Source: Anaerolineales bacterium (GTDB taxonomy: Bacteria > Chloroflexota > Anaerolineae > Anaerolineales > E44-bin32). From it: 64,000 nucleotides of DNA. The notes beneath the pieces were generated by a model. That model saw nothing but the letters and a program-made list of their open reading frames with translations, did not search any database and had not been told where the DNA came from. Within the stretch, counting starts at the first letter, position 1. Every line of letters starts with the position of its first letter. Positions 1-64,000 of the stretch are shown here, piece by piece. Both the position numbers and the translations under genes were made by a program. Location of the stretch: assembly GCA_040899905.1 (NCBI GenBank), contig JBBDZX010000005.1, positions 629,722 through 693,721 of the forward strand. The letters run 5' to 3'.

Positions 1-108
1 TCCTCCCCCGGAGTCAGGCGGCAAGCACACAAGAGACCCCCGGTGTCTGCTCCGATACAATCGTTCCATTCGCCTCTCCCTTCAGGGAGAGGGGTCGGGG
101 TGAGGTAA

Positions 109-882
109 ATGCCGGAACTTCCCCACGGGTTGACGCCGCTCGAGATCGGCGGTGGAAAGGTGGACATCCTCGGGGCTGGAGCCTTCCGCCTCGTGATCCC
201 GCCCACATCCAAGTACGCCGACGCGCAGGTGGACGATCACCGCACGCTCGCGCGCGGGAGTTTCCCGCACCAGCCCGGCTTCTCGATGCGCCTGCGGGCC
301 GCAGCCAGCCACGCTCAGCCGCGTGGGACCTTGGGGTTCGGGCTCTGGAACGACCCGTTCGCGGCCTCGTTAGGTCAGGCCGGCGCGGGACGCCGTCTGC
401 CGGTGGCACCGCGGGCGATATGGTTTTTCTACGCGTCCGATCCGAGTGACCTGCCGCTAATGCCCGGGCTACCCGGGTCGGGATGGAAAGCCTCGAGCCT
501 CGACGCACCGCACATCCCGGCCCTTCTACTTGCTCCGCTGGCCATCGGCGCGATCGCCCTCGCGAAATTCCCGTGGACTCGCCGCCCGGTGATGCGGCGC
601 GCCCTGCGTTCGATTCGCGCCGCCGAAGCCGTCCTTACGAATCGCCTCGACCAGGAGCACGAGGTCGAGCTGGCCTGGACCGAACGCGGGGTCGACTTTC
701 GAGTCGACGGTGGCCAGGTCCTGCATGCGCCCCATCCTCCGCCCGGCCCGCTTGGGTTCGTTGCATGGATCGACAACCAGTACGGCGTCGCGTCTCCGGA
801 GCGGGGATTCGGCTTCGGCGTCGTGCCGACGGTGGAGGAGCAGTGGCTTGAGATTCGAGGGCTGGAGATATCCGAGGGTTGA
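109..882 (+). CDS. hypothetical protein, 257 aa
   Basis: Uninterrupted ORF with strong G/C third-position bias. A GGTGAGG SD-like motif lies just upstream of the ATG. One hydrophobic stretch (LLLAPLAIGAIALA). No family recognised by eye. Confidence 0.5.
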   Translation: MPELPHGLTPLEIGGGKVDILGAGAFRLVIPPTSKYADAQVDDHRTLARGSFPHQPGFSMRLRAAASHAQPRGTLGFGLWNDPFAASLGQAGAGRRLPVAPRAIWFFYASDPSDLPLMPGLPGSGWKASSLDAPHIPALLLAPLAIGAIALAKFPWTRRPVMRRALRSIRAAEAVLTNRLDQEHEVELAWTERGVDFRVDGGQVLHAPHPPPGPLGFVAWIDNQYGVASPERGFGFGVVPTVEEQWLEIRGLEISEG

Positions 883-1000
883 TGGGTTGAAAGGGCTAGA
901 CGGTTATGCGGTTAGACGGTTGAACGGTTGATCGGTAGATCGAGGCCCGATTACCCCACCCCACTCTTGACGCCCAACCCATCGCACCTTGACCCGTTCC

Positions 1001-1009
1001 TGATAGAAT
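1001..1009 (+). promoter_or_regulatory. candidate extended -10 promoter (TGATAGAAT) for tRNA-Phe
   Basis: A TGnTAnAAT-like motif ends 10 nt before the tRNA 5' end. The upstream TTGACC is at non-canonical spacing. Confidence 0.3.
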
Positions 1010-1019
1010 CTGCCCCATC

Positions 1020-1095
1020 GCCGAGATAGCTCAGTTGGTAGAGCACGCGACTGAAAATCGCGGTGTCGCCAGTTCGATTCTGGCTCTCGGCACCA
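1020..1095 (+). tRNA. tRNA-Phe (anticodon GAA), CCA encoded
   Basis: GCCGAGATAGCTCAGTTGGTAGAGCACGCGACTGAAAATCGCGGTGTCGCCAGTTCGATTCTGGCTCTCGGCACCA. The 7-bp acceptor stem, D arm, anticodon loop CTGAAAA and TTCGATT T-loop all fold by eye. Confidence 0.95.
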
Positions 1096-1107
1096 GAGCA
1101 TGTTAGG

Positions 1108-1170
1108 ACGTAGGGGCGCCCTTCGGCTTCGGGCCTCCGGCCCTCCGCTCAGGACCGTGCGCCCCTACGT
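1108..1170. repeat. 63-nt palindromic element, copy 1
   Basis: ACGTAGGGGCGC...GCGCCCCTACGT terminal inverted arms (12 bp) enclose CCTTCGGCTTCGGGCCTCCGGCCCTCCGCTCAGGACCGT. A second copy lies 113 nt downstream. Confidence 0.7.
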
Positions 1171-1220
1171 AATTCTTCCCCCGCAAGTCCCTAGAAATCC
1201 ACGAGCAGGGTTTTGGCTAC

Positions 1221-1280
1221 GCGTAGGGGCGCCCTTCGACTTGGGGCCTTTGGCCCTCCGCTCGGGACCGTGGCCCCTAC
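1221..1280. repeat. palindromic element, copy 2 (diverged)
   Basis: GCGTAGGGGCGCCCTTCGACTTGGGGCCTTTGGCCCTCCGCTCGGGACCGTGGCCCCTAC is collinear with copy 1. It has a few substitutions and a short deletion in the right arm. Confidence 0.7.
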
Positions 1281-1308
1281 TGCCTTCGCCCGATTGGAGA
1301 ATTCAGTC

Positions 1309-2804
<1,496 letters not shown>

Positions 2805-2917
2805 CGGCGGTCGGCCGTCAGTTTACCAAAGGCGACGGGCCGCGGCGAACGGAGCGGAAAGCGCAGCCGCCCCTGGGGTCCAGGGGCGGCTGCGATCCAA
2901 TCACGATGCGGAAAGGT

Positions 2918-3574
2918 TCAGGGCTGGGAGACGACGAAGTTGTCGAACCGGATTTCCGTCCCACCCACGTCGAACGTACCGGCTTCCAGCCCGACATCGC
3001 CCGAGGAGAACGTCGAGTCGGTCGCCTCGCCAAGCAGGGTGCCATTGGCATACACACGCAAGGTGGAGCCGACGCAATCTCCGCGGACCCGGTTCGTGGC
3101 GTTCCCCTGGTTGATCGCGTCCGATGTCTGCCAATCCACCAGGAAACCGAGCTCCCCGTTCTGGATCTTCACAATCGCATAGTAGCCGTCCGAGGAGATC
3201 CACATGGTGTAGAAGTCGTTCACCGATCCCGCTTGCGATCGGCATATCACACCGAAGTTGTTGTTGTCGTCCCCTTCGGTCTTGGTGGCGTCGACTTCGA
3301 CCCGGGAGTCGCTGAAGTTCTGGCCCGGGTTGGCCCACGCGTCCGAGTTCGTGTCATTGACGCGAATCACATAGACTCCGTTGTCGTAGTCGGTGACCCG
3401 GTCGGTCTCGTTGACCCGGTCCCACCCACTCGAGTCGTCCGAGAAATCGTCTTCAAAGAGAACGTTCGCTCCGCCGCCCCCGCCGCCTCCCGACACATTG
3501 TCCAGGACAGAACAGCCGAGCGCGGCCATCGAGATCGCCGCCACCGCCACCCACGGTCGTGATTGAAATGCCAT
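2918..3574 (-). CDS. secreted lipoprotein with lectin/LamG-like (DUF1080-like) domain
   Basis: The start MAFQSRPWVAVAAISMAALGC follows a GGGAGGAG RBS. There is a lipobox (LGC) followed by a Gly7 linker. The body (FEDDFSDDSSGWDRV...GVYVIRV...FDNFVV) resembles concanavalin-like hydrolase/lectin domains. Confidence 0.75.
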   Translation of the reverse strand: MAFQSRPWVAVAAISMAALGCSVLDNVSGGGGGGGANVLFEDDFSDDSSGWDRVNETDRVTDYDNGVYVIRVNDTNSDAWANPGQNFSDSRVEVDATKTEGDDNNNFGVICRSQAGSVNDFYTMWISSDGYYAIVKIQNGELGFLVDWQTSDAINQGNATNRVRGDCVGSTLRVYANGTLLGEATDSTFSSGDVGLEAGTFDVGGTEIRFDNFVVSQP

Positions 3575-3775
3575 GTGAGAACTCCTCCCTATCGCGCGTG
3601 ATGGGATCGACTGCCGATCCCTCGCGGGAGAATGTATCACAGTTGTGCAATGGCGCAACGTAGTACTGAGTGGTCAGTGGTGGGTGGTCAGTGGTAAGTG
3701 GAAACGGCGGGTCAGCCATGGGCTTGTGCCCTGTTGGCCGATCGCCTTTGGCGACCGGCCACGGGCCCACTCTGC

Positions 3776-3804
3776 TTGACGGTCCCTGCGAAGGAGGTTA
3801 TCCT
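3776..3804 (+). promoter_or_regulatory. sigma70-type promoter for the tRNA-Gly/tRNA-Cys unit
   Basis: TTGACG, a 17-nt spacer, then TATCCT. The -10 element ends 9 nt before the tRNA-Gly 5' end. Confidence 0.55.
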
Positions 3805-3813
3805 ACCCACGTT

Positions 3814-3885
<72 letters not shown>

Positions 3886-3894
3886 CCTCTTCCG

Positions 3895-3960
3895 GTTGCC
3901 AGTTCCCGGTTTCCAGTTTCCAGTGAGGGCACTGGGAACTGGCGACTGGAAACTGGCAAC
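3895..3960. repeat. 66-nt imperfect palindrome built from CCAGTTY heptads in the tRNA-Gly/tRNA-Cys spacer
   Basis: GTTGCCAGTTCCCGGTTTCCAGTTTCCAGTG-AGGG-CACTGGGAACTGGCGACTGGAAACTGGCAAC. The arms pair with a few mismatches. Confidence 0.7.
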
Positions 3961-3970
3961 TTCTCTTCCG

Positions 3971-4041
3971 GGCGACGTCGCCAAGTGGTAAGGCAAGGGT
4001 CTGCAAAACCCTCATCACGGGTTCGAATCCCGTCGTCGCCT
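3971..4041 (+). tRNA. tRNA-Cys (anticodon GCA), no encoded CCA
   Basis: GGCGACGTCGCCAAGTGGTAAGGCAAGGGTCTGCAAAACCCTCATCACGGGTTCGAATCCCGTCGTCGCCT. The acceptor stem GGCGACG/CGTCGCC pairs and the anticodon loop is CTGCAAA. Confidence 0.92.
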
Positions 4042-4362
4042 CCTGAACAAGGGGCATCGTTAGAGGGCGTGTAAGGGTCTCCGGAAAGGATGGAGAACCC
4101 TATACGCCTTCTTCGATTCCGTCCAAGGGGCATGGGAAACCAAGGCGTTTAAGGGTCTTGGGCTCCCCTTTAGCCCAGACAATGCCAGGCAATACCAGGC
4201 AACAGGAGGCAATGGACGTCCCCAAAGGAGGGACTACCAAGAGAGGCAAAAGGCTCTCCGAGGGTACCATGAGCCACGCGGCCGAGCTTAGTCAGACGCT
4301 CCTCCAGATGCTGGCACATCTCGACATAGTTGGTCGTCACGTGCACATCTCGCCAAGCTCCC

Positions 4363-4390
4363 TGGCTCGCGTCGCAGGACTCGAACCTGT
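4363..4390 (-). other. tRNA 3'-end-like fragment with encoded CCA
   Basis: The minus strand reads ACAGGTTCGAGTCCTGCGACGCGAGCCA (T-arm, acceptor 3' strand, CCA). No complete cloverleaf can be built upstream, because only 55 nt lie between the complementary GCGTCGC and GCGACGC. Confidence 0.4.
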
Positions 4391-4406
4391 AGGGCCCGGT
4401 GTCTCT

Positions 4407-5510
4407 CTAGCTTGCCGCGACGCTGGCTGGCTTGGCAAACGTCCTTCTCTGCAGCCAGAAGGCTACGTTCACCAGGCCGATCATGACCGGCACCTCGACC
4501 AGCGGCCCGACGACCGCAGCGAAGGCTTCGCCTGATGAGATGCCGAAGACAGCCACGGCCACAGCAATCGCCAGTTCGAAGTTATTGCTGGCGGCCGTGA
4601 AGGCCAGTGTGGTCGTCTTGGAGTAGTCGGCTCCCACAGCCTTGCCCATGAAGAAGCTCACCAGGAACATAAGCACAAAGTAGAACAGGAGCGGGATAGC
4701 GATCCGCACGACGTCGAGCGGGATGGTGACGATCAGGTTGCCCTTCAGGCTGAACATCACCACGATGGTGAACAGCAGGGCCATCAGCGTGATGGGGCTG
4801 ATCCGAGGGATGAACTTCTCGTGGTACCACTCCTTGCCCTTGGCCCGGACCAGGAGGAGGCGCGTCAGGAAGCCGGCGAGGAAGGGGATCCCCAGGTAGA
4901 TGAAGACGCTCTTGGCGATCTCGCCGATCGTGATATCGACGACGTTGCCCTGCAGCCCCAGCTTGGCTGGCAGCACGGTGATGAAGACGTAGGCATATAC
5001 ACTGTAGAAGAGGACCTGGAAGACGCTGTTAAAGGCCACCAGGCCGGCGGCGTACTCGGTGTCGCCCTTCGCCAACTCGTTCCAGACGATGACCATGGCG
5101 ATGCAGCGCGCCAGGCCGATGAGAATCAAACCGGTCATGTACTCGGGGTAGCCGCGCAGGAAGATGAACGCCAGGGCGAACATCAGGAGCGGGCCGATCA
5201 CCCAGTTCTGGAGGAGCGACAACCCCAGAATCTTCCAATTGCTGAAAACGTCGCCCAGCTCCTCGTAGCGCACCTTCGCCAATGGCGGGTACATCATCAG
5301 GATCAGCCCGATGGCGATCGGGATGTTGGTCGTCCCGACCGAGAACCGGTTGATGAAACCCTCCACGCCAGGGACGAAGAATCCCAGCGCCACGCCGATG
5401 GCCATGGCGAGGAAGATCCACACCGTCAGGTAGCGGTCCAGGGTGGACAGTTGCTTGGTGACGCCGGTTTCAGCTGCCGGTGCAGACGCCAAGGAAGCCG
5501 GTGTTGCCAT
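4407..5510 (-). CDS. acr3: ACR3-family arsenite efflux permease
   Basis: 367 aa and multi-TM. The sequence [23 protein letters not shown]...[25 protein letters not shown] is typical of ACR3/ArsB(ACR3) transporters. Confidence 0.95.
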
Positions 5511-5512
5511 GT

Positions 5513-5722
5513 CAGTTCGCCTCCGACGATAGAGCGGTGGTCAGCCAGGTCGTGACCTCCGCCTCGTTGGGAATCCGGCCGGCGCAGACCAGGTTCTCAT
5601 TGATCACCAATCCAGGCGTCGCCAGGACGGGGTACTTCATGATCTCGGGGTAAGCGGTGACCTTGATGAACTCGGCCTCCACCCCCAGGTTGGTTACGGC
5701 CTGACGACTGACCGCCTCGACC
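5513..5722 (-). pseudogene. thioredoxin-fold (redox-active disulfide protein 2-like) gene lacking its 5' end and CxxC
   Basis: The frame reads ...[64 protein letters not shown]. This matches the C-terminal two thirds of small ars-linked thioredoxin-like proteins. No start codon or CxxC remains. The stop lies 2 nt before the acr3 ATG. Confidence 0.6.
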
Positions 5723-5795
5723 CACCGGCGATCTGCAGCCGGGCCGGATGCGCAAGCGCCTTTAGGAATTCAGCCGTCGGGTCGTATCTCTTCAT
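5694..5795 (-). pseudogene. arsR: arsR remnant (first ~22 codons only)
   Basis: MKRYDPTAEFLKALAHPARLQI is the start of an ArsR/SmtB HTH. The frame then runs out of frame into the thioredoxin-like remnant and stops. This is consistent with a roughly 300-bp deletion. Confidence 0.6.
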
Positions 5796-5805
5796 CCGTT
5801 TGTCC

Positions 5806-5821
5806 ATTCACGTATACGAAT
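5806..5821. promoter_or_regulatory. candidate ArsR operator (imperfect inverted repeat ATTCACGTATACGAAT)
   Basis: The dyad ATTC-N8-GAAT lies 11 nt upstream of the arsR remnant ATG in an AT-richer patch. Confidence 0.3.
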
Positions 5822-6170
5822 ATGGTATCCGCGCTCTGGCTACATGCAAAGGAATGAATGTCACGCCCTGCGGGTGACACTGGATGGGATCACGCGCTCC
5901 CAGAGCTGGAAACGGGCATGGAACGCTGCTCCGAATCGCCGAAGAAGGAGAGCAAGGCGGCTGCACTGTACCCTTCGTGTCGCAGCTGCTTCCCTTTCGG
6001 AGAGACCGACATGCGCGTCTGTGGCCCCGACGATGGCGGTATCTAGCTTAGATGCAGTTATATCTGTGGCTTGGCCCTAGAAGATAGTCAAGGGTCTGGA
6101 TCCGCCAGGCGACCTAGAATCAGCAGAACCCTATACGGAATTCGGCCAAAGGCGATTAAGAGTTTGAAGC

Positions 6171-6218
6171 GCCAAGGTCGGGTCCTGCAAAACGGGTTCG
6201 AATCCCGTCGTCGCCTCC
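6171..6218 (+). pseudogene. pseudo-tRNA-Cys (D-arm piece, anticodon loop and T-arm/acceptor 3' strand; variable region and 5' acceptor missing)
   Basis: GCCAAGGTCGGGTCCTGCAAAACGGGTTCGAATCCCGTCGTCGCCTCC compared with the intact GCCAAGTGGTAAGGCAAGGGTCTGCAAAACCCTCATCACGGGTTCGAATCCCGTCGTCGCCTCC. Confidence 0.7.
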
Positions 6219-6394
6219 TTCAAGTGCAGCACCCAGCATCGAGCCACCAGCAATCAGGACACACCCGTCCAGTGCATGACTGCTTAGACTGGGTGCTGTG
6301 GGCTGGATGCTGGCGGCTGCTTTTGAGGCAAATCCCTCGTCGCCGCTGAAGTCTCTCCCTCTAAGGGCCGTCTCCGGCCTCGCTACGTGAAACC

Positions 6395-6470
6395 AAGCGG
6401 CGCAGGCGCAACATTGCCTGCGCCGCTTGTATCGATCTGCCACCGCCCCTGACCGGGGCGGCGGCAGATC
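6395..6470 (-). terminator. two tandem GC-rich hairpins downstream of the 6473 gene
   Basis: One hairpin is GATCTGCCGCCGCCCC-loop-GGGGCGGTGGCAGATC (6434-6470). The other is AAGCGGCGCAGGC-loop-GCCTGCGCCGCTT (6395-6428), followed by GGTTTCAC on the minus strand. Confidence 0.55.
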
Positions 6471-6472
6471 GT

Positions 6473-8461
6473 CTATTGGGCGAACGAGGGCGTCGCCGTT
6501 CGCCTCGGCGTGCTAGTCGGGGTAGGCGTCGGCGATGGGCCGCCTGGTGTCGGCGTGCGGGTGGGCGTCGACGAAGGGCCGATTGCCGTCGGCGTGCGCG
6601 TCGGCGTGGCCGTCCCCCTGCCGCCTCCCGGAGTTGGCGTGCGAGTGGGCGTCGCCGATGGACCGCCTGGCGTCGGCGTGCGGGTCGGAGTGGCAGTGGG
6701 CCCCAGAGGTGTGGGCGTACGCGTCGGGGTGGCCGTCCCCCTACCGCCGGCGGTGGGAGTTTGCGTCGGCGTGGGCGTCGGCCCGGTGGCCGTGGCGGTC
6801 GGCGTCGGGATCCCGCTGCACCCGGGCAGTCCGAAGGCGCCGATGCGCGTGCGCCACCCGGCGGCGCTGTTGCTGGCGTAATACTCCTGGGTGTACCAGA
6901 AGGTACAGTCGTCCACCGGGTCGACTGCCATCATGCTGTAGTCGCCCCATCGCCCACTCGCGCTACTCTGAGAACCACCGCCGGCAACGATCACGCCCTC
7001 GCCCTGGGGCATCGTCCCCAGCGGATCTGTGCTCAGCCGCCCGGTGTAACGAACGGATGGAAAGACCGTCCTGCTCGAAATGCTGTACCCCAAGGCCATG
7101 TTGCCGTTCTCGTCCATGGCGATGCTGCCCATCCACCGATGATGGCCGTCCGGCGAGTAGGTGCTCTGCTGGTGGATGGTCCAGCCGCCTCCGTTTTTGC
7201 GAAGCTCGTACCAACGGATGCCGGCGCGGTTGGTGCCGGTGGCATCGACGGTGTGGTTGGTGACCAGCGTCTGATAGCCTCCGAAGTTGCGGTATTGGAG
7301 CCGATACATCAACCGATCGGAGATGGCATCCAGCGCCGTCCCGCCCGGCTGGGGGATGCAGTTGCGCGAGTAGTTGCACATATTCGAGTCGAACGCCGCC
7401 GTACCTAAATCCCCCACGTGGGTGAAGGTCGAGCTGGCCGGGGTTCCCCAATTGACGTCGAACTCCCACATCTGAAGCTGATCCGGCGAGTAGCCCCAGG
7501 CGTCGTCATCCACCTGGGCGAATGGGTTGGGAGCGTTTCCCGGAGGGACAGGACCGTCCAGGTCGGCCGGAAGCATGCCGCCCAGGTTCGGATCGATGGG
7601 GAACAGGTCGAAGTACACCATGTCGGCCGCCAGGCCGAGCAGCATCTGGTCGCGCTCAAACGCGACGACGCCCTGCCCGCCCCAGGAGAAAGAGATCTGA
7701 TTGAACTGGTTGACGGACATGTAGTAGCCGTCCGGCCACAAGCCGAACTTCGGGTAATCATTCAACTTGGTGACACTGATCAGGAACTCGTAGCGGTGGT
7801 AGGCCCCGGTGGGGTCGCCGGTCTGCGAGACGGCAATGCATTCGTAGAAGGGTCCGACCGGGTCGTTGGGCAGGGCGAACTGCGTCAGCACCCATCGGTC
7901 CGCCAGGTGGTCGTAGAAGACGATGGGATCGCCGTCGTTGGTCGTCTGGCATGGCCCGCCAAAACCATTCCAAACCGTATTGCTACTCATGGGACCCATG
8001 AGCAGGTTGCCCGACCGATCCCAGATGGCGAAGGAGAGATTCACCATCTGCACGTAGTGGTTCGGCCCCACATCCCCAACGGTGTCCGGAGGCAAAACGC
8101 CGTTGATGTTGTTGATACCCTCGAAGTTCACGGAGGTGCCCGGGATATCCTTCGAAGGTTGTTCGTCTTGGACAATCGGGTCCTCATCCGGCGGACCCGC
8201 TTCCCTCTTTGGGCGCGTCAGGCGCGGGATCACACGCAGGGGACCGATCTGGGGAGCGGAAGACAAAATGGCGCGCAAGGGACCTGACGTGTCGTAGCGG
8301 GTCGCCGGGCGGACGATGGGTACTCCTCCACTCTGGCGCACAGGTGCGGCTGGACCACCGCCCCGCAAACCCTGACCGGGACCGGCTGAGGCCACCACGG
8401 TCACGAGCCCGAGCAAGATAATGCCTATGGATAGACCGCGTACATTACGTTTCATGAGCAT
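6473..8461 (-). CDS. secreted protein of unknown family with C-terminal Pro/Thr-rich tandem repeats
   Basis: The start [27 protein letters not shown] (signal peptide) lies 8 nt after GGAGGAGG. The roughly 540-aa globular body is not recognised. The last ~110 aa are (G)[11 protein letters not shown]-type repeats. Confidence 0.85.
6500..6800. repeat. imperfect ~40-45-nt tandem repeats encoding the TPTRTPTP tail
   Basis: GGCGTCGGCGTGCGGGT-like units recur along the plus strand. Confidence 0.6.
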
Positions 8462-9018
8462 GACGGTGGCCTCCTCCGGCCAGGCGTGCATCGAAACAGG
8501 ATCCTCTTAGCGTCATCGTACGCGTGCCTCGCGAGTGATACGTTCGGGCCGACTTCAACAACCGTGCCGCCGATGGTGACCGCTCGGATTCCTGCCTTCA
8601 CCGCGCGTCCAAGCCACGCAGGGTTCCGGGCGACTCCGGAGGATCTTGAGAATTTGGGGAATGGGTGGATAGACCGTGCCAGTGAGAGAAAAACCAACTC
8701 TCTATCCCATTATTGCACACCCTACTCGCCTGGGTAACAAGCTATTCTTAATTTGATCCGTCCGCATGTGGGATTAACCCAGGGCGAGCGCTCACCCGCG
8801 CCGGGGAACATTCTGTGGCCAACGGCCCCATACTGGACGCGCAGAGCGGGCCGTTCAAATGCATGATTCTTGGGACTGTGGATCCCCTGCGGCGCGGGAC
8901 CAGCGAGCACGGGCGATTGTGAAGTCTATCACAATCGCCCGTCTGGAACGTGTCTTCAGAGGGACCGCGCTGGCCCAGGGGACCGTAAAGTCAGGATCGT
9001 TGCCGAGAGCGCGGTCGT

Positions 9019-9054
9019 CAAAAACACTGCGGCCCGCCGGGTGTGGCGGGCCGC
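9019..9054 (-). terminator. Rho-independent terminator
   Basis: The minus strand has GCGGCCCGCC-ACACCC-GGCGGGCCGC followed by AGTGTTTTTG. It lies ~55 nt after the TGA at 9109 that closes the extended frame of the 9220 gene. Confidence 0.7.
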
Positions 9055-9219
9055 AAGCTCAGGACAGAAGCGGCTGGTCCCGCCTCCACTCCGAAAGTCT
9101 CCCCCTGCTCAGTTTGGGAACTTGATCCAGCCGAAGGTGCCTCGGTCCCCCCGGTAACGTATTCCGTTCCACCGGCAGCTGTGCGGCGTGGTGGTCAGGT
9201 AGGTCATGTTGTCGGGCGG

Positions 9220-10677
9220 CTAGTTGTTTTGCCCAATCCAACCTGAGGGCACCGCGCCCGGGTCACCCTCCGCGCACACCTGCCCTCCGCAAAAGTAGAT
9301 GTCGCGTTCCGGCAGGTTCAGTGGAACGAAGGAGCCGACATTCTGAGCCGTCAGATCGAAGGCCGAACCATACTCGCCAGTGAAAGCCCCCACCAACTTC
9401 AGCGGGTGGCAGTCAGAGCCGGGTTGCTGACAGGTAGAGTTGAGTGTGCCGAAGCGGGTGACAAAGCCATCCGCGGTGACACGGCCCGGGCGTGGGTCAG
9501 TGTCGAACCCGGGCAGGTTGTCCCAGGCTTCCGGGATCTCGCCGGTCACTTCGTGAACCCGCGTCGTGCTGTTGTTGTATTTACACCCGGGCACGGGTGA
9601 GAATGTCAGGCCTCCGTCCTGCGAGCACAGCCAATGGAAGGTGAACGGGTACGTGAGGTCGGCAGCGTTGAGTATCTGGTAGGTGTCGCGCGCCCTGAAG
9701 AGCAGGGCGAACAACTCGCTGCCGCCGTCGATAAACTGCGGCTCGCTGATCCAGGTCGTGTTCGCGGGCGGCCGCCTCTTGATCACGAACGAGTAAGACG
9801 GGTATCGGTTGCACGGCGGCGCGCCGTTGAAGCAGTCCACGCTGAAATACGGCTCACGGGCCGGGTCGTAGGCCCCCGGCGGGGTGTCCGGGTAGGGCAG
9901 GATGGTCCCCTGGTAGGGACTCGTGCGCTGGCCGTAGTCCTGGTGTTGGCTGACGAAGATGTAGCCTTTGTCGGACGGTTCGCTAACGCGGCACTGGCGC
10001 AGGAGCCCTACCGCACTGTGGATGCGCGCCTCGAACTCAATCGAGTAGTTGCCGAAGCTGTGATACTGAACGACCAGCGCATCCAGGCCGGTCGGTACGC
10101 CCTCCCTGCCGGCGCATCCATCCGAGTGTTGCAGGGTCACGTCCCACTTCATACCGCCATGCTTCATCGTGTTTTCCATCGGCGACGAAGGGTTGGCATG
10201 CCCGACGCCCACATGACCAAGTAATGCGTGCAAATCAAAACCGGGGAATGCCGCCGCCACATCCTGCGTAAACGGATTCTGGCCGTGCTCATGGTCGTAG
10301 TGACAACGCCGCTCGCTGTCCCAGAGCGTGTGAAACCGGCTGGTGTCGTGCGCCTCGCCGGATCCAGGACAAAGCGGAGCGTCCGGATACGGACCATTGC
10401 CTCCCGGTCCAGTCGTCGGGGAGGATTGCGGAGTTGGCGACGACTGGGTCTTAGTGGGCGCCGGTCTGTGCAAGTGAGCTGGCGTAGTGCTGGCCAACGG
10501 CGTACCACTCGCCAACGGCGTAGCGCTGGCCAACCTAGTGGGACGGGCAACCGGCACGGATGGAGCACCCCCCACCTCTACCAGATCGTTCCCGGCTGAG
10601 ACGAGAAGCCCCACGCCGACCAGGAAGGCAGTCAACAGTGCAGGCCTTTGGATCGACGTTGCCATTCTCATGGACAT
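9220..10677 (-). CDS. secreted hypothetical protein (~485 aa); the frame continues 36 coding-like codons beyond its TAG, to 9109
   Basis: It has a signal-like N-terminus (MSMRMATSIQRPALLTAFLVGVGLLVSAG) and a Pro/Thr/Ser-rich linker followed by a Cys-containing globular domain. No family was recognised. The start could be 10677, 10671 or 10665. Confidence 0.8.
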   Translation of the reverse strand: MSMRMATSIQRPALLTAFLVGVGLLVSAGNDLVEVGGAPSVPVARPTRLASATPLASGTPLASTTPAHLHRPAPTKTQSSPTPQSSPTTGPGGNGPYPDAPLCPGSGEAHDTSRFHTLWDSERRCHYDHEHGQNPFTQDVAAAFPGFDLHALLGHVGVGHANPSSPMENTMKHGGMKWDVTLQHSDGCAGREGVPTGLDALVVQYHSFGNYSIEFEARIHSAVGLLRQCRVSEPSDKGYIFVSQHQDYGQRTSPYQGTILPYPDTPPGAYDPAREPYFSVDCFNGAPPCNRYPSYSFVIKRRPPANTTWISEPQFIDGGSELFALLFRARDTYQILNAADLTYPFTFHWLCSQDGGLTFSPVPGCKYNNSTTRVHEVTGEIPEAWDNLPGFDTDPRPGRVTADGFVTRFGTLNSTCQQPGSDCHPLKLVGAFTGEYGSAFDLTAQNVGSFVPLNLPERDIYFCGGQVCAEGDPGAVPSGWIGQNN

Positions 10678-10897
10678 CCTCCCAACGCAAGTAACCCCGA
10701 GCGGGAGGCTCCGGCCATTCCTGCCAGGTTGGGCCACCTCTGAGGGTTAATCCCAGAGTACTGGCGGCGCACCACCCGGTCAATGAAACCTCTGTCCGGG
10801 AGCCTTATCGTCTAGTTGTTGGAGCTATTGTCCCGATTCGGATACCGTCCCTCGCATCCGGTCTCGACGCTTCCTAGTCCCACCCGTATACTCCGCC

Positions 10898-12085
10898 GTG
10901 ATGGAACCAGGTGATTTCCGAAACCGTCGGCTTTTCCCCGGGCTGGAAGGCGGACCGTTCGAGATCGTTGTCACCCGGCTCGAAGCCATCGAGGCAATCC
11001 CCGGCGTCGTAGTCGGCCTCGGCTTGGCCGTATGGGCCGTTTTGATAAGCCGCGGCGATCCGGTCCGTCTTTTCACTCTGGCCGGCTTCGTGATCGCCGA
11101 CTGCCTCTTGCTTTTGGCCATTCACTGGCGCCGGGTATCCTTCGGTCCAGTCAAGGGTCCCTTGCTCGGCTTGGCGGTCGGCCGAGGTTTGATCGCGTTT
11201 GTCCCCGGGCCAGTCTCCATCCTGGTCCAGGTCGTAGCCACGGCTTCCGTCTTGTACGCGTTCTGGCTGTGCCCACAGTCACTCGGCCTCAGCCGCGAGG
11301 TTCTCGTCACGCCAAAGCTCCCGGGAGGCGCGGTATTTCGGGTCCTGCACTTCGGAGACCTTCATCTGGAACGGGCGGGACCCATGGTGGATCGGCTTGT
11401 ACGTCTCATCCGATCCGTTTCCCCGGACTGCATTCTGATCTCCGGCGACTACCTCAGCTACTCTTCCATTGACGACCCAGCGGCTTGGGAGGCGGTTCGC
11501 AAGTTTCTCTCCCAACTGAGCGCACCCCGCGGCGTGTTCGTCGTCGCCGGGACCCCGGCGGTCGACCGGTTGGAGCTCCTGCCTCGCCTCTTCGGAGGAA
11601 CCGGTGTCCGCTGGCTCGATGACGAGAGTGTGGCCCTCGAGCAAGAGGGTTGGCCCATCGAGTTAGTCGGGGTCACGTGCACTCACAAACCCTTCGAGGA
11701 CGCCCCGCGGCTGGCCCGGCTGCTGAACGGCGATCCAGGTCGCTTCCGCATCCTGCTGTATCACACACCCGACCTCGCGCCGGATGCTTCCAGGCTGGGG
11801 ATCGACCTCCAGCTCTCGGGACACACCCATGGCGGTCAGATCCGTCTCCCTCTCTTCGGCGCCCTGTACACCTCCTCGCTTTATGGAAAGTGCTTCGAGG
11901 CCGGCCGCTATTCCTTGGGTGGAATGACGCTCTACGTCACCCGTGGGATTGGGATGGAGGGACGCGGCGCCCCACGCATTCGCTTCCTTTGCCCGCCCGA
12001 AGCAACCCTTTGGCAGATTTCCGGTGGGCCGACCTCTCCAGGCTGGGCGTCGGATGGAACGGGTACAATTCGCTCGTCCCCGTGA
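10898..12085 (+). CDS. membrane-anchored metallophosphoesterase (calcineurin-like)
   Basis: The N-terminal TM helices are followed by HFGDLH, SGDY and GHTHGGQ motifs. Confidence 0.85.
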   Translation: MMEPGDFRNRRLFPGLEGGPFEIVVTRLEAIEAIPGVVVGLGLAVWAVLISRGDPVRLFTLAGFVIADCLLLLAIHWRRVSFGPVKGPLLGLAVGRGLIAFVPGPVSILVQVVATASVLYAFWLCPQSLGLSREVLVTPKLPGGAVFRVLHFGDLHLERAGPMVDRLVRLIRSVSPDCILISGDYLSYSSIDDPAAWEAVRKFLSQLSAPRGVFVVAGTPAVDRLELLPRLFGGTGVRWLDDESVALEQEGWPIELVGVTCTHKPFEDAPRLARLLNGDPGRFRILLYHTPDLAPDASRLGIDLQLSGHTHGGQIRLPLFGALYTSSLYGKCFEAGRYSLGGMTLYVTRGIGMEGRGAPRIRFLCPPEATLWQISGGPTSPGWASDGTGTIRSSP

Positions 12086-12633
12086 TGGAATTCATCCACA
12101 CCTCGCTTCCCGCCGTCGTGCTTGTGAAATCTGGAGCCTTTTCCGACGCGCGCGGCTACCTCATGGAGACATACCGCCAGCGCGAGTTCGCCGAGGCTGG
12201 GATCTCTCTCCCCTTCTTGCAGGACAACCACTCGCACTCGCTCGGCGGTGCGCTGCGCGGACTGCACTATCAGGTGAGGCACCCGCAGGGAAAGCTCATC
12301 CGCGTCGTCGACGGCGAGGTGTTTGACGTAGCCGTGGACGTGCGTCGCGATTCGCCCACCCTCGGTTCGTGGACAGGTGTCACCCTTTCGGCAGAGAACC
12401 GGCTGCAATTGTGGATCCCGCCGGGATTCGCCCACGGGTTTTACGTCACCAGCCCGGCGGCCGACGTGGTGTACAAGATGACCGAGTACTACCAAGCGGA
12501 ATGGGAGCGCACGATCCGCTGGGACGATCCCGACATCGGCATCCGCTGGCCGCTAGAGGGCGGGTCGCCGCCCTTGGTTTCGGCGCGGGATCAGGCCGGG
12601 TTGCCCTTCGCGCAAGCGGAGAAGATCGAATGA
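12085..12633 (+). CDS. rfbC: dTDP-4-dehydrorhamnose 3,5-epimerase
   Basis: MEFIHTSLPAVVLVKSGAFSDARGYLMETY...GLHYQ...GKLIRVVDGEVFDVAVDVR...WIPPGFAHGF. The ATG overlaps the upstream TGA. Confidence 0.95.
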   Translation: MEFIHTSLPAVVLVKSGAFSDARGYLMETYRQREFAEAGISLPFLQDNHSHSLGGALRGLHYQVRHPQGKLIRVVDGEVFDVAVDVRRDSPTLGSWTGVTLSAENRLQLWIPPGFAHGFYVTSPAADVVYKMTEYYQAEWERTIRWDDPDIGIRWPLEGGSPPLVSARDQAGLPFAQAEKIE

Positions 12634-13715
12634 ACTCTGCGAACCCGATCCTGGTGACGGGCGGCGCCGGGTTCATCGGATCGAACTTCATCCACTACAT
12701 CCTTGCCCTCCAGCCCGAGGCCCGTATCGTCAATCTCGACCGGCTCAGCTACTCCGGAAGCCTTGAGAACCTCAAGGACCTTCCCGATCCTTCGCGCCAC
12801 ATATTCGTTCAAGGGGACATCGGCGACTCAACCCTGGTCGAGGACCTGCTGCGCCAGCACCGCATCGAAACGGTGGTTCACTTCGCGGCCGAGACCCATG
12901 TCGACCGTTCCATCGCCAGCCCGGAGGCCTTCATCGAGGTGAACGTCGTCGGCACCTTTCGCCTGCTGGAAGCCTGCCGCCGGACCTGGCTGCCCTTGGC
13001 GAATAACCGCGCGCGCTTCCACCACGTGTCCACCGACGAGGTGTATGGCGACATCGGACCGGAGGAACCGGCCTCCACCGAGCGGGATACCTACCGGCCC
13101 AACTCGCCATACGCCGCCTCCAAGGCCGGCGCCGATCACCTCGTACGGGCTTATGCCCGCACATACGGCCTGCCCGTGACGATCAGCAACTGCTCCAACA
13201 ACTATGGCCCGCGCCAGTTCCCCGAGAAGCTCGTCCCGTTGACGATCCTCAAAGCCCTGGAAGGGTCGCCTCTTCCGATCTATGGGGACGGGCGGCAGAT
13301 CCGAGATTGGGTGTTCGTGGAGGATCACTCTTCGGCTCTAGTCCGTATCCTGGACCGCGGCCGTCCCGGCGAGACCTATCACGTCGGCGGGGGAAATCAG
13401 GTGTCCAACATTGAGCTGGTGCAACTCCTGTGCGCCCTCCTGGACGGGGTGCGGCCAGCCTTGGTGAACGCGCCGCATTCCCGTCTGATCACGCACGTCG
13501 CCGACCGTCCAGGGCACGACCGCCGCTATGCCATGGACTTCACCAAGATCCGGTCGGAGCTTGGCTGGCAGCCGGCCTACGGCCTTGTGCGCGGCCTGCG
13601 CGAGACGCTCCAGTGGTATCTCGACCACGCGGACTGGCTGGAGACGATCCGCACTCGGCCGACCTACCAGGAATGGCTCGAGCAGAACTATGCTGTCCGG
13701 CAGGACCCGCGATGA
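12630..13715 (+). CDS. rfbB: dTDP-glucose 4,6-dehydratase
   Basis: [31 protein letters not shown] and NCSNNYGPRQFPEKL motifs. There is an ATGA overlap with rfbC. Confidence 0.95.
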   Translation: MNSANPILVTGGAGFIGSNFIHYILALQPEARIVNLDRLSYSGSLENLKDLPDPSRHIFVQGDIGDSTLVEDLLRQHRIETVVHFAAETHVDRSIASPEAFIEVNVVGTFRLLEACRRTWLPLANNRARFHHVSTDEVYGDIGPEEPASTERDTYRPNSPYAASKAGADHLVRAYARTYGLPVTISNCSNNYGPRQFPEKLVPLTILKALEGSPLPIYGDGRQIRDWVFVEDHSSALVRILDRGRPGETYHVGGGNQVSNIELVQLLCALLDGVRPALVNAPHSRLITHVADRPGHDRRYAMDFTKIRSELGWQPAYGLVRGLRETLQWYLDHADWLETIRTRPTYQEWLEQNYAVRQDPR

Positions 13716-14602
13716 AAGGGATCCTCCTCGCAGGCGGATTGGGAACTCGCCTGCACCCTGCAACCCGCGGCGTCAGCAAGCAGCTCCTACCGCTGTTTGA
13801 CAAGCCCATGGTGTACTACCCGCTGACGAGCTTGATGCTGGCCGGCATTCGCGACATCCTGATCGTTAGCACGTCCGAAGACCTGCCTCTGTTCGAACGG
13901 CTGCTCGGTCGAGGCGACCAATGGGGCCTCCACTTCCGCTACGCCGCCCAGAAGAAACCACGCGGGCTAGCGGATGCTTTCCTGGTGGGCGAAGCCTTCC
14001 TCGAGGGTCAGCCGGCGTGCCTGATCCTGGGCGACAATGTGTTCTTCGGGCATGGATTCCCGGAGACCCTCCGCTTGGCGGCACAACTGACACAGGGTGG
14101 CCTGGTCTTCGGTTACCCCGTGCGCGATCCACACCGCTACGGCGTAGTAGAGATGGATCCGAGCGGAAGGGTGCTATCGATCGAAGAGAAGCCCAAAGTT
14201 CCCCGCTCTCACCATGCCATCCCCGGCGTCTACTTCTTCGACCGGCGAGTGGCGGCGATGGCCCGGGAGTTGAAGCCCTCGGCCCGGGGAGAACTCGAGA
14301 TCACCGACCTCGCCAAGATGTACCTGGCCCTGGGTGAGCTGCGGGTCGAACGTCTCGGGCGCGGCATCGCCTGGCTGGATGCCGGCACCCACGAGTCCCT
14401 CATGCAGGCGGCCGCCTTCATCCAGGCGGTGCAGGAACGACAGGGCTTGATGATCGCCTGCCCGGAGGAGATCGCCTTCCGCATGGATTACATCGACCGG
14501 GATCAGCTCGAGCGCTTGACCCACTCCATGGGCGAAAACCATTACCGTCGCTACCTGGAGGAGATCCTGCGCGAGGGTCCGTTCCCCACCACCGGCGCAT
14601 GA
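13712..14602 (+). CDS. rfbA: glucose-1-phosphate thymidylyltransferase
   Basis: MKGILLAGGLGTRLHPATRGVSKQLLPLFDKPMVYYPL. There is an ATGA overlap with rfbB. Confidence 0.95.
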   Translation: MKGILLAGGLGTRLHPATRGVSKQLLPLFDKPMVYYPLTSLMLAGIRDILIVSTSEDLPLFERLLGRGDQWGLHFRYAAQKKPRGLADAFLVGEAFLEGQPACLILGDNVFFGHGFPETLRLAAQLTQGGLVFGYPVRDPHRYGVVEMDPSGRVLSIEEKPKVPRSHHAIPGVYFFDRRVAAMARELKPSARGELEITDLAKMYLALGELRVERLGRGIAWLDAGTHESLMQAAAFIQAVQERQGLMIACPEEIAFRMDYIDRDQLERLTHSMGENHYRRYLEEILREGPFPTTGA

Positions 14603-15483
14603 GATTCCTCGTTCTGGGCAAGACCGGGCAACTTGGCGCGGAGCTACAACGCGCCCTGGCGCCCCTCGGGCCGGTGGTAGCCTTGGACCGCAGCCAGTGC
14701 GACCTCGCTGTCCCGGACTCCCTTCCACAGGTCCTGCGTCAATACCCGTCCGACGTGGTATTGAATGCTGCCGCGTACACGGCCGTAGACCGCGCCGAGG
14801 CCGAGCAGGACCTAGCACAGACTGTTAACGCGTGGGCCCCCGGGGTCTTGGCGGCCCAAGCCCAGGCCGCTGGCCAGCTGCTGATTCACTATTCGACCGA
14901 CTACGTCTTCGACGGAAGTACCTCACGACCCTACACCGAGGACGATGTTCCCCGCCCGCTTTCGGTCTACGGACAGACCAAGCTGGAGGGAGAGAGAGCC
15001 GTTCAGCGAGCGTGTAAAAACTACCTGATCCTGCGCACCAGCTGGCTCTACAGTATGCGTCGAGCAAACTTCGTCACTCAGGTCCTGGAATGGTCCCGCA
15101 AGCAACCCGCGCTCCACGTCGTCACGGATCAGGTGGGAAGCCCGACTTGGGCCCGTGTCATCGCCGAGGCCACGGCTGGGATTCTCTCGGCAACCGCAGG
15201 GGACCTTCCGGTCCTGAGCCTGCCCTCAGGCGTCTATCACGTGGCGTGCGCGGGCGCGGTCAGTCGATGGGAGTTGGCCCGCGAGGTCCTCCGTCTGGAT
15301 CCGCGTCCCGCCGAGCAGTTGGTTTCTGCTGAGGCAATCCTGCCCGCACGCAGTCGCGAGTTCCCCACTCCCGCCGCCCGGCCGGCCTATTCCGCCCTCG
15401 ATTCGACGCTCGTCCAACGCCGGTTTGGGCTTATCCTTCCAGCCTGGAGCGATTCCCTTCGTTCGGCGATGCAGGCCGGGTGA
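14599..15483 (+). CDS. rfbD: dTDP-4-dehydrorhamnose reductase
   Basis: MRFLVLGKTGQLG...NAAAYTAVDRAE...YSTDYVFDG...YGQTKLEGE. There is an ATGA overlap with rfbA. Confidence 0.93.
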   Translation: MRFLVLGKTGQLGAELQRALAPLGPVVALDRSQCDLAVPDSLPQVLRQYPSDVVLNAAAYTAVDRAEAEQDLAQTVNAWAPGVLAAQAQAAGQLLIHYSTDYVFDGSTSRPYTEDDVPRPLSVYGQTKLEGERAVQRACKNYLILRTSWLYSMRRANFVTQVLEWSRKQPALHVVTDQVGSPTWARVIAEATAGILSATAGDLPVLSLPSGVYHVACAGAVSRWELAREVLRLDPRPAEQLVSAEAILPARSREFPTPAARPAYSALDSTLVQRRFGLILPAWSDSLRSAMQAG

Positions 15484-16088
15484 GGTCGGGCGTGGCGAAC
15501 GGCTTCCCCGCTCTCCTGATCGACCGGGACGGCGTCATCATTGAAAACCGGCCCGACTATGTGCGTTCCTGGGAGGATGTGGTTCCGCTGCCCCGCGCGA
15601 TCAGCGCGCTGGCGCGCCTCCACCAGCCCACCCACAAGGTGGTGATGATTAGCAACCAATCTGCTATCGGGCGGGGCCTCATCACGCTCCGCCAGGCGGA
15701 GGAGATCAACCGTCGACTGGTCGCTCTCCTCGAGACTGCCGGCGCCCGAATCGATGGGGTCTTCATGTGTCCCCATCACCCCGATGAGGCCTGTGCCTGT
15801 AGGAAGCCCCGGCCGGGCCTGATCTTGCAGGCGACCGAAGGACTGGGGCTCGACCTCCGTCGGTCGATCCTGGTCGGCGATGCAATCAGCGACCTGCAGG
15901 CCGGCCGGTCGGCTGGTGTAGCTACCCTGGCCCTCGTTCGCACGGGCCTGGGGCGAGATCAGGAGCAGCATCTTGCCGGAACGGACTTCGCGGCGGTCAA
16001 GGTGTTCGATGATCTCTCGGCGGCCTTGAAGGAGCTTCTCCCTTCGGCCGCCTCGGATTCGAGCGACGGCCGCCGGACCGAAGAGTAG
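15480..16088 (+). CDS. gmhB: D,D-heptose 1,7-bisphosphate phosphatase (HAD family)
   Basis: LLIDRDGVII (DxD), ISNQSAIGRG, CPHHPDEACACRKPRPGL (Zn-finger-like insert) and VGDAISDLQAG. The GTG start overlaps the rfbD TGA. Confidence 0.88.
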   Translation: MRSGVANGFPALLIDRDGVIIENRPDYVRSWEDVVPLPRAISALARLHQPTHKVVMISNQSAIGRGLITLRQAEEINRRLVALLETAGARIDGVFMCPHHPDEACACRKPRPGLILQATEGLGLDLRRSILVGDAISDLQAGRSAGVATLALVRTGLGRDQEQHLAGTDFAAVKVFDDLSAALKELLPSAASDSSDGRRTEE

Positions 16089-16186
16089 GCCGAGCCGTCC
16101 TGGACCAAATCTACCCCAGGTCCTCACACCACAAGAGCGCTGTGCCAAGAATCGCACAGCGTTTTTGGGGACCCTTCTGGCCATCG

Positions 16187-16330
16187 CGAACTACAGGTCG
16201 GGCGTGGCGGGTGGCGGACCGGGCCCAGGCTGGGGCGTGTCGGTTGGCGGATCCGGCGTGTTCGTGGGCGGCTACGGGGTGTCGGTCGGCAACGGCGTGG
16301 ACGTGTCTGTGGCTGTCGGCCTGCTAGAAT
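16187..16330 (-). pseudogene. orphan Pro/Thr-rich C-terminal tail remnant with an internal TAG
   Basis: The minus frame reads RPTATDTSTPLPTDTP*PPTNTPDPPTDTPQPGPGPPPATPDL*. No protein body lies upstream, since the response-regulator remnant ends at 16375. Confidence 0.45.
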
Positions 16331-16374
16331 GAGGTTATCTCATCCCAGGGTGATTCTTCGCTCGATCGAGCGCG

Positions 16375-16918
16375 TCAGCCGGCAAGTCCGAGTCGCAGGG
16401 CGCGGATTGCGGCCCACGTACGATCCGAGACCCCCAGTTTGAGAAAGATTTCCTTGACGTGAGTCTTCACGGTGTTGCGACTGACGGAAAGAGCGGTGGC
16501 AATGGCAGCGTTGTCCATTTCCTCGGCGATGAGGATAGGACCCGCAGCTGCTGAGGCGTGAGGGTCGGCGGGTCGAGGCCTCGGGCTTGGGGCCGGACCG
16601 GGCTGTGTCGGCGATGTCCCGCAGCGCGATCTGAAGGATCTCACGGTTGACGATCGCGTCGCCTTCTGCGACCTCCCGGATCGCCTTGGGGGTGCTGGAC
16701 GGTTCATCGTCTTTGGTAATGTAGCCGCCGACTCCTAGGGCGATTGCCCGAGCCATGAAATCTGGCCTGGAGTAGGCGGTGGTCATGATCACACCGGTGG
16801 CCGGCAAGGTGGCCCGCAATGCTGCCAGGGCCTGCAAGCCGTCCATGTCCGGCATGACGATGTCCAGCACCACCACTTCCGGATTCAGCTCCTTGGCCAG
16901 GTCGCCGCCGCCGGCTGC
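16375..16918 (-). pseudogene. NarL/FixJ-type response regulator, N-terminally truncated and frameshifted at least twice
   Basis: The receiver part (NPEVVVLDIVMPDMDGLQAL...GYITKD) lacks the first ~25 codons. LTPQQLRVL and the LuxR HTH (ILIAEEMDNAAIATALSVSRNTVKTHVKEIFLKLGVSDRTWAAIRALRLGL) lie in two other frames. Confidence 0.75.
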
Positions 16919-17217
16919 CGAATCGACAGGGTCTTCGTATGCCCCACCGGCCACTGGACGACTGCCTATGCCGGAAGCCCAAACCCGGCCTAATCCTCCA
17001 AGCGGCGGCTCTTCGCCTCGACCTGCCGGGGTCGATCCTCATCGGCGACACCTGGAACGACATTCTCGCCTCCGCCGGGGTCGGCCGCGCCATCCTTGTG
17101 CGCGCCGGCCTGGGTGCGGCACAGGCGGAGGCTTCACCTCCGACCGGAACGTCTAATCTGGCCGCCAATTCCCGGGCCCTGCCGGAAGCGATCCATCGCT
17201 TCGTCGTCCGGGACTGA
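16919..17217 (+). pseudogene. gmhB 3' fragment (second, truncated copy)
   Basis: RIDRVFVCP, then a frameshift, then HRPLDDCLCRKPKPGLILQAAALRLDLPGSILIGDTWNDILASAGVG. This corresponds to the C-terminal ~60% of GmhB. The DxD nucleophile region is absent. Confidence 0.7.
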
Positions 17218-17241
17218 GGGCGCATCGCTTCCCGGAAAGCA

Positions 17242-17276
17242 GAGCTGCCCGGCGGAGCACATTCGCCGGGCAGCTC
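17242..17276. terminator. 13-bp-stem hairpin between convergent genes
   Basis: GAGCTGCCCGGCG-GAGCACATT-CGCCGGGCAGCTC, with TGCTTTCC following on the minus strand. Confidence 0.5.
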
Positions 17277-17322
17277 GTTCGGGCGCATCCCTGGCCGCCC
17301 GCCGCCTGCAGGGGCGGCGGCC

Positions 17323-18903
17323 TCATGCCACCAGGAGGAAGTTGACCACCAACTGCACGTCCAGGATGTCGACCGCGTCGTCGCCGTTCATGTCGGCCTT
17401 ATCCACGATGATCGGATCCGTCTCGGTCCCCAGCAGCACGTTGACGCACAACTGCACGTCGAGCACATCCACTTCCCCATCCGCGTTGATGTCGCCGTCC
17501 AAGGACGCGGAATCCGCGAGGAGCACGTGGACGGCGACCTCCGTCCCCACACCGGGGGGCCGCCTCCACGTCTGGTCGCCTGTCGCCAAGGGCACGTCGG
17601 TCTGCGTCACCATGGTACCGCTGGCGATGTCCATCCACCGCAAGGTGTACGTTCCGGCCTCCATGTCCCGCAGGCCCATTTCACCGGAGAGGTCGGCCCC
17701 ATAGGCGATGTACTCCTTGCCCGGAAGGGCGAGTACATAATCGGTGCCTCCGAAGGCCAGCTCGTCGTGCGGCGCCATCTCAAGCAGGCCGGTGCTCTCC
17801 ATAAAGGCCGCCAGCCTTCCACAATCCTCCAGCTCGGCGATCGGCGAACTGGCGATATCCCACCGTAGGTGCATCACGGACCCGCCGCCCATCGCTACCG
17901 CCCAGCTCCTCAGACGGGCTTCCTGGCCGAACGCATCCGGGTGCCCCTCAGCCAAGTTGAGGTTGTAGCGGCCGGCGGCATCCTTCCACGCCGAAACCAC
18001 CGCGTCGTGGAATCCGTCGGCCTCGCTGGCAGTGTACTGAATGGCGAACTGATCGATCGACGGATCGTCGGCGAACTCCGCAAACGACAGCCCGTTCAGC
18101 TTGTGCACGGCGATCGGGTGGCCATGGTCGTCGGCCGCCCGGATCTCGGCGGCGATGTTCGACACTCGCTCGGCGCTGTAGCTCTCGCTGTACTCCTCCG
18201 CGATCGCCCAGATGAGATGCGTGTGATGCTCGAATCGATCGACCAGGTCGTACACGAAGGCGCGCTCCTCCTCTCCGACCGAGTCGCCGGTGTCCCAAAC
18301 CCGGGCTCCGTCGTCGTAGAGGAAGAGGAAAGCGACGACCCCCTGGTTGTCGAGCTCCGTGAACCAACCTTCCCACTGGTTCAGGATATCGTCATCGAGC
18401 CCCTGGGCGGGGTCGGAATCGACAAACGGATTCTCCGAAGGTCCTCCATCTCCGCCGTGGGAGCGAATAGCCATCATGTAGATGCCGTTGGCGCCGGTTC
18501 CCGCCAGCTTGGCGATCAGCGCCTCCTGGTCACCAGTGCGTGCGCCATCGGGGTTGCGCGTGCCTCGGTACAGAAAGCCTTCCGGGTCGCCCGGCGCGCA
18601 CATGAAGAATGGACCGCCCCCCTGGTACCTCAGCCATTCAGGGTTGGCAGGATCCACCACGATCTGGCCTGGCAAAGGGGACGAGAGCAAGGCGCGATCG
18701 TCATCCTCGGCGCTCGTCGGCATGCCTTCATCGGCCCGCACCTCGGTCGGCTTCGGAAGCCCGAGCTGCATGCCCCCGACACACAGGAACATTGCCAGGC
18801 CCGTGGAGATCAGCGGTCCCCGCTCGCGGCCAGGCCGCGACCTGACCTGCGCGGCACCGGCCGCCGGGCTCAAGCCAGCTGCAGCGTTTCGTGCAAGCCT
18901 CAT
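17323..18903 (-). CDS. secreted glycoside-hydrolase-like TIM-barrel protein (DUF4038/GH5-like) with C-terminal dockerin-type repeats
   Basis: The start MRLARNAAAGL... is followed by the core ...NGIYMMAIRSHGGDGG...LIWAIAEEYSESYS...HPIAVH. The C-terminus has two EF-hand-like segments, DINADGEVDVLDVQLCVNVLLG and DMNGDDAVDILDVQLVVNFLL. Confidence 0.75.
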   Translation of the reverse strand: MRLARNAAAGLSPAAGAAQVRSRPGRERGPLISTGLAMFLCVGGMQLGLPKPTEVRADEGMPTSAEDDDRALLSSPLPGQIVVDPANPEWLRYQGGGPFFMCAPGDPEGFLYRGTRNPDGARTGDQEALIAKLAGTGANGIYMMAIRSHGGDGGPSENPFVDSDPAQGLDDDILNQWEGWFTELDNQGVVAFLFLYDDGARVWDTGDSVGEEERAFVYDLVDRFEHHTHLIWAIAEEYSESYSAERVSNIAAEIRAADDHGHPIAVHKLNGLSFAEFADDPSIDQFAIQYTASEADGFHDAVVSAWKDAAGRYNLNLAEGHPDAFGQEARLRSWAVAMGGGSVMHLRWDIASSPIAELEDCGRLAAFMESTGLLEMAPHDELAFGGTDYVLALPGKEYIAYGADLSGEMGLRDMEAGTYTLRWMDIASGTMVTQTDVPLATGDQTWRRPPGVGTEVAVHVLLADSASLDGDINADGEVDVLDVQLCVNVLLGTETDPIIVDKADMNGDDAVDILDVQLVVNFLLVA

Positions 18904-19364
18904 GAGGGATTCTCGCCGGAGCCCGACCCCAATGTGATGTGTGGAGCAAGGCTCTGCCTTCGGGTAACGGCGATTATAGGATAGCCGAGAGCAACGCGCA
19001 ATGACCACCAGGGCATATCTCGGGAAATAGGCTCGTTCCTGGCCATCGTCGCCGCGTAACACAGACGTGGGCTCTGGGGTTCGCCCCTACCTCCGCGCGG
19101 TGTGGTGTACGGTGCAGCGTTCCGAAGATTCGCCTCCGTCGATTATGGCAACTTCCTGAACCTATTCACACATTGCCTTACATCAGTACCATCGACCTGT
19201 CCGAACTCATCCTCTAGGATGAGAAACTGTGTTCCATAGGAAGATGGATTGATCCTACAGGATTAGACCCGAAGGGGGCACTCAGTTTCCATAATTCACT
19301 TCTCGGCCTTAGCTGCAGACGAACCGCTCTGCCGGTTTTGACCCACGGACGCGAGGAAGTTCGG

Positions 19365-21815
19365 ATGCCCAGCCTCTCCCCCGCAGCGCGAATCACCACC
19401 ACCGGCTCCGCTGTCGTGCTGGCGGCCGCGGCGCTGATCGCCTCTGCGGGCGGTGAGGCATCCGGCGGGGCCCCGGCCGACCGCCATGCCGCTGGCGCTG
19501 GTCGCGGCACAGCCACGAAGATAGTCCTCTTCGCCGATTCGTTCAATCGACCCAACAGCGAGACCATCGGCAACGGCTGGATCGAGAACGAGGCGCGCGG
19601 CGCCCGCGGCGCCATCGAAGACCAGCGGCTGTGCTTCGTTGAAACGACGGATCTGGCCGTGCGTCCGCAGGTCCTGCACGGCTTCGAAGGCGGGGAGGAC
19701 GGCCTGCTGGAGTGGAGGTTCGAGTTCGATTGGGCCCGAATCGGGCCGGACCCGTCCTACCTTCTATTCCTGCAACTCGGCGACGGAAGCTTGATGGATC
19801 CCAACGACCCCCATCGCGGCATCGCCATCAACCTGGTGTGGACCGCGGTCGATGGGGTGCACGAGACCCTCGCCTCCTACCACGCCGGGACGGCAGTCCC
19901 CCTCACCGTTCTCAGCGGCCAGGCTTCCGTGGTGGTGGTTGTCGATCCGGCGTCCGGCACGTACGAGGTCCGCGTCGATCGAACAACCGTTGGCAATGGC
20001 ATTCCTTTCCAGCAAGTCGTGGCCCTAAACACCATCCGCGTTCTCACCAGCCAGTTGGAAGGGGCCAACTTCCAGGGCCGCTGCTTTGACTCCCTAGCGG
20101 TCAGCCGCCGCGAAGGCACCGGACCGTCCCGCCCGACCCCCACGGCTACGTCCCCTGGTCCGACCGCCAGTCCCCTCAATCCCTCGGCGACCCCTTCTCC
20201 AACCCCCGGTGCGACGTCGACGCCGCAGCCCACGCCGACCTCAACCTCTCCCGCAGCGCCATCCCCCACCTCCAGCCCGACCGGGATTGCCACCCCCACG
20301 TCGCTCCCCGGCACCTACTCCCAATGGTCACGGGTGGAGGTCGCGCTGCGGGGACCTGCATCTGTCGGGATGGGCGACACCGTCAATCCTTTCGCGATCT
20401 TCGTCGATGTTGCCTTCACCGCTCCTGACGGAACCCTCTTCTTGGTGCCAGCCTTCTACGATGGGGACGGCCTGGGTGGGATGGATGGCGATGTGTGGGT
20501 TGCCAGACTCTCCCCCTCCCAGGCCGGCATGTGGAGCTATCGCACGGAGAGTCTCGAGCCGCTTCTCGACGGCCACGAGGGGACTTTCGAAGTGCTGGCT
20601 CCCTCTGGCTGCTCGCCGTACTTGGCGGGCGGCCTGCCCGACTTTGGCTGCCTGGGAAGGCTTTCCTACACGGGGGGTCACTTTCTCCAGTTCGCGGCGG
20701 GCCCGTATTGGCTAAAGGGAGGGGTCGACGATCCCGAGGACTTCCTCGCCCCGGGGAACACCGTCGGCTTCGCCTCCCGGCAGGAGGCCATCGAGTTCCT
20801 CGCGAGCTATCGGGTGAACTCGCTCTACATGCTGCTGCACAACGTCGGCGGAGATGCCAAGAACGTCTGGCCGTGGGCGGGAAGCACGCAAGCAGAAGCC
20901 CAGGCCTATCATGAGCATTTCAATGTGGCTAAGCTTGCGGAGTGGGAGGAGGTCTTCAGCTACCTGCAGGCGAAGGGGATCGTGCTCCATCTGGTCCTGG
21001 AAGACGACTCGGCCTGGACCGGTTTCAACCGGGGGATGTACTACCGGGAGATGGTGGCGCGCTTTGGGCATCATCCGGGGCTGATCTGGAACCTGGCCGA
21101 AGAGTACAACGAAACCTACAGCCCCAGCCAGATCCAGACCTTCGCCGGCCAGCTGCTGTCCCTCGACCCCTACGACCACCCCATCACGGTTCATCACGCC
21201 GGGGGCCTGAGTTCATGGACTCCGTTCGTCGGTCATCCCGACTTCGCCTTGACCAGCTTCCAGACCAGCGACGTGCCCCAGAATGCCGCCGCCGAATCGT
21301 GGTTCTCCACCGTGCAGGACTCCGGCCGGCCGATCCCCATTTCCTTTGACGAGACGGGCAAGCTGAGCGCGAGCGAGAGGGACCTGGCACGCCACATCGT
21401 GTGGTCGGTTTACCTGGGCGGCGGCAACTTCGAGCTGCACGCCTCGCCCCTCTCCAGCTACCAGGATTTTGCCCTGCACTTCGAAGACTTGGGGCGGGCG
21501 CGAACGTTCATGGAGGGTTTGCCATTCTGCGAAATGCGCCCCATGAACGGCCGGCTGCTCAGTGGACTCGGTTACGTGGCTGGCCGAGCGGAAGATGTCC
21601 TGGCGGTGTACCTGCCGAGCGGTGGAACCATAGAGCTGGATCTGCAGACAACCAGCGGATGGTTCCACGGAACCTGGTTCGAGCCCTCCAGCGGGAACAC
21701 CTCCGCTGCGTTTCCCGCCGACGGAGGAGGCATACTGAGCCTCACCTCACCCTTCTCCGGAGAATCGGCCCTCGCGCTCGTCGGGGATCTTGCCGACGTC
21801 TCAACCTGTCGCTAG
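19365..21815 (+). CDS. secreted multidomain protein: lectin-like N-domain, PT linker, DUF5060-like beta-sandwich and a glycoside-hydrolase-like TIM barrel
   Basis: ATG after GAGGAAG. The PT-rich linker spans 20.1-20.3 kb. VEVALRGP...FIVDVAFTAPDG...AFYDGDG...WVARLSP...GMWSY is DUF5060-like. LIWNLAEEYNETYS...HPITVHH is paralogous to the 17323 gene. Confidence 0.8.
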   Translation: MPSLSPAARITTTGSAVVLAAAALIASAGGEASGGAPADRHAAGAGRGTATKIVLFADSFNRPNSETIGNGWIENEARGARGAIEDQRLCFVETTDLAVRPQVLHGFEGGEDGLLEWRFEFDWARIGPDPSYLLFLQLGDGSLMDPNDPHRGIAINLVWTAVDGVHETLASYHAGTAVPLTVLSGQASVVVVVDPASGTYEVRVDRTTVGNGIPFQQVVALNTIRVLTSQLEGANFQGRCFDSLAVSRREGTGPSRPTPTATSPGPTASPLNPSATPSPTPGATSTPQPTPTSTSPAAPSPTSSPTGIATPTSLPGTYSQWSRVEVALRGPASVGMGDTVNPFAIFVDVAFTAPDGTLFLVPAFYDGDGLGGMDGDVWVARLSPSQAGMWSYRTESLEPLLDGHEGTFEVLAPSGCSPYLAGGLPDFGCLGRLSYTGGHFLQFAAGPYWLKGGVDDPEDFLAPGNTVGFASRQEAIEFLASYRVNSLYMLLHNVGGDAKNVWPWAGSTQAEAQAYHEHFNVAKLAEWEEVFSYLQAKGIVLHLVLEDDSAWTGFNRGMYYREMVARFGHHPGLIWNLAEEYNETYSPSQIQTFAGQLLSLDPYDHPITVHHAGGLSSWTPFVGHPDFALTSFQTSDVPQNAAAESWFSTVQDSGRPIPISFDETGKLSASERDLARHIVWSVYLGGGNFELHASPLSSYQDFALHFEDLGRARTFMEGLPFCEMRPMNGRLLSGLGYVAGRAEDVLAVYLPSGGTIELDLQTTSGWFHGTWFEPSSGNTSAAFPADGGGILSLTSPFSGESALALVGDLADVSTCR

Positions 21816-21847
21816 GCCGACGAAACGGCAGTGGCCCGCCAGCACAC

Positions 21848-23209
21848 TCATGAGTCATTTGCCGCGGGTTCGAACAGGTACACGCGCATTTTGAAGAGGC
21901 GCGCTTGGAAGCGGACGTCCAGACTGGCGATCAGCCGGGCGTGCTCCAGGATCCAATCCCGCTGGTCTGGCCATTTCTGCTCTACGTTCGAGTCTTCCAC
22001 GAACCATGCCCGGCTTCCCGATGCGACCAGCTCCACGGGGTCGAGTCGTCCGAGCCCGCGGTAACCCTCGCCCAGGTAGTATTCCGCTAACTCCAGACTG
22101 GGGGTGTACACCAGGTCCCCAGGCTTCCGTTCGCGCCGAATAATCTCGAAGGCTCCTTTCCAGTCGTCGCGATTTCCGTTCTGGTAGAGGAAGTAGAGCG
22201 CGTTCTCGCTCAAGGGCGTGGCGACCACGACCGCGACCACTGCCAGGCTCAGGATCCGGGATCGGTCCCACAACGATGCAGCGACCCGGTGGAGCCCCCA
22301 GGCTCCCAAGACCAACCAGCTGCCGAGAGCCACGAAGGCGTACCGATTGGCGGAATACTGAAGCATAGCCGCCACAGCCGCCCCCACCCACGGAACCCAG
22401 GCGTTGAGCCCGAACAACAAACCCGGCCGAGACCCCTCCCGCACGAGCACAGCCATGGCAGCCACGGCGAGGCAGACCACGGCCAAGTCGGTATAGCGTG
22501 CGGTGCCCGCCAGGATCCACAGCGGGTCGGCATTCAGCCATCCGAAGGCCTGTTCCCTCTGGGCTGGATCGACTACTGCGGGGAATGCTGTCAGTAGCCC
22601 CGCGGAAAGCAGGGTCGCTGGAAAGAGAAAGGCGGCGACGTTCCTCACCCGAAGGCCGGGCGGCCGCCGGAACCTCCGGCCTGCCATGAGCAGAACGGAG
22701 AGGTAGCCTCCGACCACCGGGAGCAGGAATAGAGCCAACGGCCTCTCTAGAACCCCCAACCCGAGGAAGATTGCCGCGACCAGCAGGTCGGCCGGGCGGT
22801 TCTCCTCCAGCCCGCGGTAGAAGTAGAAGAGGGCCAGTGTGTGGAAAAGAAGCAGGAACGCGTAGAAGCGGGCGTTCTGGGACCAGTAGAGGTGCCACGG
22901 GGAAAGCGCCAGGAGCCCCGCGCTGATCAGTCCCACCGGATTCCCGAAGATTCTCCGCGCCACCAAGTACAGGACGGGAACGGTAACCACCCCGGCGATC
23001 ACTGAAGGCAACCGGGCGACCCACTCGGCATCCCCTAGGTTCCACAAGGCCCACTGGGTCAATAGGAGGGAGACGGATCGACGCAGGATCGGCAACTCAG
23101 CAAGGTCTCGTGCTCGGTAGTAGGTAATCGCTTCATCGATCCAGAAACTCCACTCTCCCAGCCTGTACAACCGCAAGCCGGCGGCCACGACGGTGAAGAT
23201 AGGGATCAT
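21848..23209 (-). CDS. GT39/PMT_2-family (ArnT-like) membrane glycosyltransferase
   Basis: It is multi-TM, and RLYRLGEWSFWIDEAITYY carries the DE motif in the first loop. The upstream in-frame ATG at 23329 would overlap the hydrolase gene, so 23209 is preferred. Confidence 0.8.
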   Translation of the reverse strand: MIPIFTVVAAGLRLYRLGEWSFWIDEAITYYRARDLAELPILRRSVSLLLTQWALWNLGDAEWVARLPSVIAGVVTVPVLYLVARRIFGNPVGLISAGLLALSPWHLYWSQNARFYAFLLLFHTLALFYFYRGLEENRPADLLVAAIFLGLGVLERPLALFLLPVVGGYLSVLLMAGRRFRRPPGLRVRNVAAFLFPATLLSAGLLTAFPAVVDPAQREQAFGWLNADPLWILAGTARYTDLAVVCLAVAAMAVLVREGSRPGLLFGLNAWVPWVGAAVAAMLQYSANRYAFVALGSWLVLGAWGLHRVAASLWDRSRILSLAVVAVVVATPLSENALYFLYQNGNRDDWKGAFEIIRRERKPGDLVYTPSLELAEYYLGEGYRGLGRLDPVELVASGSRAWFVEDSNVEQKWPDQRDWILEHARLIASLDVRFQARLFKMRVYLFEPAANDS

Positions 23210-23265
23210 CAGCAGCTCAGTCTTCCGCAATGGGGCCGCCGCCTCCGCCCTGGCGGGCCCTGGCG

Positions 23266-24147
23266 TCACGCCGGATCTCGGGGTATGTGCTGACGGATGC
23301 TCCACAGCAGCAGCCCGACGGGAACCCACGATGTCGTCAACCGGACCACCGGGGGAAGGAATTCCCCCTCAGTGCCGTACATATGGTCCGAGATGGGGAC
23401 GGTCTCCCATCGGACCATCGGAGAACACTCTTCGGGAATCTCAACCTCCGCACGTCGTAGACTATCGGGCAGCTCGAAGGCACCGAAGACCAATACGGTG
23501 GGGGATTGCGGAGAGGGGCGGAAGAGCTCCTCAGGTACAAACCCCTGCCCCTCCTCGGCGATGGACGATTCGGGCACCCGGATGCCCATGGCCGCGCTCA
23601 GCTTGGCCGCATAGGCCCGGCGAGAGGCCGAATCGGCCAAGGAGGCCCGGAAATCCCCCGGTCCAATCGAGATCACGGCCCGGTACGGGCGGGATTGACC
23701 GGCCCGGAGCACCTGCAGGGCTCCTAGGGAGTGCCCCATGAGGACAATCTCCTCCTCGCACACACCGTATTCGGCCCTCAGGTATTCCACCGCGGCTTCG
23801 ATGTCGCCCGTCCGGTCCAGAATGCGGTCGGCCGACTCCAGGCCTTCCGCGGAGGAATTCCCGAAGCCCCGCATGTCAATGGCCAGGACCGAGGCATTCG
23901 ACGGGAGATGGCTGACGATGCGTTGGTAGAGCAAGTGGGCTTGCCCCTCGGCTCGGTTGCCGTGCACAAACACTACCCACGCCGCTGACGGACCTTCAGC
24001 CTCCGAGAGATAGCCGGCAAGGACGTATCCCTCGGCCGGAATGGCCACCGTGCCGAATCGGCGGCCGTGCGTGGCCCAGACCAGGGGCGCGGTCACGAGG
24101 CTGAGCCCCAGTGCTGTCACCAACCCCCATCGGATGGAGTCGCGCAT
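23266..24147 (-). CDS. alpha/beta-fold hydrolase with N-terminal membrane anchor
   Basis: VVFVHGN and the nucleophile elbow GHSLGA. The TM segment is WGLVTALGLSLVTAPLVW. Confidence 0.8.
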   Translation of the reverse strand: MRDSIRWGLVTALGLSLVTAPLVWATHGRRFGTVAIPAEGYVLAGYLSEAEGPSAAWVVFVHGNRAEGQAHLLYQRIVSHLPSNASVLAIDMRGFGNSSAEGLESADRILDRTGDIEAAVEYLRAEYGVCEEEIVLMGHSLGALQVLRAGQSRPYRAVISIGPGDFRASLADSASRRAYAAKLSAAMGIRVPESSIAEEGQGFVPEELFRPSPQSPTVLVFGAFELPDSLRRAEVEIPEECSPMVRWETVPISDHMYGTEGEFLPPVVRLTTSWVPVGLLLWSIRQHIPRDPA

Positions 24148-24279
24148 TCCTTTGTGCACAGTACTCCGCCGCTCAGCCTCGGCCCCTCGGCCGAGGCGCC
24201 CGCCCAGAGCCACCTTGCTCATTGCGGGCAAGCGTCGCAGATAGATCCCCCCGCCATGCACGGCCCCGCGCGCCGCGGC

Positions 24280-25110
24280 CTAAGCTTTCCTTCCTACGCC
24301 GATGATGTACAGGCAATCACGCCTTGTCCCCTCCACGATCTCAAATCCTTCGGCGATGAAATCTTCGACCCTCACGCCGGTCATACGCTCGCGGACGAAG
24401 TTTCGCCAACGGACGGGGACCTTGTGCTTCACGCCCCACCGCACCAGAAGGCGCTCGACCCAGCGCGCCGGGTCATGGCTCAGGTAGAGTGCCGCCCGGC
24501 TCCGCATGCACTCCGCGAACAGCTGAACATGCGCGAAGTGCCGTCCCAGCTCCCGCTGGAACTCCGCCGCCTGGAACTCCTGGTAGTGGTGGCGGTTCAG
24601 CGGGGCACCGTCGCTTCCCGAGAACGCCACCTCGGCGTTGGTGGTGGCACACACAAACGTCCCGCCCGCCCTGAGCGCCCGGTAGGCCCCGTCCAGAAAG
24701 GCGCGGTAGTTCCGCAGGTGCTCCACCAACTCGTTGCACACCACAACATCGAACGCGGCGGGCGGAAAGGACATCGCCTCACAATCCATGAGCTCGAAGG
24801 TGAGGTTCGGCGCGGGATACCGGCGCCGCGCGTGTGCAAGCAGGTCGGGTTTGATGTCGATCCCCATCACCTGGGCGGCACGCTCTGCCAGGATCGCACT
24901 TCCGAAGCCCTCCCCACATCCGGCATCGAGGACCGACTTTCCTCCCACCCACCGCCCTGCCCAGCGGTAGAACTCCTGGTGGATCGCCACCATATACTGG
25001 TTCGACCCCTCGTGGCCAGGCACGAGGAAGTCGATGTTGTCAAAGAACTTCCGCAGGGGCCGGAAGTCAATCCGGCCGAGATTCTCGCCGTTTCCCCGCA
25101 AGAAAGACAC
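24280..25110 (-). CDS. class I SAM-dependent methyltransferase
   Basis: VLDAGCGEGFGS (motif I), MGIDI and VVCNELVEHL. The start is uncertain (GTG at 25110). Confidence 0.85.
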   Translation of the reverse strand: MSFLRGNGENLGRIDFRPLRKFFDNIDFLVPGHEGSNQYMVAIHQEFYRWAGRWVGGKSVLDAGCGEGFGSAILAERAAQVMGIDIKPDLLAHARRRYPAPNLTFELMDCEAMSFPPAAFDVVVCNELVEHLRNYRAFLDGAYRALRAGGTFVCATTNAEVAFSGSDGAPLNRHHYQEFQAAEFQRELGRHFAHVQLFAECMRSRAALYLSHDPARWVERLLVRWGVKHKVPVRWRNFVRERMTGVRVEDFIAEGFEIVEGTRRDCLYIIGVGRKA

Positions 25111-26185
25111 CTCCTCCGATCAGCGAGATCAACAATATCATTACCGAAGCGAGCAACCCCAGGGCCAGGCTGTCGCTCGCCGGCATATCCACCCTCAACG
25201 CTCCGGTCAGCATGACCAGGGTGCCCTCCCTGACTCCTATACCGTTGATCGTCACCGGCAGCACCGTGGCGATGGCCACCAAGGGCACGACGACAAGATA
25301 GTGCCATCCGGACAAGGGTAGTCCCAGCCCGCGTCCCAGGCAGTAGTAGAAGCCTACCCCGACGAGCTGCACCCCACACGACAGCAAGAAGGCCCTCGAC
25401 CGCAGCCAACCCGCCTGGTGGAGGAGACGAATCCCCTCCAGCACCTTGCGCCGGAGCGGCGCCACTCTCCATACGCGAATCGAGGCCAGCCGACGGTCAA
25501 TCCCGCCATAGACCCGGGGGTGGAGCACGATCGGGCTACTGCATAGACCAGCCAGAAGGCACAGCATGAACAGGAGGTTCCCGTCCCACGCGGGCCCGCC
25601 GCGCACGATGAGCAACACCAGGGCCGGAAACGACACAAACCCGAGGGCGATCAGCCCTAGGAACCGCTCCAGAAAAACGAGGAACAGAGATTGCCGGTAG
25701 AACTTCGAGTCGTCCAGGATCCAGTATCCCCGATAGAAGTCTCCCCCCAGGCTCGAGGGCAGGAAGCTGTTGAAGAACTGGCCGATGAAGATACCTCGCA
25801 CCAGGACGCCCAGCGGCGCCGAGAAGCCGAAAATAGCCAGTGTGGCGGACCACCGCATGGCCCAGACCACCTTGCCGACTAGCTGCACGGCGAGGGCCAA
25901 CCCCAACCAGATCAGGCTCACTTGGGCGATCGTCTGGCCTACGCGACCCAAGTCCGCCTTCGACAGAAGGACCGCCATGACGCCCACGCTCACCCCCACG
26001 CGAAGCACGGGGCCGACGATCCGGCCGACGGGCTTGGCGCTCCGGCCCACAACCAACTCGGCGCCTTCGCCCCGTTCGCGGTGGCTCGGGCCCACGCCGA
26101 TGGTATCGCGCCGCAGTCCGGGTAGCGGGGAGAGCGCCGGTGACGTCGATCGTCCTCGTCCCGGGATCGCCAAACGCCTCGCCAT
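25067..26185 (-). CDS. UPF0104 / lysylphosphatidylglycerol-synthase-TM-like 'flippase-like' membrane protein
   Basis: It is multi-TM with FNSFLPSSLGGDFYRGYW. The ATG at 26185 lies 10 nt after the upstream stop. Confidence 0.8.
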   Translation of the reverse strand: MARRLAIPGRGRSTSPALSPLPGLRRDTIGVGPSHRERGEGAELVVGRSAKPVGRIVGPVLRVGVSVGVMAVLLSKADLGRVGQTIAQVSLIWLGLALAVQLVGKVVWAMRWSATLAIFGFSAPLGVLVRGIFIGQFFNSFLPSSLGGDFYRGYWILDDSKFYRQSLFLVFLERFLGLIALGFVSFPALVLLIVRGGPAWDGNLLFMLCLLAGLCSSPIVLHPRVYGGIDRRLASIRVWRVAPLRRKVLEGIRLLHQAGWLRSRAFLLSCGVQLVGVGFYYCLGRGLGLPLSGWHYLVVVPLVAIATVLPVTINGIGVREGTLVMLTGALRVDMPASDSLALGLLASVMILLISLIGGGVFLAGKRRESRPD

Positions 26186-26195
26186 GATTTTCTGG

Positions 26196-28052
26196 CTACC
26201 TCCCAACCTGGGCTGGCCGCGAGGTAACTCCCGGCACGGGGACGACAGGGTGGGAGATTCCCTGAGGGTGCCGAATGAGGTGATCCCCGATCGCCAGGTA
26301 ATCGAGGTTCCCGGCCAGGAACGCCCGGACGCAGTCTTCGGCACTGCACACGATCGGTTCCTCATGTATGTTGAAGCTGGTATTGATGATTGCCGGGAGT
26401 CCGGTCCGCTCGTAGAAGGCCTGGATCAACCGATAGAAGCTCGGGTTCCGATCCTGGCGGACGAGGTGGGGCCGGGCCGTCCCGTCCAGATGGACCACGC
26501 CGTGCATTCGCTGTCGCATCCAAGGCGTGCAATGGAAGGTGGTCGTCATGAACTCGGCGGTGTGCTCCGCTCCGGCCACGGCCTCGAAGCATTGCTCGCG
26601 GGCGTCGTACAACATGGACGGCGCGAAGGGCATGAACTCCGTCCGGCGGAGGTTATTGTTCAGCCAGTCGTTCACGCTCCGATCCGTCGGCTGGTAGAGA
26701 ATCGATCGATTCCCCAGGGCGCGCGGGCCGTATTCCATCCGTCCCGCGGCCCGGGCCACGACGCAGCCCCCCACCAACAGGTCGGCGATGGTGTCCTCGA
26801 GGCCGGCCTCCAGCGGCTCCGGCCGCAGGTCGTGGCGCCGCAGGCATTCGGCGACCTCGGCTCGGTCAAGGTCGCGCCCTAAGTAGACCGCCGACAGCGG
26901 TTCTTGCACCGTCGGCATCGGCGCCGCCAGCGTTCCCGGGACGCTCGCCGCCAGGGCGGCGCCGACTGCCAGGCCGCCGTCGCTCATGTGGGGATGGACA
27001 AACATCCGCTCCACCTCGGGGAGCCGATGGACCTCCTCATTCACCCGAACGTTGGAGAACACCCCGCCGGCCAGGGCCACATCCCGCAGTCCGCTGCGGC
27101 GGGCCCAGTGGCCGACGAAGCTTCGCACGACATTTTCGAAGTGGTGCTGCACACTGGCGGCAAGATCCTCGCGCCTCCAACCGCGTGGCAGGCGGCGCTC
27201 CAGCTCATGGACCGCGCTGTGAAAGGCCACGCGGCCCCGGTTAACGAACGTACCGCCCTCGAAGTCGATGAACGACTTCAGCAGATCTACGTACTTCGGC
27301 TCCCCGTAGGCCGCCAGGCCCGTGATCTTGCCCTCGTGCTTCATCGCTTTGAAGCCGCAGATCTTCGTCACGTAGGCGTAGTAGTTGCCCAGGGAGTGGT
27401 AGGCGGACACCTCGTGGAGGAGCTCCGGACGCCCGCCGCGATACGCATACACCACCGCGCTGCGGCCGTCGCCGCCTCCGTCCACCGAGAACACCAAGGC
27501 GTCACGAAAGCCACTGGTGAAGTAGGCTGAGGTCACGTGGGCGAAGTGGTGGTCCACGAACTGGATCGTGCAGGCGATGCCGAACTCCTCCTGCAGGATG
27601 CGGCGGATGGCGCGCCGCCTCTGGCGGAAGCTGGGCTCGAGCAGCGCGTAGTAGCCCGACTCCAGGACCGGCAGCCGCTGGCGGAACTTCGCCAGCCGCC
27701 CGGCGGCCTTCTTCAAGAACCGTCCGGAGCCATTGCCGCTGTCTTCCAACCATCCCACGAAGGGCTGGAGGGTATCGACGAACACACTGTCCGTGCCGGC
27801 CACGAGAACCGCATCGAGTTCCCCGACTTCCGTGCCGCTCAGGTCGAGGACTTCACGGATCGACAGACGGGGAAAGCCGACTACCAGCTTCAAGCGAGAC
27901 AGCCGTTCCTCGTTGACCGCGGCCAGAATCCGTCCATCCTGAACCACGGCTGCGCCGCTGTCGCCTTCGGTTGTGATGCCAAGGATTTTCACAGGATATC
28001 CACAAGGGGAGATCCGGGGAAGGCGGATCTCACGACCCGCCTCCCCCGGCAT
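26196..28052 (-). CDS. NodU/CmcH-family carbamoyltransferase
   Basis: KILGITTEGDSGAAVVQDGRILAAVNEERLSRLK is followed by a conserved C-terminal domain. An alternative GTG start lies at 27992. Confidence 0.9.
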   Translation of the reverse strand: MPGEAGREIRLPRISPCGYPVKILGITTEGDSGAAVVQDGRILAAVNEERLSRLKLVVGFPRLSIREVLDLSGTEVGELDAVLVAGTDSVFVDTLQPFVGWLEDSGNGSGRFLKKAAGRLAKFRQRLPVLESGYYALLEPSFRQRRRAIRRILQEEFGIACTIQFVDHHFAHVTSAYFTSGFRDALVFSVDGGGDGRSAVVYAYRGGRPELLHEVSAYHSLGNYYAYVTKICGFKAMKHEGKITGLAAYGEPKYVDLLKSFIDFEGGTFVNRGRVAFHSAVHELERRLPRGWRREDLAASVQHHFENVVRSFVGHWARRSGLRDVALAGGVFSNVRVNEEVHRLPEVERMFVHPHMSDGGLAVGAALAASVPGTLAAPMPTVQEPLSAVYLGRDLDRAEVAECLRRHDLRPEPLEAGLEDTIADLLVGGCVVARAAGRMEYGPRALGNRSILYQPTDRSVNDWLNNNLRRTEFMPFAPSMLYDAREQCFEAVAGAEHTAEFMTTTFHCTPWMRQRMHGVVHLDGTARPHLVRQDRNPSFYRLIQAFYERTGLPAIINTSFNIHEEPIVCSAEDCVRAFLAGNLDYLAIGDHLIRHPQGISHPVVPVPGVTSRPAQVGR

Positions 28053-28067
28053 CGCTCGGGTGCCGCG

Positions 28068-29105
28068 TCAGTCGCAGAACGGGCTGCCGAGGTTGTTGAA
28101 TCCGTCGAGTTGCTCCGCCAGGCTGACCATGGTTTCCTTGTCGAGGGAGGCCAGGGCATCGTTCACCTGGTCGATGACCTCGCCGGTCGTCAACGGATAG
28201 TCGACGTCCGACGATTCCGAGTTGAGCAGAGCCGCCACCGCAGCCCGGAGGAGGATCTGGGCTCCGCCTTCAGCCCCCTGTCCACCACCGTACTGCAGAG
28301 CCATAAGCAGGCTGTCGTCGGCCAGGGCGCTCAGGTCTGCCGGAACGCTGAACACACTGCCGACCGTCTGATCGGGGGTGTAGGTCGTCCACGCTTCAGG
28401 GTGATTCTTCCAGAACCCGGGCGTGCAACCCTGTCCGCCGTCTTCCTCTTCGGCGGTGATCTCGATGTTGTCCACCGCCGCCGATCCGCCCAGAAAGATC
28501 CTCATGAAGTCGCCGGAGAGACCGACGGCCACGTCGGCCCGTCCGCCGTCGCCGGTCACGGGCAGCGGGACGGTGCCCTGGGACGCGCCTCCCAGGAAGA
28601 CCTCGATGAAGCCTCCTGGCTCATCCCTCTCGACATCCAGAATGGTGAGCTGATCAATGGTCACGACTCCCGGACCCCAGCCCGAAAAGTCGAAATCCCA
28701 GTAGGCACCCGCCACGTCCGCGTCGTCGGGGCGGTCGAGCAGGCCGTCGGCCGGATCCTCGTCCCGCAGGTTCTCTGCAATGATCAGCACCAGCCCAAGA
28801 TCCGGCTGGAAGAGATCGTCATCGCCGCCCGTGCACCCTCCGGTGCAAGTGGCGTCGAAGATGGCGGCCGTATTCGATGCGGGGATTTCCGGATTGAACC
28901 CGAACACGGCGACCGAGCCGCCGGCGTCGTCGCCGGAGATTCCGGCACCGGCACTTACAAGGCCGACGATCATGCCCTCCGCCAGGGCCTCAAAGTCGAT
29001 GGTGGAGGAAGAACTGGCAAATGCAGTGGAGACTGGCGCCAGGGCCGCCAGGACGATCAACCCAACCAGCAGCGGCCGGCCAGGATACGAAGTGTTGCGA
29101 GTCAC
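28068..29105 (-). CDS. secreted hypothetical protein, 345 aa
   Basis: It has a signal peptide (LLVGLIVLAALAPVSTAFA), an Asp/Gly-rich body, and a C-terminal module starting QGCTPGFWKNHPEAW and ending ...GSPFCD. Confidence 0.75.
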   Translation of the reverse strand: MTRNTSYPGRPLLVGLIVLAALAPVSTAFASSSSTIDFEALAEGMIVGLVSAGAGISGDDAGGSVAVFGFNPEIPASNTAAIFDATCTGGCTGGDDDLFQPDLGLVLIIAENLRDEDPADGLLDRPDDADVAGAYWDFDFSGWGPGVVTIDQLTILDVERDEPGGFIEVFLGGASQGTVPLPVTGDGGRADVAVGLSGDFMRIFLGGSAAVDNIEITAEEEDGGQGCTPGFWKNHPEAWTTYTPDQTVGSVFSVPADLSALADDSLLMALQYGGGQGAEGGAQILLRAAVAALLNSESSDVDYPLTTGEVIDQVNDALASLDKETMVSLAEQLDGFNNLGSPFCD

Positions 29106-29221
29106 GTTGGCCTCCTATGGCAATCGATTCCTACTCACCGATCTGTCGGTAGGTCTTTCCCAGGTCGATTTCGGCTCCTCACCTCTCTGTGTCCTTCGCA
29201 AACCTCCGGTCCACACTGCGT

Positions 29222-30093
29222 TCATCCCGCCTTGGTCCCGAGCAGTCCCGAGGCCCGCAGCCACGCGCCGGTCCGGGCCAGGCCCTCCTCAAGCTCCGTG
29301 GAGGCCTCGAACCCGAGTGCGGTACGCGCTCGCCCGGTGTGGAAGGCGGTGTTCCCGGTGAAAAACTTCAGGCTTCGGCGGTTGAACGGGGGCTGCCTTC
29401 GCACGAGACCGAACTCCGCTTCCAGGGCCAGGCCGCCCAGCCAGGCCGCGAACCCGGGGAAACACAGACGAGGCGGCTTGACGCCCAGCTCGCCTGCCAG
29501 CGTGTCCGTGTATCCCCAGAGTCGACACAGAAGAACCGTCCGGCTCGGATACTGCGGGCCAGCTTGATCGTGCGGGGGCAGCCGGCGCCGTAGACCCAGG
29601 CGGGCCGCACTACTACAACCGCGTACCCCGTACAGCCGGCATACTCAAGGACTCGTCTTTCGCCATCCAGTTAGGAACGCCCATAGGCCGGATCCGGCCG
29701 GCATTCGCTACCCTCATCCGCCAGAGGCTTCCGGAAATCGCCAAAGGGCCCGACGCGACTGCAGTGGACGAAGCGGCGGACCTGCGCGCTAGGGCATCGC
29801 TCCACGAACCGACCCCGCCCTCGACATTTACCGTCGTGAACTCCTCTTCACAAACTCCCACTTCGAGGTGCAGACTCGCAAGGTGAAAACAAACGTCTTG
29901 ACCCGAAGGCTGCGGATCAAGATCCGGGTCGCGGAATCTGCTTCGATAACCTTCAGAGCTCGCTCTCCGGAAGTCGGCCCAAGCCGGCCGGATCGATATC
30001 CACCGCGGTTACGTTGCGCCCGCGGGAAAGCTGGTCGCGCACCGGATGGCGCCCTATGAACCCGCCTGCCCCGGTGATGAGGACGTTGAAGCC
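29222..30093 (-). pseudogene. NAD-dependent epimerase/dehydratase, heavily decayed (lost start, several stops and frameshifts)
   Basis: The pieces lie in three frames: FNVLITGAGGFIGRH...; RPAWVYGAGCPRTIKLARSIRAGRFF; and ...FTGNTAFHTGRARTALGFEASTELEEGLARTGAWL. It is collinear with the intact paralog at 31649-32638. Confidence 0.8.
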
Positions 30094-30827
30094 TCAGGTT
30101 TCCTTCCGGCCACGACAACGGCGTACCCGTGGCGGGCCGGTATAAGGTGGTCGAGTTTGGATACCAGCCAGAAGAAGGGATACACCAGCGAATAAAGCCG
30201 GTAGCTCTTCCCGCCTGATCGAAGCTGGTCCTCGCTCTGGGGCGCGATCTGGCGGGCCTTCACCGGTGCCTTTCCTCGGCCTGCCAGGAAACTCACGTAA
30301 GCGAAGTTGATGATCAATTCCAGCATTTCCGTGAAGAACCTGACATAGTATGCCTGGTCATGCTTATGCAACCCGACCCGCCGGAGCTGACTCTCAAGCT
30401 CTTCTAGGCGAAATCCAATGACGCGATGCCCGTACACTTCCGGAGTCATCCCGATTAACTGTTTGATCCTTACCGCCAGCATCTGTGGATCGTCGTTGGG
30501 CGTTGAAACAATGACCCGCCCGCCCGGCCTGGTGATGCGTGCCAATCCGCAATTGAACGGCTCCAATTGATGAATGTGTTCGTGGACATCAATTGTCAGC
30601 ACGAGGTCAAACGAGCCGCCCGGGAAGGGCAGCTCCGCGGCAGCGCTCTCAGGCAGCTCGGCACGATCCCCGGTGACCCCTTTCTGGCGCTTCTTCAATG
30701 TCCTTCGGAACATCTTCAGCTGCCACAGTTCGGATGAGACTTTGCCAGCCAATCCGGCCTTGGGCCGAGCATTGGCCACGTTGATGAGCGTTCCTTTCCA
30801 TTCCATACCGAACGGCGTACGTTTCAC
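30054..30827 (-). CDS. methyltransferase-like protein lacking the SAM-binding motif I (open frame retained)
   Basis: It is a paralog of 32689-33501 (FDLVLTIDVHEHI vs FDQIVILDFFEHI, with similar C-terminal hydrophobic tails). About 50 residues including the LDIGSxxG region are missing. Confidence 0.6.
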   Translation of the reverse strand: MKRTPFGMEWKGTLINVANARPKAGLAGKVSSELWQLKMFRRTLKKRQKGVTGDRAELPESAAAELPFPGGSFDLVLTIDVHEHIHQLEPFNCGLARITRPGGRVIVSTPNDDPQMLAVRIKQLIGMTPEVYGHRVIGFRLEELESQLRRVGLHKHDQAYYVRFFTEMLELIINFAYVSFLAGRGKAPVKARQIAPQSEDQLRSGGKSYRLYSLVYPFFWLVSKLDHLIPARHGYAVVVAGRKPEASTSSSPGQAGS

Positions 30828-30878
30828 TTTGGTCCATGCCGACCGTCAGGGCTGGTCCCGCCTCGTCTCAGGTCGCCA

Positions 30879-31406
30879 CTAGCGGCCAGCTGTCATGATG
30901 CGCTTGCCAAGGATCGCAAGGATCGCGACGGCACCCGCGTAGACGGACTCGAAGGCCAGGAAGGTCAGGTGCGAGGCGTCTATCAAGCCTTCGCTGTGGT
31001 TGACGTTCGGGAATATCTGCAACGGGGCCCGCACGGCCTCGTAAGAGAAGGGCCACCATAACAACACCCCGGCCCCACCACCAATCATGTCCAGCAGCAC
31101 GTGCGATCCATAGGTAAGAAACGAAATCGAGAATGCCGTTCCGAATCTTCCCCTGGCAATCCACTTGATCAGAAAGGCGATAAGGGTGCACACGGCCAGA
31201 GTAAACACCAGGCTGTGCGTGAAGGTGTGGTGAATTCGCCTCGAGGCCACGAGCTGGATCAGAAAATCCAGATCGGCCAAATTGGAGAGCGCCATGATCC
31301 CCACGATCTGCCAAAATAGCCTGGCTGCAATAGGATTGCGGGGCGTATCTGGATGCAGGTAGGCGAGCGCCACGCCGGTTACAGTGTGAGCCAACGGAGA
31401 CGGCAT
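30879..31406 (-). CDS. DUF457/YdjM-like membrane-bound metal-dependent hydrolase
   Basis: MPSPLAHTVTG..., HHTFTHSL and GSHVLLDM histidine motifs, multi-TM. Confidence 0.75.
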   Translation of the reverse strand: MPSPLAHTVTGVALAYLHPDTPRNPIAARLFWQIVGIMALSNLADLDFLIQLVASRRIHHTFTHSLVFTLAVCTLIAFLIKWIARGRFGTAFSISFLTYGSHVLLDMIGGGAGVLLWWPFSYEAVRAPLQIFPNVNHSEGLIDASHLTFLAFESVYAGAVAILAILGKRIMTAGR

Positions 31407-31648
31407 GCCGCTGATTCTAAGTCGCCAGCAGGGGATCCGAAAGGCCCCCACCACCCTCTGAATCTGACGGTCGATCTTCCGTATGAAACAATCTAATTGG
31501 CCTCACCCATCCTCAATAATCGCTTCTCCTGCCAACAGTGGTCACTAAGTCCGAGTTAATTCATGAATTCGTCTTCAACCCTTCTATGTCTGCTACTTCA
31601 AATCGATCTGGTACAAATTTGCAGATACTCCACTGCTCGTCCGATATT

Positions 31649-32638
31649 CTAGAGATACTCGTTCTGGCGGTACCACACTTCAGTTCGCCTCAGGCCCTCG
31701 GAGAGGTCAATCTCTGGCGCGTATCCGAGCTCCTGCTTGGCCTTGCTGATGTCGAAGGCCCGATCCTGACGAAACCAATCAATACGGCGCCGAAAGACGG
31801 GAGGATCAATCTTGAACGGCTTATAGAGCATCTCGATGGCAATGGCAGCTAACCAGGCGGGCCAAAATGGGAGCCTGATGATTTTCACTTTGACGCCCAT
31901 CGATTCGCCTACTTTTCTGACCAGATCATTTAAGGAGAAGTAATCCTCGTCAGCGATCAAATACGTCTCGCCTTTTGCCTCGGGCCTCTGCATGGAGAGC
32001 AGGAACGAATCGACCAGATTGTCGATATATACGGGATGATACGTGGTCTTGCCATTCCCCAACATCACGAACCATCCCGAGCGTACTCGGCGGAACAGGA
32101 TCAACCATCTCTCAGGATCGCCGGGCCCATAAATGGCCGCGGGGCGGATAATGGTTGCATCCATACCTGCGCTTATGTATTCTTGAGCTACCTCTTCGCC
32201 CTTATATTTCGTATATTGATAGTAATCGGCAGGGGCGATAGGTGCAGCTTCGTTGCCGGGTGGCGCTTTTACATCCCCGTGCACTCCGCATGTGCTGCAA
32301 TAGATGATCTTGCTAACTTTCGCCTTGACGGCCGCCTTGAAGACATTGCGAGTGCCGTTAACATTAACATCCCAGTAGACTTCATCAGGCACATTAATGA
32401 CTCTGAACGCAGCGGCTAGGTGGAAGATCACGTCCACCCCTTCCGCTGTGTTTTCGACCAATTCGGAGTCGGTCACAGATCCCAGGACTATTTCTGCGCC
32501 CGCATGAGTCAGTTCCTCGTGAAACAACCCCGGTTGATTGTCTAAGACTCGGACCTTGTGTCCGTCGCTTATGAGCCGCCGCACCAGGTGTGATCCGGTG
32601 AACCCTGTACCTCCAGTGACCAGGATACTCATCGCCAT
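31649..32638 (-). CDS. NAD-dependent epimerase/dehydratase
   Basis: ILVTGGTGFTGSHL, a YxxxK region (YQYTKYKGE) and a lower-GC codon usage. Confidence 0.9.
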   Translation of the reverse strand: MAMSILVTGGTGFTGSHLVRRLISDGHKVRVLDNQPGLFHEELTHAGAEIVLGSVTDSELVENTAEGVDVIFHLAAAFRVINVPDEVYWDVNVNGTRNVFKAAVKAKVSKIIYCSTCGVHGDVKAPPGNEAAPIAPADYYQYTKYKGEEVAQEYISAGMDATIIRPAAIYGPGDPERWLILFRRVRSGWFVMLGNGKTTYHPVYIDNLVDSFLLSMQRPEAKGETYLIADEDYFSLNDLVRKVGESMGVKVKIIRLPFWPAWLAAIAIEMLYKPFKIDPPVFRRRIDWFRQDRAFDISKAKQELGYAPEIDLSEGLRRTEVWYRQNEYL

Positions 32639-32688
32639 GCTTTGTGGTCCTCCTCGAACCTAACTCCCGACATCGGAAACGCCCGAGA

Positions 32689-33501
32689 TCAACCAAGAGT
32701 ACTTTGCTGGTCTTTGAGTCTGCGCGCGCGAACGATCAACATGTGATTGCTTGGCACAAATGGCAAGCTATCAAGCCAGGTGATCAGCCAAGCAACGGGG
32801 AACATCAACCGGTAGACCATGAACAGTGCTCGATGGTCGTCAAGATCTTGATCTGTAACGATATTGCCCTTTTTTGCCGCACCAGGGACAGCCCGCCGCA
32901 CAAGCGAAAAGGCAAAGGCCAGCAGCGTGTCAAACATGTGGCCAAACAGCCCTGAGTAATAACGATGTTCCTCAATCGAAAAGAAACCCGAGAGGAGTTC
33001 CTCCAATGAATTCAATGAGTAGCCGGGACGGACATGTCCATGAGCTTCATCGCCCTGATTCAACGCTTCCCGGACGATCCTTACCATACCCGACTGCCAA
33101 TGAGGAACATTGACCACGAGGGCCCCGTCCGACTTGATGATCCGGTAAAGTTCTTGCACAAACTCTCGATCTGTCTCGATATGCTCAAAGAAGTCGAGGA
33201 TAACGATTTGATCAAATTCATTGCTTCCAAAAGGCGTGGACTGTCCATCAATTTGGTACACGTCTTCACGAACTAATCTTCGAATCGTTTCCACCGCCCT
33301 CTGGTCTAAGTCGGCGCTCTTCCATCGCCCGCCACCTCGACGCAGAAAATAGCTTATGACGCCGTTGTCGGATCCAATATCGAGGCAGTCGAGACCCGCA
33401 GTAGAGCCTATGAATTCGCGAAGGGTCGTCCACTTCTGCCGTTTAAGAGGCGATCCTCGATATAGTTGGAGCGCCCGATCTACGACTTGTGTAGCACTCA
33501 C
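32689..33501 (-). CDS. class I SAM-dependent methyltransferase with hydrophobic C-terminal extension
   Basis: CLDIGSDNGVISYFL (motif I) and ILDFFEHI. Confidence 0.8.
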   Translation of the reverse strand: MSATQVVDRALQLYRGSPLKRQKWTTLREFIGSTAGLDCLDIGSDNGVISYFLRRGGGRWKSADLDQRAVETIRRLVREDVYQIDGQSTPFGSNEFDQIVILDFFEHIETDREFVQELYRIIKSDGALVVNVPHWQSGMVRIVREALNQGDEAHGHVRPGYSLNSLEELLSGFFSIEEHRYYSGLFGHMFDTLLAFAFSLVRRAVPGAAKKGNIVTDQDLDDHRALFMVYRLMFPVAWLITWLDSLPFVPSNHMLIVRARRLKDQQSTLG

Positions 33502-33658
33502 GAACCCACGGCCCTTCGGGATACCTGACCAATCATGATGGAACGCGGCATCGGAGGTACTCTGTGATCCATTCTGGCTGCAATCTCTGGGCAGAGCCGG
33601 CTCCCATCCGATCGCAAGATTGAAGGAGGTATGCCCTGCGGAGATTCTCCCTTAGAGC

Positions 33659-35323
33659 TCAAGGCAGCTCGGCAAGCGGCACTGAGTCTTCATTCTCTAC
33701 GTCTGACGATAACGAGCGCCAGCCAAGAACCTGGGCCATGATGTCCTGGATCTCCTGAAGTGTCGATTGCGAAGGGGGACCGGCGGAACCAATATCCGTC
33801 CGCCTGAGCACAACGTCAGACGGTCTGCGCGCCATTTCCTCTTGGATCGCGTAATAAATCTGGCATCGCAATACACTTGACTGGCCAGCAATCGCTTGCA
33901 GCTTCGACAAGTCATCCTGCGCGTACGCCAGCACCCTTTCAGCCTCGGAACCGTAGGCTTGGGCAAGCTGCCGGATTACGGATTCGGAGAGGAAGGAGAA
34001 ACGTGCTTGAAGCGCTGACGTTTCATCCTCCAGCGACGTAATCTGACCACCATGAACAGGGATCGATCCGGTGCGGGACGGCGGTACCGGGATATCGAGT
34101 CGATGCGCCACGAGATCGATGGCCCGTTCGGCCAACCATCGTGCACTTGTGTACTTAGCACCAATTAGGCTGATCAGGTTCCGAATTCCTAGATCAGATT
34201 CATGGTCGGCCAGCTCGCTTTCGCGCAAGAGCTCAGGCCTCCCACGGTCTACGCGGCGCGGGTCCAATGGTTGAAGACCCGTGTGGACCATGCTGACGCT
34301 GCTGCGATCCAAATTGGCCCCCGGGTAGACCTCGTTTACGCCTGAAATGAGCCGTTCAATCTCGGGCTCAATCGGGCCCACGTGTTCTGGTCGATCGACT
34401 GGAGCGCCGTGCATTGTTCCGATGATCGACCAATCTCTCCAGGGCACAATAAAAATGGTCTTTCCCGACCGCGGTCGACTGAGGTCGCCTTTCATTTGGA
34501 CACATGACCGCAGACCCACACCAACCCCGTCGATGATTTTCGGTACGACGATATTGACTGCTCGGGATAGTTTGAAACGTGGCCGCCGTCGTCCGGTCGA
34601 GGACAGCATTTGCTCGACCCAGGGCCCTGTCGCGTTTACTACGAAGCGAGCGTGAATGTCGAATCTCTGGCTGGACTCGAGGTCACGAGCTCGAGCTCCA
34701 ACGGCCGATTGCCCCTCCAGCAGGATCGATTCTGCTCTGACATAGTTGGCCAGTATCGCGCCACGCTGGACCGCTGATTTCAGGATCGAAAGAAGCATTT
34801 GTTCGGTGTTGAGCACCTGCGCGTCATACCAGACAGCGGCTCCGGTGATCTTCGTTGACGATTGCAGCCCTGGAAGTTGACTTAGAACTTCATCCCGAGT
34901 CAGCATCGTAGAGCGGGGCAGATGAGAGTTCTTCCCGAGGTCCCGGTTTCGATCGTACCCGACCAGATCGGTTACTCTAAGCGCCACGCTCAACACACCT
35001 CTCGAGTGGCGCCCCCGACCGTCGGTGGGAAAGAGCATACGCAAAGGCTGGACAAGATGAGGCGCAATCGTCATCCACGCCCGGCGCTCCTTGATCATTG
35101 TCCTCATCAAAGGCAGATCGAAGTCCTGCAGATAGCGTAGCCCACCGTGAACAGTCTTCATGCTGTTGGAAGAAGTCGCGCCACCGAAGTCGCCTTTCTC
35201 GATCAAGGCCGCTTTCAATCCTCGATGGGCCGCGTCCCAAAGCGCGCAAGCGCCGTAAATTCCGCCTCCCACTATCAGCACGTCGTGCCGACGGCTCGCC
35301 AGAGCACTGAGATCACGCTTCAT
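33659..35323 (-). CDS. FAD-dependent glycerol-3-phosphate dehydrogenase/oxidase-like oxidoreductase
   Basis: DVLIVGGGIYGACALWDAAHRGLKAALIEKGDFGGATSSNSMKTVHGGLRYLQ. Confidence 0.88.
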   Translation of the reverse strand: MKRDLSALASRRHDVLIVGGGIYGACALWDAAHRGLKAALIEKGDFGGATSSNSMKTVHGGLRYLQDFDLPLMRTMIKERRAWMTIAPHLVQPLRMLFPTDGRGRHSRGVLSVALRVTDLVGYDRNRDLGKNSHLPRSTMLTRDEVLSQLPGLQSSTKITGAAVWYDAQVLNTEQMLLSILKSAVQRGAILANYVRAESILLEGQSAVGARARDLESSQRFDIHARFVVNATGPWVEQMLSSTGRRRPRFKLSRAVNIVVPKIIDGVGVGLRSCVQMKGDLSRPRSGKTIFIVPWRDWSIIGTMHGAPVDRPEHVGPIEPEIERLISGVNEVYPGANLDRSSVSMVHTGLQPLDPRRVDRGRPELLRESELADHESDLGIRNLISLIGAKYTSARWLAERAIDLVAHRLDIPVPPSRTGSIPVHGGQITSLEDETSALQARFSFLSESVIRQLAQAYGSEAERVLAYAQDDLSKLQAIAGQSSVLRCQIYYAIQEEMARRPSDVVLRRTDIGSAGPPSQSTLQEIQDIMAQVLGWRSLSSDVENEDSVPLAELP

Positions 35324-35595
35324 GGCTTCCGCTTCGTCGCAGTGTCATCGCTACGCCTTACGTCCTGATTTTGCACCAAGTGCCTGGGACCAAAGCGCTG
35401 GATGGCTCCAGAGGATCGCTCTGCATTACCCCTCTCAGGCCACGCACGGCTTTAAGGTGTGGATTCTGGTTTCGCTAAAGGGATTGTTGGCATCGAAGGA
35501 CTGCCGGCCCAGATCGTGATGCCGACACCGCGAGTTGGTTTGCTCATGCCAATTTGCTATAGGAGGCCCTGGAGCATTATGAACTAACAAGTGGG

Positions 35596-36804
35596 TCACT
35601 TCTCGGATGGCGAGACTGCCTGGTCCACGAGTGAAACTGGGCTCACCAGCGACTGGTAAATGCTTTCTATGCGACTCAAATACTTATCCGGATCATGATT
35701 GGTTTTGGCGAATTCCATGGCATGCTGAGCGAGAAGGGATCGATGAGCTTCATGTTGGAGCAGGCGAATCAAACCCTCGGCCATCCCTTCTGCTGTTGGC
35801 TCGACCAACATGGCTATATCGTCATTTAACACGAGCGTATGGGCGCGAATATTGGTTGCAATGATGGCTCTCCTTGCATTCAGGTAGCTGTAGACCTTCA
35901 GGGGCACAGAGGTGCCCTCAATTCGAGGTGAAATTAAGACGTCGGCGAGCTCCAAATGAGCTAGCGCCTCGGACGTCGATGTCCTCCCCACGAAGCGGAC
36001 CTTCGAACCAACGTTCAAGGAAGAAGCAACTCGCTTCAGCTCGCTAATCTGAGCCTCAGTACCCCCTACCAGCACGAGCAAAGCATGCGGGTCTTGTTTC
36101 ACCACGCGCCGGAACGCATGCAACAAGACGTCTAAGCCCTGATACCTTTCGAAGCTACCCGTGTAAACGATCACCTTTTGCCCGTTCCGCTTGATGTTCT
36201 CGCGCATCACGTCAACGGTCGCATGGTCACCATCATTCGAGAGGCCAAGCGGCGTGTTTTCGATCGTCCAAATTTCGCTACCGGGCACAACCGATCTTAC
36301 GTAATCCGTGAGATCCTCACCAATCGTAATCACGCTGTCCGCCGTTCGGAGAACAGCACGTTCAAGTATGGCAAACAGATTAGGGAACGGCCAGACGTCG
36401 AGATACTTAAAGTTTTGAAGCTGTCTCGGCAGGCTCGAATGCATATCATATAGATGGCGTGTCCGGAAGATTGCGGCAAGAATCATGGCGAAAAAGGCGG
36501 CCTCTTCGTGAGAATGAATGACATCGTACCGTCGCCGCAGCAAGCGGCCTATTGATTTCAGCAGAACGAATCCGTCGAGGAATAGCTTTGTGAGGGAAGG
36601 CCCGACTCTTACTTCATTGATAAACGGGATATTGGGGATGCGGTGGATAGTTACACCCGGAATCTCAACGTTTTCACCAAGGTGATACGTGACAAGATCC
36701 ACCTCGATACCAAGCTTCGAGAGCGCCTGGAGTCTCTGGTGAACACTAATGGGTGTCCCTCGCGGCTCAAAGAACGGCTGCGGAGCTATCATAAGTACCT
36801 TCAT
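35596..36804 (-). CDS. GT4-family glycosyltransferase
   Basis: [21 protein letters not shown] follows an AAGGAG RBS, and an E-x7-E-type C-terminal region is present. Confidence 0.9.
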   Translation of the reverse strand: MKVLMIAPQPFFEPRGTPISVHQRLQALSKLGIEVDLVTYHLGENVEIPGVTIHRIPNIPFINEVRVGPSLTKLFLDGFVLLKSIGRLLRRRYDVIHSHEEAAFFAMILAAIFRTRHLYDMHSSLPRQLQNFKYLDVWPFPNLFAILERAVLRTADSVITIGEDLTDYVRSVVPGSEIWTIENTPLGLSNDGDHATVDVMRENIKRNGQKVIVYTGSFERYQGLDVLLHAFRRVVKQDPHALLVLVGGTEAQISELKRVASSLNVGSKVRFVGRTSTSEALAHLELADVLISPRIEGTSVPLKVYSYLNARRAIIATNIRAHTLVLNDDIAMLVEPTAEGMAEGLIRLLQHEAHRSLLAQHAMEFAKTNHDPDKYLSRIESIYQSLVSPVSLVDQAVSPSEK

Positions 36805-36850
36805 TCGGAGTCTCCTTACTGCTTCTGGCACTCGAGGTTCTCCCAGCGAG

Positions 36851-36952
36851 CTATTGTGCCTGTGGGTGCTGACAAGCGCCCGTCTGGTTGGCGCTGGTAG
36901 GCGCCTCGCGCGGCTCGAAGAACGGCTCGGGTGCGATCATCAGGACCTTCAT
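36851..36952 (-). pseudogene. GT4 5' fragment (about 23 homologous codons, then divergence and a stop)
   Basis: [23 protein letters not shown]... Its ATG forms an ATGA overlap with the stop of the SIS-GAF gene. It has higher GC than the intact GT4 48 nt downstream. Confidence 0.7.
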
Positions 36953-38238
36953 GGCTCCCCCTCCGCCTCACTCACCTCCGTCATCCGCGGCCATGCGGCG
37001 CCGGCGCCCTGGGCCGGGGCAGCGCGCAACTCCGACCGCTGCTTGACACCCTCCGCCCGAGGCGGGATGGGGGGCGCCCCGGCACTCAAGGAAATGCCCC
37101 CCGCGAGGGCGCTCAACAGGGCCAAATCCCGTTCGGTGAAGCGGCGAGTATCCGGATTCACCAATGTCAGGACACCGATTACACGTTCGCCACCTATCAG
37201 CGGCACGCTGATGGCCGAGCGGGGAGCATTGAGGGCGTCCCACTCCGAGGCCAGCCAGCGAGGATCGCGCTGGGTGTCCTCGACGAGGGCTGGGTTCCCG
37301 TTCCGGAACACCCAGCCCGCCAACCCCCTCCGGAGGGTATCGGCCAGCTGGTGGGGAGCCGGCGGACGGACTTCGCCGGCGTAAGCCACCGCGCCCTCGA
37401 CCAGGTTGCCCGCCTCGTCGAGGACCATCAGGCTTCCGCTCTGCGCCCCGACGTTCTCGACGGTCAGCAACAGCGCCTCCTGCAGCAGGTTGCTGAGGTC
37501 CTTGCCCTCGTACAGCCCTTGCCGCAGTGCGCTCAACGTGCGGCGCCATTTGCCGTCGGTCCCCAAACCATCCAGAACGGCCGGTACTGCCTCGGGGAGA
37601 ACCGCGTCGGACGAACGGCCGAGCTGTTCGGCCTCGTCCCGCAGCGCTTTGCAAATCATGTGCTCGAGCATCAAGTGGACGTCTTCGACGTGCTCGACGC
37701 AGTCGCTCTCGACATGCACGTTCCACTGCACCAGTGAGGCCAGGCGGCCTCCGGAGAATCCAGTGAATCCGATGGTGGTCGCGCCCCGCAGGTTGGCCGC
37801 CTCGACCGCTTCGAGCACGTTGGGGGAATTTCCCGAGGTGGAGATGGCAATCACCACGTCGCCGGATTGCATCAGGCCGATGAGCTGTTCGGCGAACACC
37901 CTCTCGAAGCCGTCGTCGTTGGCGTAGGCGGTGAGGATCGCCACGTTGTCCGTAAGGCCGATCACCCGGAAGCCGGGCCAACCGGCGCGCCGGGTGTTCT
38001 TGGCCAGATCGCAGACGAAGTGCGAGGCGGTCGAGGCGCTGCCTCCGTTCCCCAGGATGAAGACATGCCGCCGGCTCAGCCGCGCTTCGTGCAGAAGGTG
38101 AACCACATGCTCGACCCGGTCCCGGGGGAGCCGATCCAGCGTTGCCTGTAGGTCCGACATATAGGTATCGATAGTGCCCATCCCTCCTCCTCCCGCGGCC
38201 CGGCCGGGACTGCTGCCGGTGCCGGCGGCCAGCGTCAT
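36949..38238 (-). CDS. SIS (GmhA-like sedoheptulose-7-phosphate isomerase) fused to a C-terminal GAF domain
   Basis: SIS domain: [21 protein letters not shown]...[17 protein letters not shown]-like domain: [30 protein letters not shown]...[12 protein letters not shown]...[20 protein letters not shown]...[13 protein letters not shown]. The ATG at 38238 has an ATGA overlap with the kinase stop; an alternative ATG lies at 38181. Confidence 0.8.
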
Positions 38239-39212
38239 CGTCTGTAGTTGAAGATCGTCTTCGAGCCGTCCGCTTCGAGCTTGTACGGAAGTTCGCGCAG
38301 ATCGCGCAGGGCTTCGCGCACGGCCTCCCGGCGCTCCAGCGGTGCGTACACTAGCAGGAACCCTCCGCCGCCCGCGCCGGAGATCTTTCCTCCCAGCGCG
38401 CCGGCCGACCGGGCGGCCTCGTATATGGCGTTGATCCTTCCGTTCGTCACCCCGCTGGCCAGCAGCTTCTTCGCCTCCCACGCCTCGTGCAGCAGGGAGC
38501 CGACGGCGTCCACATTCCCCGCCAGGAGTTCGGCCCGAGCGGTGCGGGCCATGGCCTTGAGCCGCCGAAGCACCGTCAGCCGATCCTGGATGTTCGACTC
38601 CTGTTCGGCCAGGATGGTCTCCGACTTGCGCGCAAAACCAGTATAGAACAGCATCAAGCTCTCGTTCAATCGTCGGATCTGCGACTCATCCACCAGCACC
38701 CTTTCGCAGTGAATCTCGCCGCTGGTGTTGAACTCCATGAACCGCAGCCCGCCGAAGGCGGCGATGTATTCATCCTGGACACCCATCGGCTTGTGCAGGG
38801 TATCGATTTCGATTTCGCACGCCTCGCGCGCCAAGCATTCAGCCGTCACGCTTTCTCCCAGGTAGGCGTACATGGCATGCAGCGCCCCCACGGTGACCGT
38901 GCTGGAAGAGCCCAAGCCGGAACCGGCGGAGGGAATGTCTCCCATGGTGGTAATTTCGACCCCGCGTTGGATCCCTGTCTTCCGCAGCGCTTCCCGGATG
39001 AGCTCGTGCTGGACCTCGTCCACGCGGTCGACCATCTCCGTGCGGGTGTAGCCGATGCGCAGCTTGTCGTCGAAGCGCTTCTTGATCGTGACGAAGATGG
39101 ACTTGTCGATGGCGTAGCTGAGTACGCAGCCGCCCTCCTGGAGGAAGTACGAGCGAAAATCCGTGCCGCCGCCGAACAGGCTCACCCGCAGCGGCGTCTG
39201 GACGATAATCAC
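38235..39212 (-). CDS. hddA: GHMP-family sugar kinase (D-glycero-D-manno-heptose 7-phosphate kinase-like)
   Basis: [19 protein letters not shown]...[15 protein letters not shown]...[12 protein letters not shown]...[14 protein letters not shown]. The GTG start overlaps the epimerase TGA (GTGA). The symbol is family-level only. Confidence 0.85.
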
Positions 39213-40141
39213 GCACCCACCTCCATCTGCTGGAAGTGCCGCACGGTCTCCCGCAGGCCTTCCTCCAGGCCGACTCTCGGGCTCCACCCCAGTTCTCTGG
39301 CGGCTTTGCTCGCATCCAGGTAGATCCTTCGGGTCTCGCCCAGCTTGGCCGGACCGTGAACAGGTTCCCGGCGGTATCCCGTGATCACCTTCAAGCTCCG
39401 GAACACTTCGTTCACCGAAGTCCCGGTGCCCGTGCCAAGGTTGTAGATGCCGCTTCCGTCCGCCTTCCTTAGCGCCTGCAGATTGGCTTGCGCGCAGTCC
39501 CCGACGTAGACAAAGTCGCGCACTTGATCCCCATCGCCGTTGATGATGACCGGTCCATCGGCCAGCATGAGGCCGGTGAAGATCGCCACCACGCCTGCTT
39601 CTCCGTGGGCATCCTGGCGCGGTCCATAGACATTCGGGTAGCGCAGGACGGTGTACTCCAGGCCATAGTTGAGACGGTACATGAACAGGTAGTGCTCTAC
39701 GGTGTGCTTGGAGGCGCCATACTGGCAGATCGGGTTGATCGGGTGCGATTCGTCGCAGGGCAGATACTCCGGCTCTCCGTACACCGCGCCGCCCGTCGAA
39801 ATATACACAAGCCGCCGCACGCCGTACTTCCGAGAGCACTCCAGAAGGTTCAGCGAACCCAGGATGTTCACATCCGCATCCAGGACAGGCTCTTCCACGG
39901 ACCGGCGCACGTCCATCTGCGCCGCGTGATGATTCACGACCTCCGGCTTTTCCAGCTCGAAGATCGAAGCCATCTCCGGACTGCGGATGTCCGCTTCGTA
40001 GAATGTGGCGCGCGGGTTGAGGTTGCGCCGATGGCCTGTGGACAGATCATCCACCACCGCCACCTGATGGCCTTGCTCAAGATAGAGGTCGACTACATGC
40101 GAGCCGATGAAGCCGGCTCCGCCGGTTACGAGGATTTTCAC
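39209..40141 (-). CDS. NAD-dependent epimerase/dehydratase (UDP-glucose 4-epimerase-like)
   Basis: [18 protein letters not shown] and [11 protein letters not shown] (YxxxK). Confidence 0.9.
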
Positions 40142-40177
40142 ATTCGTTTCCTTGTCAGATGGAGAGGGAGGCCCGGC

Positions 40178-41680
40178 TCAGTACGCGCCGCGGGCTTTCA
40201 GGACCGCCGGGATGGTCTGCCAAAGCAGCTGCAGATCGAGCCAGATATTCCAGTTCCGAATGTAATGCATGTCCAGCCGCACGCGCTCCTCGTAGCCGAT
40301 CTCCGATCGACCGCTCACTTGCCACAGTCCGGTAATTCCGGGGTGGACAGTGAGCAGGTTGATCCCCCACTGCTCGTAGCGGGCCATCTCGGCCGGCGAG
40401 ATCATGCGTGGGCCCACGAGCGACATCTCCCGGCGGAGCACATTGAATAGCTGAGGGAGCTCGTCGAGGCTATAACGCCGCAGAAATCGACCCACCCGGG
40501 TCACGCGCGGGTCGTCCTTGAGCTTGTGCGCGTGGGCCAGTTCGGCCTGCAAGTCCGGACGATCGGCCAGGATCTGGTCTCCGTCCACGCGCATGGTCCG
40601 GAACTTGAAGGCGTCGAACTGCTGGGCATTGACCCCCATCACTCTGCGCCGATGGATGATCGGGCCGGGGGAATCGAGGCGGACCAGCAGCGCCAAGCCG
40701 GCCAGCAAGGGCGCCAGGAACACCACCGCCGCCGTGGTCAGGACGTAATCCAGGGCGGCTTTGATGGCCGAGTCGACTCCGGTCAGCCTCACCCGGTTCA
40801 CCCCGACCAGCGGCACGTAGGCCAGCTCTTTCACGCTCAATCCCGTGGTGATGATCTCGTACAGTCCGGACGACATCCGCAAGTGGATCCCTTCCGACAC
40901 CCCATATCGGCGAAAGATGGCCAGCATGGCCTCGCGCGAGAGCGCGCTGCTCGCCAGGATCAGCTCCTCCACGCCGTGTTCGACGATCAACCGATCCAGA
41001 TCCCCGAGGGCGCCCACCACTCGCAGGTTCTGCGGCAATTTCATGCCCGGATCCTGCTCGCCGTCCACGAAGCCCACCAGCTCGAGCCCGGAAGTCCTCC
41101 ATCGCAGGAGCTGCTCGGCCAGAGCGCTGGCCTCGGCGTTCGCCCCCACGATCAGCGACCTCGCCATGAAGAAGCCGTGCGATCTCAACCTGTACGCGAT
41201 TCGACGGATCACCAGCCTTCCAAGGCTGATGAACAGGAAGGTCAGTCCCCAGGCCATCAACACCCAGCCTCTGGCGACGATGAGTTGAGGATCGAGGAAG
41301 CCGGCCATTACGATGAACAGCAGCCCGATGCTGGTCCCGCGGAAGACCCGCGAGTACTCCTCTGTCCCGCCCAGCAACACCTCACGCTGATAGAGGCCGA
41401 CCACGGCGAAGCTCAGGAGCCACACCGGAGTCAGAACGAGCACCAGCCTGTCGTAATAGACCTTCGACGCAAGCACCTCGGCGAAGATCGACAGGCCGGT
41501 CTCGAATCGGATCCAATAGGCGGCGCGGAGGGCGAGTCCCACCATGAGCAGGTCGGTGACGATCAGGCTGACGATGAGCGCTTTCCACTCCCAGACGCGG
41601 ACGTTCCAGCGCCGGAGCGCGTTGCCTCGCTCCGCCTTGTTCAAGGGGATGCCCTCAAGCACGGGCGCGGATGAGCCCAT
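40178..41680 (-). CDS. polyprenyl-phosphate sugar phosphotransferase (WbaP/large PGT type, priming enzyme)
   Basis: N-terminal TM helices and a C-terminal sugar-transferase domain (DELPQLFNVLRREMSLVGPR...PGITGLWQVSGR). Confidence 0.92.
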   Translation of the reverse strand: MGSSAPVLEGIPLNKAERGNALRRWNVRVWEWKALIVSLIVTDLLMVGLALRAAYWIRFETGLSIFAEVLASKVYYDRLVLVLTPVWLLSFAVVGLYQREVLLGGTEEYSRVFRGTSIGLLFIVMAGFLDPQLIVARGWVLMAWGLTFLFISLGRLVIRRIAYRLRSHGFFMARSLIVGANAEASALAEQLLRWRTSGLELVGFVDGEQDPGMKLPQNLRVVGALGDLDRLIVEHGVEELILASSALSREAMLAIFRRYGVSEGIHLRMSSGLYEIITTGLSVKELAYVPLVGVNRVRLTGVDSAIKAALDYVLTTAAVVFLAPLLAGLALLVRLDSPGPIIHRRRVMGVNAQQFDAFKFRTMRVDGDQILADRPDLQAELAHAHKLKDDPRVTRVGRFLRRYSLDELPQLFNVLRREMSLVGPRMISPAEMARYEQWGINLLTVHPGITGLWQVSGRSEIGYEERVRLDMHYIRNWNIWLDLQLLWQTIPAVLKARGAY

Positions 41681-42890
41681 GGTAGATCTCCTCCAATCTC
41701 AACGTGATCCGCCCCCAGTCATGATGTTGCTGAACGTATCGGCGGCCCCCCTCCCCCAGTCGTGCCCGCGCCGCCGGACTGCTCAGCAGGTCGCTCACCC
41801 CCTGAGCGAACTCGGCCTCGCCCGTCCGGACCAGCGCCTGCCCCTCACCGGTGAGGGATAGCCCGCGGGCGGCGACGTCCGAGATGACCGTTGCCGTGCC
41901 GCAGGACATGGCCTCGAGGACTTTGTTCTGAATGCCTGCGCCGTAGCTGAGGGGCGCCACGGCCACGGCTGCTGTGCGCAAGTACGGTCTCACATCCGGG
42001 ACCGTCCCCGTCACGTGTACTCGGCCGGGCCGGGCTAGGCGGCGCACCTCTCGCGCCGGATCCTTGCCCACGATCCACAGCTCGACGTCCGGGTGCCGCT
42101 CGGCCACCCGCGGGAGGATGTTTCTCACGAACTCCACCGCCATCGTCACGTTGGCGTGGTAGCCCATCTTGCCGGTCATGATCAGCCGATTCGTTGAGCG
42201 GCTGGCCGGATCCCCAGGGGTGAAGTATTCTGCGTCGACCCCGTTGCTGACCACGGAGACCGCCCGGGGCGTCCGGGGCCCGTTGGCCAGACTCCGCAGT
42301 GCCTGGGCGTCGTACTCGGATGTGGCCAGAACCTGGTCAAACTCGGACAACAGGCGTGCTTCCAGCCGGGCGGTCCGTTCCGTCTCGAACCGTGTCATCC
42401 AACGACTGAAGGCAGAGCGGCTCCGCCGGGAAGCCTGCTGGAAAAGCAGGCTGATGCAGTCGACGCTGTCCCAAACGATCGGGGGTCGGTCGGCTTCCGC
42501 CTGGAACTGACGCTTCAACCACAACCCGTACAGAGCGCCGCGTAGATGCTCGACGTGCACCAGATCGAACGGCCGGCGGCCGTTGGAGCCGGCAAGCAAT
42601 GCCGTCATGGCCCGCGCCGCCCCGGGCGACCAGGAGAAGACTGCCTGCAGAGGGAAACGGCCTGGCAGCGCCCGGATGCAGTTCCATGCCGAGCGCAACA
42701 GGGGAAGCTGCGTGCCGCGAATATCAATCCCCTCCCGCCGCAGTTCCTCAGCGCTCTTCAGCTCCCTGGGGGAGGTCCACACAGTCGCCACGGTGACGCG
42801 GTGCCCGTGGGCGGCGAGCTGCCGGACTAGGTGGTACGAGCGGGTCCGGATCCGATCCGGAACGTAAGGGACCACGAACAAGATGTTCAT
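41655..42890 (-). CDS. GT4-family glycosyltransferase
   Basis: MNILFVVPYVPDRIRTRSYHLVRQLAAHGHRVTV and a GT-B C-terminal domain. Confidence 0.88.
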   Translation of the reverse strand: MNILFVVPYVPDRIRTRSYHLVRQLAAHGHRVTVATVWTSPRELKSAEELRREGIDIRGTQLPLLRSAWNCIRALPGRFPLQAVFSWSPGAARAMTALLAGSNGRRPFDLVHVEHLRGALYGLWLKRQFQAEADRPPIVWDSVDCISLLFQQASRRSRSAFSRWMTRFETERTARLEARLLSEFDQVLATSEYDAQALRSLANGPRTPRAVSVVSNGVDAEYFTPGDPASRSTNRLIMTGKMGYHANVTMAVEFVRNILPRVAERHPDVELWIVGKDPAREVRRLARPGRVHVTGTVPDVRPYLRTAAVAVAPLSYGAGIQNKVLEAMSCGTATVISDVAARGLSLTGEGQALVRTGEAEFAQGVSDLLSSPAARARLGEGGRRYVQQHHDWGRITLRLEEIYHGLIRARA

Positions 42891-42964
42891 CGAATTTGCC
42901 TGGGCGAACCTGGGCTAAGCGGGACCGGGGGATGCGGTTGTCTTGGTCGGTGAAGTCGAGGGTT

Positions 42965-43996
42965 CTAGAACCGTGGGAGCGCTGTTAATAGTCGCAGATA
43001 GTTGGGAGCCAGCGATCGATCCCACCTGGCGCCCGGCAGGACAACGACGACCACCCCGACCAGAATGCGAGGCAGCGAGGCCAACACCAGGAGGAACTTG
43101 TACGCCGCTACCGCCATCCGGCCCCGATGCTTTCGGAAGAAGCGGACCTTGCTCTCATACAGGCGAAGGAACATCTCTTCGCGCAGCTGCATCGTGCTCT
43201 GTCCGCCCAGGTGAACCACCCTGGCTTCGGGGACCCAGTGCACCGTCCAACCCGCGTGCCACAGACGCCGGCACAGGTCCACTTCTTCCGTGTACATGAA
43301 GAAATTCTCGTCCAGCGCACCCACTTGGTCCAACGCCTCCCGCCGCAATGCCAGACACGCCCCCTGCGCTACATCCACCCGGCGCGGCTCGGCTCCCCAT
43401 CTTTCCAACGGGTAGGTGGAGAGCCTCATGAGGCTGTCTAAGTTGAACAAACGCCAGAATTCCCGCAGCAGCCCGGGCGAGGGATGGGCCGATGCCTGAA
43501 GGGATCCATCCGGATTCACCAGGCAGGCGCCCGCCGCTCCCGCCTCGGCATGCTCTCGCATGAACCGCATCAGCGTCGCCAGCGCTCCTGGGATCACCAG
43601 GGTGTCCGGGTTCAGCAGCAACAGCAGGGGACCGTGGGCCGCGTCGATCCCCTGGTTGGATGCCCGGGCGAATCCGGCATTTCCCGCGTTCCGGATCAGC
43701 ATCACCCAGGGAAACTCGGCGGCCACCATGGCTTGGCTGCCATCCGAGGAGGCGTTGTCCACCACGACCACTTCAACTCGAGCGGGCGCCAGCCGAGCGA
43801 TCTCGCCCTCGACAGAAAGTAGGCAATCTCGCAGAGCTTCGCGGACGTTCCAGCTGGCGACGACGACCGAGAGAGCGACCGCGTCATCGGCGCCGCCTCC
43901 ATCACTCATGGGCGTCCGCGTTCGCCGCAGACCTGGTGCCGCGGTGACCATGGGATCCGCCTGGGGCCTCCGACCGGATCGTCGCGCCATCAGCAT
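42965..43996 (-). CDS. GT2-family glycosyltransferase
   Basis: LSVVVASWN...VVVVDNASSDGS...NAGFARASNQG. The true start may be the ATG at 43909. Confidence 0.88.
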   Translation of the reverse strand: MLMARRSGRRPQADPMVTAAPGLRRTRTPMSDGGGADDAVALSVVVASWNVREALRDCLLSVEGEIARLAPARVEVVVVDNASSDGSQAMVAAEFPWVMLIRNAGNAGFARASNQGIDAAHGPLLLLLNPDTLVIPGALATLMRFMREHAEAGAAGACLVNPDGSLQASAHPSPGLLREFWRLFNLDSLMRLSTYPLERWGAEPRRVDVAQGACLALRREALDQVGALDENFFMYTEEVDLCRRLWHAGWTVHWVPEARVVHLGGQSTMQLREEMFLRLYESKVRFFRKHRGRMAVAAYKFLLVLASLPRILVGVVVVVLPGARWDRSLAPNYLRLLTALPRF

Positions 43997-44099
43997 GCAG
44001 ACCGCCTTGGCTGGATGATCGCCAGGTATTCCTGCCCTTGCCGCCTGTACGGGACTCGTGGCGTCATCGACCGGGACGGTCGCGCGGATCGAGAGACGA

Positions 44100-45371
44100 T
44101 CATCGCGCCTTCGCCATTCGCACAGTGCTCCCCGAAGGGGATCGCGGCTGTTCCGCGCGCGCGTAGGCGCGATCCAGCCCCTTCAGCACCGCTCGCCAGT
44201 CGTAGCGTACCTCGGCCAGCCTGCGGCCCCCTTTTGCCAATCGGGCTTGCAACGCTGGGTCGCGCAGGACATTCACCACTTGCGCAGCAAAGCCCTCCGG
44301 ACTGTCCTCGACCAGCAGGTCCTCTCCGGGTCGGGCATCGATGCCTTCCCGGCCGATGCTGGTCGTCACCACAGGCATGCCCCGGGCCATCGCTTCCAAG
44401 ATGCGAACCCTCATCCCACTCCCCGAGAGGACCGGGACGACCACTACGGCCGCACGCTGCAAGTACGGAGTCAGATCCGGAATGTATCCTGTGACGTGCA
44501 ACCTATCGGGTCGCTGCCGGGCCCACCGAAGGAAATCCCGAGGAGGGTTCCTCCCCACGATCGTCAGCCGTGCTTCTGGGACCTCGGCCAGAATCCGCGG
44601 GAATACAGCCTTCAAGAACCAACGCACACCCTCCGCGTTGGGCGCGTAGTGCAAGGTCCCGACGATGAGGATATCCGGGCCGCGCGGCGATCGGTTCACC
44701 GACGTCACCACCTCCGTGTCCACCGCGATCGGCACCACGCTGATACGGTCCTCCTCCGGTGCCGTCCCTCCGTCCGCCGCGGCGGCCAACAGGTCACGTC
44801 GATCGGCCTCACTCACCACCAGAGTGTGTTCGAACGCCCGGACGACACGGCCTTCATAGGCACGGACGCGCCGCGTTTCCCAGCCCAGTATGGCGCGCAC
44901 GGCTGGCGCGGACCCTCGCGTCATTCGGTCCAGGATGGTCCAGGTGGCATTGTGCGCGTCAAAGATTCGATAGGGGTGCAAGCCGGAGCCGTTCGGCGAG
45001 AGGACAAACTGGGTCATGGTCAGCTGGTCGGCGTGGACCACATCCCACTCGCCCGCGGAGAGGCATTCTCTTACGGCGCGGCGCATGCGCGAGAGATCGT
45101 CACGGATGAGCAGGAACGACCGACCGGTGAGTTGGCTCCGGAGCAAGTGCCATCCGTCGGCCAATCGGGATCGGCGCAGCGGTACGGCCACGACCCTGTC
45201 GCAATGCTCGGCTATAGCCGGCAAGTGGGCGCGTTCCTCCGGCCGGACAAAGGAGACCAAGGTGATCCGATGACCGCGCTTCGCCAGGTGCTGGAGCACA
45301 TGCCAAGTCTTCACGCGCGGGCCGGCATCGGGCGGATACGGCAGAATCTGTGTCAGGAGGAGCACGCGCAT
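44100..45371 (-). CDS. GT4-family glycosyltransferase
   Basis: MRVLLLTQILPYPPDAGPRVKTWHVLQHLAKRGHRITLV and a GT-B C-terminal domain. Confidence 0.88.
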   Translation of the reverse strand: MRVLLLTQILPYPPDAGPRVKTWHVLQHLAKRGHRITLVSFVRPEERAHLPAIAEHCDRVVAVPLRRSRLADGWHLLRSQLTGRSFLLIRDDLSRMRRAVRECLSAGEWDVVHADQLTMTQFVLSPNGSGLHPYRIFDAHNATWTILDRMTRGSAPAVRAILGWETRRVRAYEGRVVRAFEHTLVVSEADRRDLLAAAADGGTAPEEDRISVVPIAVDTEVVTSVNRSPRGPDILIVGTLHYAPNAEGVRWFLKAVFPRILAEVPEARLTIVGRNPPRDFLRWARQRPDRLHVTGYIPDLTPYLQRAAVVVVPVLSGSGMRVRILEAMARGMPVVTTSIGREGIDARPGEDLLVEDSPEGFAAQVVNVLRDPALQARLAKGGRRLAEVRYDWRAVLKGLDRAYARAEQPRSPSGSTVRMAKAR

Positions 45372-45560
45372 GAAGGTCTAGGGAGCGGCACTCCGCTCAG
45401 GCTTCCTCTTTCCGCGCCTCGCCACCGGTGCGGCGACAGCGGCGCCGAGGGCTGTCGCCGAACAGTGGGTCCGGGACCCCCGGACGTTCGAGCCAATCGC
45501 GTGTGAGCAGCGTGGTCGTGGCCAAGATCGCGTCGTGGTGGTGCGGCAGAATCGGTGCGG

Positions 45561-46699
45561 TTAGAGTCCCATCAGCCGGGCGGCGGTGACGCGCTGGATA
45601 TCGGATGTCCCCGAGTAGATCGTCCCGCCGATCGAATCGCGCAGGTCTCGCTCGACTTCGAACTCGGTCATGTACCCGTAGCCGCCGTAGACCCGGATGG
45701 CGTCCAGACTGGACTGGAGGAAACATTCGCTCAGGTAGAGCTTGGCCAGCGCCGCCTCCTGGACGGCCGGCTGTCCGCTCTTCTTCATCCAGGCGACCTT
45801 GTACAACAGGAGGCGGGCCGTCTCCAGGCGGACGCGCATATCGACGATCCGATTGGACACGGATTGAAACTTGCCGATGGGCTGACCGAATTGCTGGCGT
45901 TCCCGGGCGTACCGGATGGACCCCTCCAGCTGCTGCTCCATCGCCCCCAGATGGCTGGCCAGGATACAGCTGCGTTCCCACTCCATCGAACTGTTGAAGA
46001 TCTTCGCTCCGGCCCTTCCGATCCGAGGCGGCCGGCCTCGGGAAGGAAGCAGTCCTCCAGGATGACCTCCGCCATCGGCGACGTCCGCAGACCCAACTTT
46101 TCGATCGCCCGGCTGACGCGCACCCCGGCGTCCCGCGCTCGACCAGAAACGCCGTCACGCCCCACATCCCCTTGGACCTGTCGACGGTGGCGAACACGAG
46201 GGTGATGTCGGCGACGGGGGCATTGTCACGAAGGTCTTCGTCCCGTTGGGCAGGTAGCCGTCGCCCCCGCGTTCGGCACATGCCCGCAGGCTGTAGGCGT
46301 CCGTTCCCGAATCGGGCTCACTCATCGCATGCGCGCCGATCCACTCGCCGCGCACGAGCGGTGGCAGGAAGCGAGCCTTCTGCTCCGGGGTGCCGAAGTC
46401 GAGGATGGGCATCTGGACCGACCACATTTGTGCGTTGATGGCGAAGATCAGGCCGTTGTCGCGGCAGCCGTAGCCGGGGCCTTCCATCGTCAGCATCGTC
46501 GTCAGGATCTCGGCGCCGCGCCGCCGTAAGCCTCGGGCATCGGCAATCCCTGCAAACCGAAGCGAGCGCAGACGCGCCAGCCGTCGCGGGAGAGTTCGCC
46601 GGCACGATCGCGCTCGATCAGCCCTTCGTTCAGCTGCCGGCCGAGGTCAACGGCTGCCTTGAGGTAGGTCAGCTGTTCGTCCGTCCAGGAGAAGTCCAT
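45561..46699 (-). pseudogene. acyl-CoA dehydrogenase with at least 4 frameshifts
   Basis: Collinear ACAD segments lie in alternating frames. They are MDFSWTDEQL...; ...AHAMSEPDSGTDAYSL...GTKTFVT; NAPVADITLVFATVDRSKG...; ...IEKLGLRTSPMAEVILEDC...; and MEWERSCILASHLG...IYSGTSDIQR. Confidence 0.85.
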
Positions 46700-46735
46700 G
46701 ACCGATGTCCGCGGGAGTGCGCGACACGCCGCCCC

Positions 46736-48043
46736 TCAGGCGGTCGGCGGCAGCTCCACAATCTGCGAGTCCTTCGCGTCGACGGCCACCGAGGCCCGCG
46801 GCCGCAGCCAGCCGAGCCACGAAGGTTGACGGAAGTAGACGAACTCAAGCAGCGGCGCGGTCATGAAGGTGGTGATTAATGCCATCAGGACCATCATCGT
46901 AAACAAGGTCGGCGAAACCACCCCCAGCTCCAGGCCGATGTTTAGCAAGACAAGCTCCATCAGCCCGCGGGTGTTCATCAGGATTCCGATTGTCCATGCC
47001 TGCCGCGGCTCCATCCCGGTGAGTCGAGCGACGATCGCGGATCCGCCGACCTTCCCGGCGATCGCCACGGCGACGATGCCCAGGCTATACATCCACATTT
47101 CCGCTCCGCGAACGAGGCTGATGCTCGTCCGCAGGCCGACGAAGGCGAAGAATAGAGGCAGAAGCAATACCACCGTCATGTCATGGAGCTTCTGGGAGAT
47201 TCCCCGAACAAAGGCCTCGCCCTTCGGCATGATCGCCCCCATGGCGAACGCGCCGAACAATGCATGCAACCCCATCGTTTCCGTCGTCCATGCAGAAGCC
47301 AGCGCGAGAACCAGGACCAGCGCGAGGACGCCCGGCGTCACCCCGCCCCGACGGACGGCCATTGGTTCCAGGGGCCGTAGGAGGCGCCGGACCACGAAGA
47401 CCATGGCCAAGGCGTAGGCCATGATTCCAGCTCCCATGCGAACCAACACGGCAGGGGTCGCGGCAGAGCGGACCAAGAGAACGACCGCCGCCAGAATTAC
47501 CCAGCCGGCCGCGTCGTTTAGCGCTGCACAAACAAGCGAGATCGCCCCTACCCGGCTTTCCACGAGGTTCCGCTCGGAGAGAATGCGGGCCAGCACCGGG
47601 AAGGCTGTGATGCTCAGCGCTGCTCCTATGAACAAGGCAAAGTTGGTGAACGTGACGCGGTCATCGGAAAACCGGGGATACAGGACCAGCGCCAGCAACG
47701 TTCCCAGCAGAAATGGCGCCACGATGCTGGCAATGCTCGTGAGCAGGGCCGTATGACCCCGCTCGCGCAGCAACCGAGGCTGGAGCTCCAGCCCCACAAG
47801 GAACATGAAGAGGACCAGGCCCACCTGACTCAGAGCATTCAGGTACCCCAGGCTGTCTGGTGGAAACAGACTTGCGGAGACGCCGGGCGCGATCCAACCC
47901 AGAAGGGAGGGCCCGAGGAGTATCCCACCAATCATTTCGCCCATCACCTGCGGTTGGCGGATCCGGCGAAAGAGGGATCCCAGCAGGCGAGACACGGCGA
48001 CAATGACCACGATTTGGACGATCAGTCTTGGAAGGTCGAACAT
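46736..48043 (-). CDS. CPA2-family cation:proton antiporter
   Basis: MFDLPRLIVQIVVIVAVSRLLGSLFRRIRQPQVMGEMIGGILLGPS, multi-TM. Confidence 0.9.
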   Translation of the reverse strand: MFDLPRLIVQIVVIVAVSRLLGSLFRRIRQPQVMGEMIGGILLGPSLLGWIAPGVSASLFPPDSLGYLNALSQVGLVLFMFLVGLELQPRLLRERGHTALLTSIASIVAPFLLGTLLALVLYPRFSDDRVTFTNFALFIGAALSITAFPVLARILSERNLVESRVGAISLVCAALNDAAGWVILAAVVLLVRSAATPAVLVRMGAGIMAYALAMVFVVRRLLRPLEPMAVRRGGVTPGVLALVLVLALASAWTTETMGLHALFGAFAMGAIMPKGEAFVRGISQKLHDMTVVLLLPLFFAFVGLRTSISLVRGAEMWMYSLGIVAVAIAGKVGGSAIVARLTGMEPRQAWTIGILMNTRGLMELVLLNIGLELGVVSPTLFTMMVLMALITTFMTAPLLEFVYFRQPSWLGWLRPRASVAVDAKDSQIVELPPTA

Positions 48044-48224
48044 CAGGGGACTCCCGAGGCGGGATCCACACAGGAACCTGGAACCCGCTGAAGGCCATGA
48101 CCCTGGCGCGGCGGGAGAGGCGAGCCCAACCACTCAGCCGGTCTAGATCGGATTGCCTGTGCAATCGAGCGGAAAGCTCGTCCTCCGTCGCTCTGTTCTG
48201 GAACGCGACACCGTCCGGCCGCGC

Positions 48225-49349
48225 TCACGCGTACGGGATGCTCCTGGAAAGCGCCCGATCCAGCGTTTCCACCGGTGGGTCGATAGGCTCGCCGCGCAAA
48301 AACGCGGCAATCCGCTGGCTGGCCCGGCCGTCGCCATACAGGGCTGGGCGCGAAGCCGGAGGTTGGAACTCGTGCCAGGCTTCCAGAGCGCGTTCCGGCT
48401 CGATGCCCACCATTCGATTCCATCCGGCCTCCACCGTCTCGGACCACTCGGTCTTTTCGCGAAAGGTGAGGCAGGGAACTCCCAGGAAGTACGCCTCGCG
48501 TTGGACGCCGCCGGAATCCGTGGCAATGAGGCGGGCACTGCCTTCAAGGGAAAGCATATCCAGGAATCCCAGAGGCTCGATCAGTCGCACGTGCCGGCGG
48601 AACGTCGCCCCCAAGTCGCGCAAGCAGCGCGAGGTCCGGGGGTGGACCGGGAAGACCACCGGCTCATTCGTCAGGTTGAGGGTTTGCACGATCTTGCGGA
48701 GCCGGGCGGGGTCGTCGGTGTTTTCCGCCCGATGAACCGTCACCAGCGCATACTCCCGCGGGCGAAGCCGGAGGCGGTCGAGGACTACGGTGCTTCCCCG
48801 CCCCCAGGCCCACATCTGGTGCAGGGCATCCAGCAGCACATCGCCCACCCAATAGACGCTGCCGATGATTCCCTCCGAGGCCAGGTGCCGGACGGCCTTG
48901 CGGCTGGCGCAGAAGTGATATTGGGAAACGTGGTCGGCGACCTTGCGGTTCAACTCTTCCGGCATTCGCCGGTCAAAGCTGCGCTCGCCGGCCTCGATGT
49001 GGGCCACCGGGATGGAGAGCTTGCTCGCAGCCAAGGCACCCGCCAGCGTCGAGTTCGTGTCCCCGCGGACGATGACCAGGTCGGGCTGCTCCGTCAGCAG
49101 GATGTCCTCCAGCCGGGACATCATCTCCGCCGTCTGCCGCCCCTGCGGCCCGTGCTCCACCCCCAGGTGATACTTGGGGGCTGGAAGGCCCAGTTCTTCG
49201 AAAAACGCCTCCGACATCCGCGGGTCGGTGTGCTGGTCGGTGTGAACCAGCACTTCTTCGTTCTCCTGGCGGAGCGCGAGGCTTAGCGGCATCGCCTGGA
49301 TCAGCTCTGGCCGTGTCCCCACCACCGAAAGTAGTCTCATAGGCTCCAT
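48225..49349 (-). CDS. wecB: UDP-N-acetylglucosamine 2-epimerase (non-hydrolysing)
   Basis: VVGTRPELIQ...VRGDTNSTLAGALAA...HIEAGERSFDRRMPEE. Confidence 0.93.
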   Translation of the reverse strand: MEPMRLLSVVGTRPELIQAMPLSLALRQENEEVLVHTDQHTDPRMSEAFFEELGLPAPKYHLGVEHGPQGRQTAEMMSRLEDILLTEQPDLVIVRGDTNSTLAGALAASKLSIPVAHIEAGERSFDRRMPEELNRKVADHVSQYHFCASRKAVRHLASEGIIGSVYWVGDVLLDALHQMWAWGRGSTVVLDRLRLRPREYALVTVHRAENTDDPARLRKIVQTLNLTNEPVVFPVHPRTSRCLRDLGATFRRHVRLIEPLGFLDMLSLEGSARLIATDSGGVQREAYFLGVPCLTFREKTEWSETVEAGWNRMVGIEPERALEAWHEFQPPASRPALYGDGRASQRIAAFLRGEPIDPPVETLDRALSRSIPYA

Positions 49350-49715
49350 CTCCCCTGAGCGTCCGGAATTCTGTTTTCTGCGAAGCGAGCTGGTTGTCCC
49401 ATCACAGACTTTGGAGTGCTATCGCCTATGGTGGAGTGCCCGGCGTCCCGCCAATCCGCGGTCGCGGACGGGGCCCGATTGCGGAGGTCGAGCGAGGAGA
49501 TCTTGGCTGCCGTCCGGATCCGAGGCCGCGCGGCGGCCCTCAGGTCGAGATCTACATTGCGCGTGGCCGGGGGGACAGTCGGCATGCGGCTGCAGGTTTC
49601 CTCCCAAGGCCACAAGTCACCCTCCGTCCCTCGGGCTTGCGCCGCTGGCGCGCTCCGCCAACTTGGACCGGACGAAGGTTGCCAGGCTGCTCCGATTGCT
49701 GGCGGCTGCGAGGGG

Positions 49716-50603
49716 CTATGGCGTGGGCTCCTCAGTCGGCGGCGGAGGCGGGTCCGTTGGGGTCGGAGGTGGGTCAGTTGGAGTCGGAGGCGCGTCCGTC
49801 GAAGTCGGAGGCGGGTCAGTCGGAGTCGGAGGTGGGTCAGTTGGAGTCGGAGGCGGGTCCGTCGGGGTCGGGGGAATCGCCGTCGCCGTGGCAGTTAGGG
49901 TCGGAGTGACTGTGGCGCTGGGCGTCGGAGGAATCGCCGTCGCCGTAGCAGTTGGGGTCGGAGTGACTGTGGCGCTGGGCGTCGGGGTCCGAGTGGGAGT
50001 CCGCGTAGGGGTAGATGTCGGCGTAGAAGTAGGTGTCAGTGAGGGAGGAGGATCTCCGGGATCGACCGCAGTGGGTATCGGGAGAACCGACAGAACATAG
50101 AAAGTGGCCGTAAACACAAGCTGGAGATCAGAAAGGCCATCCAAGTGCTTGTAGACCTTGATCTCGGCTTGGCTGCCGGCGGGCAGCGCCGGTCCAATGC
50201 AATAGAGCTTATCAGGATACCAGGGAGGGATGAAGCAACTGAACTCCTTTTCGGTCCAGGCCGTCACCGTCGCCGTAAACGAGCCCTCGAGGCCTCCCGG
50301 CACCACGATCCGGACCATCGAGCGACCGAAGGCCATGAGTGAGACGCCCTCCACATACGCCCCGGCGAAGGGATCGAGGCGCGTGGCAGTCGCCGCCAGC
50401 GTAGCGGTGGACGTCGCGGTGCTCATCTGCGTAGCTTCCGGCAGGACCTGGGTTGCCGAGGGCGTGGCGCTGAACGGTCGGCCCAGGAACAGTGGGTTGG
50501 GCCGCTCTGGAGCCGCCAACTCAAGTATCGCGAAGGGAGCCGCCAGCGCCAGCAACAGCGTTACGGCAATCGTGGCAGCCATGACCTTCGGCGAAAGTGG
50601 CAT
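49716..50603 (-). CDS. membrane-anchored/secreted protein with long C-terminal Pro/Thr tail
   Basis: MPLSPKVMAATIAVTLLLALAAPFAIL is followed by a small globular domain. About 110 aa of PT repeats then end at the stop. Confidence 0.75.
   Translation of the reverse strand: MPLSPKVMAATIAVTLLLALAAPFAILELAAPERPNPLFLGRPFSATPSATQVLPEATQMSTATSTATLAATATRLDPFAGAYVEGVSLMAFGRSMVRIVVPGGLEGSFTATVTAWTEKEFSCFIPPWYPDKLYCIGPALPAGSQAEIKVYKHLDGLSDLQLVFTATFYVLSVLPIPTAVDPGDPPPSLTPTSTPTSTPTRTPTRTPTPSATVTPTPTATATAIPPTPSATVTPTLTATATAIPPTPTDPPPTPTDPPPTPTDPPPTSTDAPPTPTDPPPTPTDPPPPPTEEPTP
49745..49987. repeat. coding tandem repeats: 21-nt units (PTDPPPT, ~6 copies) followed by 2 x 57-nt units
   Basis: GTCGGAGGYGGGTCMGTYGGR units recur. 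GGAATCGCCGTCGCCGT.GCAGTT.GGGTCGGAGTGACTGTGGCGCTGGGCGTCGG occurs at 49873 and 49930 (period 57). Confidence 0.75.
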
Positions 50604-50811
50604 TATCACCCTCGGACTCTCGAAGCACGAGTCCAATCAACCCATACGACTGCTCAGCCGCGACGTCGCGTTGTTCTGCCACACTTCGCGCCCGGATCGG
50701 CGGCTCAGTGTCACAGTGGAGGAGTATTCTCGGTTTCACGATTTCGATGTCTACTTAGACGGGGACCATCAAGATGGATCGAGTTTCCAAACTGAGCGAC
50801 CCGATCCGGAC

Positions 50812-51300
50812 ATGAAGAAACCGGCTTCCCATCCGGCTGCTTCCCCCGGCCAGCCCTCCTGCTTGACCCCGACGGCGTCATCGTCGCCAATCACGAGGAG
50901 GATGTGCGCCCACGGATCAGGTCGAGGTTTTCGACCAGGGCCTCGAGACCCTGGGACAGTCTAACCAATCCGGGGACCTGATCATTATCGTGACGAACCA
51001 GTCCGCGGTCGGCCGCGGCCTAATCGGCCTAGAAACGGCGTAGGAGATCAATCGCCCTGTCGTCCGCCGTATCGAACAGGCCGGCGGTCGGGTGGACGAC
51101 GTCTAAATGTGCCCGCATGCGCCAGCGGCCGGCTGCCCCTGTCGGAAGCCGCGGCCGGGGCTGATCCTAGAGGCGGCCCGGGAACACAACCTCGACTTGC
51201 GCAGGTCCACCTCGCTCGGGGAAGCGCTGACGGAGGCGCAAGCCGGACAGGCCGCCGGTTTGGGGACGACGGGACTGCTCAGCACTTGTCGCGTCCGGTC
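50812..51300 (+). pseudogene. gmhB, third copy, decayed (frameshift, in-frame TAG and TAA)
   Basis: ALLLDPDGVIVANHEEDVRP, a frameshift, then DQVEVFDQGLETLGQ...IIIVTNQSAVGRGLIGLETA*EINRPVVRRIEQAGGRVDDV*MCPHAPAAGCPCRKPRPGLILEAA... Confidence 0.8.
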
Positions 51301-51473
51301 GCAGGCCCTCCCCCCCGGGCCGCCGAGCTTTCAGCCTTCGAGATTCACGATTCACTGCTCGGGGCGGTCACTTCGCGGCTGGCGTCGGATCCTTCCCCCG
51401 CGAGAGCTGACGTCCGAGTCGATCAAACGAGGAGCCCGGCCTCCTGATCTCCGCTTCCTTTGTTGACGCGCTA

Positions 51474-53150
51474 TCAGGAATGACCGTCAGAATCTCGGCC
51501 TTCGCCCGAGGCCCCCGGGTCCGTTGTGGAACGCGCCCGGCCCCGAAGCCGGTCTACGAAGGCGCGGATTGGGCCACGCCCGTTGCCGACTCCTGGCTCC
51601 ATGCGGCCGGAACCATACCAGTACCCCAGGTAACCGTGCGAATAGGCCCGACTCGGGTCATTGATCACGATCCCGACGATCTTGCCATTCACGCGGCGAA
51701 GCTGATCGACGGCATGCTTGAGGGCCGACTCGGGGGTGTGCTTCAGGCGAACCACCACAAGGACTCCGTCCACGCTGGATGCCAGGACAGATGCATCAGC
51801 CAGCAGCGAGGGTGGGCTGTCAATAATCGTGACCTCGTACTCCTCATTCACGCTGGCCATGATCTGTTTCATGCGGGGGGAGTTCAGGATTTCGACTGGG
51901 CCAGGGCCGCCGCTCCCCGCCGGAATGACCCACAGGTTGTCGCTCACCGAGGAACGCTGCGAAACCGTCTTCAGCGGCGGCTTGGCGCCGAACAGATGCC
52001 GCAGGCCCTCGAGATTCGTGACCCCCAGCAGCTTGTGAGAGCTCGGCCGGCGAAGATCGGCATCGATCAGCAGTGTCTTCCTCCCCGCCTGCGCGTAGGC
52101 CCGCGCCAGGTTGGCGGCCACCATGCTCTTCCCATCCCCCGAACCGGGACTGACGACCAGGATGGATCGAAGAGGGATCTCGCCACCGGCGAAATCCAGA
52201 TTGATCCGCAGCGCGCGGAAGGCCTCGTAGTCCGGAGTGGCCGTATCAGTCACCTGGACACCCCCAGGAGAATCATCCTGGCTCCGCACCGAGGCGCGGG
52301 CAAGCCTGCCAATCACCGGGGCATCGGCGGCGCGCATGACGTCCTCCGGCTCGCGCAGAGTTACGTCCAAATGCTCGAGAAGATACGCCGCGCCTCCGCT
52401 GAGCGCCAGCGCGAGCGTGGCCGCCAAAGCGACATAGACCCAGTTCTCAGTGTTGACCGGGCGAGTTGGTAGGTCAGCCGACTCAACAACGCTGATGGTG
52501 TTGACCGGCTCTTCGTCGGTCACACTCAGTAGGGACGCATAGGTGGATTGCAGCGTCGTGAGCTTCGTCTGGAGCGCAGACAGGTCTGTCTGTGCGTCGG
52601 CGATTTGTTCGGCGCTGGTGAACTCCGCCAGGTCGAGCTGTGCCACAGCTATGGCATCCTGAGTCTCGATGATCTTCTCCTCCAGGTAGCTCAGCTGCTC
52701 CTGAATAAACTGCTCACCCTCCGGGTTGACCTGAGACATGGTCTCAGGGACGCGGGCGATGAGCTGCACCGCCAGTTCATTAGCTACCGCTTGGGCGCGG
52801 GCTGGGACTGTGTCTTGGACTACGATCTCGATCAGCTGTCCATCTACAGGAACGGTAACAGTGTAGTTTGGCAGTCCGTCCAGCCCCAGTGCCTCCATCG
52901 TCGCATTGCGAACCGGCTCACGCTTGGCGATGTCGGCGTAGAGACCGGCCAGCAGACGCGGGAGTGTAAAATCCGTGTTCGTCGGATTCGGGGATTGGAT
53001 TGTGCTGCCGACAATGAGCGTCGTCCGCGAAGCATAGAGAGGCTGCTGTCGCTCGACGGCAAAGTAGCTTGCCCCCGTCGCCAACAGGACGGAAAGCACA
53101 ACGAGCCACCACCAGCGTGCGATCGGACGAAGAGTAAAAGAAGCATCCAT
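51474..53150 (-). CDS. Wzz-domain / BY-kinase polysaccharide co-polymerase (Wzc/CapAB-like tyrosine autokinase)
   Basis: The N-terminal chain-length-determinant domain has TM helices. Walker A is SPGSGDGKSMVAANLA, Walker A' is LLIDADLRRP and Walker B is VTIIDSPP. The tail is Tyr-rich (YSHGYLGYWYGSG). Confidence 0.9.
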   Translation of the reverse strand: MDASFTLRPIARWWWLVVLSVLLATGASYFAVERQQPLYASRTTLIVGSTIQSPNPTNTDFTLPRLLAGLYADIAKREPVRNATMEALGLDGLPNYTVTVPVDGQLIEIVVQDTVPARAQAVANELAVQLIARVPETMSQVNPEGEQFIQEQLSYLEEKIIETQDAIAVAQLDLAEFTSAEQIADAQTDLSALQTKLTTLQSTYASLLSVTDEEPVNTISVVESADLPTRPVNTENWVYVALAATLALALSGGAAYLLEHLDVTLREPEDVMRAADAPVIGRLARASVRSQDDSPGGVQVTDTATPDYEAFRALRINLDFAGGEIPLRSILVVSPGSGDGKSMVAANLARAYAQAGRKTLLIDADLRRPSSHKLLGVTNLEGLRHLFGAKPPLKTVSQRSSVSDNLWVIPAGSGGPGPVEILNSPRMKQIMASVNEEYEVTIIDSPPSLLADASVLASSVDGVLVVVRLKHTPESALKHAVDQLRRVNGKIVGIVINDPSRAYSHGYLGYWYGSGRMEPGVGNGRGPIRAFVDRLRGRARSTTDPGASGEGRDSDGHS

Positions 53151-53219
53151 CAGTGTATTCGCGGAAGGGCTTCAAATCGCTGCCCTGTGCCCGCGCTCCC
53201 TCCTTTCAAAGGACCGGCA

Positions 53220-53363
53220 ATCGTCATAAGAATGTTCCTCTGCGGTAGGTCACCAGATCGACAGTGTGCCCCAGCCGGTCACCCCACGCAACCGCCGCAA
53301 AACGCTGATCGGCGTGCCCCGCGGTTCAAAGAACGGCTCGGGCGAGATCATCAGGAACTTCAT
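53220..53363 (-). pseudogene. GT4 5' fragment (third copy of the MK(V/F)LMI(A/S)PEPFFEPRG start)
   Basis: MKFLMISPEPFFEPRGTPISVLRRL..., then a frameshift and a stop. It has an ATGA overlap with the upstream chimeric ORF. Confidence 0.7.
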
Positions 53364-53764
53364 GGCTCCCCTTCCTCCTTGGCCGATCCCTTCGTACGGG
53401 GCCAGCCCGAGGGGACGGAACCAGCCGGCCTCGCCAACGCGACGCCCACCGGCGCCCGCTCCCCGCCGTTGTTGAGCGAGCCCAGGATGTTCACCTGCGC
53501 GTCGAACAGGGGATCGGCCACCGACCGGCGCACGTCCATCTGCGCGGCATGATGGTTGACCACCTCGGGTCGCTCCCGCTCGAAGACTTTCCGGACCGCT
53601 GGGTCACGGATGTCCATTTCATAGACGCGCGCCTCTTGGTTGAGGTTCGACCGCCTGCCGGTCGAGAGAGAGTCCAGGACGACCACATCATGGCCCTCCT
53701 GGAGATACAGATCGACCACGTACGACCCGATAAACCCGGCGCCGCCGGTAGCCAGGATGGTCAT
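53360..53764 (-). pseudogene. chimeric remnant: epimerase N-terminal 98 codons fused to a SIS-GAF-tail-like ~36 codons
   Basis: An AAGGAG RBS precedes [25 protein letters not shown]...[12 protein letters not shown]...VNILGSLN, by eye clearly homologous to 39209-40141. It then continues ...SGWPRTKGSAKEEGEP*, compared with ...[16 protein letters not shown] at 36949. Confidence 0.7.
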
Positions 53765-53929
53765 GAATGCTCCTTGCTTGAAGGTGAGTGGCTCGGCCTG
53801 CCGCGACCGCATGCCGAAGGGGGTATCACCGCCGGCCCGGCCAGCGCCTGTTGCGCCTTCCGCGCCGTCCTGGCCTTCTTCGCAGGCAGCCGGTAGAGAC
53901 GGCTTCGCCCGCTTTGGTTTTTCCACCTG

Positions 53930-54060
53930 GCCGCCACCAACGACCGGGATGGTCTGCCAGAGAAGCTGCAGGTGGCGAACACGAGGGTGAGGTCGCAGGC
54001 GGGGAATTGGTCACAAATGTCTTCGGCCCGTTGCGCACGTCGGCGTTGGCCGGAAGGTCT
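53930..54060 (-). pseudogene. fused fragments: ACAD internal piece joined to the last codons of a sugar phosphotransferase
   Basis: 53971-54045 matches 46186-46260 at about 80% (manual alignment, 60/75). CCGGGATGGTCTGCCAGAGAAGCTGCAG matches 40208-40235 (26/28). Confidence 0.65.
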
Positions 54061-54114
54061 GTGACGGCCCAGAAGGGAGTCCGTATCAGGCCCTGGGCGC
54101 TCGTGTTACCTGCT

Positions 54115-55551
54115 TCACGCTGGCCTTGGCAAGGGCTGCTCATCCGAGCGGGAAGAGTCATGCATGGTGGCGACCCGATGCAGGCTGAGCGCCGCTCCCA
54201 GGAACATCCATCCTGGTACAGCGTCCCGCATGCCGGCCAGTGTGATGTTGTACACGAAGGGTAACAACCAATCCGCCAACATTCCGGCCGCCACCATCCC
54301 TATCAGTCCTCCGAATAGGGAGTAGCTAAGCGCCCTCAGGAATCCGGAGACTCTCTGGTAGCCCCTTAGCCGCCAGAGTAGGGCGCCTGTGGAGACGGAG
54401 TACCACAAGAAAGCGGCGGCTCCTAGGAGCCCGGTCTGGGCCAGGAGGTCAATGTACTGATTGTGTGAGTTGAATAGCACGTTCCAGCCGAGAATCGGGT
54501 TTTCGATGGTATAGAAACGGTAGTTTGCGGGGCCAAAACCGAGTAGAGGACTCCGCTCCATCACCATCCCGACGACAATCTTCCCTGCCTCCACTCGAGT
54601 GACAGCGCTGTACTCCTCGTTAATGAGCAGCAGATCAACTATCTCGGACGCAAAGATGGCTCCCAGTATGAGCATAAACACCGTTGCTACAGCCGCAAAT
54701 CGCGGCCTTGCAGCCCATAGGAGGGCAGTCAAACCAACCAATGCAGGGAGCCATCCTGAGGCAAACTGGGGAGTGATTACTAGTCCCATATACAGAGAGA
54801 CGGCCGTGATCCCTACCAAGACGACTCGCCACAACACCGAGAGCTGGCTATTAAAGAAAGCCTGCCCGAACGCGAGGCACGTCATCCAGGTCCAGAAGAG
54901 GGGTCCGTTTGGACTCTGAACAACCACGAAGGATAGCGCCGCTTGCACGGAGGGAAAGAAAGTGAGCAAGACATACACACTGCCAAAGCCCAGGAACAGC
55001 CAGACCAACCGTTTCAGCCACCGCTCCGTCACAATGTAGCGATCCATTATGAAGACCAGACACGGGAGCAGGACGAGGACCCCAAGCTGGCCCAACTGAG
55101 CTGTCATTGGGGCAGGATCCAGGGGATACCACGGTAGTTGTCCGGCAAGAAAGGAAAGGAGCGTGACTGCAATAAAGATAGACAGCGGTAGATAGATAGA
55201 CGGCACCGTGAGCCGAACGTTCTGTGAGTCGCCGGTAGATACCTCAAGCAGGAAAGCCCCCACCACGAGCGCAAGACCAACCACGCTCATACTTACCTCT
55301 GTTCCTGTTCCGGTCCCAATCGTGATCGGCACCAGGAAGGAAAGCATCATGAGGCCTAGCAGCCCGACCGGTGGCCGTTTGAGCACGATGACTGTCAAAA
55401 GTAGAGCGGCGATCCCGCCGAGCGCCACGGCGATCAACTGCCGCGAACCGAATAGGCCAAGGATGGGACCGCTCAGAAGCACCAGAACCACTATCGCCAA
55501 GCGGCGATAACGATTATTGCTTTCCTGCCGCCACTCCCTTGTCCGAATCAT
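54115..55551 (-). CDS. O-antigen ligase/polymerase-like (Wzy_C domain) membrane protein
   Basis: It has at least 10 TM helices and FNSHNQYIDLLAQTGLLGAAAFLWY. Confidence 0.85.
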   Translation of the reverse strand: MIRTREWRQESNNRYRRLAIVVLVLLSGPILGLFGSRQLIAVALGGIAALLLTVIVLKRPPVGLLGLMMLSFLVPITIGTGTGTEVSMSVVGLALVVGAFLLEVSTGDSQNVRLTVPSIYLPLSIFIAVTLLSFLAGQLPWYPLDPAPMTAQLGQLGVLVLLPCLVFIMDRYIVTERWLKRLVWLFLGFGSVYVLLTFFPSVQAALSFVVVQSPNGPLFWTWMTCLAFGQAFFNSQLSVLWRVVLVGITAVSLYMGLVITPQFASGWLPALVGLTALLWAARPRFAAVATVFMLILGAIFASEIVDLLLINEEYSAVTRVEAGKIVVGMVMERSPLLGFGPANYRFYTIENPILGWNVLFNSHNQYIDLLAQTGLLGAAAFLWYSVSTGALLWRLRGYQRVSGFLRALSYSLFGGLIGMVAAGMLADWLLPFVYNITLAGMRDAVPGWMFLGAALSLHRVATMHDSSRSDEQPLPRPA

Positions 55552-55779
55552 GCTCCCATCCTGGCGCGGGTCCGACCGTGTGGCTCCGGACCCAGTCGCT
55601 TCACCAACTCGAACCGGTCAAAACATCCAAGGGAAAACCTAGGGGCGGCCACGCTCGGCTGGCGGGTCGAACCCATATAGGTCAGGAGACTTCTCTCCAG
55701 CGACAGGCCTGCGATGAGCATGGGACGCAACCACAGCCGAGCCCTAGAGAGGGTCTCAGGCTCCGGCGGTCGCGTCGAT

Positions 55780-56832
55780 CTACGTTTTGGGATGTCCAAA
55801 TGCGCCCATTCCTTCACGGTAGCCTCGGAAGATGTAACCGCCAACCACATACCGGTAGAGCGCCCTGAGCATCCCAGATGCCGGTCGCCACTTCTCCAAA
55901 GCCCTGACGGCGTGCTCCATGCACCACAACGCCGCCGGAGCTGAGGACAGCGAGCGGGCCAGTTTGCGGACGATCAAGCGCGTCCGATCCTTCCCCCAGG
56001 CGATGGGCGTCTTATCGTGGAACATGGGAGTGTGCTCCATCAGCTCAGGGTACTTCTGGAAGAGGACCACGGAGCGGTAGGCGGCCGTCCTCCAACGCTG
56101 GCTATAGGAATACAGCGTACGAGTGTAGCGATCCTGGTGCCAACAGATCGCCTGATGGCTGCGACGGAACTCAAAGCCTTTCTGAAAGGCGCGATAGTTG
56201 AAATCAAGATCACACCATATGCTCGATCCGGAGAAGGCCAGGCCCTGCATCATGCCAATCTCAAAGAAAGCTTCTCGCTCGAGCGCCATGTTGTTGCTGT
56301 GAATCTGGGTGAACGACAGTTCGGTTGTGGCCGTTGCGCGCTCCGCCATCTCGGAAGCGTGCAACGCCTCCACAAGCGGGGTCGATTCCGGAAGCCACGG
56401 TTTCCATATGCCGGCCACAATCCGACGGCGCCGCCCCGCAAGGGTGTGGACGAGTCCGGCCAAATAGCCTGGGTCCAGCACCATATCGTCGTCGATGAAC
56501 ACCAGCAGCTCGGCAAGACTGTGCCGGGCACCTAGGTTGCGAGCTGACGCATCCCCCTGGTTGCGTTGACGGTAGTAGCGTAGAGCAAAAGGAAATTGCT
56601 CGGCTGCGATTGCCTCCGTTCCATCCGTAGAGCCGTCGTCGACCACGATAATCTCAAGGCGATCGTTCGGATAGGTCTGCTGGGAGAGTGCATGGAGCAT
56701 GTTGCCGAGGAACTCCCTCCGGTTGTAGGTGGGGACAATGACGCCCAGCGAAGGGAGGGACGGACTCAAGCGCCCTCGTTCGGCCGACGGAAAGGCGATC
56801 TCCTTGAACTCTCCTTCGATCTCATTTAACAT
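55780..56832 (-). CDS. GT2-family glycosyltransferase
   Basis: LGVIVPTYNRREFL...IIVVDDGSTDGT...FIDDDM. The ATG at 56832 is preferred over the long upstream extension. Confidence 0.85.
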   Translation of the reverse strand: MLNEIEGEFKEIAFPSAERGRLSPSLPSLGVIVPTYNRREFLGNMLHALSQQTYPNDRLEIIVVDDGSTDGTEAIAAEQFPFALRYYRQRNQGDASARNLGARHSLAELLVFIDDDMVLDPGYLAGLVHTLAGRRRRIVAGIWKPWLPESTPLVEALHASEMAERATATTELSFTQIHSNNMALEREAFFEIGMMQGLAFSGSSIWCDLDFNYRAFQKGFEFRRSHQAICWHQDRYTRTLYSYSQRWRTAAYRSVVLFQKYPELMEHTPMFHDKTPIAWGKDRTRLIVRKLARSLSSAPAALWCMEHAVRALEKWRPASGMLRALYRYVVGGYIFRGYREGMGAFGHPKT

Positions 56833-57281
56833 GCGGGCACTGGCGACCGCTCGGTCACAGTTTGCTGACTTGCGATGGCCACCCTCCGGCGCAACTCGCG
56901 ATCCGCAACGGCGAGGAGGTTTCCGGAAGGTTGTAGGCGTCGCCCGGCGCGAACACCAATCCGTTTTCGCCGTGCTCGAAGATCTCGGGAGTTCCGCCCG
57001 TCGGTGTGGCGACGACGACCAGACCAGGCCATACCCTCCAAGGTCATTCGGGAGAATGGCTCCGGCCACGTCGAAGTCACAACGAGGGCGTCGAACTGCA
57101 TGAGAAGTTGGGGGACTCTGGCGGCTGCCACGTGCCCCAGGAAGGACACGTACTCGTCAGCCAGGCCTGCGACACGAGCTGCTGTAACCAGCTCTTTATG
57201 CCCGGCCGTGCCGGAGCTCGCCAGGCTCAGGTGGACATTCCGAGGGCCATGACCCTGGCCCAGCCTTTTCAGCGCCGCCAA
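56826..57281 (-). pseudogene. GT4 3'-half fragment with two internal frameshifts
   Basis: It is collinear with the C-terminal half of 57288-58544 (VHLSLASSGTAGHKEL...VSFLGHV...TSTWPEPFSRMTLEGMAWSG / LVVVATPTGGTPEIFEHGENGLVFAPGD / ...DRELRRRV). It begins right after that gene's stop, and by eye its GC is higher than that of its intact neighbour. Confidence 0.7.
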
Positions 57282-57287
57282 TAGGAG

Positions 57288-58544
57288 CTAGTCGGGGTCG
57301 TACGATCCTGAACGGTCCGCGAGACAATCCCTGAGGTAGGCGTCGATTTCGGTCACCATTCGATTCAGCGTGAATCTCTTCACGACCGTCCGGCGGCCGG
57401 CCTGCACCAAGCGGCGGTGCAATTCCGGATCGGAGACAAGGCGGACAACTTGGTCCGCCAGGCCATTTGCATCCCCCGGTGCAAATGTCAAACCGGTTTC
57501 GCCGTCACTCAGGATTTCTTTGGTCCCCCCCGTTGTCGTACCGACGACGACCAATCCCGAGGCCATCGCCTCCTGCGTAATTCGGGCGAGGGGCTCTTCG
57601 TAAAGAGAAGGAAGAATGAGAACGTCAAATCGCCTTAGGAGGTCCGGCATACTGTCCCTGGCAACCGGCTCGAGGAATGTCACATAATCCACCAAGCGCT
57701 CGCTCACAACGAGACTGCGCAGGGATCGTTCGTACTCCCGGTGGCCTGATCCAATCACAGTTAGGTGGACTTCATTGATCCTGCGCTCATCTACCAGCCT
57801 CGCCATAGCCTGGATCCCCGTGTGAACGCCCTTGTGTTGTACCAACTGCCCCGCGTAGAGCAACCTCAACCGCCGAGCGGGATGATCGGGCTGGTGAGCG
57901 CTGTAGAAGCGTGCCACATCTATGCCGTTATAGATCACGCGGGCGTGCCTCAGAGGCAAACCGGCCTCGACGAGAATCTCGCGCAACCTAGCACTAACAC
58001 AAATCACCTGCTCGAATCTTGGCCTAGGTTGGGGCTCGTTTGGGAGGATGGACATCGCGAGCGCGCTGAGAAAGCGTTTTGGCAGTCGCATAAGCCAGCG
58101 CCGGGAAGGCGACCGCCAATACGTGGTGTGCATGTCGGCTACCAGGGGCCAGTAGTCAGCCAGGTAATAAACCACCCTCCCCGGCATGAGACGTTCCGCC
58201 CACGCCGGGACCGCCTTCGACATCCCCCACATGCCCCAGACAAAGATCAGCTCTGGGGAGAAAGCGCTAACAACCCGTTCCAGCAGCGCCAGGTTTTCCC
58301 CGTGGTGCCGCTTCCAATGGGTGAGAAAGCGGAGAGGCTGATAGTGATGGAGATCGCTTTCGAGATGGAGAAGGCGATAGATGTCCTGCTCCTTCCCTTG
58401 CGCCTTCGCCAGGTCATGGCGGCTGGTCACCACGCCGATGGTGTGACCCCGCTGGGCCAACCCCTCGCTTACCTCCTGGCACAACTGCGTGTACCCACCG
58501 GCATGGGCCGGCGGGTAGAAGTTCGACAGAATGAGAATCCGCAT
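57288..58544 (-). CDS. GT4-family glycosyltransferase
   Basis: MRILILSNFYPPAHAGGYTQLCQEV...EPLARITQEAMASGLVVVGTTTGGTKEIL. Confidence 0.9.
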   Translation of the reverse strand: MRILILSNFYPPAHAGGYTQLCQEVSEGLAQRGHTIGVVTSRHDLAKAQGKEQDIYRLLHLESDLHHYQPLRFLTHWKRHHGENLALLERVVSAFSPELIFVWGMWGMSKAVPAWAERLMPGRVVYYLADYWPLVADMHTTYWRSPSRRWLMRLPKRFLSALAMSILPNEPQPRPRFEQVICVSARLREILVEAGLPLRHARVIYNGIDVARFYSAHQPDHPARRLRLLYAGQLVQHKGVHTGIQAMARLVDERRINEVHLTVIGSGHREYERSLRSLVVSERLVDYVTFLEPVARDSMPDLLRRFDVLILPSLYEEPLARITQEAMASGLVVVGTTTGGTKEILSDGETGLTFAPGDANGLADQVVRLVSDPELHRRLVQAGRRTVVKRFTLNRMVTEIDAYLRDCLADRSGSYDPD

Positions 58545-58832
58545 GAAGTTTGGGCCAATCCCGTTACGGAGTCGAACTCAGAGAGGGCGATAACTGCGAG
58601 CCCTGGTTCGCCGGCCCCGATCCGTCATCGATCGGAAACGGTTGCACCACCGGGAACCCTGGGATCGAGACGCACGTGGCGGAGTCCACAACGTAGTTAA
58701 CCTTGTGTTCCACAAGGGAGTCGACCACCGAAAGGGGGCCACTGATGCGCGCTCGTAGTAATCAACATCGCTTATCACGCCGCCCCGGTTGACGAAGACC
58801 CTCACCGGCTCAGGCCAGCGTCTGCGCAGAAT

Positions 58833-60107
58833 TCAACCCAGCTCCATCGAACGTTTCGGCAAACTCAAATAGACCTTTTCGACCTGCTCGAGGTAACGTT
58901 CCCAGGAATGCCTTTCGACCGCTTGCCGCCGCGCATTCCCTCCCAGCACGCTGCGTTTCGCCGGGTCAGACAAGAGCGTCAGGATGGCCTCAGCAAGCCC
59001 ATCTTCATCGCCCGCTTCGACCAAGACCCCATTGTGCCCATCTTGGATGACTTCGGCAACCTGGCCCGTGCGGGTTGCCACAATCGCCTTACCTGCGGCC
59101 ATATATTCGTAAATCTTTAGCGGAGATCCCCCATGCCCATCAAAGAATGTGATATTTGGGGCCACGACGACATCCGCAACAGCCAGCATTTCCGGTACTC
59201 GCCGGTGCTCAACAGCGCCGGTCAACACTACGGCCGGCTGAAGCCCATTCTGTTCAACCAGCTGCTCGACCACAGGCCGGGTGCGACCATCGCCTACCAG
59301 GATCAATTTGGCAGCAGGGACTTTGCGGATTAGCTGCGCGAAGCACTTCACCAGCAGCCCCAGGTCATGCCACAGGTAAAATCCACCAACGAACATCACG
59401 ACCGGCTCGTCTTTCAGCCCCAGGCGGCGGCGGATCCTATTCACATCATACCGGCGCCCAAATGCTTGCGTGTCCGCCGCGTTAGGTAGCACGACGATCT
59501 TTTCCGTGCTGACCTTCCATTTCCGAACCAGGTGATCTTTCAGTTGAGCGGAAACGCAGATGATCCGCTGAGCACTGTCGAAGCAATATCGGGTGGTCGC
59601 TTCGGCAAAGATACGCCGGAGGCCGCGTTCGGGGTTGCCCTGGGCCTGGCGCTCTTCCAGCATGTCGGCATTGACTTCCAGAATGTATGGGATGCCCAGC
59701 CTCCGGCTGGCCCACGCCCCACCGAAAGCGAGCAGGTTGTATCGCTCGTGGATTACATCGTGGCTCTGCAGATTTTGAGAGCAGGCATCATATGTGCGGT
59801 AACTGTCGAACAGGGCCAGATAGGGGATTTTAAGCTCCGCTTGAACCCTCCGTATCGCGCTCTCCACGACCTTGAACGCTTTTGTGCCGCTCAGGCCAAG
59901 CTTTCCATAGTCGCTCTCTGGGGGATGGTTGTCCTTGAATACCTGGAGGTTGCTCGTGCAAAGCACCCGCCGCCCTTGTAGGGCCAGGAGGTTCACATGA
60001 TGCCCCGCTTGTTGGAGACCGTGAATCTGGTGATAGATGTGAACCTGAACGGCGAAAGGCTCGGCAAAGTTCGTGTCGATGCTCTGGTAGATGTACGCGA
60101 CTTTCAA
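58833..60107 (-). CDS. GT4-family glycosyltransferase
   Basis: It has a GT-B fold C-terminal domain (GSPLKIYEYMAAGKAIVATRTGQVAEVI). Confidence 0.88.
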   Translation of the reverse strand: MKVAYIYQSIDTNFAEPFAVQVHIYHQIHGLQQAGHHVNLLALQGRRVLCTSNLQVFKDNHPPESDYGKLGLSGTKAFKVVESAIRRVQAELKIPYLALFDSYRTYDACSQNLQSHDVIHERYNLLAFGGAWASRRLGIPYILEVNADMLEERQAQGNPERGLRRIFAEATTRYCFDSAQRIICVSAQLKDHLVRKWKVSTEKIVVLPNAADTQAFGRRYDVNRIRRRLGLKDEPVVMFVGGFYLWHDLGLLVKCFAQLIRKVPAAKLILVGDGRTRPVVEQLVEQNGLQPAVVLTGAVEHRRVPEMLAVADVVVAPNITFFDGHGGSPLKIYEYMAAGKAIVATRTGQVAEVIQDGHNGVLVEAGDEDGLAEAILTLLSDPAKRSVLGGNARRQAVERHSWERYLEQVEKVYLSLPKRSMELG

Positions 60108-60123
60108 TGGAGGTACTACCCTG

Positions 60124-61293
60124 CTACTCGTTGCCTCGCGCTCTGCTCATCCGGTTGGGCCCCACAAGAGACTGGGCCAGGATCGACACCAGGCCTCGAT
60201 TGAGGAGTGAGGATGGTGCTGCCGCGAAGGCCCGCAATGCGCTGCTTCTTGCCTTCGCCATATCGTCATATTGATAAGCGCGGAATGCCCCGACCATCCA
60301 GGTTCTGGCGACTGCCCTGCGTTTTAGCCCCTGGAGCCCGGACAAATCGCCAGGAAGGTTTGCGAAGACACGCTGGTTAAATGCCAAAGGATCGCCCGTC
60401 AGGTGATTCCAGGCATATGCCGCCACAATCTCTAAGAGCTTATCGGCGCCATGCTGCAGGAGAGTTGGATCCAGCTCGACCGCATACGCCAGATCAGCCT
60501 TGGCATCCTCAAGACTATCGGCTGCATACTCCAAACAGGCAAAACCCATGTAGACCCGCGCGTAGGCGCTTTCCTTGCTCATTCCCAACGAGGCTGAGAT
60601 CTGACTGTCGGAAAAGACAGTATCGAGCATGGCTAACTTGCCCTTCTTGACGTGGGCCATGTTCCGTACAGAGTTGCTCGCATGCATCCGCTGCCGGAAG
60701 ACCATTTCCTTCACCCAGGCTACCGGGCATCCGGCCTGAGCAAGGCGGAACCAGAGGTAGGTGTCTTCCGCCGGCATCAGGTTATGATCGAACCCGCCCA
60801 CTCGCGCGAACCAGGATCGCCGGACCAGGACGGAGGCCACGTGGGCCATCGCAGCAAAGAGCCAGTCGCTGAGCGTTGGCTGTGGGTGGTGGACCCAGGG
60901 CCTTTCTGAGCGCACGACGTCCCCACTTTCCGTAACCCTGTCCCAACCGCTGATGACCATGCCGACATCCGGGCGCCTCTGCAGCTCTCGAGCCTGGACT
61001 TCGAGCTTGCGGGGCATGTACCAATCGTCGTCATCCAGAAAGGTGATGAATTCTCCCTGGCCCAGGGCAACTCCGCGGTTGCGCGCGGCGCCTCTTTCCT
61101 GTTTCGTCTGTTTGTGATACACGATCCGCCGGTCTTGAAAGGCGGCAACCACCGCTGCCGTATGGTCGGTTGAGCCGTCGTCCACAATGATCAGCTCGAA
61201 ATCCCTGTAGGTCTGACTAAGGACACTTTCGATCGCCTCGGAGAGCAGTTGAGCTCGATTATGAGTTGGGATGATTACACTGATCTGGGGCAT
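60124..61293 (-). CDS. GT2-family glycosyltransferase with helical (TPR-like) C-terminal extension
   Basis: MPQISVIIPTHNRAQLL...LIIVDDGSTDHT...FLDDDD. Confidence 0.88.
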   Translation of the reverse strand: MPQISVIIPTHNRAQLLSEAIESVLSQTYRDFELIIVDDGSTDHTAAVVAAFQDRRIVYHKQTKQERGAARNRGVALGQGEFITFLDDDDWYMPRKLEVQARELQRRPDVGMVISGWDRVTESGDVVRSERPWVHHPQPTLSDWLFAAMAHVASVLVRRSWFARVGGFDHNLMPAEDTYLWFRLAQAGCPVAWVKEMVFRQRMHASNSVRNMAHVKKGKLAMLDTVFSDSQISASLGMSKESAYARVYMGFACLEYAADSLEDAKADLAYAVELDPTLLQHGADKLLEIVAAYAWNHLTGDPLAFNQRVFANLPGDLSGLQGLKRRAVARTWMVGAFRAYQYDDMAKARSSALRAFAAAPSSLLNRGLVSILAQSLVGPNRMSRARGNE

Positions 61294-61325
61294 GGAATGG
61301 TGTCCGAGATCTCCAGACGCTCGAA

Positions 61326-63005
61326 TCAATCGAGATAACCGAGCGCCCGCAGATGGTCAACCATGAGATCGGCCTCCTCGGAGGAGTAACCGTTCTCTTC
61401 CAGTGTTTTGGGGCCCGCGTCGCCCGGTTGCGTGCGCAACGGCCGCCGGCTCAATTCGGGCGCCAGAAGGTCGAACATTACGCGACCGTCCCAGTCCTCC
61501 GGAACAGGCACGTCACACATGTGGAGCAGGGTGGCGGGTACATCCATCAAGTGGGCACCCTGGGCCGTCTGGCTGGGTTGGACGGCCCGCCCCGAGAAGA
61601 CAAACACGCCATCCGGGCTGTGCCAGCCATAGTCCCTGTCTTGATCGAACGTGATGAAGTAACGGCTGTGCTGCCGTCCCTTGTGCGGTGCCGGCTGCCG
61701 CGTGCGAATGTTCCATTGGGAACCGTAAGCATCGAGGATGATATCCGGCGCATATCCCGCAGCTGGTCCGTAATACAATTCGTCTGAGCTGAAGATATTG
61801 GTAAACAGGCGCTCCCCAGTATAGGGTTCCTTTATCTCGGAAAGCTCATCCTTTAACTTGTCTACAAAGGTCCTTCGCTCATCAGCCGGTACGACCCCGC
61901 TGGGTTCCCGGTTTGTGACGTTGACATACAGCAGCCCTGAATACAGTGAACTGGGGAAGATGGCGGTGCGGCTGAAGTCGGGTTTCGTGCTGAGCCGCAT
62001 GTGCGACTCAGCAAACGGAATGGCATTCTCGATTTTGGCCCAGGCTTTCCTTTGGATCTCCTTCGGGAGTCGAGGCCAAACTGCTCGAATCAGCCGGCGG
62101 AATGCCTTCTCGGATCCACCGGACCAATTCAGAGAATCCTGGAACCAATGTTCCAGGATCCAACCGAAAGCAGCCGCCTTTTGAACGGGCGTGTTTTCAT
62201 GGTAGACACAGTATCCGTGTTCCCGCAGCCATAGGTTCAATAAGAAATCACCCTTCAGACGACTGGAGCCGTGGTCAGAGATCATCAAGACGTTGTCAGG
62301 CTGAAAGGAGTTAAGCAGGGTTCCAATATCGGCATCCGACTGGAGGTAAGCCTCCTGTACCAGCGCCATGGTAGGCATCTTATGATTGGCATGATCGGTC
62401 AACATCAGGTTCATCACGAGCACGTCAACCCGATAGTGCTCAGCCAGCGCGGCCCCGGCTTCAACCAGATAAGCCTGTTGTCTTTTCTCGATTGCCAAGA
62501 TGTCTTCCGCCCGGCCGGACCGAAGCACGTCTGTCGAGACAACTGGCTTATACGGCCCGAACCGGCTCTCCATCCAGTTCTGTGCCTCTGACGGCCACGT
62601 CAGATCCTCAGCCGAGTCCGGGGTTCCAAACCCACACAGAACAAATCCCTCGATCGGCGCCGGAGGATGGGTGAAGGGAATATTGACCAATCCCACCCGG
62701 ATGCCGGCAGCGTTTAGATATTGCCAGAAGGGAGTCCCCTGCCGTACCCGGGCACTTGTGGGCTCGAAGCTGTAATCGCCGGGCTTTCGCCAGAGCATGT
62801 CGAATACCCCATGTTTGCCGGGATTCTTTGCGGTGACAATTGAGGACCATGCGGTAGGGGTCCACGGCGGCATCGTCGAACTCAAGACTCCCCATACCCC
62901 AGAGTCCATCAGCTTCTGAATCGTCGGCAATCGGCCAGATTGCAGCAGTGGATCGACATATGCCCAGCAAGCAGCGTCCAGTCCCACGAGTAAGGTTCTT
63001 TCCAT
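61326..63005 (-). CDS. alkaline-phosphatase-superfamily protein (type I phosphodiesterase/nucleotide pyrophosphatase-like)
   Basis: LLVGLDAACWAYVDPLLQSGRLPTIQKLM...TMPPWTPTAWSSIVT...SDHGS. Confidence 0.85.
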   Translation of the reverse strand: MERTLLVGLDAACWAYVDPLLQSGRLPTIQKLMDSGVWGVLSSTMPPWTPTAWSSIVTAKNPGKHGVFDMLWRKPGDYSFEPTSARVRQGTPFWQYLNAAGIRVGLVNIPFTHPPAPIEGFVLCGFGTPDSAEDLTWPSEAQNWMESRFGPYKPVVSTDVLRSGRAEDILAIEKRQQAYLVEAGAALAEHYRVDVLVMNLMLTDHANHKMPTMALVQEAYLQSDADIGTLLNSFQPDNVLMISDHGSSRLKGDFLLNLWLREHGYCVYHENTPVQKAAAFGWILEHWFQDSLNWSGGSEKAFRRLIRAVWPRLPKEIQRKAWAKIENAIPFAESHMRLSTKPDFSRTAIFPSSLYSGLLYVNVTNREPSGVVPADERRTFVDKLKDELSEIKEPYTGERLFTNIFSSDELYYGPAAGYAPDIILDAYGSQWNIRTRQPAPHKGRQHSRYFITFDQDRDYGWHSPDGVFVFSGRAVQPSQTAQGAHLMDVPATLLHMCDVPVPEDWDGRVMFDLLAPELSRRPLRTQPGDAGPKTLEENGYSSEEADLMVDHLRALGYLD

Positions 63006-63051
63006 TACCTGCTACTCTTCGTTCCTGCAGACACGTGTGCCATGGCCACGC

Positions 63052-64000
63052 TCACGGGCTGAAGGGCAACGTCCAACGATGAGGCATAATGACGCTGATC
63101 TCCTGTAAGGGCTTCACGACTCGTCCATTGAGCAATCCTTCCTGCACGTCAAAGACCGCCGCGGCCTGAACGTGATCCTGCCTTTCGCCGGCTCCGCGAA
63201 TTAGAACGTCCATCCGGTAGCGACCGGCCACGAGCAAGAGTGGATCGACTTCGCATATGAACTTAGGTCCCAGCGACGGATCATACTGATCATCCGGTCC
63301 CGGAGCGTCGCTCTTAAAGGCAGTGATACGCTGTCCCAATTGGTTGAAGAGCGTGAAGACACAGGATAAGTTCGGCAGCATTCCGCTGACGTGAAATACG
63401 AATCGGGCCGTGTCGCCAGTCCGAAGGTTGTTCCCGTCCCTATTTCCGTCGTCGACGTCGACAGCCAGCAGCTTAACGAGCCCACGACCGCGCCGGTCGG
63501 TGCGTTCGGCTACCGGCTGGGATTCGATGGCTTCCAAAGATCTGAGGTAGATATCGGCGGCCTCGCCCATCGAGGTATCCGCGACAAGCTTGCCATCCCG
63601 CAAAAGAAGTCCGCGGTGGCACAGCTTCTGCATGATACCCATGTTGTGGCTGACGAACAGCACTGTCCGGCCTTCCTCCGCCACACTCCCCATCTTGCCC
63701 AGGCACTTCCTCTGAAAAGCTATGTCGCCGACCGCCAGCACTTCGTCTACCAGCAAGATTTCGGGTTCAAGGTGTGCTGCAACCGCAAATGCCAGCCGGA
63801 CGTACATCCCGCTCGAGTAATGCTTAACTGGCGTATCGAGGAACTTTTCAATCTCGGCAAAAGCGACAATTTCATCGAATTTTCGGTTGATCTCCCCTCT
63901 TTTCATCCCCAGGATGGCCCCATTAAGATAGGTATTTTCGCGGCCCGTAAGTTCAGGATGAAAGCCCGTTCCGACATCCAACAAGGATCCGACCCGTCCG
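63052..64000 (-). CDS. polysaccharide-export ABC transporter ATP-binding protein (Wzt/TagH-like) with C-terminal carbohydrate-binding-type domain; the 5' end lies outside the window
   Basis: YSSGMYVRLAFAVA (signature-like), LLVDEVLAVGD (Walker B) and FVSHN (H-loop). An ~150-aa beta-rich C-terminal domain follows. The frame stays open to the window edge. Confidence 0.88.
   Translation of the reverse strand, partial: GRVGSLLDVGTGFHPELTGRENTYLNGAILGMKRGEINRKFDEIVAFAEIEKFLDTPVKHYSSGMYVRLAFAVAAHLEPEILLVDEVLAVGDIAFQRKCLGKMGSVAEEGRTVLFVSHNMGIMQKLCHRGLLLRDGKLVADTSMGEAADIYLRSLEAIESQPVAERTDRRGRGLVKLLAVDVDDGNRDGNNLRTGDTARFVFHVSGMLPNLSCVFTLFNQLGQRITAFKSDAPGPDDQYDPSLGPKFICEVDPLLLVAGRYRMDVLIRGAGERQDHVQAAAVFDVQEGLLNGRVVKPLQEISVIMPHRWTLPFSP

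Follow-up and report, generated by a model that had tools for sequence, protein, structure and literature searches.

A probable fossil tDNA islet, integrase-less and with an ACR3 arsenite efflux gene, at the tRNA-Cys locus of an Anaerolineales bacterium

Why does the 3' end of a tRNA-Cys gene occur twice, on either side of an arsenite efflux gene, in an Anaerolineales contig, and what are the tRNA-like blocks just inside the two copies? The locus lies in a 64-kb stretch of DNA, here called the window. A preliminary description had read it as an ars module inserted at a tRNA-Cys hot spot and flanked by the debris of repeated insertions. We consider it probable (roughly 75%) that positions 4045-6219 are what is left of an integrative element in tRNA-Cys(GCA) that has decayed and is no longer autonomous: a fossil, CIME-like tDNA islet of 2.2 kb, which lacks an integrase and carries ACR3.

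The tRNA-Cys repeat and the empty site

The intact tRNA-Cys(GCA) gene, the integration target on the attL side, lies at 3971..4043 on the plus strand (ARAGORN; Rfam, 68 bits). Its upstream neighbor in the same tRNA cluster, tRNA-Gly(GCC) at 3814..3887 (plus strand; ARAGORN; Rfam, 74.7 bits), is outside the islet and gives context only; it is identical in L054, the closest relative found. The 25-nt tRNA 3'-end repeat of the preliminary description is real: GGGTTCGAATCCCGTCGTCGCCTCC stands exactly at 4019-4043 and at 6194-6218 and nowhere else in the 64 kb, and because 100 shuffles gave 0 matches, chance alone would produce none. It is part of an exact direct repeat of 28 nt, with both copies on the plus strand. 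The left copy (4017..4044) comprises the T arm, the 3' acceptor strand, and CCT, while the right copy (6192..6219) is a displaced tRNA-Cys 3' fragment, or attR. This second copy does sit, as had been proposed, inside a pseudo-tRNA without the variable region and the 5' acceptor strand. The 9 nt missing from it (CCTCATCAC) correspond to the 3' strand of the anticodon stem and the variable loop, CTGCAAAAC (6185-6193) stands directly 5' of the repeat, and the anticodon-stem strand has also acquired substitutions. The right copy was called as a tRNA gene neither by ARAGORN at its default setting nor by Rfam at E <= 10; only at the relaxed 90% threshold (-ps90) did ARAGORN report a pseudo-tRNA of 68 nt at 6151-6218 on the plus strand, with the wrong anticodon. 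Comparison with relatives indicates that the repeat was originally ~52 nt long and started in the anticodon stem, the 25-nt/28-nt identity being the part that survives.

L054 shares 78-86% nucleotide identity with the window over ~16 kb and provides an empty site. Its tRNA-Cys gene directly abuts a homolog of window positions 6220-6384 (z 20); ars genes are absent from that place, and CAAGGGTCT sites are absent outside the tRNA. By this comparison, what lies between the two repeat copies was inserted, in line with the earlier claim that the ars module entered tRNA-Cys. The segment 6220..6384 (plus strand) is accordingly the original chromosomal flank of the tRNA gene. Most of it (6220-6326) is a long imperfect hairpin (inverted repeat I1) that ends in TTTT and contains a terminator-like call at 6302-6314. 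Beyond the hairpin lies a third, degenerate tRNA 3'-end copy, GGCAAATCCCTCGTCGCCGCT, at 6328-6348 on the plus strand (repeat family D2); it is common to L054, which carries one further degenerate copy. The predicted circle junction of the islet is ...GGGTCCTGCAAAACGGGTTCGAATCCCGTCGTCGCCTCCTGAACAAGGGGC, and the predicted empty-site junction of the source strain (...CCCTCATCACGGGTTCGAATCCCGTCGTCGCCTCCTTCAAGTGCAGC) had no match in the JGI metagenomes. Base composition does not set the islet apart, with a GC content of 0.56-0.63 inside and 0.58-0.75 in the segments adjoining it on both sides. The only sequence found to be identical to the window was a 3.9-kb Logan contig (SRR27977660).

The target gene itself differs from its counterpart in L054. 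The first 46 nt of tRNA-Cys are identical; tRNA-Gly and tRNA-Phe are likewise identical between the two, but in the T arm of tRNA-Cys 5 of the last 27 positions differ (P = 0.005). Such divergence is expected if the 3' end of the gene was regenerated by element DNA. The T arm of the right att copy matches that of the regenerated tRNA rather than the L054 type, which is not predicted by a single integration with a crossover in the anticodon loop.

Two conserved arms beside the repeats

The inner blocks that the preliminary description had placed at ~4073-4165 and ~6091-6180 are present. AAGGGTCT occurs at 4073 and 6090, with all four exact window copies confined to 3995-6097; an exact 13-mer, AGAACCCTATACG, occurs at 4094 and 6125; and GGCGTTTAAGGGTCT-like motifs occur at 4066, 4094 (minus strand), 4144, and 6151. 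Their reading as eroded tRNA or att duplications was not supported. The left block aligned to tRNA-Cys no better than shuffled sequences (z 1.1-1.5; P, 0.10-0.19), and the right block only marginally better, through one 13-mer (z 2.2-3.5), whereas both aligned at z 8-30 to conserved arms beside partial tRNA-Cys copies elsewhere (other Chloroflexota MAGs, metagenome contigs). By these alignments, the inner "tRNA debris" is mostly not tRNA debris but belongs to recombination arms that an element family has conserved.

The left (P'-type) arm, at 4045..4213 on the plus strand, begins with TGAACAAGGGG and is 79% identical to L055 and 75.7% identical to L004. Alignment to the arms of L055, L004, and L043 gave z 18-30, and homologs lie downstream of tRNA-Cys copies in L004, L007, L043, L050, and L055. 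The arm contains a 19-bp hairpin at 4066-4108, in which compensatory changes were found at six pairs across six sequences; the hairpin has therefore been under constraint and is not a product of erosion. A simple terminator scan made no call on this hairpin, and the T-run behind it is weak in the window. Further along the arm are ATTCCGTCCAAGGGGCATGG (4115-4134), whose reverse complement is a motif of the right arm, a GGCGTTTAAGGGTCT site (4144-4158), and a series of 10-bp repeats (CCAGRCAATR; 4175-4213) that are also found after partial copies in L012, L050, L055, L056, and L058.

The right (P-type, or 'R') arm, at 6055..6191 on the plus strand, is collinear with the ~135 nt that precede partial tRNA-Cys copies elsewhere (L007, L012, L018, L024, and L055; z 8-15), and further family members are L056-L064 and L070. 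It comprises site 1 (TCAAGGGTCT, 6088-6097), an inverted site (AGAACCCTATACGGAAT, 6125-6141), and site 3 (GGCGATTAAGAGTTT, 6151-6165), and its end is formed by a decayed anticodon stem-loop at 6172-6193 (CCAAGGTCGGGTCCTGCAAAAC). The two arms are in part inverted copies of one another, and the left arm, once reverse-complemented, matches right arms of the family at z 8-12.6. Both arms are rich in CAAGGGTCT, which is identical to the 5' strand of the tRNA-Cys anticodon stem; the pattern AAGGG[GT][CT] occurs five times in 271 nt of arms, compared with an expectation of 0.07. We infer that the CAAGGGTCT motifs are recombinase-binding sites, which would explain their resemblance to the tRNA. The attachment site of the family is probably large, with an upstream arm of ~135 nt, a tRNA-Cys copy of ~52 nt that spans the anticodon stem through the 3' end, and a downstream arm of ~170 nt. 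The downstream arm would supply a replacement hairpin, possibly a terminator, behind the regenerated tRNA gene.

A broken ars cluster and a missing integrase

Homology and gene order show that the cargo derives from an ars cluster conserved in Anaerolineae, of which it is a broken piece; elsewhere (L065-L069) this cluster is chromosomal and far from tRNA-Cys. All of the cargo genes lie on the minus strand. The only intact one encodes an ACR3 arsenite efflux permease of 367 aa (4407..5510; Pfam SBF, 7e-62), with 92% identical homologs in Anaerolineales contigs. Beside it at 5512..5722 is a Thioredoxin_3 (redox-active disulfide protein 2-like) gene without its first ~16 codons (Pfam, 5.8e-16); its open frame covers 5512-5682, the match spans positions 20-75 of the 76-position Pfam profile, and homology to L065 begins 48 nt into the L065 gene. 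These two genes share 86% nucleotide identity with the chromosomal clusters. The promoter region and first 28 codons of an arsR (HTH_5) gene follow at 5694..5861, after which the sequence is out of frame (translation; blastn; tblastn, 4.7e-10); by blastn, window positions 5725-5861 align with L066 1573-1709 at 72%. Judged by the gene order of the cluster, an internal deletion of ~6 kb joined arsR to the thioredoxin remnant at 5722/5725. At the other end, about 4214..4346, are ~46 codons from the 5' end of a CMD (AhpD-like) gene (tblastn to L065-L069, 1e-7 to 4e-7), of which 4294-4343 align with L065 9187-9236 by blastn. The CMD gene follows ACR3 in the parental cluster, and the remnant is truncated at its junction with the left arm. 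Of the cargo listed in the preliminary description, ACR3 and the arsR (N-terminal) and Thioredoxin_3 (C-terminal) remnants are borne out, but the CMD remnant had been missed.

Compared with arsR-ACR3 operons, the islet has kept an intact ACR3 gene and, ahead of it at an unchanged 1-nt spacing, the small Thioredoxin_3 gene. In contrast, its arsR is cut after 28 codons, its Thioredoxin_3 gene lacks the N-terminal part, and ~6 kb of the parental cluster and CMD beyond codon ~46 are missing. With ArsR truncated in this way, the islet does not hold a functional arsR-ACR3 operon. ACR3 stands behind the arsR promoter, near 5810-5860, without a functional ArsR and may therefore be expressed constitutively. 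Two other candidate features were set aside. The peptide ...AWRDVHVTTNYVEM... at about 4214-4346 (minus strand), considered as the C-terminus of a tyrosine recombinase, matched nothing in Pfam and proved by tblastn to be the start of CMD (L065-L069). A supposed minus-strand tRNA fragment at 4352-4412 (GGTTCGAGTCC...GCCA) received no ARAGORN call at the 70% threshold, has no counterpart in the loci, and stands as a mere curiosity.

The preliminary description was right that no integrase remains: an HMM of the integrases of L053 and L025, run against all frames of the 64-kb window, gave a best E of 0.85, and a Pfam scan of the islet open reading frames found no integrase. That tRNA-Cys is a recurrent integration site, as had also been stated, is supported by the degenerate older copy at 6328-6348 and by the relatives. 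The exact 25-mer has three copies on each of two Chloroflexota MAG contigs (tandem arrays in CAWDZQ010000003, with an island at 851,972-864,350, and CAWAND010000001, with an island at 101,900-137,909) and two copies on each of two others, integrase genes adjoin tRNA-Cys in L022 and L025, and the viral contig L053 has an integrase gene beside a 46-nt tRNA-Cys copy. Within the element family, no recombinase was seen next to the ~15 att modules examined, and none was found by HMM search of all loci compared or by Pfam scans of arm-adjacent genes. A PLD-like gene follows the 10-bp repeats; no recombinase was found in the contexts of this gene, and two PLD contexts are without any att module. No autonomous member of the family was found among the examined loci. 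In viral contigs, the family arm pattern had no match, and the 25-mer had one, in a contig of a different family. Segments of the family measure ~0.27 kb (L055, no cargo), 2.2, 2.9, 4.8, 7.8, 12.4, and up to 36 kb, and their modules of right arm plus half tRNA are 85-95% alike across different cargo.

Origin of the islet and its place among known elements

We propose that an element entered the 3' half of tRNA-Cys(GCA) in a Chloroflexota (Anaerolineae-like) chromosome by site-specific recombination. After integration, the recombinase would have been lost and most of the cargo deleted, leaving an ars-cluster fragment in which only ACR3 is intact. Given the 9-nt loss and the substitutions in the core of the right att copy, the islet is most likely fixed in place.

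The inner blocks might instead be eroded att duplicates of tRNA-Cys, left by several successive insertions at one site; in favor of this, CAAGGGTCT is identical to the anticodon-stem strand. More than one event has occurred at this locus, as the degenerate 3'-end copies shared with and found in L054 attest, and three-copy tandem arrays exist in relatives. In L055, moreover, a complete right arm and a partial copy come straight after the hairpin arm, with no cargo, so that positions 4144-4174 of the window could be what remains of a middle att since lost. Such an att is unnecessary, since L004 has the hairpin, the site, and the 10-bp repeats in the same order within one arm. Furthermore, the similarity to tRNA-Cys is confined to a motif of 8-13 nt, no block contains T-arm or acceptor sequence, the order and spacing of the blocks are kept beside partial copies in many genomes, and the hairpin covaries, all of which makes this origin improbable. 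A simple tandem duplication of tRNA-Cys that decayed, with ars genes brought between the copies by an unrelated rearrangement and no mobile element involved, was already disfavored and is very improbable. The right copy does resemble a tRNA with internal deletions, and ARAGORN calls it at a relaxed threshold; however, the sequence upstream of it is the family arm of other genomes and not tRNA-Cys 5' sequence, L054 has an empty site, and the cargo is foreign, a fragment of a cluster that in its other occurrences is chromosomal and remote from tRNA-Cys.

The islet might also be one cassette of an array, loosely integron-like, in which integrase-less cassettes, each ending in a ~190-nt module (right arm plus half tRNA-Cys), are shuffled at tRNA-Cys by a recombinase encoded elsewhere. 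None of the family members seen has a recombinase, the modules are alike despite different cargo, and the arms have an elaborate, symmetric site architecture. We regard this as unlikely for the islet. The 36-kb and 12.4-kb islands were read in part and may hold an integrase, decay of the integrase inside accreted arrays is the known default (PMC5704250; tycheposon islands), deletion between repeated sites readily accounts for a unit without cargo, and the att core of the window is itself damaged. The broader proposal, that the ~190-nt module and its inverted partner arm form a cassette system of Anaerolineae-like Chloroflexota in which segments of 0.3-36 kb are stacked and exchanged at tRNA-Cys by such a recombinase, is improbable. 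If true, it would be a tRNA-anchored analogue of the integron, and the islet in the window would be a dead cassette. An integron cassette array proper has IntI with attI and attC hairpins; here no integrase was found, and the modules consist of tRNA-Cys halves and arms instead of attC.

As a decayed remnant, the islet fits the general model described for tDNA islands and decayed elements that retain their att sites (PMC4383910, PMC5704250). The islet shares the signature on which Islander relies (Williams 2002; Hudson et al. 2015, PMC4383910) in having a regenerated intact tRNA gene at one end, a displaced 3' fragment of that tRNA, equally oriented, at the other, and a relative in which the locus is empty, but no tyrosine integrase was found inside. 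The att identity of the family begins in the anticodon stem, which corresponds to the "anticodon-centred" class. Unlike typical tDNA islands, the islet has a damaged right att copy, retains 28 of the original ~52 nt of identity, and at 2.2 kb is far below the usual size. CIMEs, the cis-mobilizable elements, are what decay leaves of an ICE or IME whose attL and attR persist, and they can accrete in tandem (Pavlovic 2004; Bellanger 2011; PMC5704250). The islet likewise has no integration or transfer genes but both arms and both copies of the 28-nt repeat, and in relatives its target gene is the site of tandem arrays. It differs in that no parent ICE/IME is known for it, nothing indicates conjugation, and its host belongs to the Chloroflexota rather than the Firmicutes; the 9-nt deletion in the attR core makes cis-mobilization doubtful. 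Tycheposons of Prochlorococcus are tRNA-anchored islands built by successive integrations (bioRxiv 10.1101/2020.12.28.424599). They share with the islet the partial tRNA copies interspersed beside a tRNA gene, newer arrivals pushing degenerate elements inward, and cargo for local adaptation, here arsenite efflux, whereas the hallmark integrase, excisionase, primase, and helicase are absent from the islet and the host lineage is another.

With the debris at its ends read as the arms of an element family, the islet becomes an ordinary, well-understood kind of genomic island, and it leaves the understanding of such islands unchanged. For this poorly studied phylum, it records how an arsenite efflux gene was gained horizontally at a tRNA hot spot and then decayed. 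The core, two arms, replacement hairpin, and repeated CAAGGGTCT give the attachment site of this Chloroflexota tRNA-Cys family a concrete description, one that can be aligned and used for mapping islands in MAGs in which integrase genes are absent.

Direct repeat and empty site

Both ARAGORN and Rfam called intact tRNA-Gly (3814-3887) and tRNA-Cys (3971-4043) genes. The exact 25-nt repeat of a tRNA 3' end reported in the preliminary description was recovered, with two exact copies of GGGTTCGAATCCCGTCGTCGCCTCC in the window (4019-4043 and 6194-6218) and no matches in shuffled sequences; the identity actually extends to 28 nt (4017-4044 and 6192-6219). The right copy is directly preceded by CTGCAAAAC and lacks both CCTCATCAC and the 5' acceptor strand; ARAGORN called a 68-nt tRNA-like object there (6151-6218) only when the threshold was set to 90%. 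Between tRNA-Gly and tRNA-Cys, the spacer (3895-3960) is filled by an inverted repeat whose 31-nt arms are 84% complementary and enclose a 4-nt loop; similar sequence is present in L054, the closest relative found.

A scan for the 25-mer in one genome per species yielded 51 loci, nearly all in Chloroflexota MAGs, and the sole identical sequence found was a 3.9-kb Logan contig (SRR27977660). Two close relatives, L054 (JGI Ga0483975_0000117; syntenic, 78-86% nucleotide identity across ~16 kb) and L055 (ENA k141_1783067; 75-79% nucleotide identity), were reached via homologs of the downstream 672-aa protein. In L054, a homolog of window 6220-6384 directly follows tRNA-Cys (11208-11280, minus strand; local alignment z = 20 versus shuffles), and this flank includes a degenerate copy of the tRNA 3' end as well as a hairpin that is long and imperfect. 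No ars genes follow the L054 tRNA-Cys, no CAAGGGTCT sites were found in L054 beyond the tRNA itself, and the left arm of the window (4045-4213) shows no relationship to this flank (z = 2.2). The comparison of related genomes proposed in the preliminary description thus revealed an empty site, and the segment from the left arm through the right repeat copy (4045-6219; the islet) is an insertion.

The tRNA-Gly and tRNA-Phe genes of the window are the same as those of L054. The two tRNA-Cys genes share their first 46 nt and then differ at 5 of 27 T-arm positions (47, 48, 55, 62, and 63; P = 0.005), and both window repeat copies carry the same T-arm version. The T-arm differences suggest that the 3' part of tRNA-Cys was regenerated by element DNA. 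If one event had crossed over in the anticodon loop, however, the right copy would not be expected to share this T arm.

L054 has 1.4 kb (9655-11045, read on the minus strand) with no counterpart in the window, including an IS-like pseudogene (HTH_23 with a stop-containing frame that resembles an integrase core) and a further partial copy of the tRNA 3' end, GATTCCCACCATCGCCTCCT. In L055 (11974-12283), the intact tRNA-Cys is directed away from the 672-aa gene homolog and tRNA-Gly is absent upstream; compared with the window, the segment holding the tRNA and island has thus been inverted or rearranged.

Arms and inner blocks

Three collinear block pairs just inside the repeats had been interpreted as eroded att duplications of the tRNA. 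All three pairs were present where they had been placed; the interpretation itself did not hold. The left block (4045-4175) aligned to tRNA-Cys no better than shuffles (z 1.1-1.5; P 0.10-0.19), and the right block (in the right arm, 6055-6191) did better only marginally, through AGtCAAGGGTCTG (z 2.2-3.5, shuffle test). The arms instead matched other genomes: the left block matched DNA downstream of tRNA-Cys or its partial copies in L055, L004, and L043 (z 18-30), with a weaker match in L007 (z 7.6) and a weak one in L050 (z 3.2), and the right block was collinear over ~132 nt with the DNA that precedes partial tRNA-Cys copies in L007, L012, L018, L024, and L055 (z 8-15). A metagenome scan with the conserved right-arm pattern gave eight further family members (L056-L058 and L060-L064; L059 was a chance match and was not counted), and L070 contains two ~190-nt modules (right arm plus partial tRNA-Cys copy) 7.8 kb apart. 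In family members, the tRNA-derived identity spans ~52 nt, starting at GCAAGGGTCTGCAAAAC in the anticodon stem, and the window right copy is a decayed form of it, with a 9-nt deletion and substitutions. In L055 (12480-12552), L060, L061, L062, and L064, the T loop of the displaced tRNA-Cys fragment is interrupted between TTC and AATCC by a 25-32-nt hairpin-forming insertion.

Within the left arm lies a 19-bp hairpin (4066-4108), six pairs of which have changed on both sides with pairing kept among the six sequences compared. A T-run follows this hairpin in L004 and L043; in the window it is weak, and a simple terminator scan gave no call there. A separate hairpin with TTTT is present in the native flank (6220-6326), and we infer that the element hairpin replaces the displaced terminator of the tRNA. 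Beyond the hairpin lie ATTCCGTCCAAGGGGCATGG, a further AAGGGTCT site, and 10-bp repeats (4175-4213), which occur nowhere else in the window and recur downstream of partial copies in L012, L050, L055, L056, and L058. The reverse-complemented left arm matched the family right-arm segment CCATGACCCTTAGACGGAAT...AAAAGGCGTGCAAGGGTCT (z 8-12.6), a motif with just two window matches, at 4116-4131 (minus strand) and 6126-6141 (plus strand), and AAGGG[GT][CT] occurred five times in 271 nt of arms, compared to 0.07 expected. The collinear blocks are thus real and reflect a repeated motif within a partly palindromic site array rather than tRNA debris. The identity of this motif with the anticodon-stem strand would fit putative core-type recombinase sites.

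Cargo and neighboring genes

The islet carries an intact ACR3 gene (4407-5510, minus strand; Pfam SBF, 7e-62), whose closest homologs, 92% identical, are found on Anaerolineales-type contigs within large chromosomal clusters, in the order arsR, ArsP, SBF-like, CDF, GCV_H, DGC, OsmC, Thioredoxin_3, ACR3, CMD. Because window 4408-5722 matches Thioredoxin_3 plus ACR3 of such clusters (86% nucleotide identity, beginning 48 nt inside the thioredoxin gene), 5725-5861 matches the arsR promoter and first 28 codons (72% identity), and ~4214-4346 codes for the N-terminal ~46 residues of CMD, the cargo is a cluster fragment with a ~6-kb internal deletion and truncation where the arm joins. The region at 4215-4346 was also considered as an integrase remnant and rejected, as it encodes the start of the CMD gene. 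An HMM from two tRNA-Cys-associated integrases (L053 and L025) gave no match across all frames of the 64-kb window, in agreement with the earlier statement that no integrase remains.

Between ACR3 and the truncated CMD gene (4352-4412, minus strand), a T-arm-like GGTTCGAGTCC is followed by ...GCCA, and a 7-bp stem (GCGTCGC/GCGACGC) closes the structure, which was not called by any tRNA finder. Outside the islet, a CcrM-like DNA methyltransferase gene (1309-2544, minus strand; N6_N4_Mtase and RAMA) is interrupted by an in-frame stop codon (2065-2067; DLGF*ILNE) where the L054 ortholog has Trp (DLGFWILNE); either the gene is a pseudogene or the sequence is in error. At 6473-6900 (minus strand), Pro/Thr-rich repeats (TPTRTPTP...) make up the C-terminal ~130 residues of the secreted 672-aa protein and lift local GC to about 0.75; homologs of this protein are widespread among Chloroflexota, with variable tails, Ig-like or PKD.

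Repeated use of the tRNA-Cys site

Two contigs have three exact 25-mer copies apiece, with islands of 4.8 and 12.4 kb in CAWDZQ010000003 and of 2.9 and 36 kb in CAWAND010000001, and two more contigs have two exact copies each. L024 holds a 6.4-kb island bounded by tRNA-Cys and a partial copy, and in L055 there is a ~270-nt unit that lacks cargo. Immediately downstream of tRNA-Cys, L022 and L025 carry integrase genes, and one abuts a 46-nt tRNA-Cys copy in the viral contig L053. With the larger islands read in part, no recombinase turned up next to any module of the family, and an element-borne integrase may lie within those islands. An older degenerate copy at 6328-6348 is common to the window and L054, which has one more. 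The repeat-copy arrays, adjoining integrases, and older degenerate copies therefore support repeated use of the site, upholding its original designation as an integration hot spot, and similar reuse of a site has been described in tDNA islands, in CIME accretion, and in tycheposon islands.

Collectively, we consider it likely (probability of roughly 0.75) that the islet is a fossil, integrase-less member of a family of integrative elements specific to tRNA-Cys. ACR3 would be its sole working gene, as predicted from sequence, and the islet belongs to an already known sort of element.

Follow-up and report, generated by a model that had tools for sequence, protein, structure and literature searches.

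The window analysed here is the whole stretch of 64,000 nucleotides, taken from a MAG of an uncultured Anaerolineales bacterium, and the region of interest forms the variable portion of a locus for surface-polysaccharide biosynthesis. Besides the features in Table 1, the locus carries a Bac_transf gene (40178-41680), other GT4 and GT2 genes, a CbiA/AAA_31 P-loop protein (51474-53150), Wzy_C (54115-55551) and, at the edge of the window, a fragment of a Wzt-like ABC ATPase. With this gene content it may be a locus of the Wzy-dependent type. Its conserved head ends in a gene that fuses a GmhA-like SIS domain to a GAF domain (SIS-GAF). The resemblance of head genes to the GDP/ADP-heptose precursor genes GmhA and HddA appears to be at the family level only, as neither equivalog is recovered in the head at the NCBIfam cut-offs (gmhA, 112 bits against 209; HddA, 158 bits against 600).

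Table 1. Features of the locus, from the conserved head through the insert to the left flank, with the decayed second head last (GC3, GC content at third codon positions; z against 31 background genes)
Feature	Position	Strand	GC3 (z)	Description
SIS(GmhA-like)-GAF gene	36952..38181	-		Last gene of conserved head, right flank; Pfam SIS_2, GAF_2
5' stub of displaced GT4	36851..36952	-		33 codons and TAG; high GC, GC-ending codons
Leader of incoming cassette	36805..36850	-		Own Shine-Dalgarno AAGGAG; GC breakpoint 36840
Incoming GT4 glycosyltransferase, 402 aa	35596..36804	-	0.59 (-4.8)	GC 0.52; Pfam GT4/GT1
Incoming GlpD-like FAD oxidoreductase, 554 aa	33659..35323	-	0.62	Pfam DAO, DAO_C
Incoming methyltransferase, 270 aa	32689..33501	-	0.54 (-6.2)	Motif I intact; Pfam Methyltransf_11 positions 1-95
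Incoming SDR epimerase/reductase, 329 aa	31649..32638	-	0.63	Pfam Epimerase
AT-rich 3' tail of cassette	31481..31648	-		GC about 0.47-0.50, fine GC profile
Remnant of displaced resident GlpD	31416..31480	-		Last ~20 codons, ~65 nt; abuts YdjM
YdjM/DUF457 gene	30879..31406	-	0.74 (-1.2)	Intact, ancestral position, outside insert; Pfam YdjM
MTb' methyltransferase	30054..30827	-	0.69 (-2.5)	Pfam Methyltransf_11 positions 42-95 only
epim2' epimerase pseudogene	29222..30093	-		Six disabling lesions versus L019
Secreted hypothetical protein	28068..29105	-		Left conserved flank; 80% aa to L006
'Ghost' second head	53246..54051	-		Self-BLAST, sequence

Both flanks have clear counterparts in related loci. 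The head is 93-97% identical in nucleotide sequence to L007 and 84% identical to L006, a sister species whose SIS-GAF protein shares 82.6% of its residues with the one studied here. Nucleotide identity to L006 remains at 84% up to position 36909, falls to 50-65%, and is about 79% from ~29030 onwards, with the rise from ~0.55-0.65 to ~0.80 occurring at about 29030-29090. Beyond the secreted-protein gene come carbamoyltransferase and LPG-synthase-TM genes, and synteny continues to about 19 kb. In the related contigs L011-L016 the corresponding order is secreted protein, carbamoyltransferase, LPG synthase, methyltransferase, hydrolase, PMT_2 and DUF5060.

The genes between these flanks follow an ancestral order in L006, L011-L016 and the outgroup L019: SIS-GAF, GT4, AsnB, a methyltransferase (MTa), GlpD, YdjM, a second methyltransferase (MTb), epimerase, secreted protein and carbamoyltransferase. 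This order is found in all six places listed for the sister species (24 contigs) as well as in L019, and these loci have uniformly high GC content (0.63-0.67 in L006, 0.59-0.64 in L019). A first-pass annotation of the window had proposed comparing the locus in sister genomes. The relatives do have a high-GC GT4 gene directly after SIS-GAF, and in L006, L011-L016 and L019 an intact methyltransferase-epimerase pair directly precedes the secreted-protein gene.

The interior of the locus differs in composition. GC content is 0.50-0.58 over 30.0-36.8 kb, compared to 0.62-0.70 on either side. Two-breakpoint segmentation of the 22-44 kb interval places the breaks at 30290 and 36840 (inner GC 0.545, outer 0.649; log-likelihood gain 104); the step is sharp on the right and gradual on the left. 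The GC3 values of the incoming GT4, GlpD-like, methyltransferase and epimerase genes (z = -4.0 to -6.2) all lie below the minimum of the 31 background genes (mean 0.785, sd 0.040, minimum 0.702), and their Karlin codon-bias z scores range from +2.2 to +5.1. Codon-usage outliers and the GC/GC3 step are confined to these four genes. The YdjM gene falls inside the background range, the value of MTb' is marginal, and the YdjM-MTb'-epim2' block as a whole is intermediate in GC (0.58-0.65).

At the right joint, a GT4 stub remains coupled to the SIS-GAF gene. Its ATG at 36952 overlaps the TGA of that gene (ATGA) and its frame closes with a TAG at 36853-36851, as the first-pass annotation had recognized. 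The ATG of the intact GT4 gene, at 36804, follows after a spacer containing AAGGAG that measures 46 nt, not the 48 nt first given. The two GT4 5' ends are 84% alike over 44 nt, and the first 15 codons are near-identical, but codons in the stub end in G or C and those in the intact gene in A or T. Beyond that, homology of the stub is weak but significant up to about codon 33 (z = 3.4-4.2 versus shuffles). The stub is 88% identical in nucleotides to the L006 GT4 gene over its first 43 nt, and its second half matches the L019 GT4 gene at 37 of 52 positions (z = 4.2); past codon 15 the stub is short, as is the 65-nt GlpD remnant described below, and the homology of both is statistically modest. 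L006 homology stops at 36909 and the weak stub homology at about 36853, and the right junction is placed at about 36850/36851.

Recombination at the conserved GT4 5' end had been the initial proposal for this joint. Such a crossover would leave one hybrid gene and is therefore rejected: about 100 nt of the old gene are present, and foreign sequence takes over from them 46 nt ahead of the new start codon. Neither repeats nor microhomology can be detected at this joint, and the boundaries share no repeats except the GT4 5' homology itself.

This homology, and the MAG origin of the sequence, could also suggest a chimeric contig in which assembly or binning fused two strains or organisms at the common GT4 5' sequence. 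However, the junction region recurs with 0 mismatches in two Logan assemblies of different runs (SRR27977660 and SRR27977662), both of which may share their source study with the MAG, and the longer of these (L003) also contains the left junction. The exact GT4 5' matches seem too short to have confused a k-mer assembler, as judged by alignment and not by computed run lengths. Moreover, a chimera offers no explanation for the second remnant, a matching GlpD 3' end at a distance of 5.4 kb. An artefact of this kind is extremely improbable.

The second remnant marks the left joint, at about 31480. Positions 31477-30681 of the window align to L019 7357-8154 at 71% nucleotide identity, and the remnant matches residues 541-557 of the L019 GlpD protein at 59% amino acid identity. 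In L019 and L006, too, the 3' end of GlpD lies directly upstream of YdjM. The adjoining AT-rich tail has no homology to the related loci. Because the remnant abuts YdjM at ~31.48 kb, the YdjM and methyltransferase-like genes must lie outside the cassette, and the loss of motif I was a separate internal deletion. The first-pass annotation is revised here in several respects. The GC and codon-usage step that it placed at ~36.85 kb is present and sharp, but its left counterpart is gradual, and the GlpD remnant moves the edge of the insert from 30.1 kb to ~31.48 kb. The DUF457 (YdjM) gene, formerly counted as cassette, is placed outside by this remnant, by its ancestral position and by its GC3. 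The gene at 30054-30827 had been entered twice, once with the cassette and once among the decayed residents; it is outside the insert.

A single cassette extending from 36850 to 29222, with the YdjM gene, the methyltransferase-like gene and the broken epimerase on board and the decayed pair never resident, would explain why all genes of the interval are about equally far from L006 (44-63% aa, with flanks at 80-93%) and why L006 identity is back only at ~29.05 kb. This reading is improbable in view of the GlpD remnant upstream of YdjM and the ancestral order and position of YdjM-MTb-epimerase. Furthermore, GC3 changes stepwise at ~31.5 kb, with 0.54-0.63 in the insert and 0.69-0.74 beyond it. 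The YdjM block is L019-like (68-74% aa; YdjM itself is 70% identical to L019 and 48% to L006), whereas the insert genes resemble those of an unrelated contig, L010, and are only 42-50% identical to L019. No donor-like contig was found in which the four incoming genes directly precede this allele of YdjM-MTb-epimerase.

The two genes downstream of YdjM are decayed. In MTb', alignment reveals an in-frame deletion of 53 codons that takes out exactly the SAM-binding motif I, by which the enzyme is predicted to be inactivated, and loss of the stop codon adds an extension of 12 codons. Its identity to L019 at the three codon positions (0.80/0.82/0.62) points to a recent inactivation. Compared to L019, epim2' has lost its start codon (TTG to TTC) and carries three 1-nt deletions (29963, 29937 and 29816), a 124-nt deletion at 29510 and a nonsense change (AAG to TAA) at 29671. 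It still shares about 70.6-74% of its residues with L019 (70.6% in the reference frame), with codon-position identities of 0.81/0.82/0.56. Judged from these sequence patterns, past purifying selection is still visible in both decayed genes. The motif-I-less methyltransferase and broken epimerase reported earlier are thus borne out by the partial Pfam match and the list of lesions.

Two methyltransferase-epimerase pairs and two GT4 5' ends within 8 kb could also arise by tandem duplication of a GT4/methyltransferase/epimerase set, with one copy decaying. Identity matrices, which address the earlier question of whether the decayed copies are closest to the intact ones, give the opposite result. 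The decayed methyltransferase and epimerase are 54-68% and 63-74% identical to their relatives at the amino acid level, closest to L019 (68% and 74%), whereas their identity to the intact low-GC pair is no more than 28% and 37%; intact and decayed copies overall share 25-37%. Tandem duplication is therefore excluded, and the codon endings of the two GT4 5' ends and the GC3 of the copies (0.54-0.63 intact, 0.69 or higher decayed) leave it next to no likelihood. Each of the ten related loci examined has a single methyltransferase-epimerase pair, which fits an old pair turned redundant. This much of the earlier proposal, that the import made the resident pair redundant, agrees with the data; that redundancy caused the decay is suggested by a correlation.

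The insert runs from 36850 to ~31481 in the order GT4, GlpD-like, methyltransferase, epimerase. Its genes share 43-54% amino acid identity with their counterparts in the sister L006 (GT4, 54%; GlpD-like, 44%), where flanking genes share 80-93%. The GlpD-like protein scores 232 bits against the NCBIfam glycerol-3-phosphate dehydrogenase model, under the cut-off of 360, and is 60.5% identical to L010 and 42% to L019. The methyltransferase is 28-29% identical to every MTb-type protein and the epimerase 33-37% identical to proteins of the epim2 type; the best NCBIfam matches of the latter, HpnA-like and OleD-like, are both under cut-off. The order GT4-GlpD-methyltransferase recurs in L010 at 60-62% identity. 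From the identity matrices, the interval appears to encode homologous functions with similarities discordant with the flanks, L010 being closest for GT4 (62%) and GlpD (60%). L010 is also the best non-self relative of the GT4 protein among 5.8 billion proteins (62% aa), a search that found no close donor. Genome and metagenome scans yielded no closer allele, and none of the closest relatives had a pre-insertion one.

The composition step, the two remnants and the lesions are read directly from the sequences, as are the ancestral gene order of the relatives and the discordance in similarity. From these we infer the direction and source of transfer, the mechanism of joining, and redundancy or loss of pathway partners as the cause of the decay. 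Very probably, a foreign lower-GC segment of ~5.4 kb with four genes displaced four older resident genes in situ, which upholds the core of the first-pass annotation on the strength of the GC step, the remnants and the order in relatives. The ancestral head would have comprised a sugar transferase, an epimerase, a GHMP kinase and SIS-GAF, followed by GT4, AsnB-like, MTa, GlpD-like, YdjM, MTb, epimerase, secreted-protein and carbamoyltransferase genes. A segment from a lower-GC donor, probably another Chloroflexota/Anaerolineales lineage, would then have taken the place of a stretch of similar length (about 5.4 kb in L019 coordinates) that began at codon ~34 in the old GT4 gene and stopped about 20 codons short of the 3' end in the old GlpD gene. 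It presumably brought its own ribosome-binding site along with its GT4, GlpD-like, methyltransferase and SDR epimerase genes. Both joints look illegitimate, with neither shared homology, repeats nor mobile-element genes, and may have formed in a single replacement or in two steps, insertion and then deletion. The insert would have supplied a full alternative GlpD-methyltransferase-epimerase set. Recent deletions, frameshifts and a nonsense mutation would then have disabled the old MTb and epimerase, which had been left isolated downstream of YdjM, itself intact.

For two reasons, the locus goes beyond one resident and one import and is best described as a layered mosaic. First, the YdjM-methyltransferase-epimerase block appears by its similarities to be an L019-type allele, phylogenetically discordant with the flanks, so that 'resident' is a relative term; the simple two-part model proposed initially holds for the foreign cassette but not for this block. 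Second, the interval 54.05-53.25 kb contains another head in a decayed state, with a GT4 stub of its own. This 'ghost' contains an acyl-CoA-DH fragment, a 3' fragment of a sugar transferase, codons 1-98 of an epimerase, the final 16 nt of a SIS-GAF gene and a GT4 stub some 40 codons long, and it is collinear with L006 7200-8337 and 11245-11362. Its epimerase piece matches L006 at 75% of nucleotides, against 69% for the intact copy. The 69% identity and a selection-like codon pattern indicate that the heads are homologs that have diverged, rather than products of a recent duplication.

The replacement may have occurred in another lineage before a larger transfer. A piece of ~24 kb (53246 to ~29100), which extends from a Wzc-like gene past the intact head, the stub and the low-GC insert up to and including the L019-type block, could have arrived whole from another Anaerolineales lineage. 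In doing so it would have displaced the tail of a locus like that of L006, and the original head, now redundant, would survive as the ghost. We regard this history as possible but somewhat doubtful. In the outer flanks, synteny with the L006 species is kept on both sides (GT2-Wzy, 90% nucleotide identity; secreted protein to DUF5060, about 79%), and the ghost shares the acyl-CoA-DH/sugar-transferase deletion joint of L006. The intact head is L007-like, the ghost GT4 stub L006-like and the stub at 36952 L019-like. However, telling which head is native takes genome-wide identity, and the ~29.1 kb boundary derives from one sister species. Such a nested import would alter only where and when the replacement took place, and the nature of the low-GC insert would be unchanged.

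The replacement of resident genes by a foreign segment can be compared to three known systems. Like genomic islands and integrative elements, the insert is a block of several kilobases with atypical composition and sharp borders. Unlike them, it lies inside an operon and continues in the same orientation, and it is without an integrase, transposase, tRNA target or flanking direct repeats: Pfam shows biosynthetic domains only, and the nearest tRNAs are at 1-4 kb. A mobile genomic island was rejected on these grounds.

Xenologous gene displacement in situ within operons is a concept from comparative genomics. Here, too, distant homologs from the same families (GT4, GlpD-like, methyltransferase and SDR), discordant in their phylogeny, replace operon genes while the neighbourhood is kept. 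The exchange is not gene-for-gene, however, as GT4-AsnB-MTa-GlpD gave way to GT4-GlpD-methyltransferase-epimerase. In addition, physical remnants of the displaced genes persist, which is rarely seen and argues that the joints were illegitimate.

The locus is comparable to mosaic O-antigen, capsule and EPS clusters. These likewise have conserved flanks around a variable centre, blocks of unequal GC and divergence that are read as separate histories, and non-functional remnants of displaced genes at junctions. The galactose-initiated O-antigen clusters of Salmonella are mosaics shaped by cassette replacement with gene remnants, in which an original gene decays by serial deletions after a gene with the same role is gained (PMC3715488), as the old pair appears to have done here. 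The present host differs in being an uncultured high-GC member of the Anaerolineales (Chloroflexota). Where those clusters have galF/gnd as conserved anchor, this locus has a GmhA-like SIS-GAF fusion; its junctions are without an IS or H-repeat element, and its remnants, the 5' end of one gene and the 3' end of another, are unusually clean at both joints. The cassette swap is a clean yet ordinary case of how polysaccharide clusters evolve.

The first-pass annotation's observation of a lower-GC block, with its step in GC content and codon usage, is confirmed, and its interpretation is partly supported. GC content is 0.50-0.58 at 30.0-36.8 kb compared with 0.62-0.70 outside, and two-breakpoint likelihood segmentation places breaks at 30290 and 36840 (GC 0.545 inside and 0.649 outside; log-likelihood gain 104). 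Only four genes are clear outliers individually: a GT4 glycosyltransferase, a GlpD-like gene, a methyltransferase (MT) and an SDR epimerase, with GC3 values of 0.54-0.63 and codon-bias z-scores of +2.2 to +5.1. The GC3 background comprises 31 genes with a mean of 0.785 ± 0.040 and a minimum of 0.702. The YdjM gene (GC3 0.74) lies inside this range, and the MT-like gene MTb' (0.69) is marginal.

The ancestral arrangement can be read from relatives. The sister species is represented by 24 contigs, with six places shown (L006, L011-L016), and its proteins are 83% (SIS-GAF), 80% (secreted protein) and 84% (carbamoyltransferase) identical to those of the window. In L019, a more distant relative, the secreted protein is 61% identical. 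Common to both is the order SIS-GAF, GT4, AsnB-like, MTa, GlpD-like, YdjM, MTb, epimerase, secreted protein, carbamoyltransferase, LPG-synthase, which we take to be ancestral; across all of them GC is 0.63-0.67 and GC3 0.77-0.83 in sister locus L006. YdjM and the MTb-type methyltransferase form one fused 492-aa open reading frame in L019 (7429-8907), which argues that they act together.

Comparison with these loci delimits the exchanged interval. The window matches L006 at 84% nucleotide identity down to 36909, inside a GT4 remnant, and at ~79% again from ~29030 on, with 50-65% between. Homology to L019 is continuous, at 71-78%, from 31477 across YdjM, MTb' and the broken epimerase, and it starts with the last ~20 codons of the L019 GlpD gene. 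Of the old GT4 gene the window retains a 5' stub, and of the old GlpD gene a 3' stub; the rest of GT4, AsnB, MTa and most of GlpD are gone. The lost ancestral stretch measures ~5.4 kb in L019 coordinates, and ~5.4 kb of lower-GC DNA carrying the four outlier genes is now found there. Of two separate Logan assemblies from different runs (SRR27977660 and SRR27977662), L003 is identical to the window over both joints and L004 over the right joint only. The left edge first assigned to the cassette moves from 30.1 kb to ~31.48 kb, where the GlpD remnant lies and L019 homology begins, and YdjM and MTb' are not cassette genes as had been supposed.

The right joint also disagrees with the crossover originally envisaged at the conserved 5' end of GT4. 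The old gene runs for ~100 nt, and foreign DNA takes over from there, 46 nt ahead of the new start codon. Homologous crossing over should have produced a single hybrid gene, so the right joint is not of this type. A single crossover of the Campbell type at the 5' end of GT4 is rejected as well, since two hybrid genes would be expected from it and not a stub with foreign upstream DNA behind it. Apart from the GT4 5' homology itself, a search of 28.8-37.2 kb turned up no repeats at the junctions, whether direct or inverted. Pfam, tRNA and Rfam scans detected no IS, integrase or tRNA at the joints, and the tRNA and Rfam scans gave nothing near the cassette. Promoter and terminator scans yielded counts at or below shuffle expectation, and the cassette 3' tail folds no better than shuffles (z = +2.0).

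Two independent GT4 stubs occur in this one genome, of 34 and ~40 codons, and both are joined to the tail end of a SIS-GAF gene. In addition, the contigs with the most similar head (sugar transferase, epimerase, GHMP kinase and SIS-GAF; L007-L009) change to unrelated DNA exactly after SIS-GAF. Both facts would suit a favoured breakpoint for cassette exchange at the SIS-GAF stop/GT4 start boundary in Anaerolineales polysaccharide loci, but we regard such a site as very improbable. Neither junction falls within the 45 nt conserved at the GT4 5' end, and this conservation concerns the protein alone, as homologs differ freely at third codon positions. Were a dedicated mechanism behind the pattern, and not selection plus chance, the boundary would be a cassette-exchange site of a new kind.

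The DNA right after SIS-GAF in the three contigs (L007 5013-5275, L008 4676-5100 and L009 3960-4600) resembles no part of the window; the cluster is therefore hypervariable from exactly there. The SIS-GAF 3' end was also considered as a recombination boundary, and no claim is made for it, as the drop in identity mostly reflects a hypervariable C-terminal tail common to all homologs. The last ~50 residues (36952-37100) are probably disordered and only 15-31% identical, even when close relatives are compared. Conservation between the window's two stubs returns in the 16 nt that precede the GT4 start.

Decay of the older methyltransferase (MTb') and epimerase (epim2'), which had been noticed from the sequence alone, is borne out by their catalogued lesions. 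Both occupy the ancestral position, 3' of the intact YdjM gene. MTb' carries an in-frame 53-codon deletion of exactly SAM-binding motif I and has also lost its stop codon. The motif I loss is a separate internal deletion, apart from the insert joint. The lesions of epim2' are a TTG>TTC start change, three 1-nt deletions, one 124-nt deletion and one nonsense codon. In amino acids, MTb' is 68%, 54% and 43% identical to MTb of L019, L006 and L001 (another matching locus), and epim2' is 74%, 63% and 53% identical to the corresponding epimerases. Identity to the MT and epimerase of the insert is only 28% and 37%, which excludes a tandem duplication as the source of the two pairs. Identities to L019 at the three codon positions (0.80/0.82/0.62 for MTb' and 0.81/0.82/0.56 for epim2') still resemble purifying selection, so inactivation is probably recent. 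Exactly one MT-epimerase pair lies beside the GlpD-like gene in all ten related loci examined, and it is reasonable to suppose that the incoming GlpD-MT-epimerase set made the old pair dispensable.

The GT4 and GlpD-like proteins of the insert are 54% and 44% identical to those of the sister, compared with 80-93% for flanking genes. No close donor was found among 5.8 billion proteins. The nearest relatives, at 62% (GT4) and 60% (GlpD) identity, reside on L010, a 3.5-kb contig of GC 0.60 that has the GT4-GlpD-MT order of the insert and a different upstream gene; this type of cassette therefore exists elsewhere. A genome-contig search with SIS-GAF returned two loci only (L001 and L002), neither a close sister. 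The pre-insertion allele was not recovered, and a metagenome search with the MT-like protein gave nothing closer than 67% (L020).

The block initially described as resident is not simply vertical, since L019 is a much closer match to it than L006 is. At third codon positions its identity to L019 is 0.56-0.62, above the 0.46-0.50 of the flanks, and the second half of the GT4 stub likewise resembles L019 most (37/52 identical, z = 4.2). An L019-type variable-region allele was therefore in place before the low-GC insert. A fragmentary second head, or ghost, lies directly after the GT2-Wzy genes. It consists of an acyl-CoA-dehydrogenase fragment, 28 nt of sugar-transferase 3' end, epimerase codons 1-98 with the frame intact, the last 16 nt of a SIS-GAF gene and the second GT4 stub, which is frameshifted. 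The ghost aligns collinearly with L006, and the acyl-CoA-dehydrogenase/sugar-transferase deletion joint is common to both. Its epimerase piece has a selection-like codon pattern and is only 69% identical in nucleotides to the intact copy, so the two heads are diverged homologs, as opposed to products of a recent duplication. L007-L009 match the intact head at 93-97% nucleotide identity. On one reading, an L006-like locus took up ~24 kb (53246 to ~29100) from outside, and the low-GC replacement lies within this imported stretch.

The window is part of a metagenome-assembled genome annotated as an Anaerolineales bacterium. From ~64 kb down to ~19 kb, nearly all its genes lie on the minus strand and belong to polysaccharide biosynthesis. 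They include several GT2 and GT4 glycosyltransferases, a Wzy_C protein, a Wzc-like P-loop protein, a UDP-GlcNAc 2-epimerase, a Bac_transf initiating transferase, a GalE-like epimerase, a GHMP kinase, a GmhA-like SIS-GAF fusion, a carbamoyltransferase, an LPG-synthase-TM protein and a PMT_2 protein. NCBIfam searches for names of the locus enzymes gave sub-threshold matches only. Protein database searches found >1000 homologs of SIS-GAF and >6000 of GT4. The SIS-GAF/GT4/GlpD-like/MT/SDR module is very widespread in uncultured Chloroflexota and is biochemically uncharacterised.

The GT2-Wzy part of a second lower-GC block is 90% identical in nucleotides to L006, the highest identity to that locus found anywhere in the window, and is likewise lower in GC than its neighbours in L006. 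A fragment of the acyl-CoA dehydrogenase that survives as a pseudogene in the window is present in L006 (7568-7795, 80% nucleotide identity) between Wzy and epimerase; the pseudogene is therefore a remnant older than the split of the two species.

Coordinates of features in and around the exchanged interval
Feature	Position	Strand	Remarks
tRNA-Phe	1020-1095		
60-nt direct repeat	1109-1168, 1222-1280		90% identity; just 3' of tRNA-Phe
tRNA-Cys	3971-4043		
Exact 28-nt repeat of tRNA-Cys 3' end	4017-4044, 6192-6219		~2.1 kb between copies; att-like layout; no integrase seen
SBF-family transporter gene	4407-5510		inside the tRNA-Cys repeat pair
672-aa ORF	6473-8491	-	no Pfam match; internal tandem-like repeats 6495-6684 vs 6578-6809, 76-77% nt
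epim2'	30093-29222		decayed epimerase
MTb'	30054-30827		decayed methyltransferase
Lower-GC insert	36850 to ~31481		
Insert epimerase	31649-32638		
Insert MT	32689-33501		
Insert GlpD-like gene	33659-35323		
Insert GT4	35596-36804		ATG at 36804
Spacer, GT4 stub to insert GT4			46 nt, contains AAGGAG
GT4 stub	36952-36851		ATG at 36952 overlaps SIS-GAF TGA; TAG at 36853-36851
Intact epimerase, part matching ghost	40141-39848		
Acyl-CoA dehydrogenase pseudogene	45561-46496	-	two ORF pieces; upstream edge of intact cluster
Ghost head	54051-53246	-	
Second lower-GC block	54115-64000		GC 0.56-0.60, GC3 0.65-0.71; GT2, GT4, phosphodiesterase-family, Wzy and Wzt-like genes

The locus reveals no new mechanism and fits the concept of xenologous gene displacement in situ. 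It is a well-resolved natural example of the remodelling of a surface-polysaccharide cluster, in which two-sided remnants fix the exact interval exchanged and fresh pseudogenes show what turned dispensable. In the established picture of O-antigen and capsule loci, as in the galactose-initiated O-antigen clusters of Salmonella, conserved flanks surround a variable centre, blocks differ in GC content and divergence, remnants of displaced genes persist, and the original gene is lost after its replacement is gained (PMC3715488). All five of these elements are present here. What sets this locus apart is the lineage of its host, SIS-GAF as the anchor, remnants that are unusually clean on both sides, and a layered history. 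The pattern of conserved head, variable tail and lower-GC import is thereby extended from Proteobacteria and Firmicutes to uncultured Chloroflexota.

Follow-up and report, generated by a model that had tools for sequence, protein, structure and literature searches.

GmhA, an enzyme under study as an antibiotic-adjuvant target, carries out the committed step of heptose synthesis. The enzymes of Burkholderia pseudomallei (2X3Y/2XBL), Escherichia coli (2I22), and Mycobacterium tuberculosis (Rv0113) share with the protein described here the SIS fold, the phosphate loops, both histidine metal ligands, and the same place in the heptose pathway, beside HddA and GmhB homologues. Unlike them, this protein carries a C-terminal GAF domain, has T, D, and E at the positions of D61, E68, and Q175 of the B. 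pseudomallei enzyme, scores under the GmhA equivalog cut-offs, and is known from sequence and models. The GDP-heptose module (GmhA-HddA-GmhB-HddC) combines the isomerase with a GHMP-type anomeric kinase and an HAD-type 7-phosphatase, as does the Anaerolineae module reported here, and relatives from this SIS clade are found in complete four-gene operons (locus L083) or fused to each partner enzyme. The Anaerolineae module differs in being joined to an initiating phosphoglycosyl transferase, in bearing a GAF domain on its first enzyme and sometimes on the epimerase, and in that no dedicated nucleotidyltransferase was found nearby, either in the DNA analyzed or at 80 related loci.

In PtsP (EI-Ntr), the GAF-regulated phosphodiesterases and adenylyl cyclases, and the HD-GYP protein 4MCW, the GAF domain is N-terminal. 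Like the present protein, these enzymes carry it covalently on a catalytic domain, and our GAF fold matches theirs with a Foldseek probability of 1.0, although the identity is just 14-23%. Their partner is a signaling or PTS enzyme, whereas here the GAF domain is C-terminal, follows a predicted-disordered linker, and is attached to a sugar-phosphate isomerase-like partner. We know of no earlier example of allosteric control of nucleotide-sugar biosynthesis by a GAF domain. A literature search for the SIS-GAF fusion returned incidental co-mentions of both domains and no describing paper, in agreement with the preliminary description of this locus, which knew of no characterized GmhA-GAF enzyme; nor was any regulatory domain on GmhA described in the literature searched. 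The second histidine is lost in DiaA. This DnaA initiator-associating protein (2YVA, 4U6N) has a GmhA-type SIS fold, with HMM and fold scores like those of our protein, and lacks the catalytic glutamate, which is replaced by serine (PMC7705670), whereas our protein keeps the metal-capable residues His, Asp, Glu, and His and is encoded in a glycan operon rather than in a replication context.

The locus lies in a 64-kb stretch of an Anaerolineales genome (the window). Our preferred reading, to which we give an even chance, is that the SIS-GAF protein serves as the sedoheptulose-7-phosphate isomerase in a pathway for heptose-containing surface glycan, with an accessory GAF domain for putative small-molecule tuning.

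Gene structure and the heptose-type module

The genes and domains of the locus are as follows.

36949..38181, minus strand: SIS-GAF gene, 410 aa and stop codon (the most probable reading; from ATG 38238 the product would have 429 aa)
37621..38181, minus strand: GmhA-like SIS domain, residues 1-187 (Pfam, PDB phmmer, Foldseek, AF2; signature residues invariant in 82 sequences)
37552..37620, minus strand: inter-domain linker, residues 188-210 (AF2 pLDDT, homologue comparison)
37084..37551, minus strand: GAF domain, residues 211-366 (Pfam, AF2 domain model, Foldseek, invariant columns)
36949..37083, minus strand: C-terminal tail, residues 367-410, plus stop (predicted disordered, non-conserved)
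35596..36831, minus strand: downstream GT4 glycosyltransferase (Pfam; probable start ATG 36804, with AAGGAGA before it)
38235..39212, minus strand: HddA-like GHMP sugar kinase, 325 aa (Pfam GHMP_kinases_N/C; its start codon GTG and the epimerase stop overlap as GTGA)
39209..40141, minus strand: GalE-like SDR epimerase/dehydratase, 310 aa (Pfam Epimerase, 206 bits)
40178..41680, minus strand: initiating phosphoglycosyl transferase, CoA_binding_3 plus Bac_transf (Pfam; exact start uncertain)
15480..16088, plus strand: GmhB-like HAD phosphatase, the sole intact one in the window (Pfam Hydrolase_like/PNK3P; overlaps the rmlD stop)
About 13712-14602: true RmlA, the only nucleotidyltransferase that the search of the window gave

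One stop-free minus-strand ORF that ends at 36949 covers both the SIS and the GAF halves. The true start is most likely ATG 38181 (MGTIDTY...) rather than ATG 38238. A Shine-Dalgarno-like run, GGAGGAGGG, lies just upstream of ATG 38181, the identical NCBI protein MEX2030604.1 (P0001; 410 aa) begins there, and the N-termini of 108 homologues line up with the residue 1 encoded at this position. The 19 additional residues encoded from 38238 are not conserved among homologues, so the ATGA shared with the stop of the kinase gene is probably coincidental. With the start at 38181, a gap of 53 nt separates the kinase gene from the SIS-GAF gene, and the translational coupling of the two that the preliminary description had proposed depends on what is probably the wrong start. 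That description had also considered that a downstream start might leave two separate proteins; the start does most likely lie downstream, while the ORF is uninterrupted and both domains are retained. The GTGA overlap of kinase and epimerase can be read in the sequence as it had stated. A promoter and terminator scan from 35.4 to 43.2 kb gave counts no higher than in shuffled sequence.

The placement of the gene inside a heptose-type module, adjoining an HddA-like kinase, is upheld by the Pfam domains and by the closest solved structures of the kinase, which are heptose kinases (3k85, 4usk, and 4n3o; E 1e-33 to 1e-41), its score against the NCBIfam HddA model being 157 bits, under the cut-off of 600. 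The epimerase scores 209 bits against NCBIfam galE (cut-off 262). The only intact gmhB-like gene of the window lies 21 kb off, as had been noted; its product scores 166.4 bits against NF006506, just below the cut-off of 178, and is 50% identical to the HAD protein adjoining SIS-GAF in locus L002, which passes this GmhB equivalog cut-off (182.6 versus 178). No HddC-type nucleotidyltransferase was found in the 64-kb window, again as first described, where the search gave true RmlA only; this search, which combined phmmer using RmlA of E. coli with a G-loop regular expression, covered the window and 82 loci and would miss a very divergent or non-homologous nucleotidyltransferase.

The same gene order recurs in most related loci: Bac_transf, an optional epimerase, GHMP kinase, SIS(-GAF), and a GmhB-like HAD gene. 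In most loci extending that far, the phosphoglycosyl transferase gene stands upstream of that of the kinase, either next to it or with one epimerase between, and an epimerase occupies this slot in many related loci. Both the kinase and the HAD gene adjoin SIS(-GAF) in most cases, and the order of SIS-GAF followed by GT4 is found also in L001, L004, and L031. A dedicated nucleotidyltransferase was not seen in the module within 8 kb at any of the 80 related genome loci; L008, L024, and L030 have RmlA-type genes several kilobases from the module, and L070 gave a weak match. The more distant locus L083 has a complete operon of NTP_transferase, GHMP, and SIS::HAD.

The SIS-GAF protein is a conserved family of the Anaerolineae, not a rare one, and an uncharacterized variant of a known enzyme. 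All 120 best matches to the window protein combine SIS and GAF (47-85% identity), and among the top 150 representatives of clusters built at 50% identity are 38 SIS-GAF and 4 GHMP-SIS-GAF proteins. Nearly all of the 80 related genome loci come from Chloroflexota, mostly Anaerolineae. The preliminary description had held that its finding would fail if the architecture proved common and already characterized; it is conserved in the Anaerolineae, and a paper describing it was not found in the literature searched. Members of the SIS clade are elsewhere fused to a GHMP kinase (P0131, P0143, P0148, and P0175), to a GmhB-like HAD domain (P0199, P0224, and P0235), or to an NTP_transferase (P0193), and these fusions give good support to a role as sedoheptulose-7-phosphate isomerase. 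Orthologues with 56-66% identity in the SIS domain and the same operon slot lack the GAF domain, which is accessory and, in close orthologues, dispensable. A neighbor-joining tree of the SIS domain has a star-like shape in which sequences with and without the GAF domain are intermingled; since it is unbootstrapped, no number of GAF gains or losses is claimed.

The GAF half: a possible ligand pocket or scaffold

The combination of SIS and GAF in one protein is real by HMM (SIS_2, SIS, GAF_2, GAF, and GAF_3) and by predicted fold. Pfam match positions are given here in the 429-aa numbering, and AF2 domain borders refer to the 410-aa protein. GAF_2 matches residues 246-383 (80.9 bits; E 1.3e-22; cut-off 28.6), and GAF (62.8 bits versus 22.4) and GAF_3 (46.2 bits versus 27) match the same half. 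The full-length AF2 model contains two confident domains, SIS 1-187 (pLDDT >90) and GAF 211-366, in a mutual orientation that is not confident (pTM 0.53). Because its Foldseek list was dominated by GmhA, the GAF domain was modeled separately (pLDDT 86; pTM 0.83), and this model matches >40 solved GAF chains with a probability of 1.0 and TM scores of 0.5-0.65. The GAF assignment, made at first for the C-terminal ~170 aa, holds for residues 211-366, and the last ~44 residues are a non-conserved, predicted-disordered tail (pLDDT about 36-42; 4-49 aa long and 14.5% identical among homologues).

Mean pairwise identity is 55% in the GAF domain versus 14% in the linker, which ranges from 12 to 47 aa among 109 homologues and is predicted to be disordered at residues 190-205 (pLDDT <50). 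This comparison suggests that the GAF domain is under selection. Its family-invariant motifs are GLAGWV, T..DPRW, and W314, and the invariant residues fall at the alpha3/alpha4 junction (GLAGWV), in the long beta4-beta5 loop (T303, D306, R308, W309, and W314), and at the start of beta5; R321 and S322 are near-invariant. The alpha3/alpha4 junction, beta4-beta5 loop, and beta5 start are the usual ligand-pocket elements of GAF structures. The Foldseek relatives are generic, at 14-23% identity, and bind cAMP, haem, Met-sulfoxide, 2-oxoglutarate, or nothing, so that the fold does not specify a ligand. In an alignment of 109 sequences, no invariant or near-invariant column of the GAF domain holds a Cys or His, and the fRMsr-like, haem-binding, and bilin-binding types of GAF domain were rejected on this ground. 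Of the cNMP-type NKFDE motif, just an F-x3-D remnant was seen, by eye and outside a proper alignment.

Direct control of heptose supply by a ligand of the GAF domain, as the preliminary description had envisaged, is plausible as a putative function. The same GAF subtype is present on the operon's epimerase in two loci (L052 and L039), where it is carried by both the epimerase and the GHMP-SIS protein of one operon, and this points to a module dedicated to the pathway. The pairing would also suit a GAF domain that senses no ligand and acts as an oligomerization or scaffold module, joining the isomerase with itself or with other pathway enzymes, an explanation that we consider possible and rather doubtful. 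GAF domains commonly dimerize, and a flexible, unconserved linker suits a tethered docking domain. Mutual binding of GmhA, HddA, and GmhB with micromolar affinity, reported in M. tuberculosis (PMC7705670), is consistent with such a scaffold. However, a second GAF-tagged enzyme is present in just 2 of about 50 GAF-bearing loci, and pairing of different GAF-tagged enzymes therefore cannot be the general function. In addition, the invariant polar residues T303, D306, and R308 and the near-invariant R321 and S322 are placed in the usual pocket elements and not only in the terminal helices, which speaks against a scaffold.

The SIS half: a GmhA-like clade with a remodeled site

SIS_2 matches residues 26-160 (61 bits; E 1.6e-16; cut-off 27) and SIS matches residues 118-175 over the Pfam gathering score, both in the 429-aa numbering. 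A phmmer search of the PDB with the window protein finds GmhA at E of about 1e-26, and the SIS half fits ten different solved GmhA structures with target-normalized TM scores of 0.79-0.87. Identity to B. pseudomallei GmhA is 38.6% over 140 aligned residues. The GmhA equivalog cut-offs are nevertheless missed (TIGR00441, 112.1 versus 209.45; NF010546, 116.5 versus 276; NF001628, 85 versus 265; NF010547, 82.2 versus 320), and a GAF-less member of the clade, at locus L060, likewise scores under the NCBIfam GmhA cut-offs.

The window protein retains the GNGGS and S-x-S-G-N-S phosphate loops, in which N45, G47, S48, S114, S116, and S119 are constant across 82 sequences and T115 varies (T, A, G, or C). 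Both histidine metal ligands of GmhA (H64 and H183 in B. pseudomallei) are kept as H54 and H174. In all 82 clade sequences, Thr51, Asp58, and Glu166 replace D61, E68, and Q175, which are conserved and mutation-sensitive positions in the B. pseudomallei enzyme; Q175 and E68 are the proposed catalytic and zinc-binding residues, and an engineered Q175E enzyme was among the activity-affecting mutants and trapped substrate (PMC5705639, PMC7705670). The metal-ligand positions H54, D58, E166, and H174 are invariant in 82/82 sequences. The GmhA hallmarks first ascribed to this half are accordingly seen in the phosphate loops and both histidines and not in the three substituted positions or the equivalog scores. 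Judged from these alignments, the SIS half appears to form a distinct GmhA-like clade with a remodeled H/D/E/H metal site of four metal-capable residues.

Because the metal site is remodeled, the SIS half might be an isomerase of other specificity, producing D-glycero-D-gluco-heptose-7-phosphate (the other C2 epimer) or acting on another ketose phosphate. The invariance of T, D, and E throughout the clade, the proposed catalytic and zinc-binding roles of Q175 and E68 (PMC5705639, PMC7705670), and the scores under the GmhA cut-offs are in its favor. We consider it unlikely, since fusions and operons link the clade to HddA-, GmhB-, and HddC-type enzymes in just the manner of the GDP-heptose pathway, since the clade keeps both histidine ligands and the phosphate-binding loop, and since the D61-to-T and Q175-to-E changes may compensate each other in charge. 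An isomerase of other specificity would fit either view of the GAF domain.

The non-canonical active-site residues could also indicate a non-catalytic sugar-phosphate binder, comparable to DiaA or the RpiR/MurR regulators, in which case SIS-GAF would be a dual sensor. The NCBIfam DiaA model does match the window protein (84 bits), and DiaA structures fit the SIS fold as well as those of GmhA do. This possibility appears slim, given that the His, Asp, Glu, and His residues are metal-capable and invariant whereas DiaA has a serine at the E68 position (PMC7705670), that an output or DNA-binding domain is absent, and that heptose operons complete in every other respect, for example that of L083, have no isomerase candidate but a GAF-less member of the clade. 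That the fusion is an artefact of a frameshift, an assembly error, or the separate translation of two proteins is effectively refuted by the uninterrupted window ORF and by the architecture in >150 independent clusters from many assemblies, even though at L067 the GAF part is out of frame with the SIS part and separated from it by 44 nt, in an assembly that may carry a frameshift.

Proposed role in heptose supply

From the domain and operon relationships, we infer a heptose-7-phosphate isomerase activity with sedoheptulose-7-phosphate as its substrate. In the pathway that we propose, the SIS domain would convert sedoheptulose-7-phosphate to a glycero-manno-heptose-7-phosphate, the adjoining HddA-like GHMP kinase would phosphorylate C1, and the GmhB-like phosphatase would remove the 7-phosphate, after which a nucleotidyltransferase encoded elsewhere would supply the cluster's glycosyltransferases with the activated sugar. 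The GAF domain would be an accessory module on a flexible linker, most likely binding a small molecule and tuning the committed isomerase step, and it could act through contact with the SIS oligomer, to which it would dock, or through an altered assembly of that oligomer. Against allosteric control by the putative GAF ligand stand the unconserved, predicted-disordered linker, the low confidence of the predicted domain orientation, the close orthologues without a GAF domain, and the generic character of the Foldseek relatives. The T/D/E substitutions and the sub-threshold NCBIfam scores speak against a canonical GmhA, and the search for a dedicated nucleotidyltransferase, with none in the window or within 8 kb at 80 loci, against a complete pathway.

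A bolder and tentative proposal is that a pathway-dedicated GAF domain was added to the isomerase, and in certain lineages to the epimerase as well, and would place nucleotide-heptose supply under small-molecule control and, separately, that the invariant T/D/E/H site marks a mechanistically distinct class of sedoheptulose-7-phosphate isomerase. Such control, if real, could for example be feedback by a pathway product or a response to a second messenger. The natural H/D/E/H site offers a ready test of the proposed zinc-dependent mechanism, since engineered Q175E affects the activity of the Burkholderia enzyme (PMC5705639, PMC7705670). The practical impact is modest for now, pending a ligand or a phenotype. 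To our knowledge, the envelope glycans of the Anaerolineae are hardly characterized, and these clusters predict that they contain heptose. A GAF-tagged isomerase in the culturable Anaerolinea and Longilinea would make a tractable system for post-translational control of surface-glycan precursor supply, the cultured carriers of SIS-GAF including Anaerolinea thermolimosa IMO-1 (L012), Longilinea arvoryzae KOME-1 (L022), and A. thermophila. In the databases, the SIS-GAF homologues are listed under automatically assigned names, namely 'D-sedoheptulose 7-phosphate isomerase', 'GAF domain-containing protein', and 'SIS domain-containing protein'.

Gene structure and distribution of the SIS-GAF protein

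The SIS-GAF gene (36949..38181, minus strand) lies in a single open reading frame without stops, 36949-38481, and its SIS and GAF halves therefore form one polypeptide, as the preliminary description had supposed. Translation from ATG 38238, the start assumed there, gives 429 aa. In this numbering, the following Pfam domains exceeded their gathering scores:

SIS_2, residues 26-160, 61 bits, E 1.6e-16
SIS, residues 118-175
GAF_2, residues 246-383, 80.9 bits, E 1.3e-22
GAF, 62.8 bits
GAF_3, 46.2 bits

The ATG at 38181 is the more likely start, because GGAGGAGGG lies 5' of it, an identical protein in NCBI (MEX2030604.1, [quoted passage not shown]) is 410 aa long, and its Met is the N-terminus of all aligned homologues. 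This downstream start still yields a single SIS+GAF protein, and residues are numbered from it hereafter. It leaves 53 nt between the kinase and SIS-GAF genes, so the ATGA shared with the kinase stop codon, from which translational coupling had been proposed, is probably a coincidence; the GTGA at the epimerase-kinase junction is a real overlap. The C-terminal ~44 residues form an unconserved tail, and tails across the family range from 4 to 49 aa with 14.5% identity.

A full-length AlphaFold2 model built from 109 homologues contains two confident domains, SIS (residues 1-187, pLDDT mostly >90) and GAF (211-366, pLDDT about 85-95), with low confidence in the linker (190-205) and tail (371-410); with a pTM of 0.53, the orientation of SIS relative to GAF is undefined in this model. 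The SIS half matched solved GmhA structures in Foldseek with target-normalised TM scores of 0.79-0.87. The GAF region modelled separately (pLDDT 86.4, pTM 0.83) matched, at probability 1.0, dozens of GAF domains of known structure, and this fold, together with the profile matches, confirms that the C-terminal half is a GAF domain.

SIS-GAF is a family and not a singleton. The best 120 matches among 5.8 billion proteins were all SIS+GAF (47-85% identity, mostly 350-420 aa). The best 150 representatives of a second library, clustered at 50% identity, included 38 SIS-GAF, 4 GHMP-SIS-GAF, 57 SIS-only, 5 SIS-HAD, 3 GHMP-SIS, and 1 NTP_transferase-SIS proteins, with fusion architectures confirmed by Pfam. 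Four clade members (P0144, P0154, P0163, and P0265, homologues from the library search) seem to contain two SIS domains in tandem; in P0144, two SIS_2 stretches lie within 397 aa. A one-genome-per-species scan found 80 loci, nearly all in Chloroflexota and mostly in Anaerolineae, and carriers include the cultured Anaerolinea thermolimosa IMO-1 and Longilinea arvoryzae KOME-1 as well as an A. thermophila MAG and Bellilinea. The presumed novelty of the architecture thus holds only in part: it is already abundant in databases under the automatic names "D-sedoheptulose 7-phosphate isomerase," "GAF domain-containing protein," and "SIS domain-containing protein," and as a sequence family it is therefore not new, while a full-text literature search uncovered no publication describing a protein of the GmhA-GAF or SIS-GAF type and its biology is unstudied. 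Cultured carriers and an interesting, naturally occurring active-site variant make SIS-GAF well suited to experiment, although it does not amount to a new category of system.

Active site and pathway partners of the SIS half

The window protein was aligned without gaps to Burkholderia pseudomallei GmhA.

Active-site residues of B. pseudomallei GmhA and their window counterparts (B. pseudomallei/window)
Zinc ligands: H64/H54, E68/D58, Q175/E166, H183/H174
Water-channel residue: D61/T51

All five window residues are invariant in the clade of GmhA-like SIS proteins sharing this T/D/E/H pattern (82/82 sequences, GAF-bearing or GAF-less), and the pattern occurs in 202 of 213 hits containing GNGGS. 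The four zinc ligands are completely conserved in GmhA orthologues and sensitive to mutation; D61A retains 6% activity, and the Q175E mutant trapped substrate (PMC5705639). The Gln is fully conserved across 11 structures (PMC7705670). The GmhA hallmarks noted earlier therefore stand for the phosphate-binding serines and both histidines, which are kept, but not for E68, Q175, and D61, which are replaced by D, E, and T, nor for the GmhA equivalog models (112-116 bits against cut-offs of 209-276), scores in line with substituted conserved active-site residues. Based on these substitutions and scores, we regard the SIS half as a distinct GmhA-like clade and not as a canonical GmhA equivalog. Judging from the residues present, its H/D/E/H set can bind a metal, and it most probably still isomerises sedoheptulose-7-P; a different product epimer is possible.

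The assignment as an isomerase draws on gene context, which in the window runs on the minus strand as follows:

GT2 and GT4 glycosyltransferases
phosphoglycosyl transferase (Bac_transf)
GalE-like epimerase
GHMP kinase
SIS-GAF
GT4, FAD oxidoreductase, and methyltransferase
second epimerase and YdjM

A phmmer survey of 82 related loci found the block of Bac_transf, optional epimerase, GHMP kinase, and SIS(-GAF) in most of them, usually followed directly by a GmhB-like HAD phosphatase on the opposite strand. The closest solved relatives of the window kinase are heptose kinases (3k85, 4usk/WcbL, and 4n3o; E 1e-33 to 1e-41), and the HAD adjoining SIS-GAF in locus L002 passes the NCBI GmhB equivalog cut-off (182.6 versus 178). 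Gene fusions make the best case for the SIS half as the isomerase in a heptose pathway of the GHMP-kinase type: in other lineages the clade SIS is fused to kinase, phosphatase, or nucleotidyltransferase, and locus L083 holds a complete NTP_transferase, GHMP, SIS::HAD operon. With context and fusions in its favour, we consider this enzyme assignment likely; the SIS half would catalyse the committed step of a heptose-glycan pathway.

As previously described, the window lacks an HddC-type nucleotidyltransferase gene, and none was found in the 8 kb around the module in 80 genome loci, where the search recovered only genuine RmlA genes several kb away. Its gene must lie elsewhere, or the step falls to a housekeeping enzyme. 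The only intact HAD of the window (15480-16088), correctly placed beside the rfb/rml genes, scores 166.4 on the GmhB model and overlaps the rmlD stop. It ends a head-to-tail series of rmlB, rmlA (the sole nucleotidyltransferase in the window), rmlD, and gmhB-like genes (12369-16088, plus strand) with overlapping stops and starts, so that the heptose phosphatase is co-transcribed with the dTDP-rhamnose genes.

Two loci differ in setting. In the A. thermophila MAG (L006, 3109-9143), SIS-GAF has no adjoining kinase or phosphatase and is preceded by epimerase, hexapeptide acyltransferase, GT2, and radical-SAM genes, accessory genes also found downstream of the module in L002. In locus L084 (1923-5359 and flanks), a T/D/E/H-clade SIS sits in an epimerase, GHMP, SIS, unknown, HAD block adjoining Peptidase_M23, Laminin_G_3, a pair of GT2 genes, and numerous small ORFs without annotation, which may be a phage or prophage setting for the heptose module.

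Conservation and possible role of the GAF half

Mean pairwise identity is 55% in GAF, 64% in the SIS domain, and 14% in the linker. The invariant GAF residues (G286-L-A-G-W-V291, T303, D306, R308, W309, P327, G336, T339, and F348, with W314 near-invariant) are located in the model at the alpha3/alpha4 junction, the long beta4-beta5 loop, and the following strands, which together make up the ligand pocket in GAF structures. The family alignment contains no conserved Cys or His in GAF, which argues against haem, bilin, and fRMsr types. Its Foldseek neighbours are generic (14-23% identity; Lcd1 with cAMP, DosT/DosS with haem, an HD-GYP protein, fRMsr, NifA, and PtsP), and no ligand can be assigned on the strength of these matches.

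GAF is accessory, since GAF-less orthologues with 56-66% SIS identity occupy the same operon slot in 30 loci; GAF-bearing and GAF-less sequences interleave in a neighbour-joining tree built without bootstrap. The reading we favour is that GAF is an optional ligand-binding regulatory module that would tune the isomerase, an inferred role to which we give slightly less than an even chance, and the combined reading of a SIS isomerase with a ligand-binding regulatory GAF is evenly balanced.

Two further facts constrain the mechanism. The linker (12-47 aa) is unconserved and predicted to be disordered, which makes a rigid signalling helix unlikely; a tethered docking or assembly mechanism would fit better. 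Loci L052 and L039 carry this GAF subtype, motifs included, on the operon epimerase as well, beside a triple fusion of GHMP, SIS, and GAF (epimerase::GAF, 523 aa, and GHMP-kinase::SIS::GAF, 768 aa; L052 5227-6798 and 6882-9188; L039 140-1711), suggesting that the module belongs to the pathway and not to the isomerase alone. The main rival is that GAF is a ligand-independent scaffold or oligomerisation module. Operons with two GAF-tagged enzymes fit a scaffold, as does the reported micromolar-affinity interaction of Mycobacterium tuberculosis GmhA, HddA, and GmhB (PMC7705670), but a second GAF-tagged partner is rare (2 of about 50 loci).

Remnants and duplications in the window

Several decayed copies of these genes lie in the window:

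36884-36952, minus: GT4 5' remnant, ATGA-coupled, directly on the SIS-GAF stop codon
53360-53926, minus: 188-aa ORF, ghost of a second module copy (region 53268-53926)
50915-51337 and 16865-17130, plus: truncated gmhB-like HAD copies

The GT4 remnant shares 74% identity with residues 10-32 of the genuine GT4 downstream, which is intact, lower in GC, and begins about 150 nt beyond it; GC falls across 30-38 kb from about 0.64 to 0.53-0.60. The remnant and the GC drop look like a recombination breakpoint at which the distal part of the glycan cluster was replaced. The ghost ORF joins epimerase residues 1-98 (69% identity to gene 39209-40141) to a SIS-GAF-type tail ending in ...GWPRTKGSAKEEGEP*, and a truncated GT4 start is again coupled to it through ATGA. 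The kinase and most of the isomerase were apparently lost through a deletion inside this copy. The truncated gmhB-like copies are 42-56% identical to intact ones and accompany the intact gene at 15480-16088; the heptose genes of this genome have been duplicated and have decayed.

A second polysaccharide cluster spans 51474-63005:

51474-53150: P-loop ATPase resembling a polysaccharide co-polymerase tyrosine kinase
54115-55551: Wzy_C polymerase/ligase
after Wzy_C: GT2, two GT4, and another GT2
61326-63005: type I phosphodiesterase/nucleotide pyrophosphatase

Follow-up and report, generated by a model that had tools for sequence, protein, structure and literature searches.

We propose that the 965 nt, free of long genes, that separate a Wzy_C-family gene (stop at 54115) from a wzc-like tyrosine-kinase gene (start at 53150), both on the minus strand, hold the eroded and non-functional remains of a second, paralogous glycan cassette of an epimerase, a GHMP kinase, a SIS-GAF isomerase and a GT4 glycosyltransferase; we place the probability of this reading at about 0.88. 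The interval belongs to a 64,000-nt stretch of an uncultured Anaerolineales genome (Chloroflexota), hereafter the window. On the minus strand, positions 53245-54051 contain five collinear glycan-gene fragments (Table 1): a piece of an acyl-CoA dehydrogenase (ACAD), the tail of a phosphoglycosyl transferase (PGT), the first 98 codons of an epimerase, the tail of a SIS-GAF protein and the start of a GT4. They amount to about 27 codons of ACAD (frameshifted), 11 of PGT, 98 of 310 of the epimerase, 36 of ~420 of SIS-GAF and 43 of ~404 of GT4 (frameshifted), with the ATG of GT4 overlapping the preceding SIS-GAF stop as ATGA. The window also has a larger operon of related genes, here called resident, which by Pfam assignment reads ACAD pseudogene, GT4, GT2, GT4, PGT (Bac_transf), extended-SDR epimerase, GHMP kinase, SIS-GAF and a 69-nt GT4 stub. 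Its ACAD gene is broken by several frameshifts, and the same fragmentation is seen in both other available assemblies.

Table 1. Features of the relic, its borders and the resident operon (positions in the window), followed by the segments lost from the relic (positions in the relatives L085 and L006)
Feature	Position	Strand	Similarity or status
3' flank of Wzy_C (O-antigen-ligase-like) gene, left relic border	54052..54114	-	91.9% identity to L085 8310-8371
ACAD mid-gene fragment, ~codons 145-171, one 1-nt deletion	53972..54051	-	80% to resident ACAD pseudogene 46186-46266
PGT (Bac_transf), last 11 conserved codons, stop codon lost	53939..53971	-	26/28 nt vs 40207-40234
Spacer, 174 nt, inherited Shine-Dalgarno AAGGAG at 53770-53775	53765..53938	-	homologous to L085 spacer 8893-9071
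Extended-SDR NAD-dependent epimerase, codons 1-98, frame intact	53471..53764	-	PF01370 positions 1-97 of 240, E 7e-20
SIS-GAF (sedoheptulose-7-P-isomerase-like), last 36 codons and stop, fused in frame to the epimerase piece	53360..53470	-	ortholog of intact L006 SIS-GAF tail
GT4 glycosyltransferase 5' fragment, ~43 codons, one frameshift	53245..53363	-	79% nt to intact L085 GT4 start (12273-12390)
Conserved leader of wzc-like gene, right relic border	53151..53244	-	86-91% identity in L006 and L004
Chimeric ORF, 134 codons: epimerase residues 1-98 and 36-residue SIS-GAF tail	53360..53764	-	called by gene callers in both other assemblies
Resident paralogous operon	36892..46698	-	ORFs and Pfam assignments
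Lost 312 nt, Wzy_C flank to ACAD piece	L085 8372-8683		lineage-specific
Lost 106 nt across the old joint	L085 8763-8868		lineage-specific
Lost ~2.8 kb, epimerase codon 99 to 36 codons before SIS-GAF stop			lineage-specific
Lost ~115 nt, wzc-module upstream DNA common to L006 and L004	L006 2363-2477		lineage-specific

Word-7 BLASTN searches with the interval 53100-54200 against the remainder of the window, combined with a translated comparison (blastx) for the reading frames, recovered all five elements of the original prediction on one strand and in the order it had given, and the short blocks it expected against 36.8-46.3 kb came out as collinear, same-strand matches. These score 135, 81.5, 70.7, 47.3 and 44.6 bits, while 200 shuffled versions of 53220-54060 searched against the window reach at most 36.5 bits. 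The ACAD piece, formerly aligned by hand at 60/75, gives 80.3% over 76 nt (53971-54046 vs 46186-46261, E 7e-14), with a local alignment reaching 54051. The PGT match (53944-53971, E 9e-6) begins at 53971, so that the last PGT codons directly adjoin the ACAD piece as had been claimed; the encoded peptide LQLLWQTIPVV corresponds to LQLLWQTIPAV at residues 483-493 of the resident PGT. The spacer that follows has no match anywhere else in the window, and the gap at this place in the resident operon measures 36 nt. It carries the AAGGAG ribosome-binding site noted earlier, and against the L085 spacer it is 66% identical in its 5' half, 79% in its 3' half and identical in the Shine-Dalgarno region. 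The epimerase start, likewise predicted to run for 98 codons, is 70% identical to the resident gene at the nucleotide level (53471-53758 vs 39848-40135, E 2e-33) and 71% at the amino acid level across residues 3-98 (E 1e-42); the L085 epimerase is closer, at 77% aa.

At the other end, the segment spanning the SIS-GAF stop and the ATGA-overlapped GT4 start is 83% identical to 36892-36968 (53303-53379, E 4e-17), and the GT4 start is 76% identical to the full GT4 gene at 36804; this homology continues to about codon 43 with one frameshift, and its peptides MKFLMISPEPFFEPRGTPISVL.. and ..LGHTVDLVTY match the GT4 of L085 and of a further relative, L087. The proposed SIS-GAF tail is weak when compared with the resident SIS-GAF (10/24 aa, E 0.07) and clear when compared, together with the GT4 start, with the intact gene of L006 (53292-53469 vs L006 2170-2347, 81.5% over 178 nt, E 3e-44). 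Comparisons of the relic with its relatives give E values as low as 2e-83. The proposal that the region keeps only its gene junctions holds for two of the three pieces, which span a junction, while the ACAD piece is mid-gene.

Relatives preserve intermediate stages of the cassette, and the search among them for an intact second copy at this position was positive in L006, the P0121 contig and L085. Among the homologs of the wzc protein are three at 86% aa identity. In L006, whose wzc is 90% identical at the nucleotide level (dS 0.19), an intact GHMP kinase and SIS-GAF lie directly upstream of wzc, and the last 110 nt of SIS-GAF with a decayed GT4 stub are the counterpart of the SIS-GAF tail and GT4 start in the relic; the contig ends 24 nt upstream of the GHMP kinase. 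Among the wzc relatives with SIS-GAF upstream, the P0121 contig is the closest, and it shows the order SIS-GAF, 70-aa ORF, wzc. L085 came to light when metagenomes were scanned with the L006 kinase. In nucleotides, the GT2 and Wzy_C genes of L085 match window positions 54053-56838 at 90% identity (dS 0.16-0.31, Wzy_C 0.16), and the orthologous Wzy_C (91.6% nt) leads directly into the 62-nt flank (92%), a 220-nt ACAD fragment, a ~90-nt decayed PGT tail and the ~175-nt spacer homologous to that of the relic, followed by an intact epimerase, GHMP kinase, SIS-GAF and full-length GT4. The ACAD piece of the relic is 88-90% identical to this longer ACAD fragment (8684-8762). Thus intact syntenic counterparts exist for SIS-GAF in L006, P0121 and L085, for the GHMP kinase in L006 and L085, and for the epimerase and GT4 in L085.

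In more distant relatives wzc stands behind a PMT_2/DUF5060 block, so that the adjacency of the cassette and wzc is derived. In the close relatives L004, L005 and L092 the DNA upstream of wzc is unrelated. With the window, L004 and L006 both share just the leader module that immediately precedes wzc; the window retains its last 94 nt and these two relatives ~115 bases more. A scan of species-representative genomes with the wzc protein found only a 32%-identical protein from Acidobacteria, so that the collection contains no close genome. With the 98-aa epimerase piece as query, a large protein database yielded only short (<175 aa) fragments of at most 74% identity, and several apparent parallel truncations on long contigs in this search turned out to be ordinary frameshifted or contig-end genes.

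The order of events can be read from these counterparts and from the joint sequences. The ancestor of the cassette would itself have been a full operon of the type ACAD-GT-GT-GT-PGT-epimerase-kinase-SIS-GAF-GT4. A first deletion of ~5.9 kb is old and common to L085, which already carries the ACAD|PGT scar. It reached from the middle of ACAD to a point 18 codons short of the PGT stop and spared the sugar-nucleotide genes downstream together with their ribosome-binding site. In the L085 sequence, similarity to ACAD extends as far as ...CTGGTCGACCGCG, that to PGT sets in at GACCGCGTGCG..., and the joint falls in GACCGCG. The heptamer GAGCGCG occurs in both the resident ACAD (46134-46140) and the resident PGT (40282-40288), exactly at the L085 joint points, and accordingly the old ~5.85 kb deletion lies between 7-nt direct repeats, a microhomology that is read from paralogous sequences and not from the actual parent. 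Slippage or illegitimate recombination would be the likely mechanism. In a second step, common to L006, GT4 was truncated and joined to the wzc module. As L006 keeps ~25 and the window 43 codons of GT4, this junction was eroded independently in the two lineages. In a third step, confined to the lineage of the window, ~2.8 kb was lost between epimerase codon 98 and a point 36 codons short of the SIS-GAF stop, a deletion that happens to be in frame; three further small deletions (312, 106 and ~115 nt relative to the relatives) and two 1-nt deletions followed.

All differences of the relic from its intact or longer relatives are deletions. The earlier proposal of at least two large internal deletions that removed the gene bodies holds, with the additions that they differ in age and that at least three smaller ones accompany them. 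Redundancy probably made the loss tolerable, as the same three enzymes are supplied by the resident operon 7 kb downstream. No trace of an IS or transposon was found at 52900-54300, where there are no repeat families and blastx gave no transposase homology. The sole repeat in this interval, an imperfect inverted one of 15 nt, lies inside the Wzy_C gene. As the source of the deletions, homologous recombination with the resident operon was rejected, because it would delete the 7 kb between the direct copies and not cause internal losses. L085 resembles that other outcome, i.e. recombination between the two direct cassette copies: it is a mosaic with a left side of the relic type, while its GHMP kinase and the greater part of its SIS-GAF match the resident copy at 87-95% identity, as might be expected of a product of homologous recombination between two cassettes in direct repeat.

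The history of the relic's left half may be more mosaic than a simple series of deletions in situ, since orthology to L085 is not clean in the epimerase and the epimerase is diverged everywhere. The fragment is 70-75% identical in nucleotides to every comparator, the closest being L085 (75%, pS 0.56), and epimerase dS is 0.6-1.5 in all pairwise comparisons of the 98-codon N-terminal fragment and 0.8-1.2 for the whole gene. With such values, the assignment of the fragment to one allele lineage was abandoned. These observations bear on the view that the junction-bearing scars serve as homology anchors for cassette exchange, with the relic representing the footprint of a cassette swap instead of simple decay in situ. 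Identity to L085 indeed steps from ~90% (Wzy_C, flank and ACAD piece) to ~73-75% (PGT tail, spacer and epimerase) exactly at the ACAD|PGT joint, L085 pairs a left flank of the relic type with GHMP and SIS-GAF genes of the resident type as cassette recombination would give, and the epimerase alleles are mosaic in every comparison. However, the step rests on a 79-nt segment and fits the local neutral spread in the flanking genes (dS 0.16-0.54), mosaics of this kind need no role for the scars, as recombination in any homologous stretch produces them, and the loss of 2.8 kb in this lineage is, compared with L006, simply a deletion. We therefore regard this view as unlikely.

The same holds somewhat more strongly for its extension, whereby the scars (the ACAD|PGT stub with the 175-nt spacer, and the SIS-GAF tail with the GT4 stub) would persist as homology arms for swapping or fusing glycan cassettes between Anaerolineales strains, with L085 as one fusion and the relic as the other outcome, or, in a weaker variant, whereby the 134-aa chimera would be translated and have acquired a role; this we consider a long shot. 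Retention of junctions as a special property was also set aside: when pieces of the same size were placed at random in a simulation, two junction-bearing pieces arose at P about 0.05-0.08, and one of the two junctions is explained by history, the PGT|epimerase junction having survived because the epimerase and its ribosome-binding site stayed in use after the first deletion, as in L085.

The in-frame joint of the third step gives rise to the chimeric ORF, which ends at the native ATGA overlap and is named 'NAD-dependent epimerase/dehydratase family protein' by GenBank/NCBI. The original prediction of an open frame with a ribosome-binding site and a start is borne out, except that it has 134 and not 135 codons. 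With its canonical Shine-Dalgarno sequence and ATG, and no internal stop or frameshift over this length, it may be translated. Its residues 7-14 (GGAGFIGS) present the N-terminal GxxGxxG dinucleotide-binding motif; however, the catalytic Ser/Thr...YxxxK region is absent, the Pfam match stopping at 97/240, whereas the resident enzyme has YGASK further downstream. An AlphaFold2 (AF2) model shows four Rossmann strands, with pLDDT dropping over residues 100-134 and falling below 50 at residues 114-134. Three positions that are nearly invariant carry a different residue in the epimerase fragment (K2T, V5A and H15Y). Its dN, about twice as high as among intact copies, is 0.16-0.23 vs 0.03-0.12, and its omega against five intact homologs is 0.13-0.19, against 0.07-0.14 among the intact copies, both values resting on just 98 codons with saturated dS. 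This excess is in the direction expected of a fragment that was constrained through most of its history and recently released, a scenario that it may point to within the limits of 98 codons at saturated dS.

It could be argued that the relic is kept by use, either as a 134-aa NAD-binding mini-Rossmann protein or as a pair of translated ORFs (134 aa and an ATGA-coupled 37 aa) that acts as a leader tuning wzc expression. The intact Shine-Dalgarno and ATG, the in-frame fusion with 134 codons free of stops, the ATGA shared with the short ORF that follows and the preserved GxxGxxG motif would all be compatible with this. Against it, the ORF is confined to this organism, forming a protein cluster of one member, and L004, L005 and L092 have wzc behind entirely different DNA with only the leader module in common. 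Furthermore, the product has only four of the 6-7 Rossmann strands, lacks catalytic residues and ends in a tail with predicted disorder; dN is elevated and nearly invariant positions have changed; and an in-frame joint arises by chance one time in three. Scans of the relic region for promoter-like and terminator-like signals, repeats and tRNAs found nothing, and the sole Rfam match was a chance one of 14.9 bits (gathering score 50) on the other strand, inside wzc. Given the missing YxxxK region, the single-member cluster, the low-confidence tail, the lack of such signals and the unrelated DNA upstream of wzc elsewhere, a function of the chimeric ORF or of the relic appears unlikely, and its retention by use strikes us as very improbable.

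The original prediction had described the region as a ghost of the ~9.5 kb operon. That a second copy of the operon module stood upstream of wzc is upheld by the relatives; its parent, by contrast, was not the resident operon at 36.9-46.3 kb. A recent intragenomic duplication of that operon followed by decay in place would account for the shared gene order and strand, the distance of 7 kb and a GC3 in the epimerase piece (0.83) that falls within the range of the resident operon (0.77-0.85). As a separate observation, GC3 is 0.65-0.72 in the block upstream of the relic (54.1-64 kb) and 0.54-0.69 in an island at 30-36.85 kb. However, the cassette type seen in L006, to which the relic belongs, differs from the resident copy by a dS of 0.95 in the GHMP kinase and 1.06 in SIS-GAF, whereas flanking genes between the same organisms differ by only 0.13-0.31, which argues that the parent was not the resident operon. 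Consistent with this, the relic is not closest to the resident copy: its left part is nearer L085, and its SIS-GAF tail and GT4 start are nearer L006, with 70% identity to the resident operon. Orthologs of the resident type are found in L008 and L009 (PGT 88% aa, GHMP 94% aa). The spacer occurs in L085, which also already has the ACAD|PGT scar, and not in the resident operon. On these sequence comparisons, recent duplication is already largely refuted and retains hardly any probability, and the parent of the relic is best described as a sister cassette in its own right, separated from the resident one by an old divergence (dS about 1).

Finally, although the source is a metagenome-assembled genome in which two paralogous cassettes invite mis-joins, an assembly chimera or collapsed repeat has a negligible chance of being the explanation, as the earlier reading had also held: the relic is 100% identical in Logan SRR27977660 and NCBI GCA_040877715.1, so that three assemblies from different software agree (all three may share the same reads), its fragments are not a collapsed repeat because they are 70-83% and not 100% identical to the resident copy, and orthologous partial scars occur in the independent metagenomes of L085 and L006.

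The closest precedent for this sister-cassette relic is found in the wzy remnants of the Salmonella O-antigen groups B1 and D1 (PMC3715488), and among the anomalies of E. coli O-antigen clusters, remnants are listed for 9 (PMC7685785). As in O-antigen and capsule loci, a glycan gene made redundant by another locus decays within a polysaccharide cluster, and related strains hold different, partly overlapping remnants that mark recent rearrangement (PMC3715488). Unlike the Salmonella and E. coli remnants, a whole multi-gene module and not a single gene has here shrunk to <0.9 kb, the host is an uncultured member of the Anaerolineales, there is no IS or H-repeat element, and one joint is an in-frame chimeric ORF. 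The pattern also agrees with the erosion of bacterial pseudogenes under deletional bias (PMC2817411, PMC2916853, PMC6054270): superfluous DNA is progressively lost by changes that are all deletions, from 1 nt to 5.9 kb, and a short direct repeat is present at the only reconstructable joint. There is no difference in kind from such erosion; what is unusual is that intermediate stages are kept in environmental relatives. Residues 1-98 of the chimeric ORF resemble the GalE-like extended-SDR family (PF01370) in the GGAGFIGS motif and the conserved NHHAAQ strand, but differ from it in that homology ends at 97/240 and both the Ser/Tyr/Lys catalytic region and the substrate domain are missing. The parent cassette, in placing a SIS-domain protein (named D-sedoheptulose 7-phosphate isomerase by JGI) beside a GHMP kinase, recalls heptose-precursor cassettes of the GmhA/HddA type; unlike those, it has SIS fused to GAF and contains no nucleotidyltransferase or phosphatase.

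The relic is thus an ordinary bacterial gene remnant in a polysaccharide locus, although an unusually well resolved one. In an uncultured member of the Chloroflexota, a redundant multi-gene sugar module can be traced from its intact form to a 0.8 kb scar via three close relatives (dS 0.13-0.3), along a path of at least five deletions and zero insertions, and its value is mainly that of a worked example. For annotation, it follows that the 134-aa entry in GenBank is a chimeric relic that should be omitted from metabolic reconstructions. For the biology of the Anaerolineales, it means that their polysaccharide loci are mosaic in the same manner as O-antigen and capsule loci.

Comparison of the resident glycan operon with the related metagenomic contigs L008 and L085 reveals that its epimerase gene (window 39209-40141) is far more diverged than the genes on either side of it. 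The epimerase shows dS values of 0.8-1.1 and 71-85% nucleotide identity in 150-nt windows against both contigs, whereas the flanking PGT and GHMP kinase genes give dS of 0.2-0.35 and 88-95% identity. This contrast suggests an allele replacement limited to the epimerase gene alone. The cassette in L085 (L085 9072-12400), in turn, looks like a fusion of parts of two types. The Wzy_C flank, the scar (the ACAD|PGT deletion joint), the spacer preceding the epimerase and the epimerase itself are of the type seen in the ghost, the deletion-eroded relic of a second cassette, and onto this side are joined GHMP and SIS-GAF genes of the resident type. The level of identity between this cassette and the resident copy shifts close to the epimerase/GHMP boundary, and it falls again over the final ~300 nt of SIS-GAF. 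Fusions of the SIS (sedoheptulose-7-P-isomerase-like) domain to a GAF sensor domain are widespread in Anaerolineales, a search at E<=1e-60 having recovered 616 such proteins, and their usual setting is after the GHMP kinase and epimerase genes, adjoining PGT.

Features of the window and of the related contig L006
Feature	Window	L006	Remarks
Low-GC island	30000-36850		GC 0.51-0.58, GC3 0.54-0.69
GT4 stub	36892-36959		~23 codons, ends the resident operon
SIS-GAF fusion genes	36949-38211	1026-2288	
Acyl-CoA dehydrogenase, frameshifted	45560-46698		Head of the resident operon
306-aa ORF	49400-50640		Long Pro/Thr-rich tandem repeats (TPTxTPT...)
GT4 glycosyltransferase relic, C-terminal half	56918-57281		Homology to neighbouring GT4

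At the GT4 end of the resident operon, the start of the stub overlaps the SIS-GAF stop as ATGA, and an intact GT4 occupies its place in L085. A complete GT4 gene, which has an RBS of its own, begins at window 36804, within the low-GC island, the GC3 of which is below the 0.77-0.85 of the resident operon. This island has the appearance of acquired DNA that took the place of the operon's original GT4. At the opposite end, some four -1 frameshifts, several of which fall within G or C runs, break the acyl-CoA dehydrogenase gene, which is otherwise well conserved. An identical set of fragments of it is called in two other assemblies of the organism (Logan, SRR27977660, and NCBI GCA_040877715.1); the gene is a pseudogene of very recent origin or else reflects a sequencing error common to the assemblies.

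The GT4 relic matches residues 244-364 of the adjacent GT4 (57288-58544) with one frameshift, and lies ~80 nt upstream of the point (56838) at which homology to L085 begins. The 306-aa repeat ORF has no Pfam match; the end of the Logan contig falls within its repeat. Just downstream of wzc, ~790 nt (50753-51543) have no counterpart in L006, homology to which skips from 51544 to 50752, and show no convincing ORF on the gene strand. In three relatives (L004, L005 and L092) wzc is preceded by a methyltransferase/hydrolase/DUF5060/PMT_2 block, which in L004 also includes an apiosidase-family gene. Homologs of this block (66-75% nucleotide identity) are found at window 17500-25100, ~28 kb from wzc, an arrangement which indicates that wzc was probably relocated in the lineage of the window.
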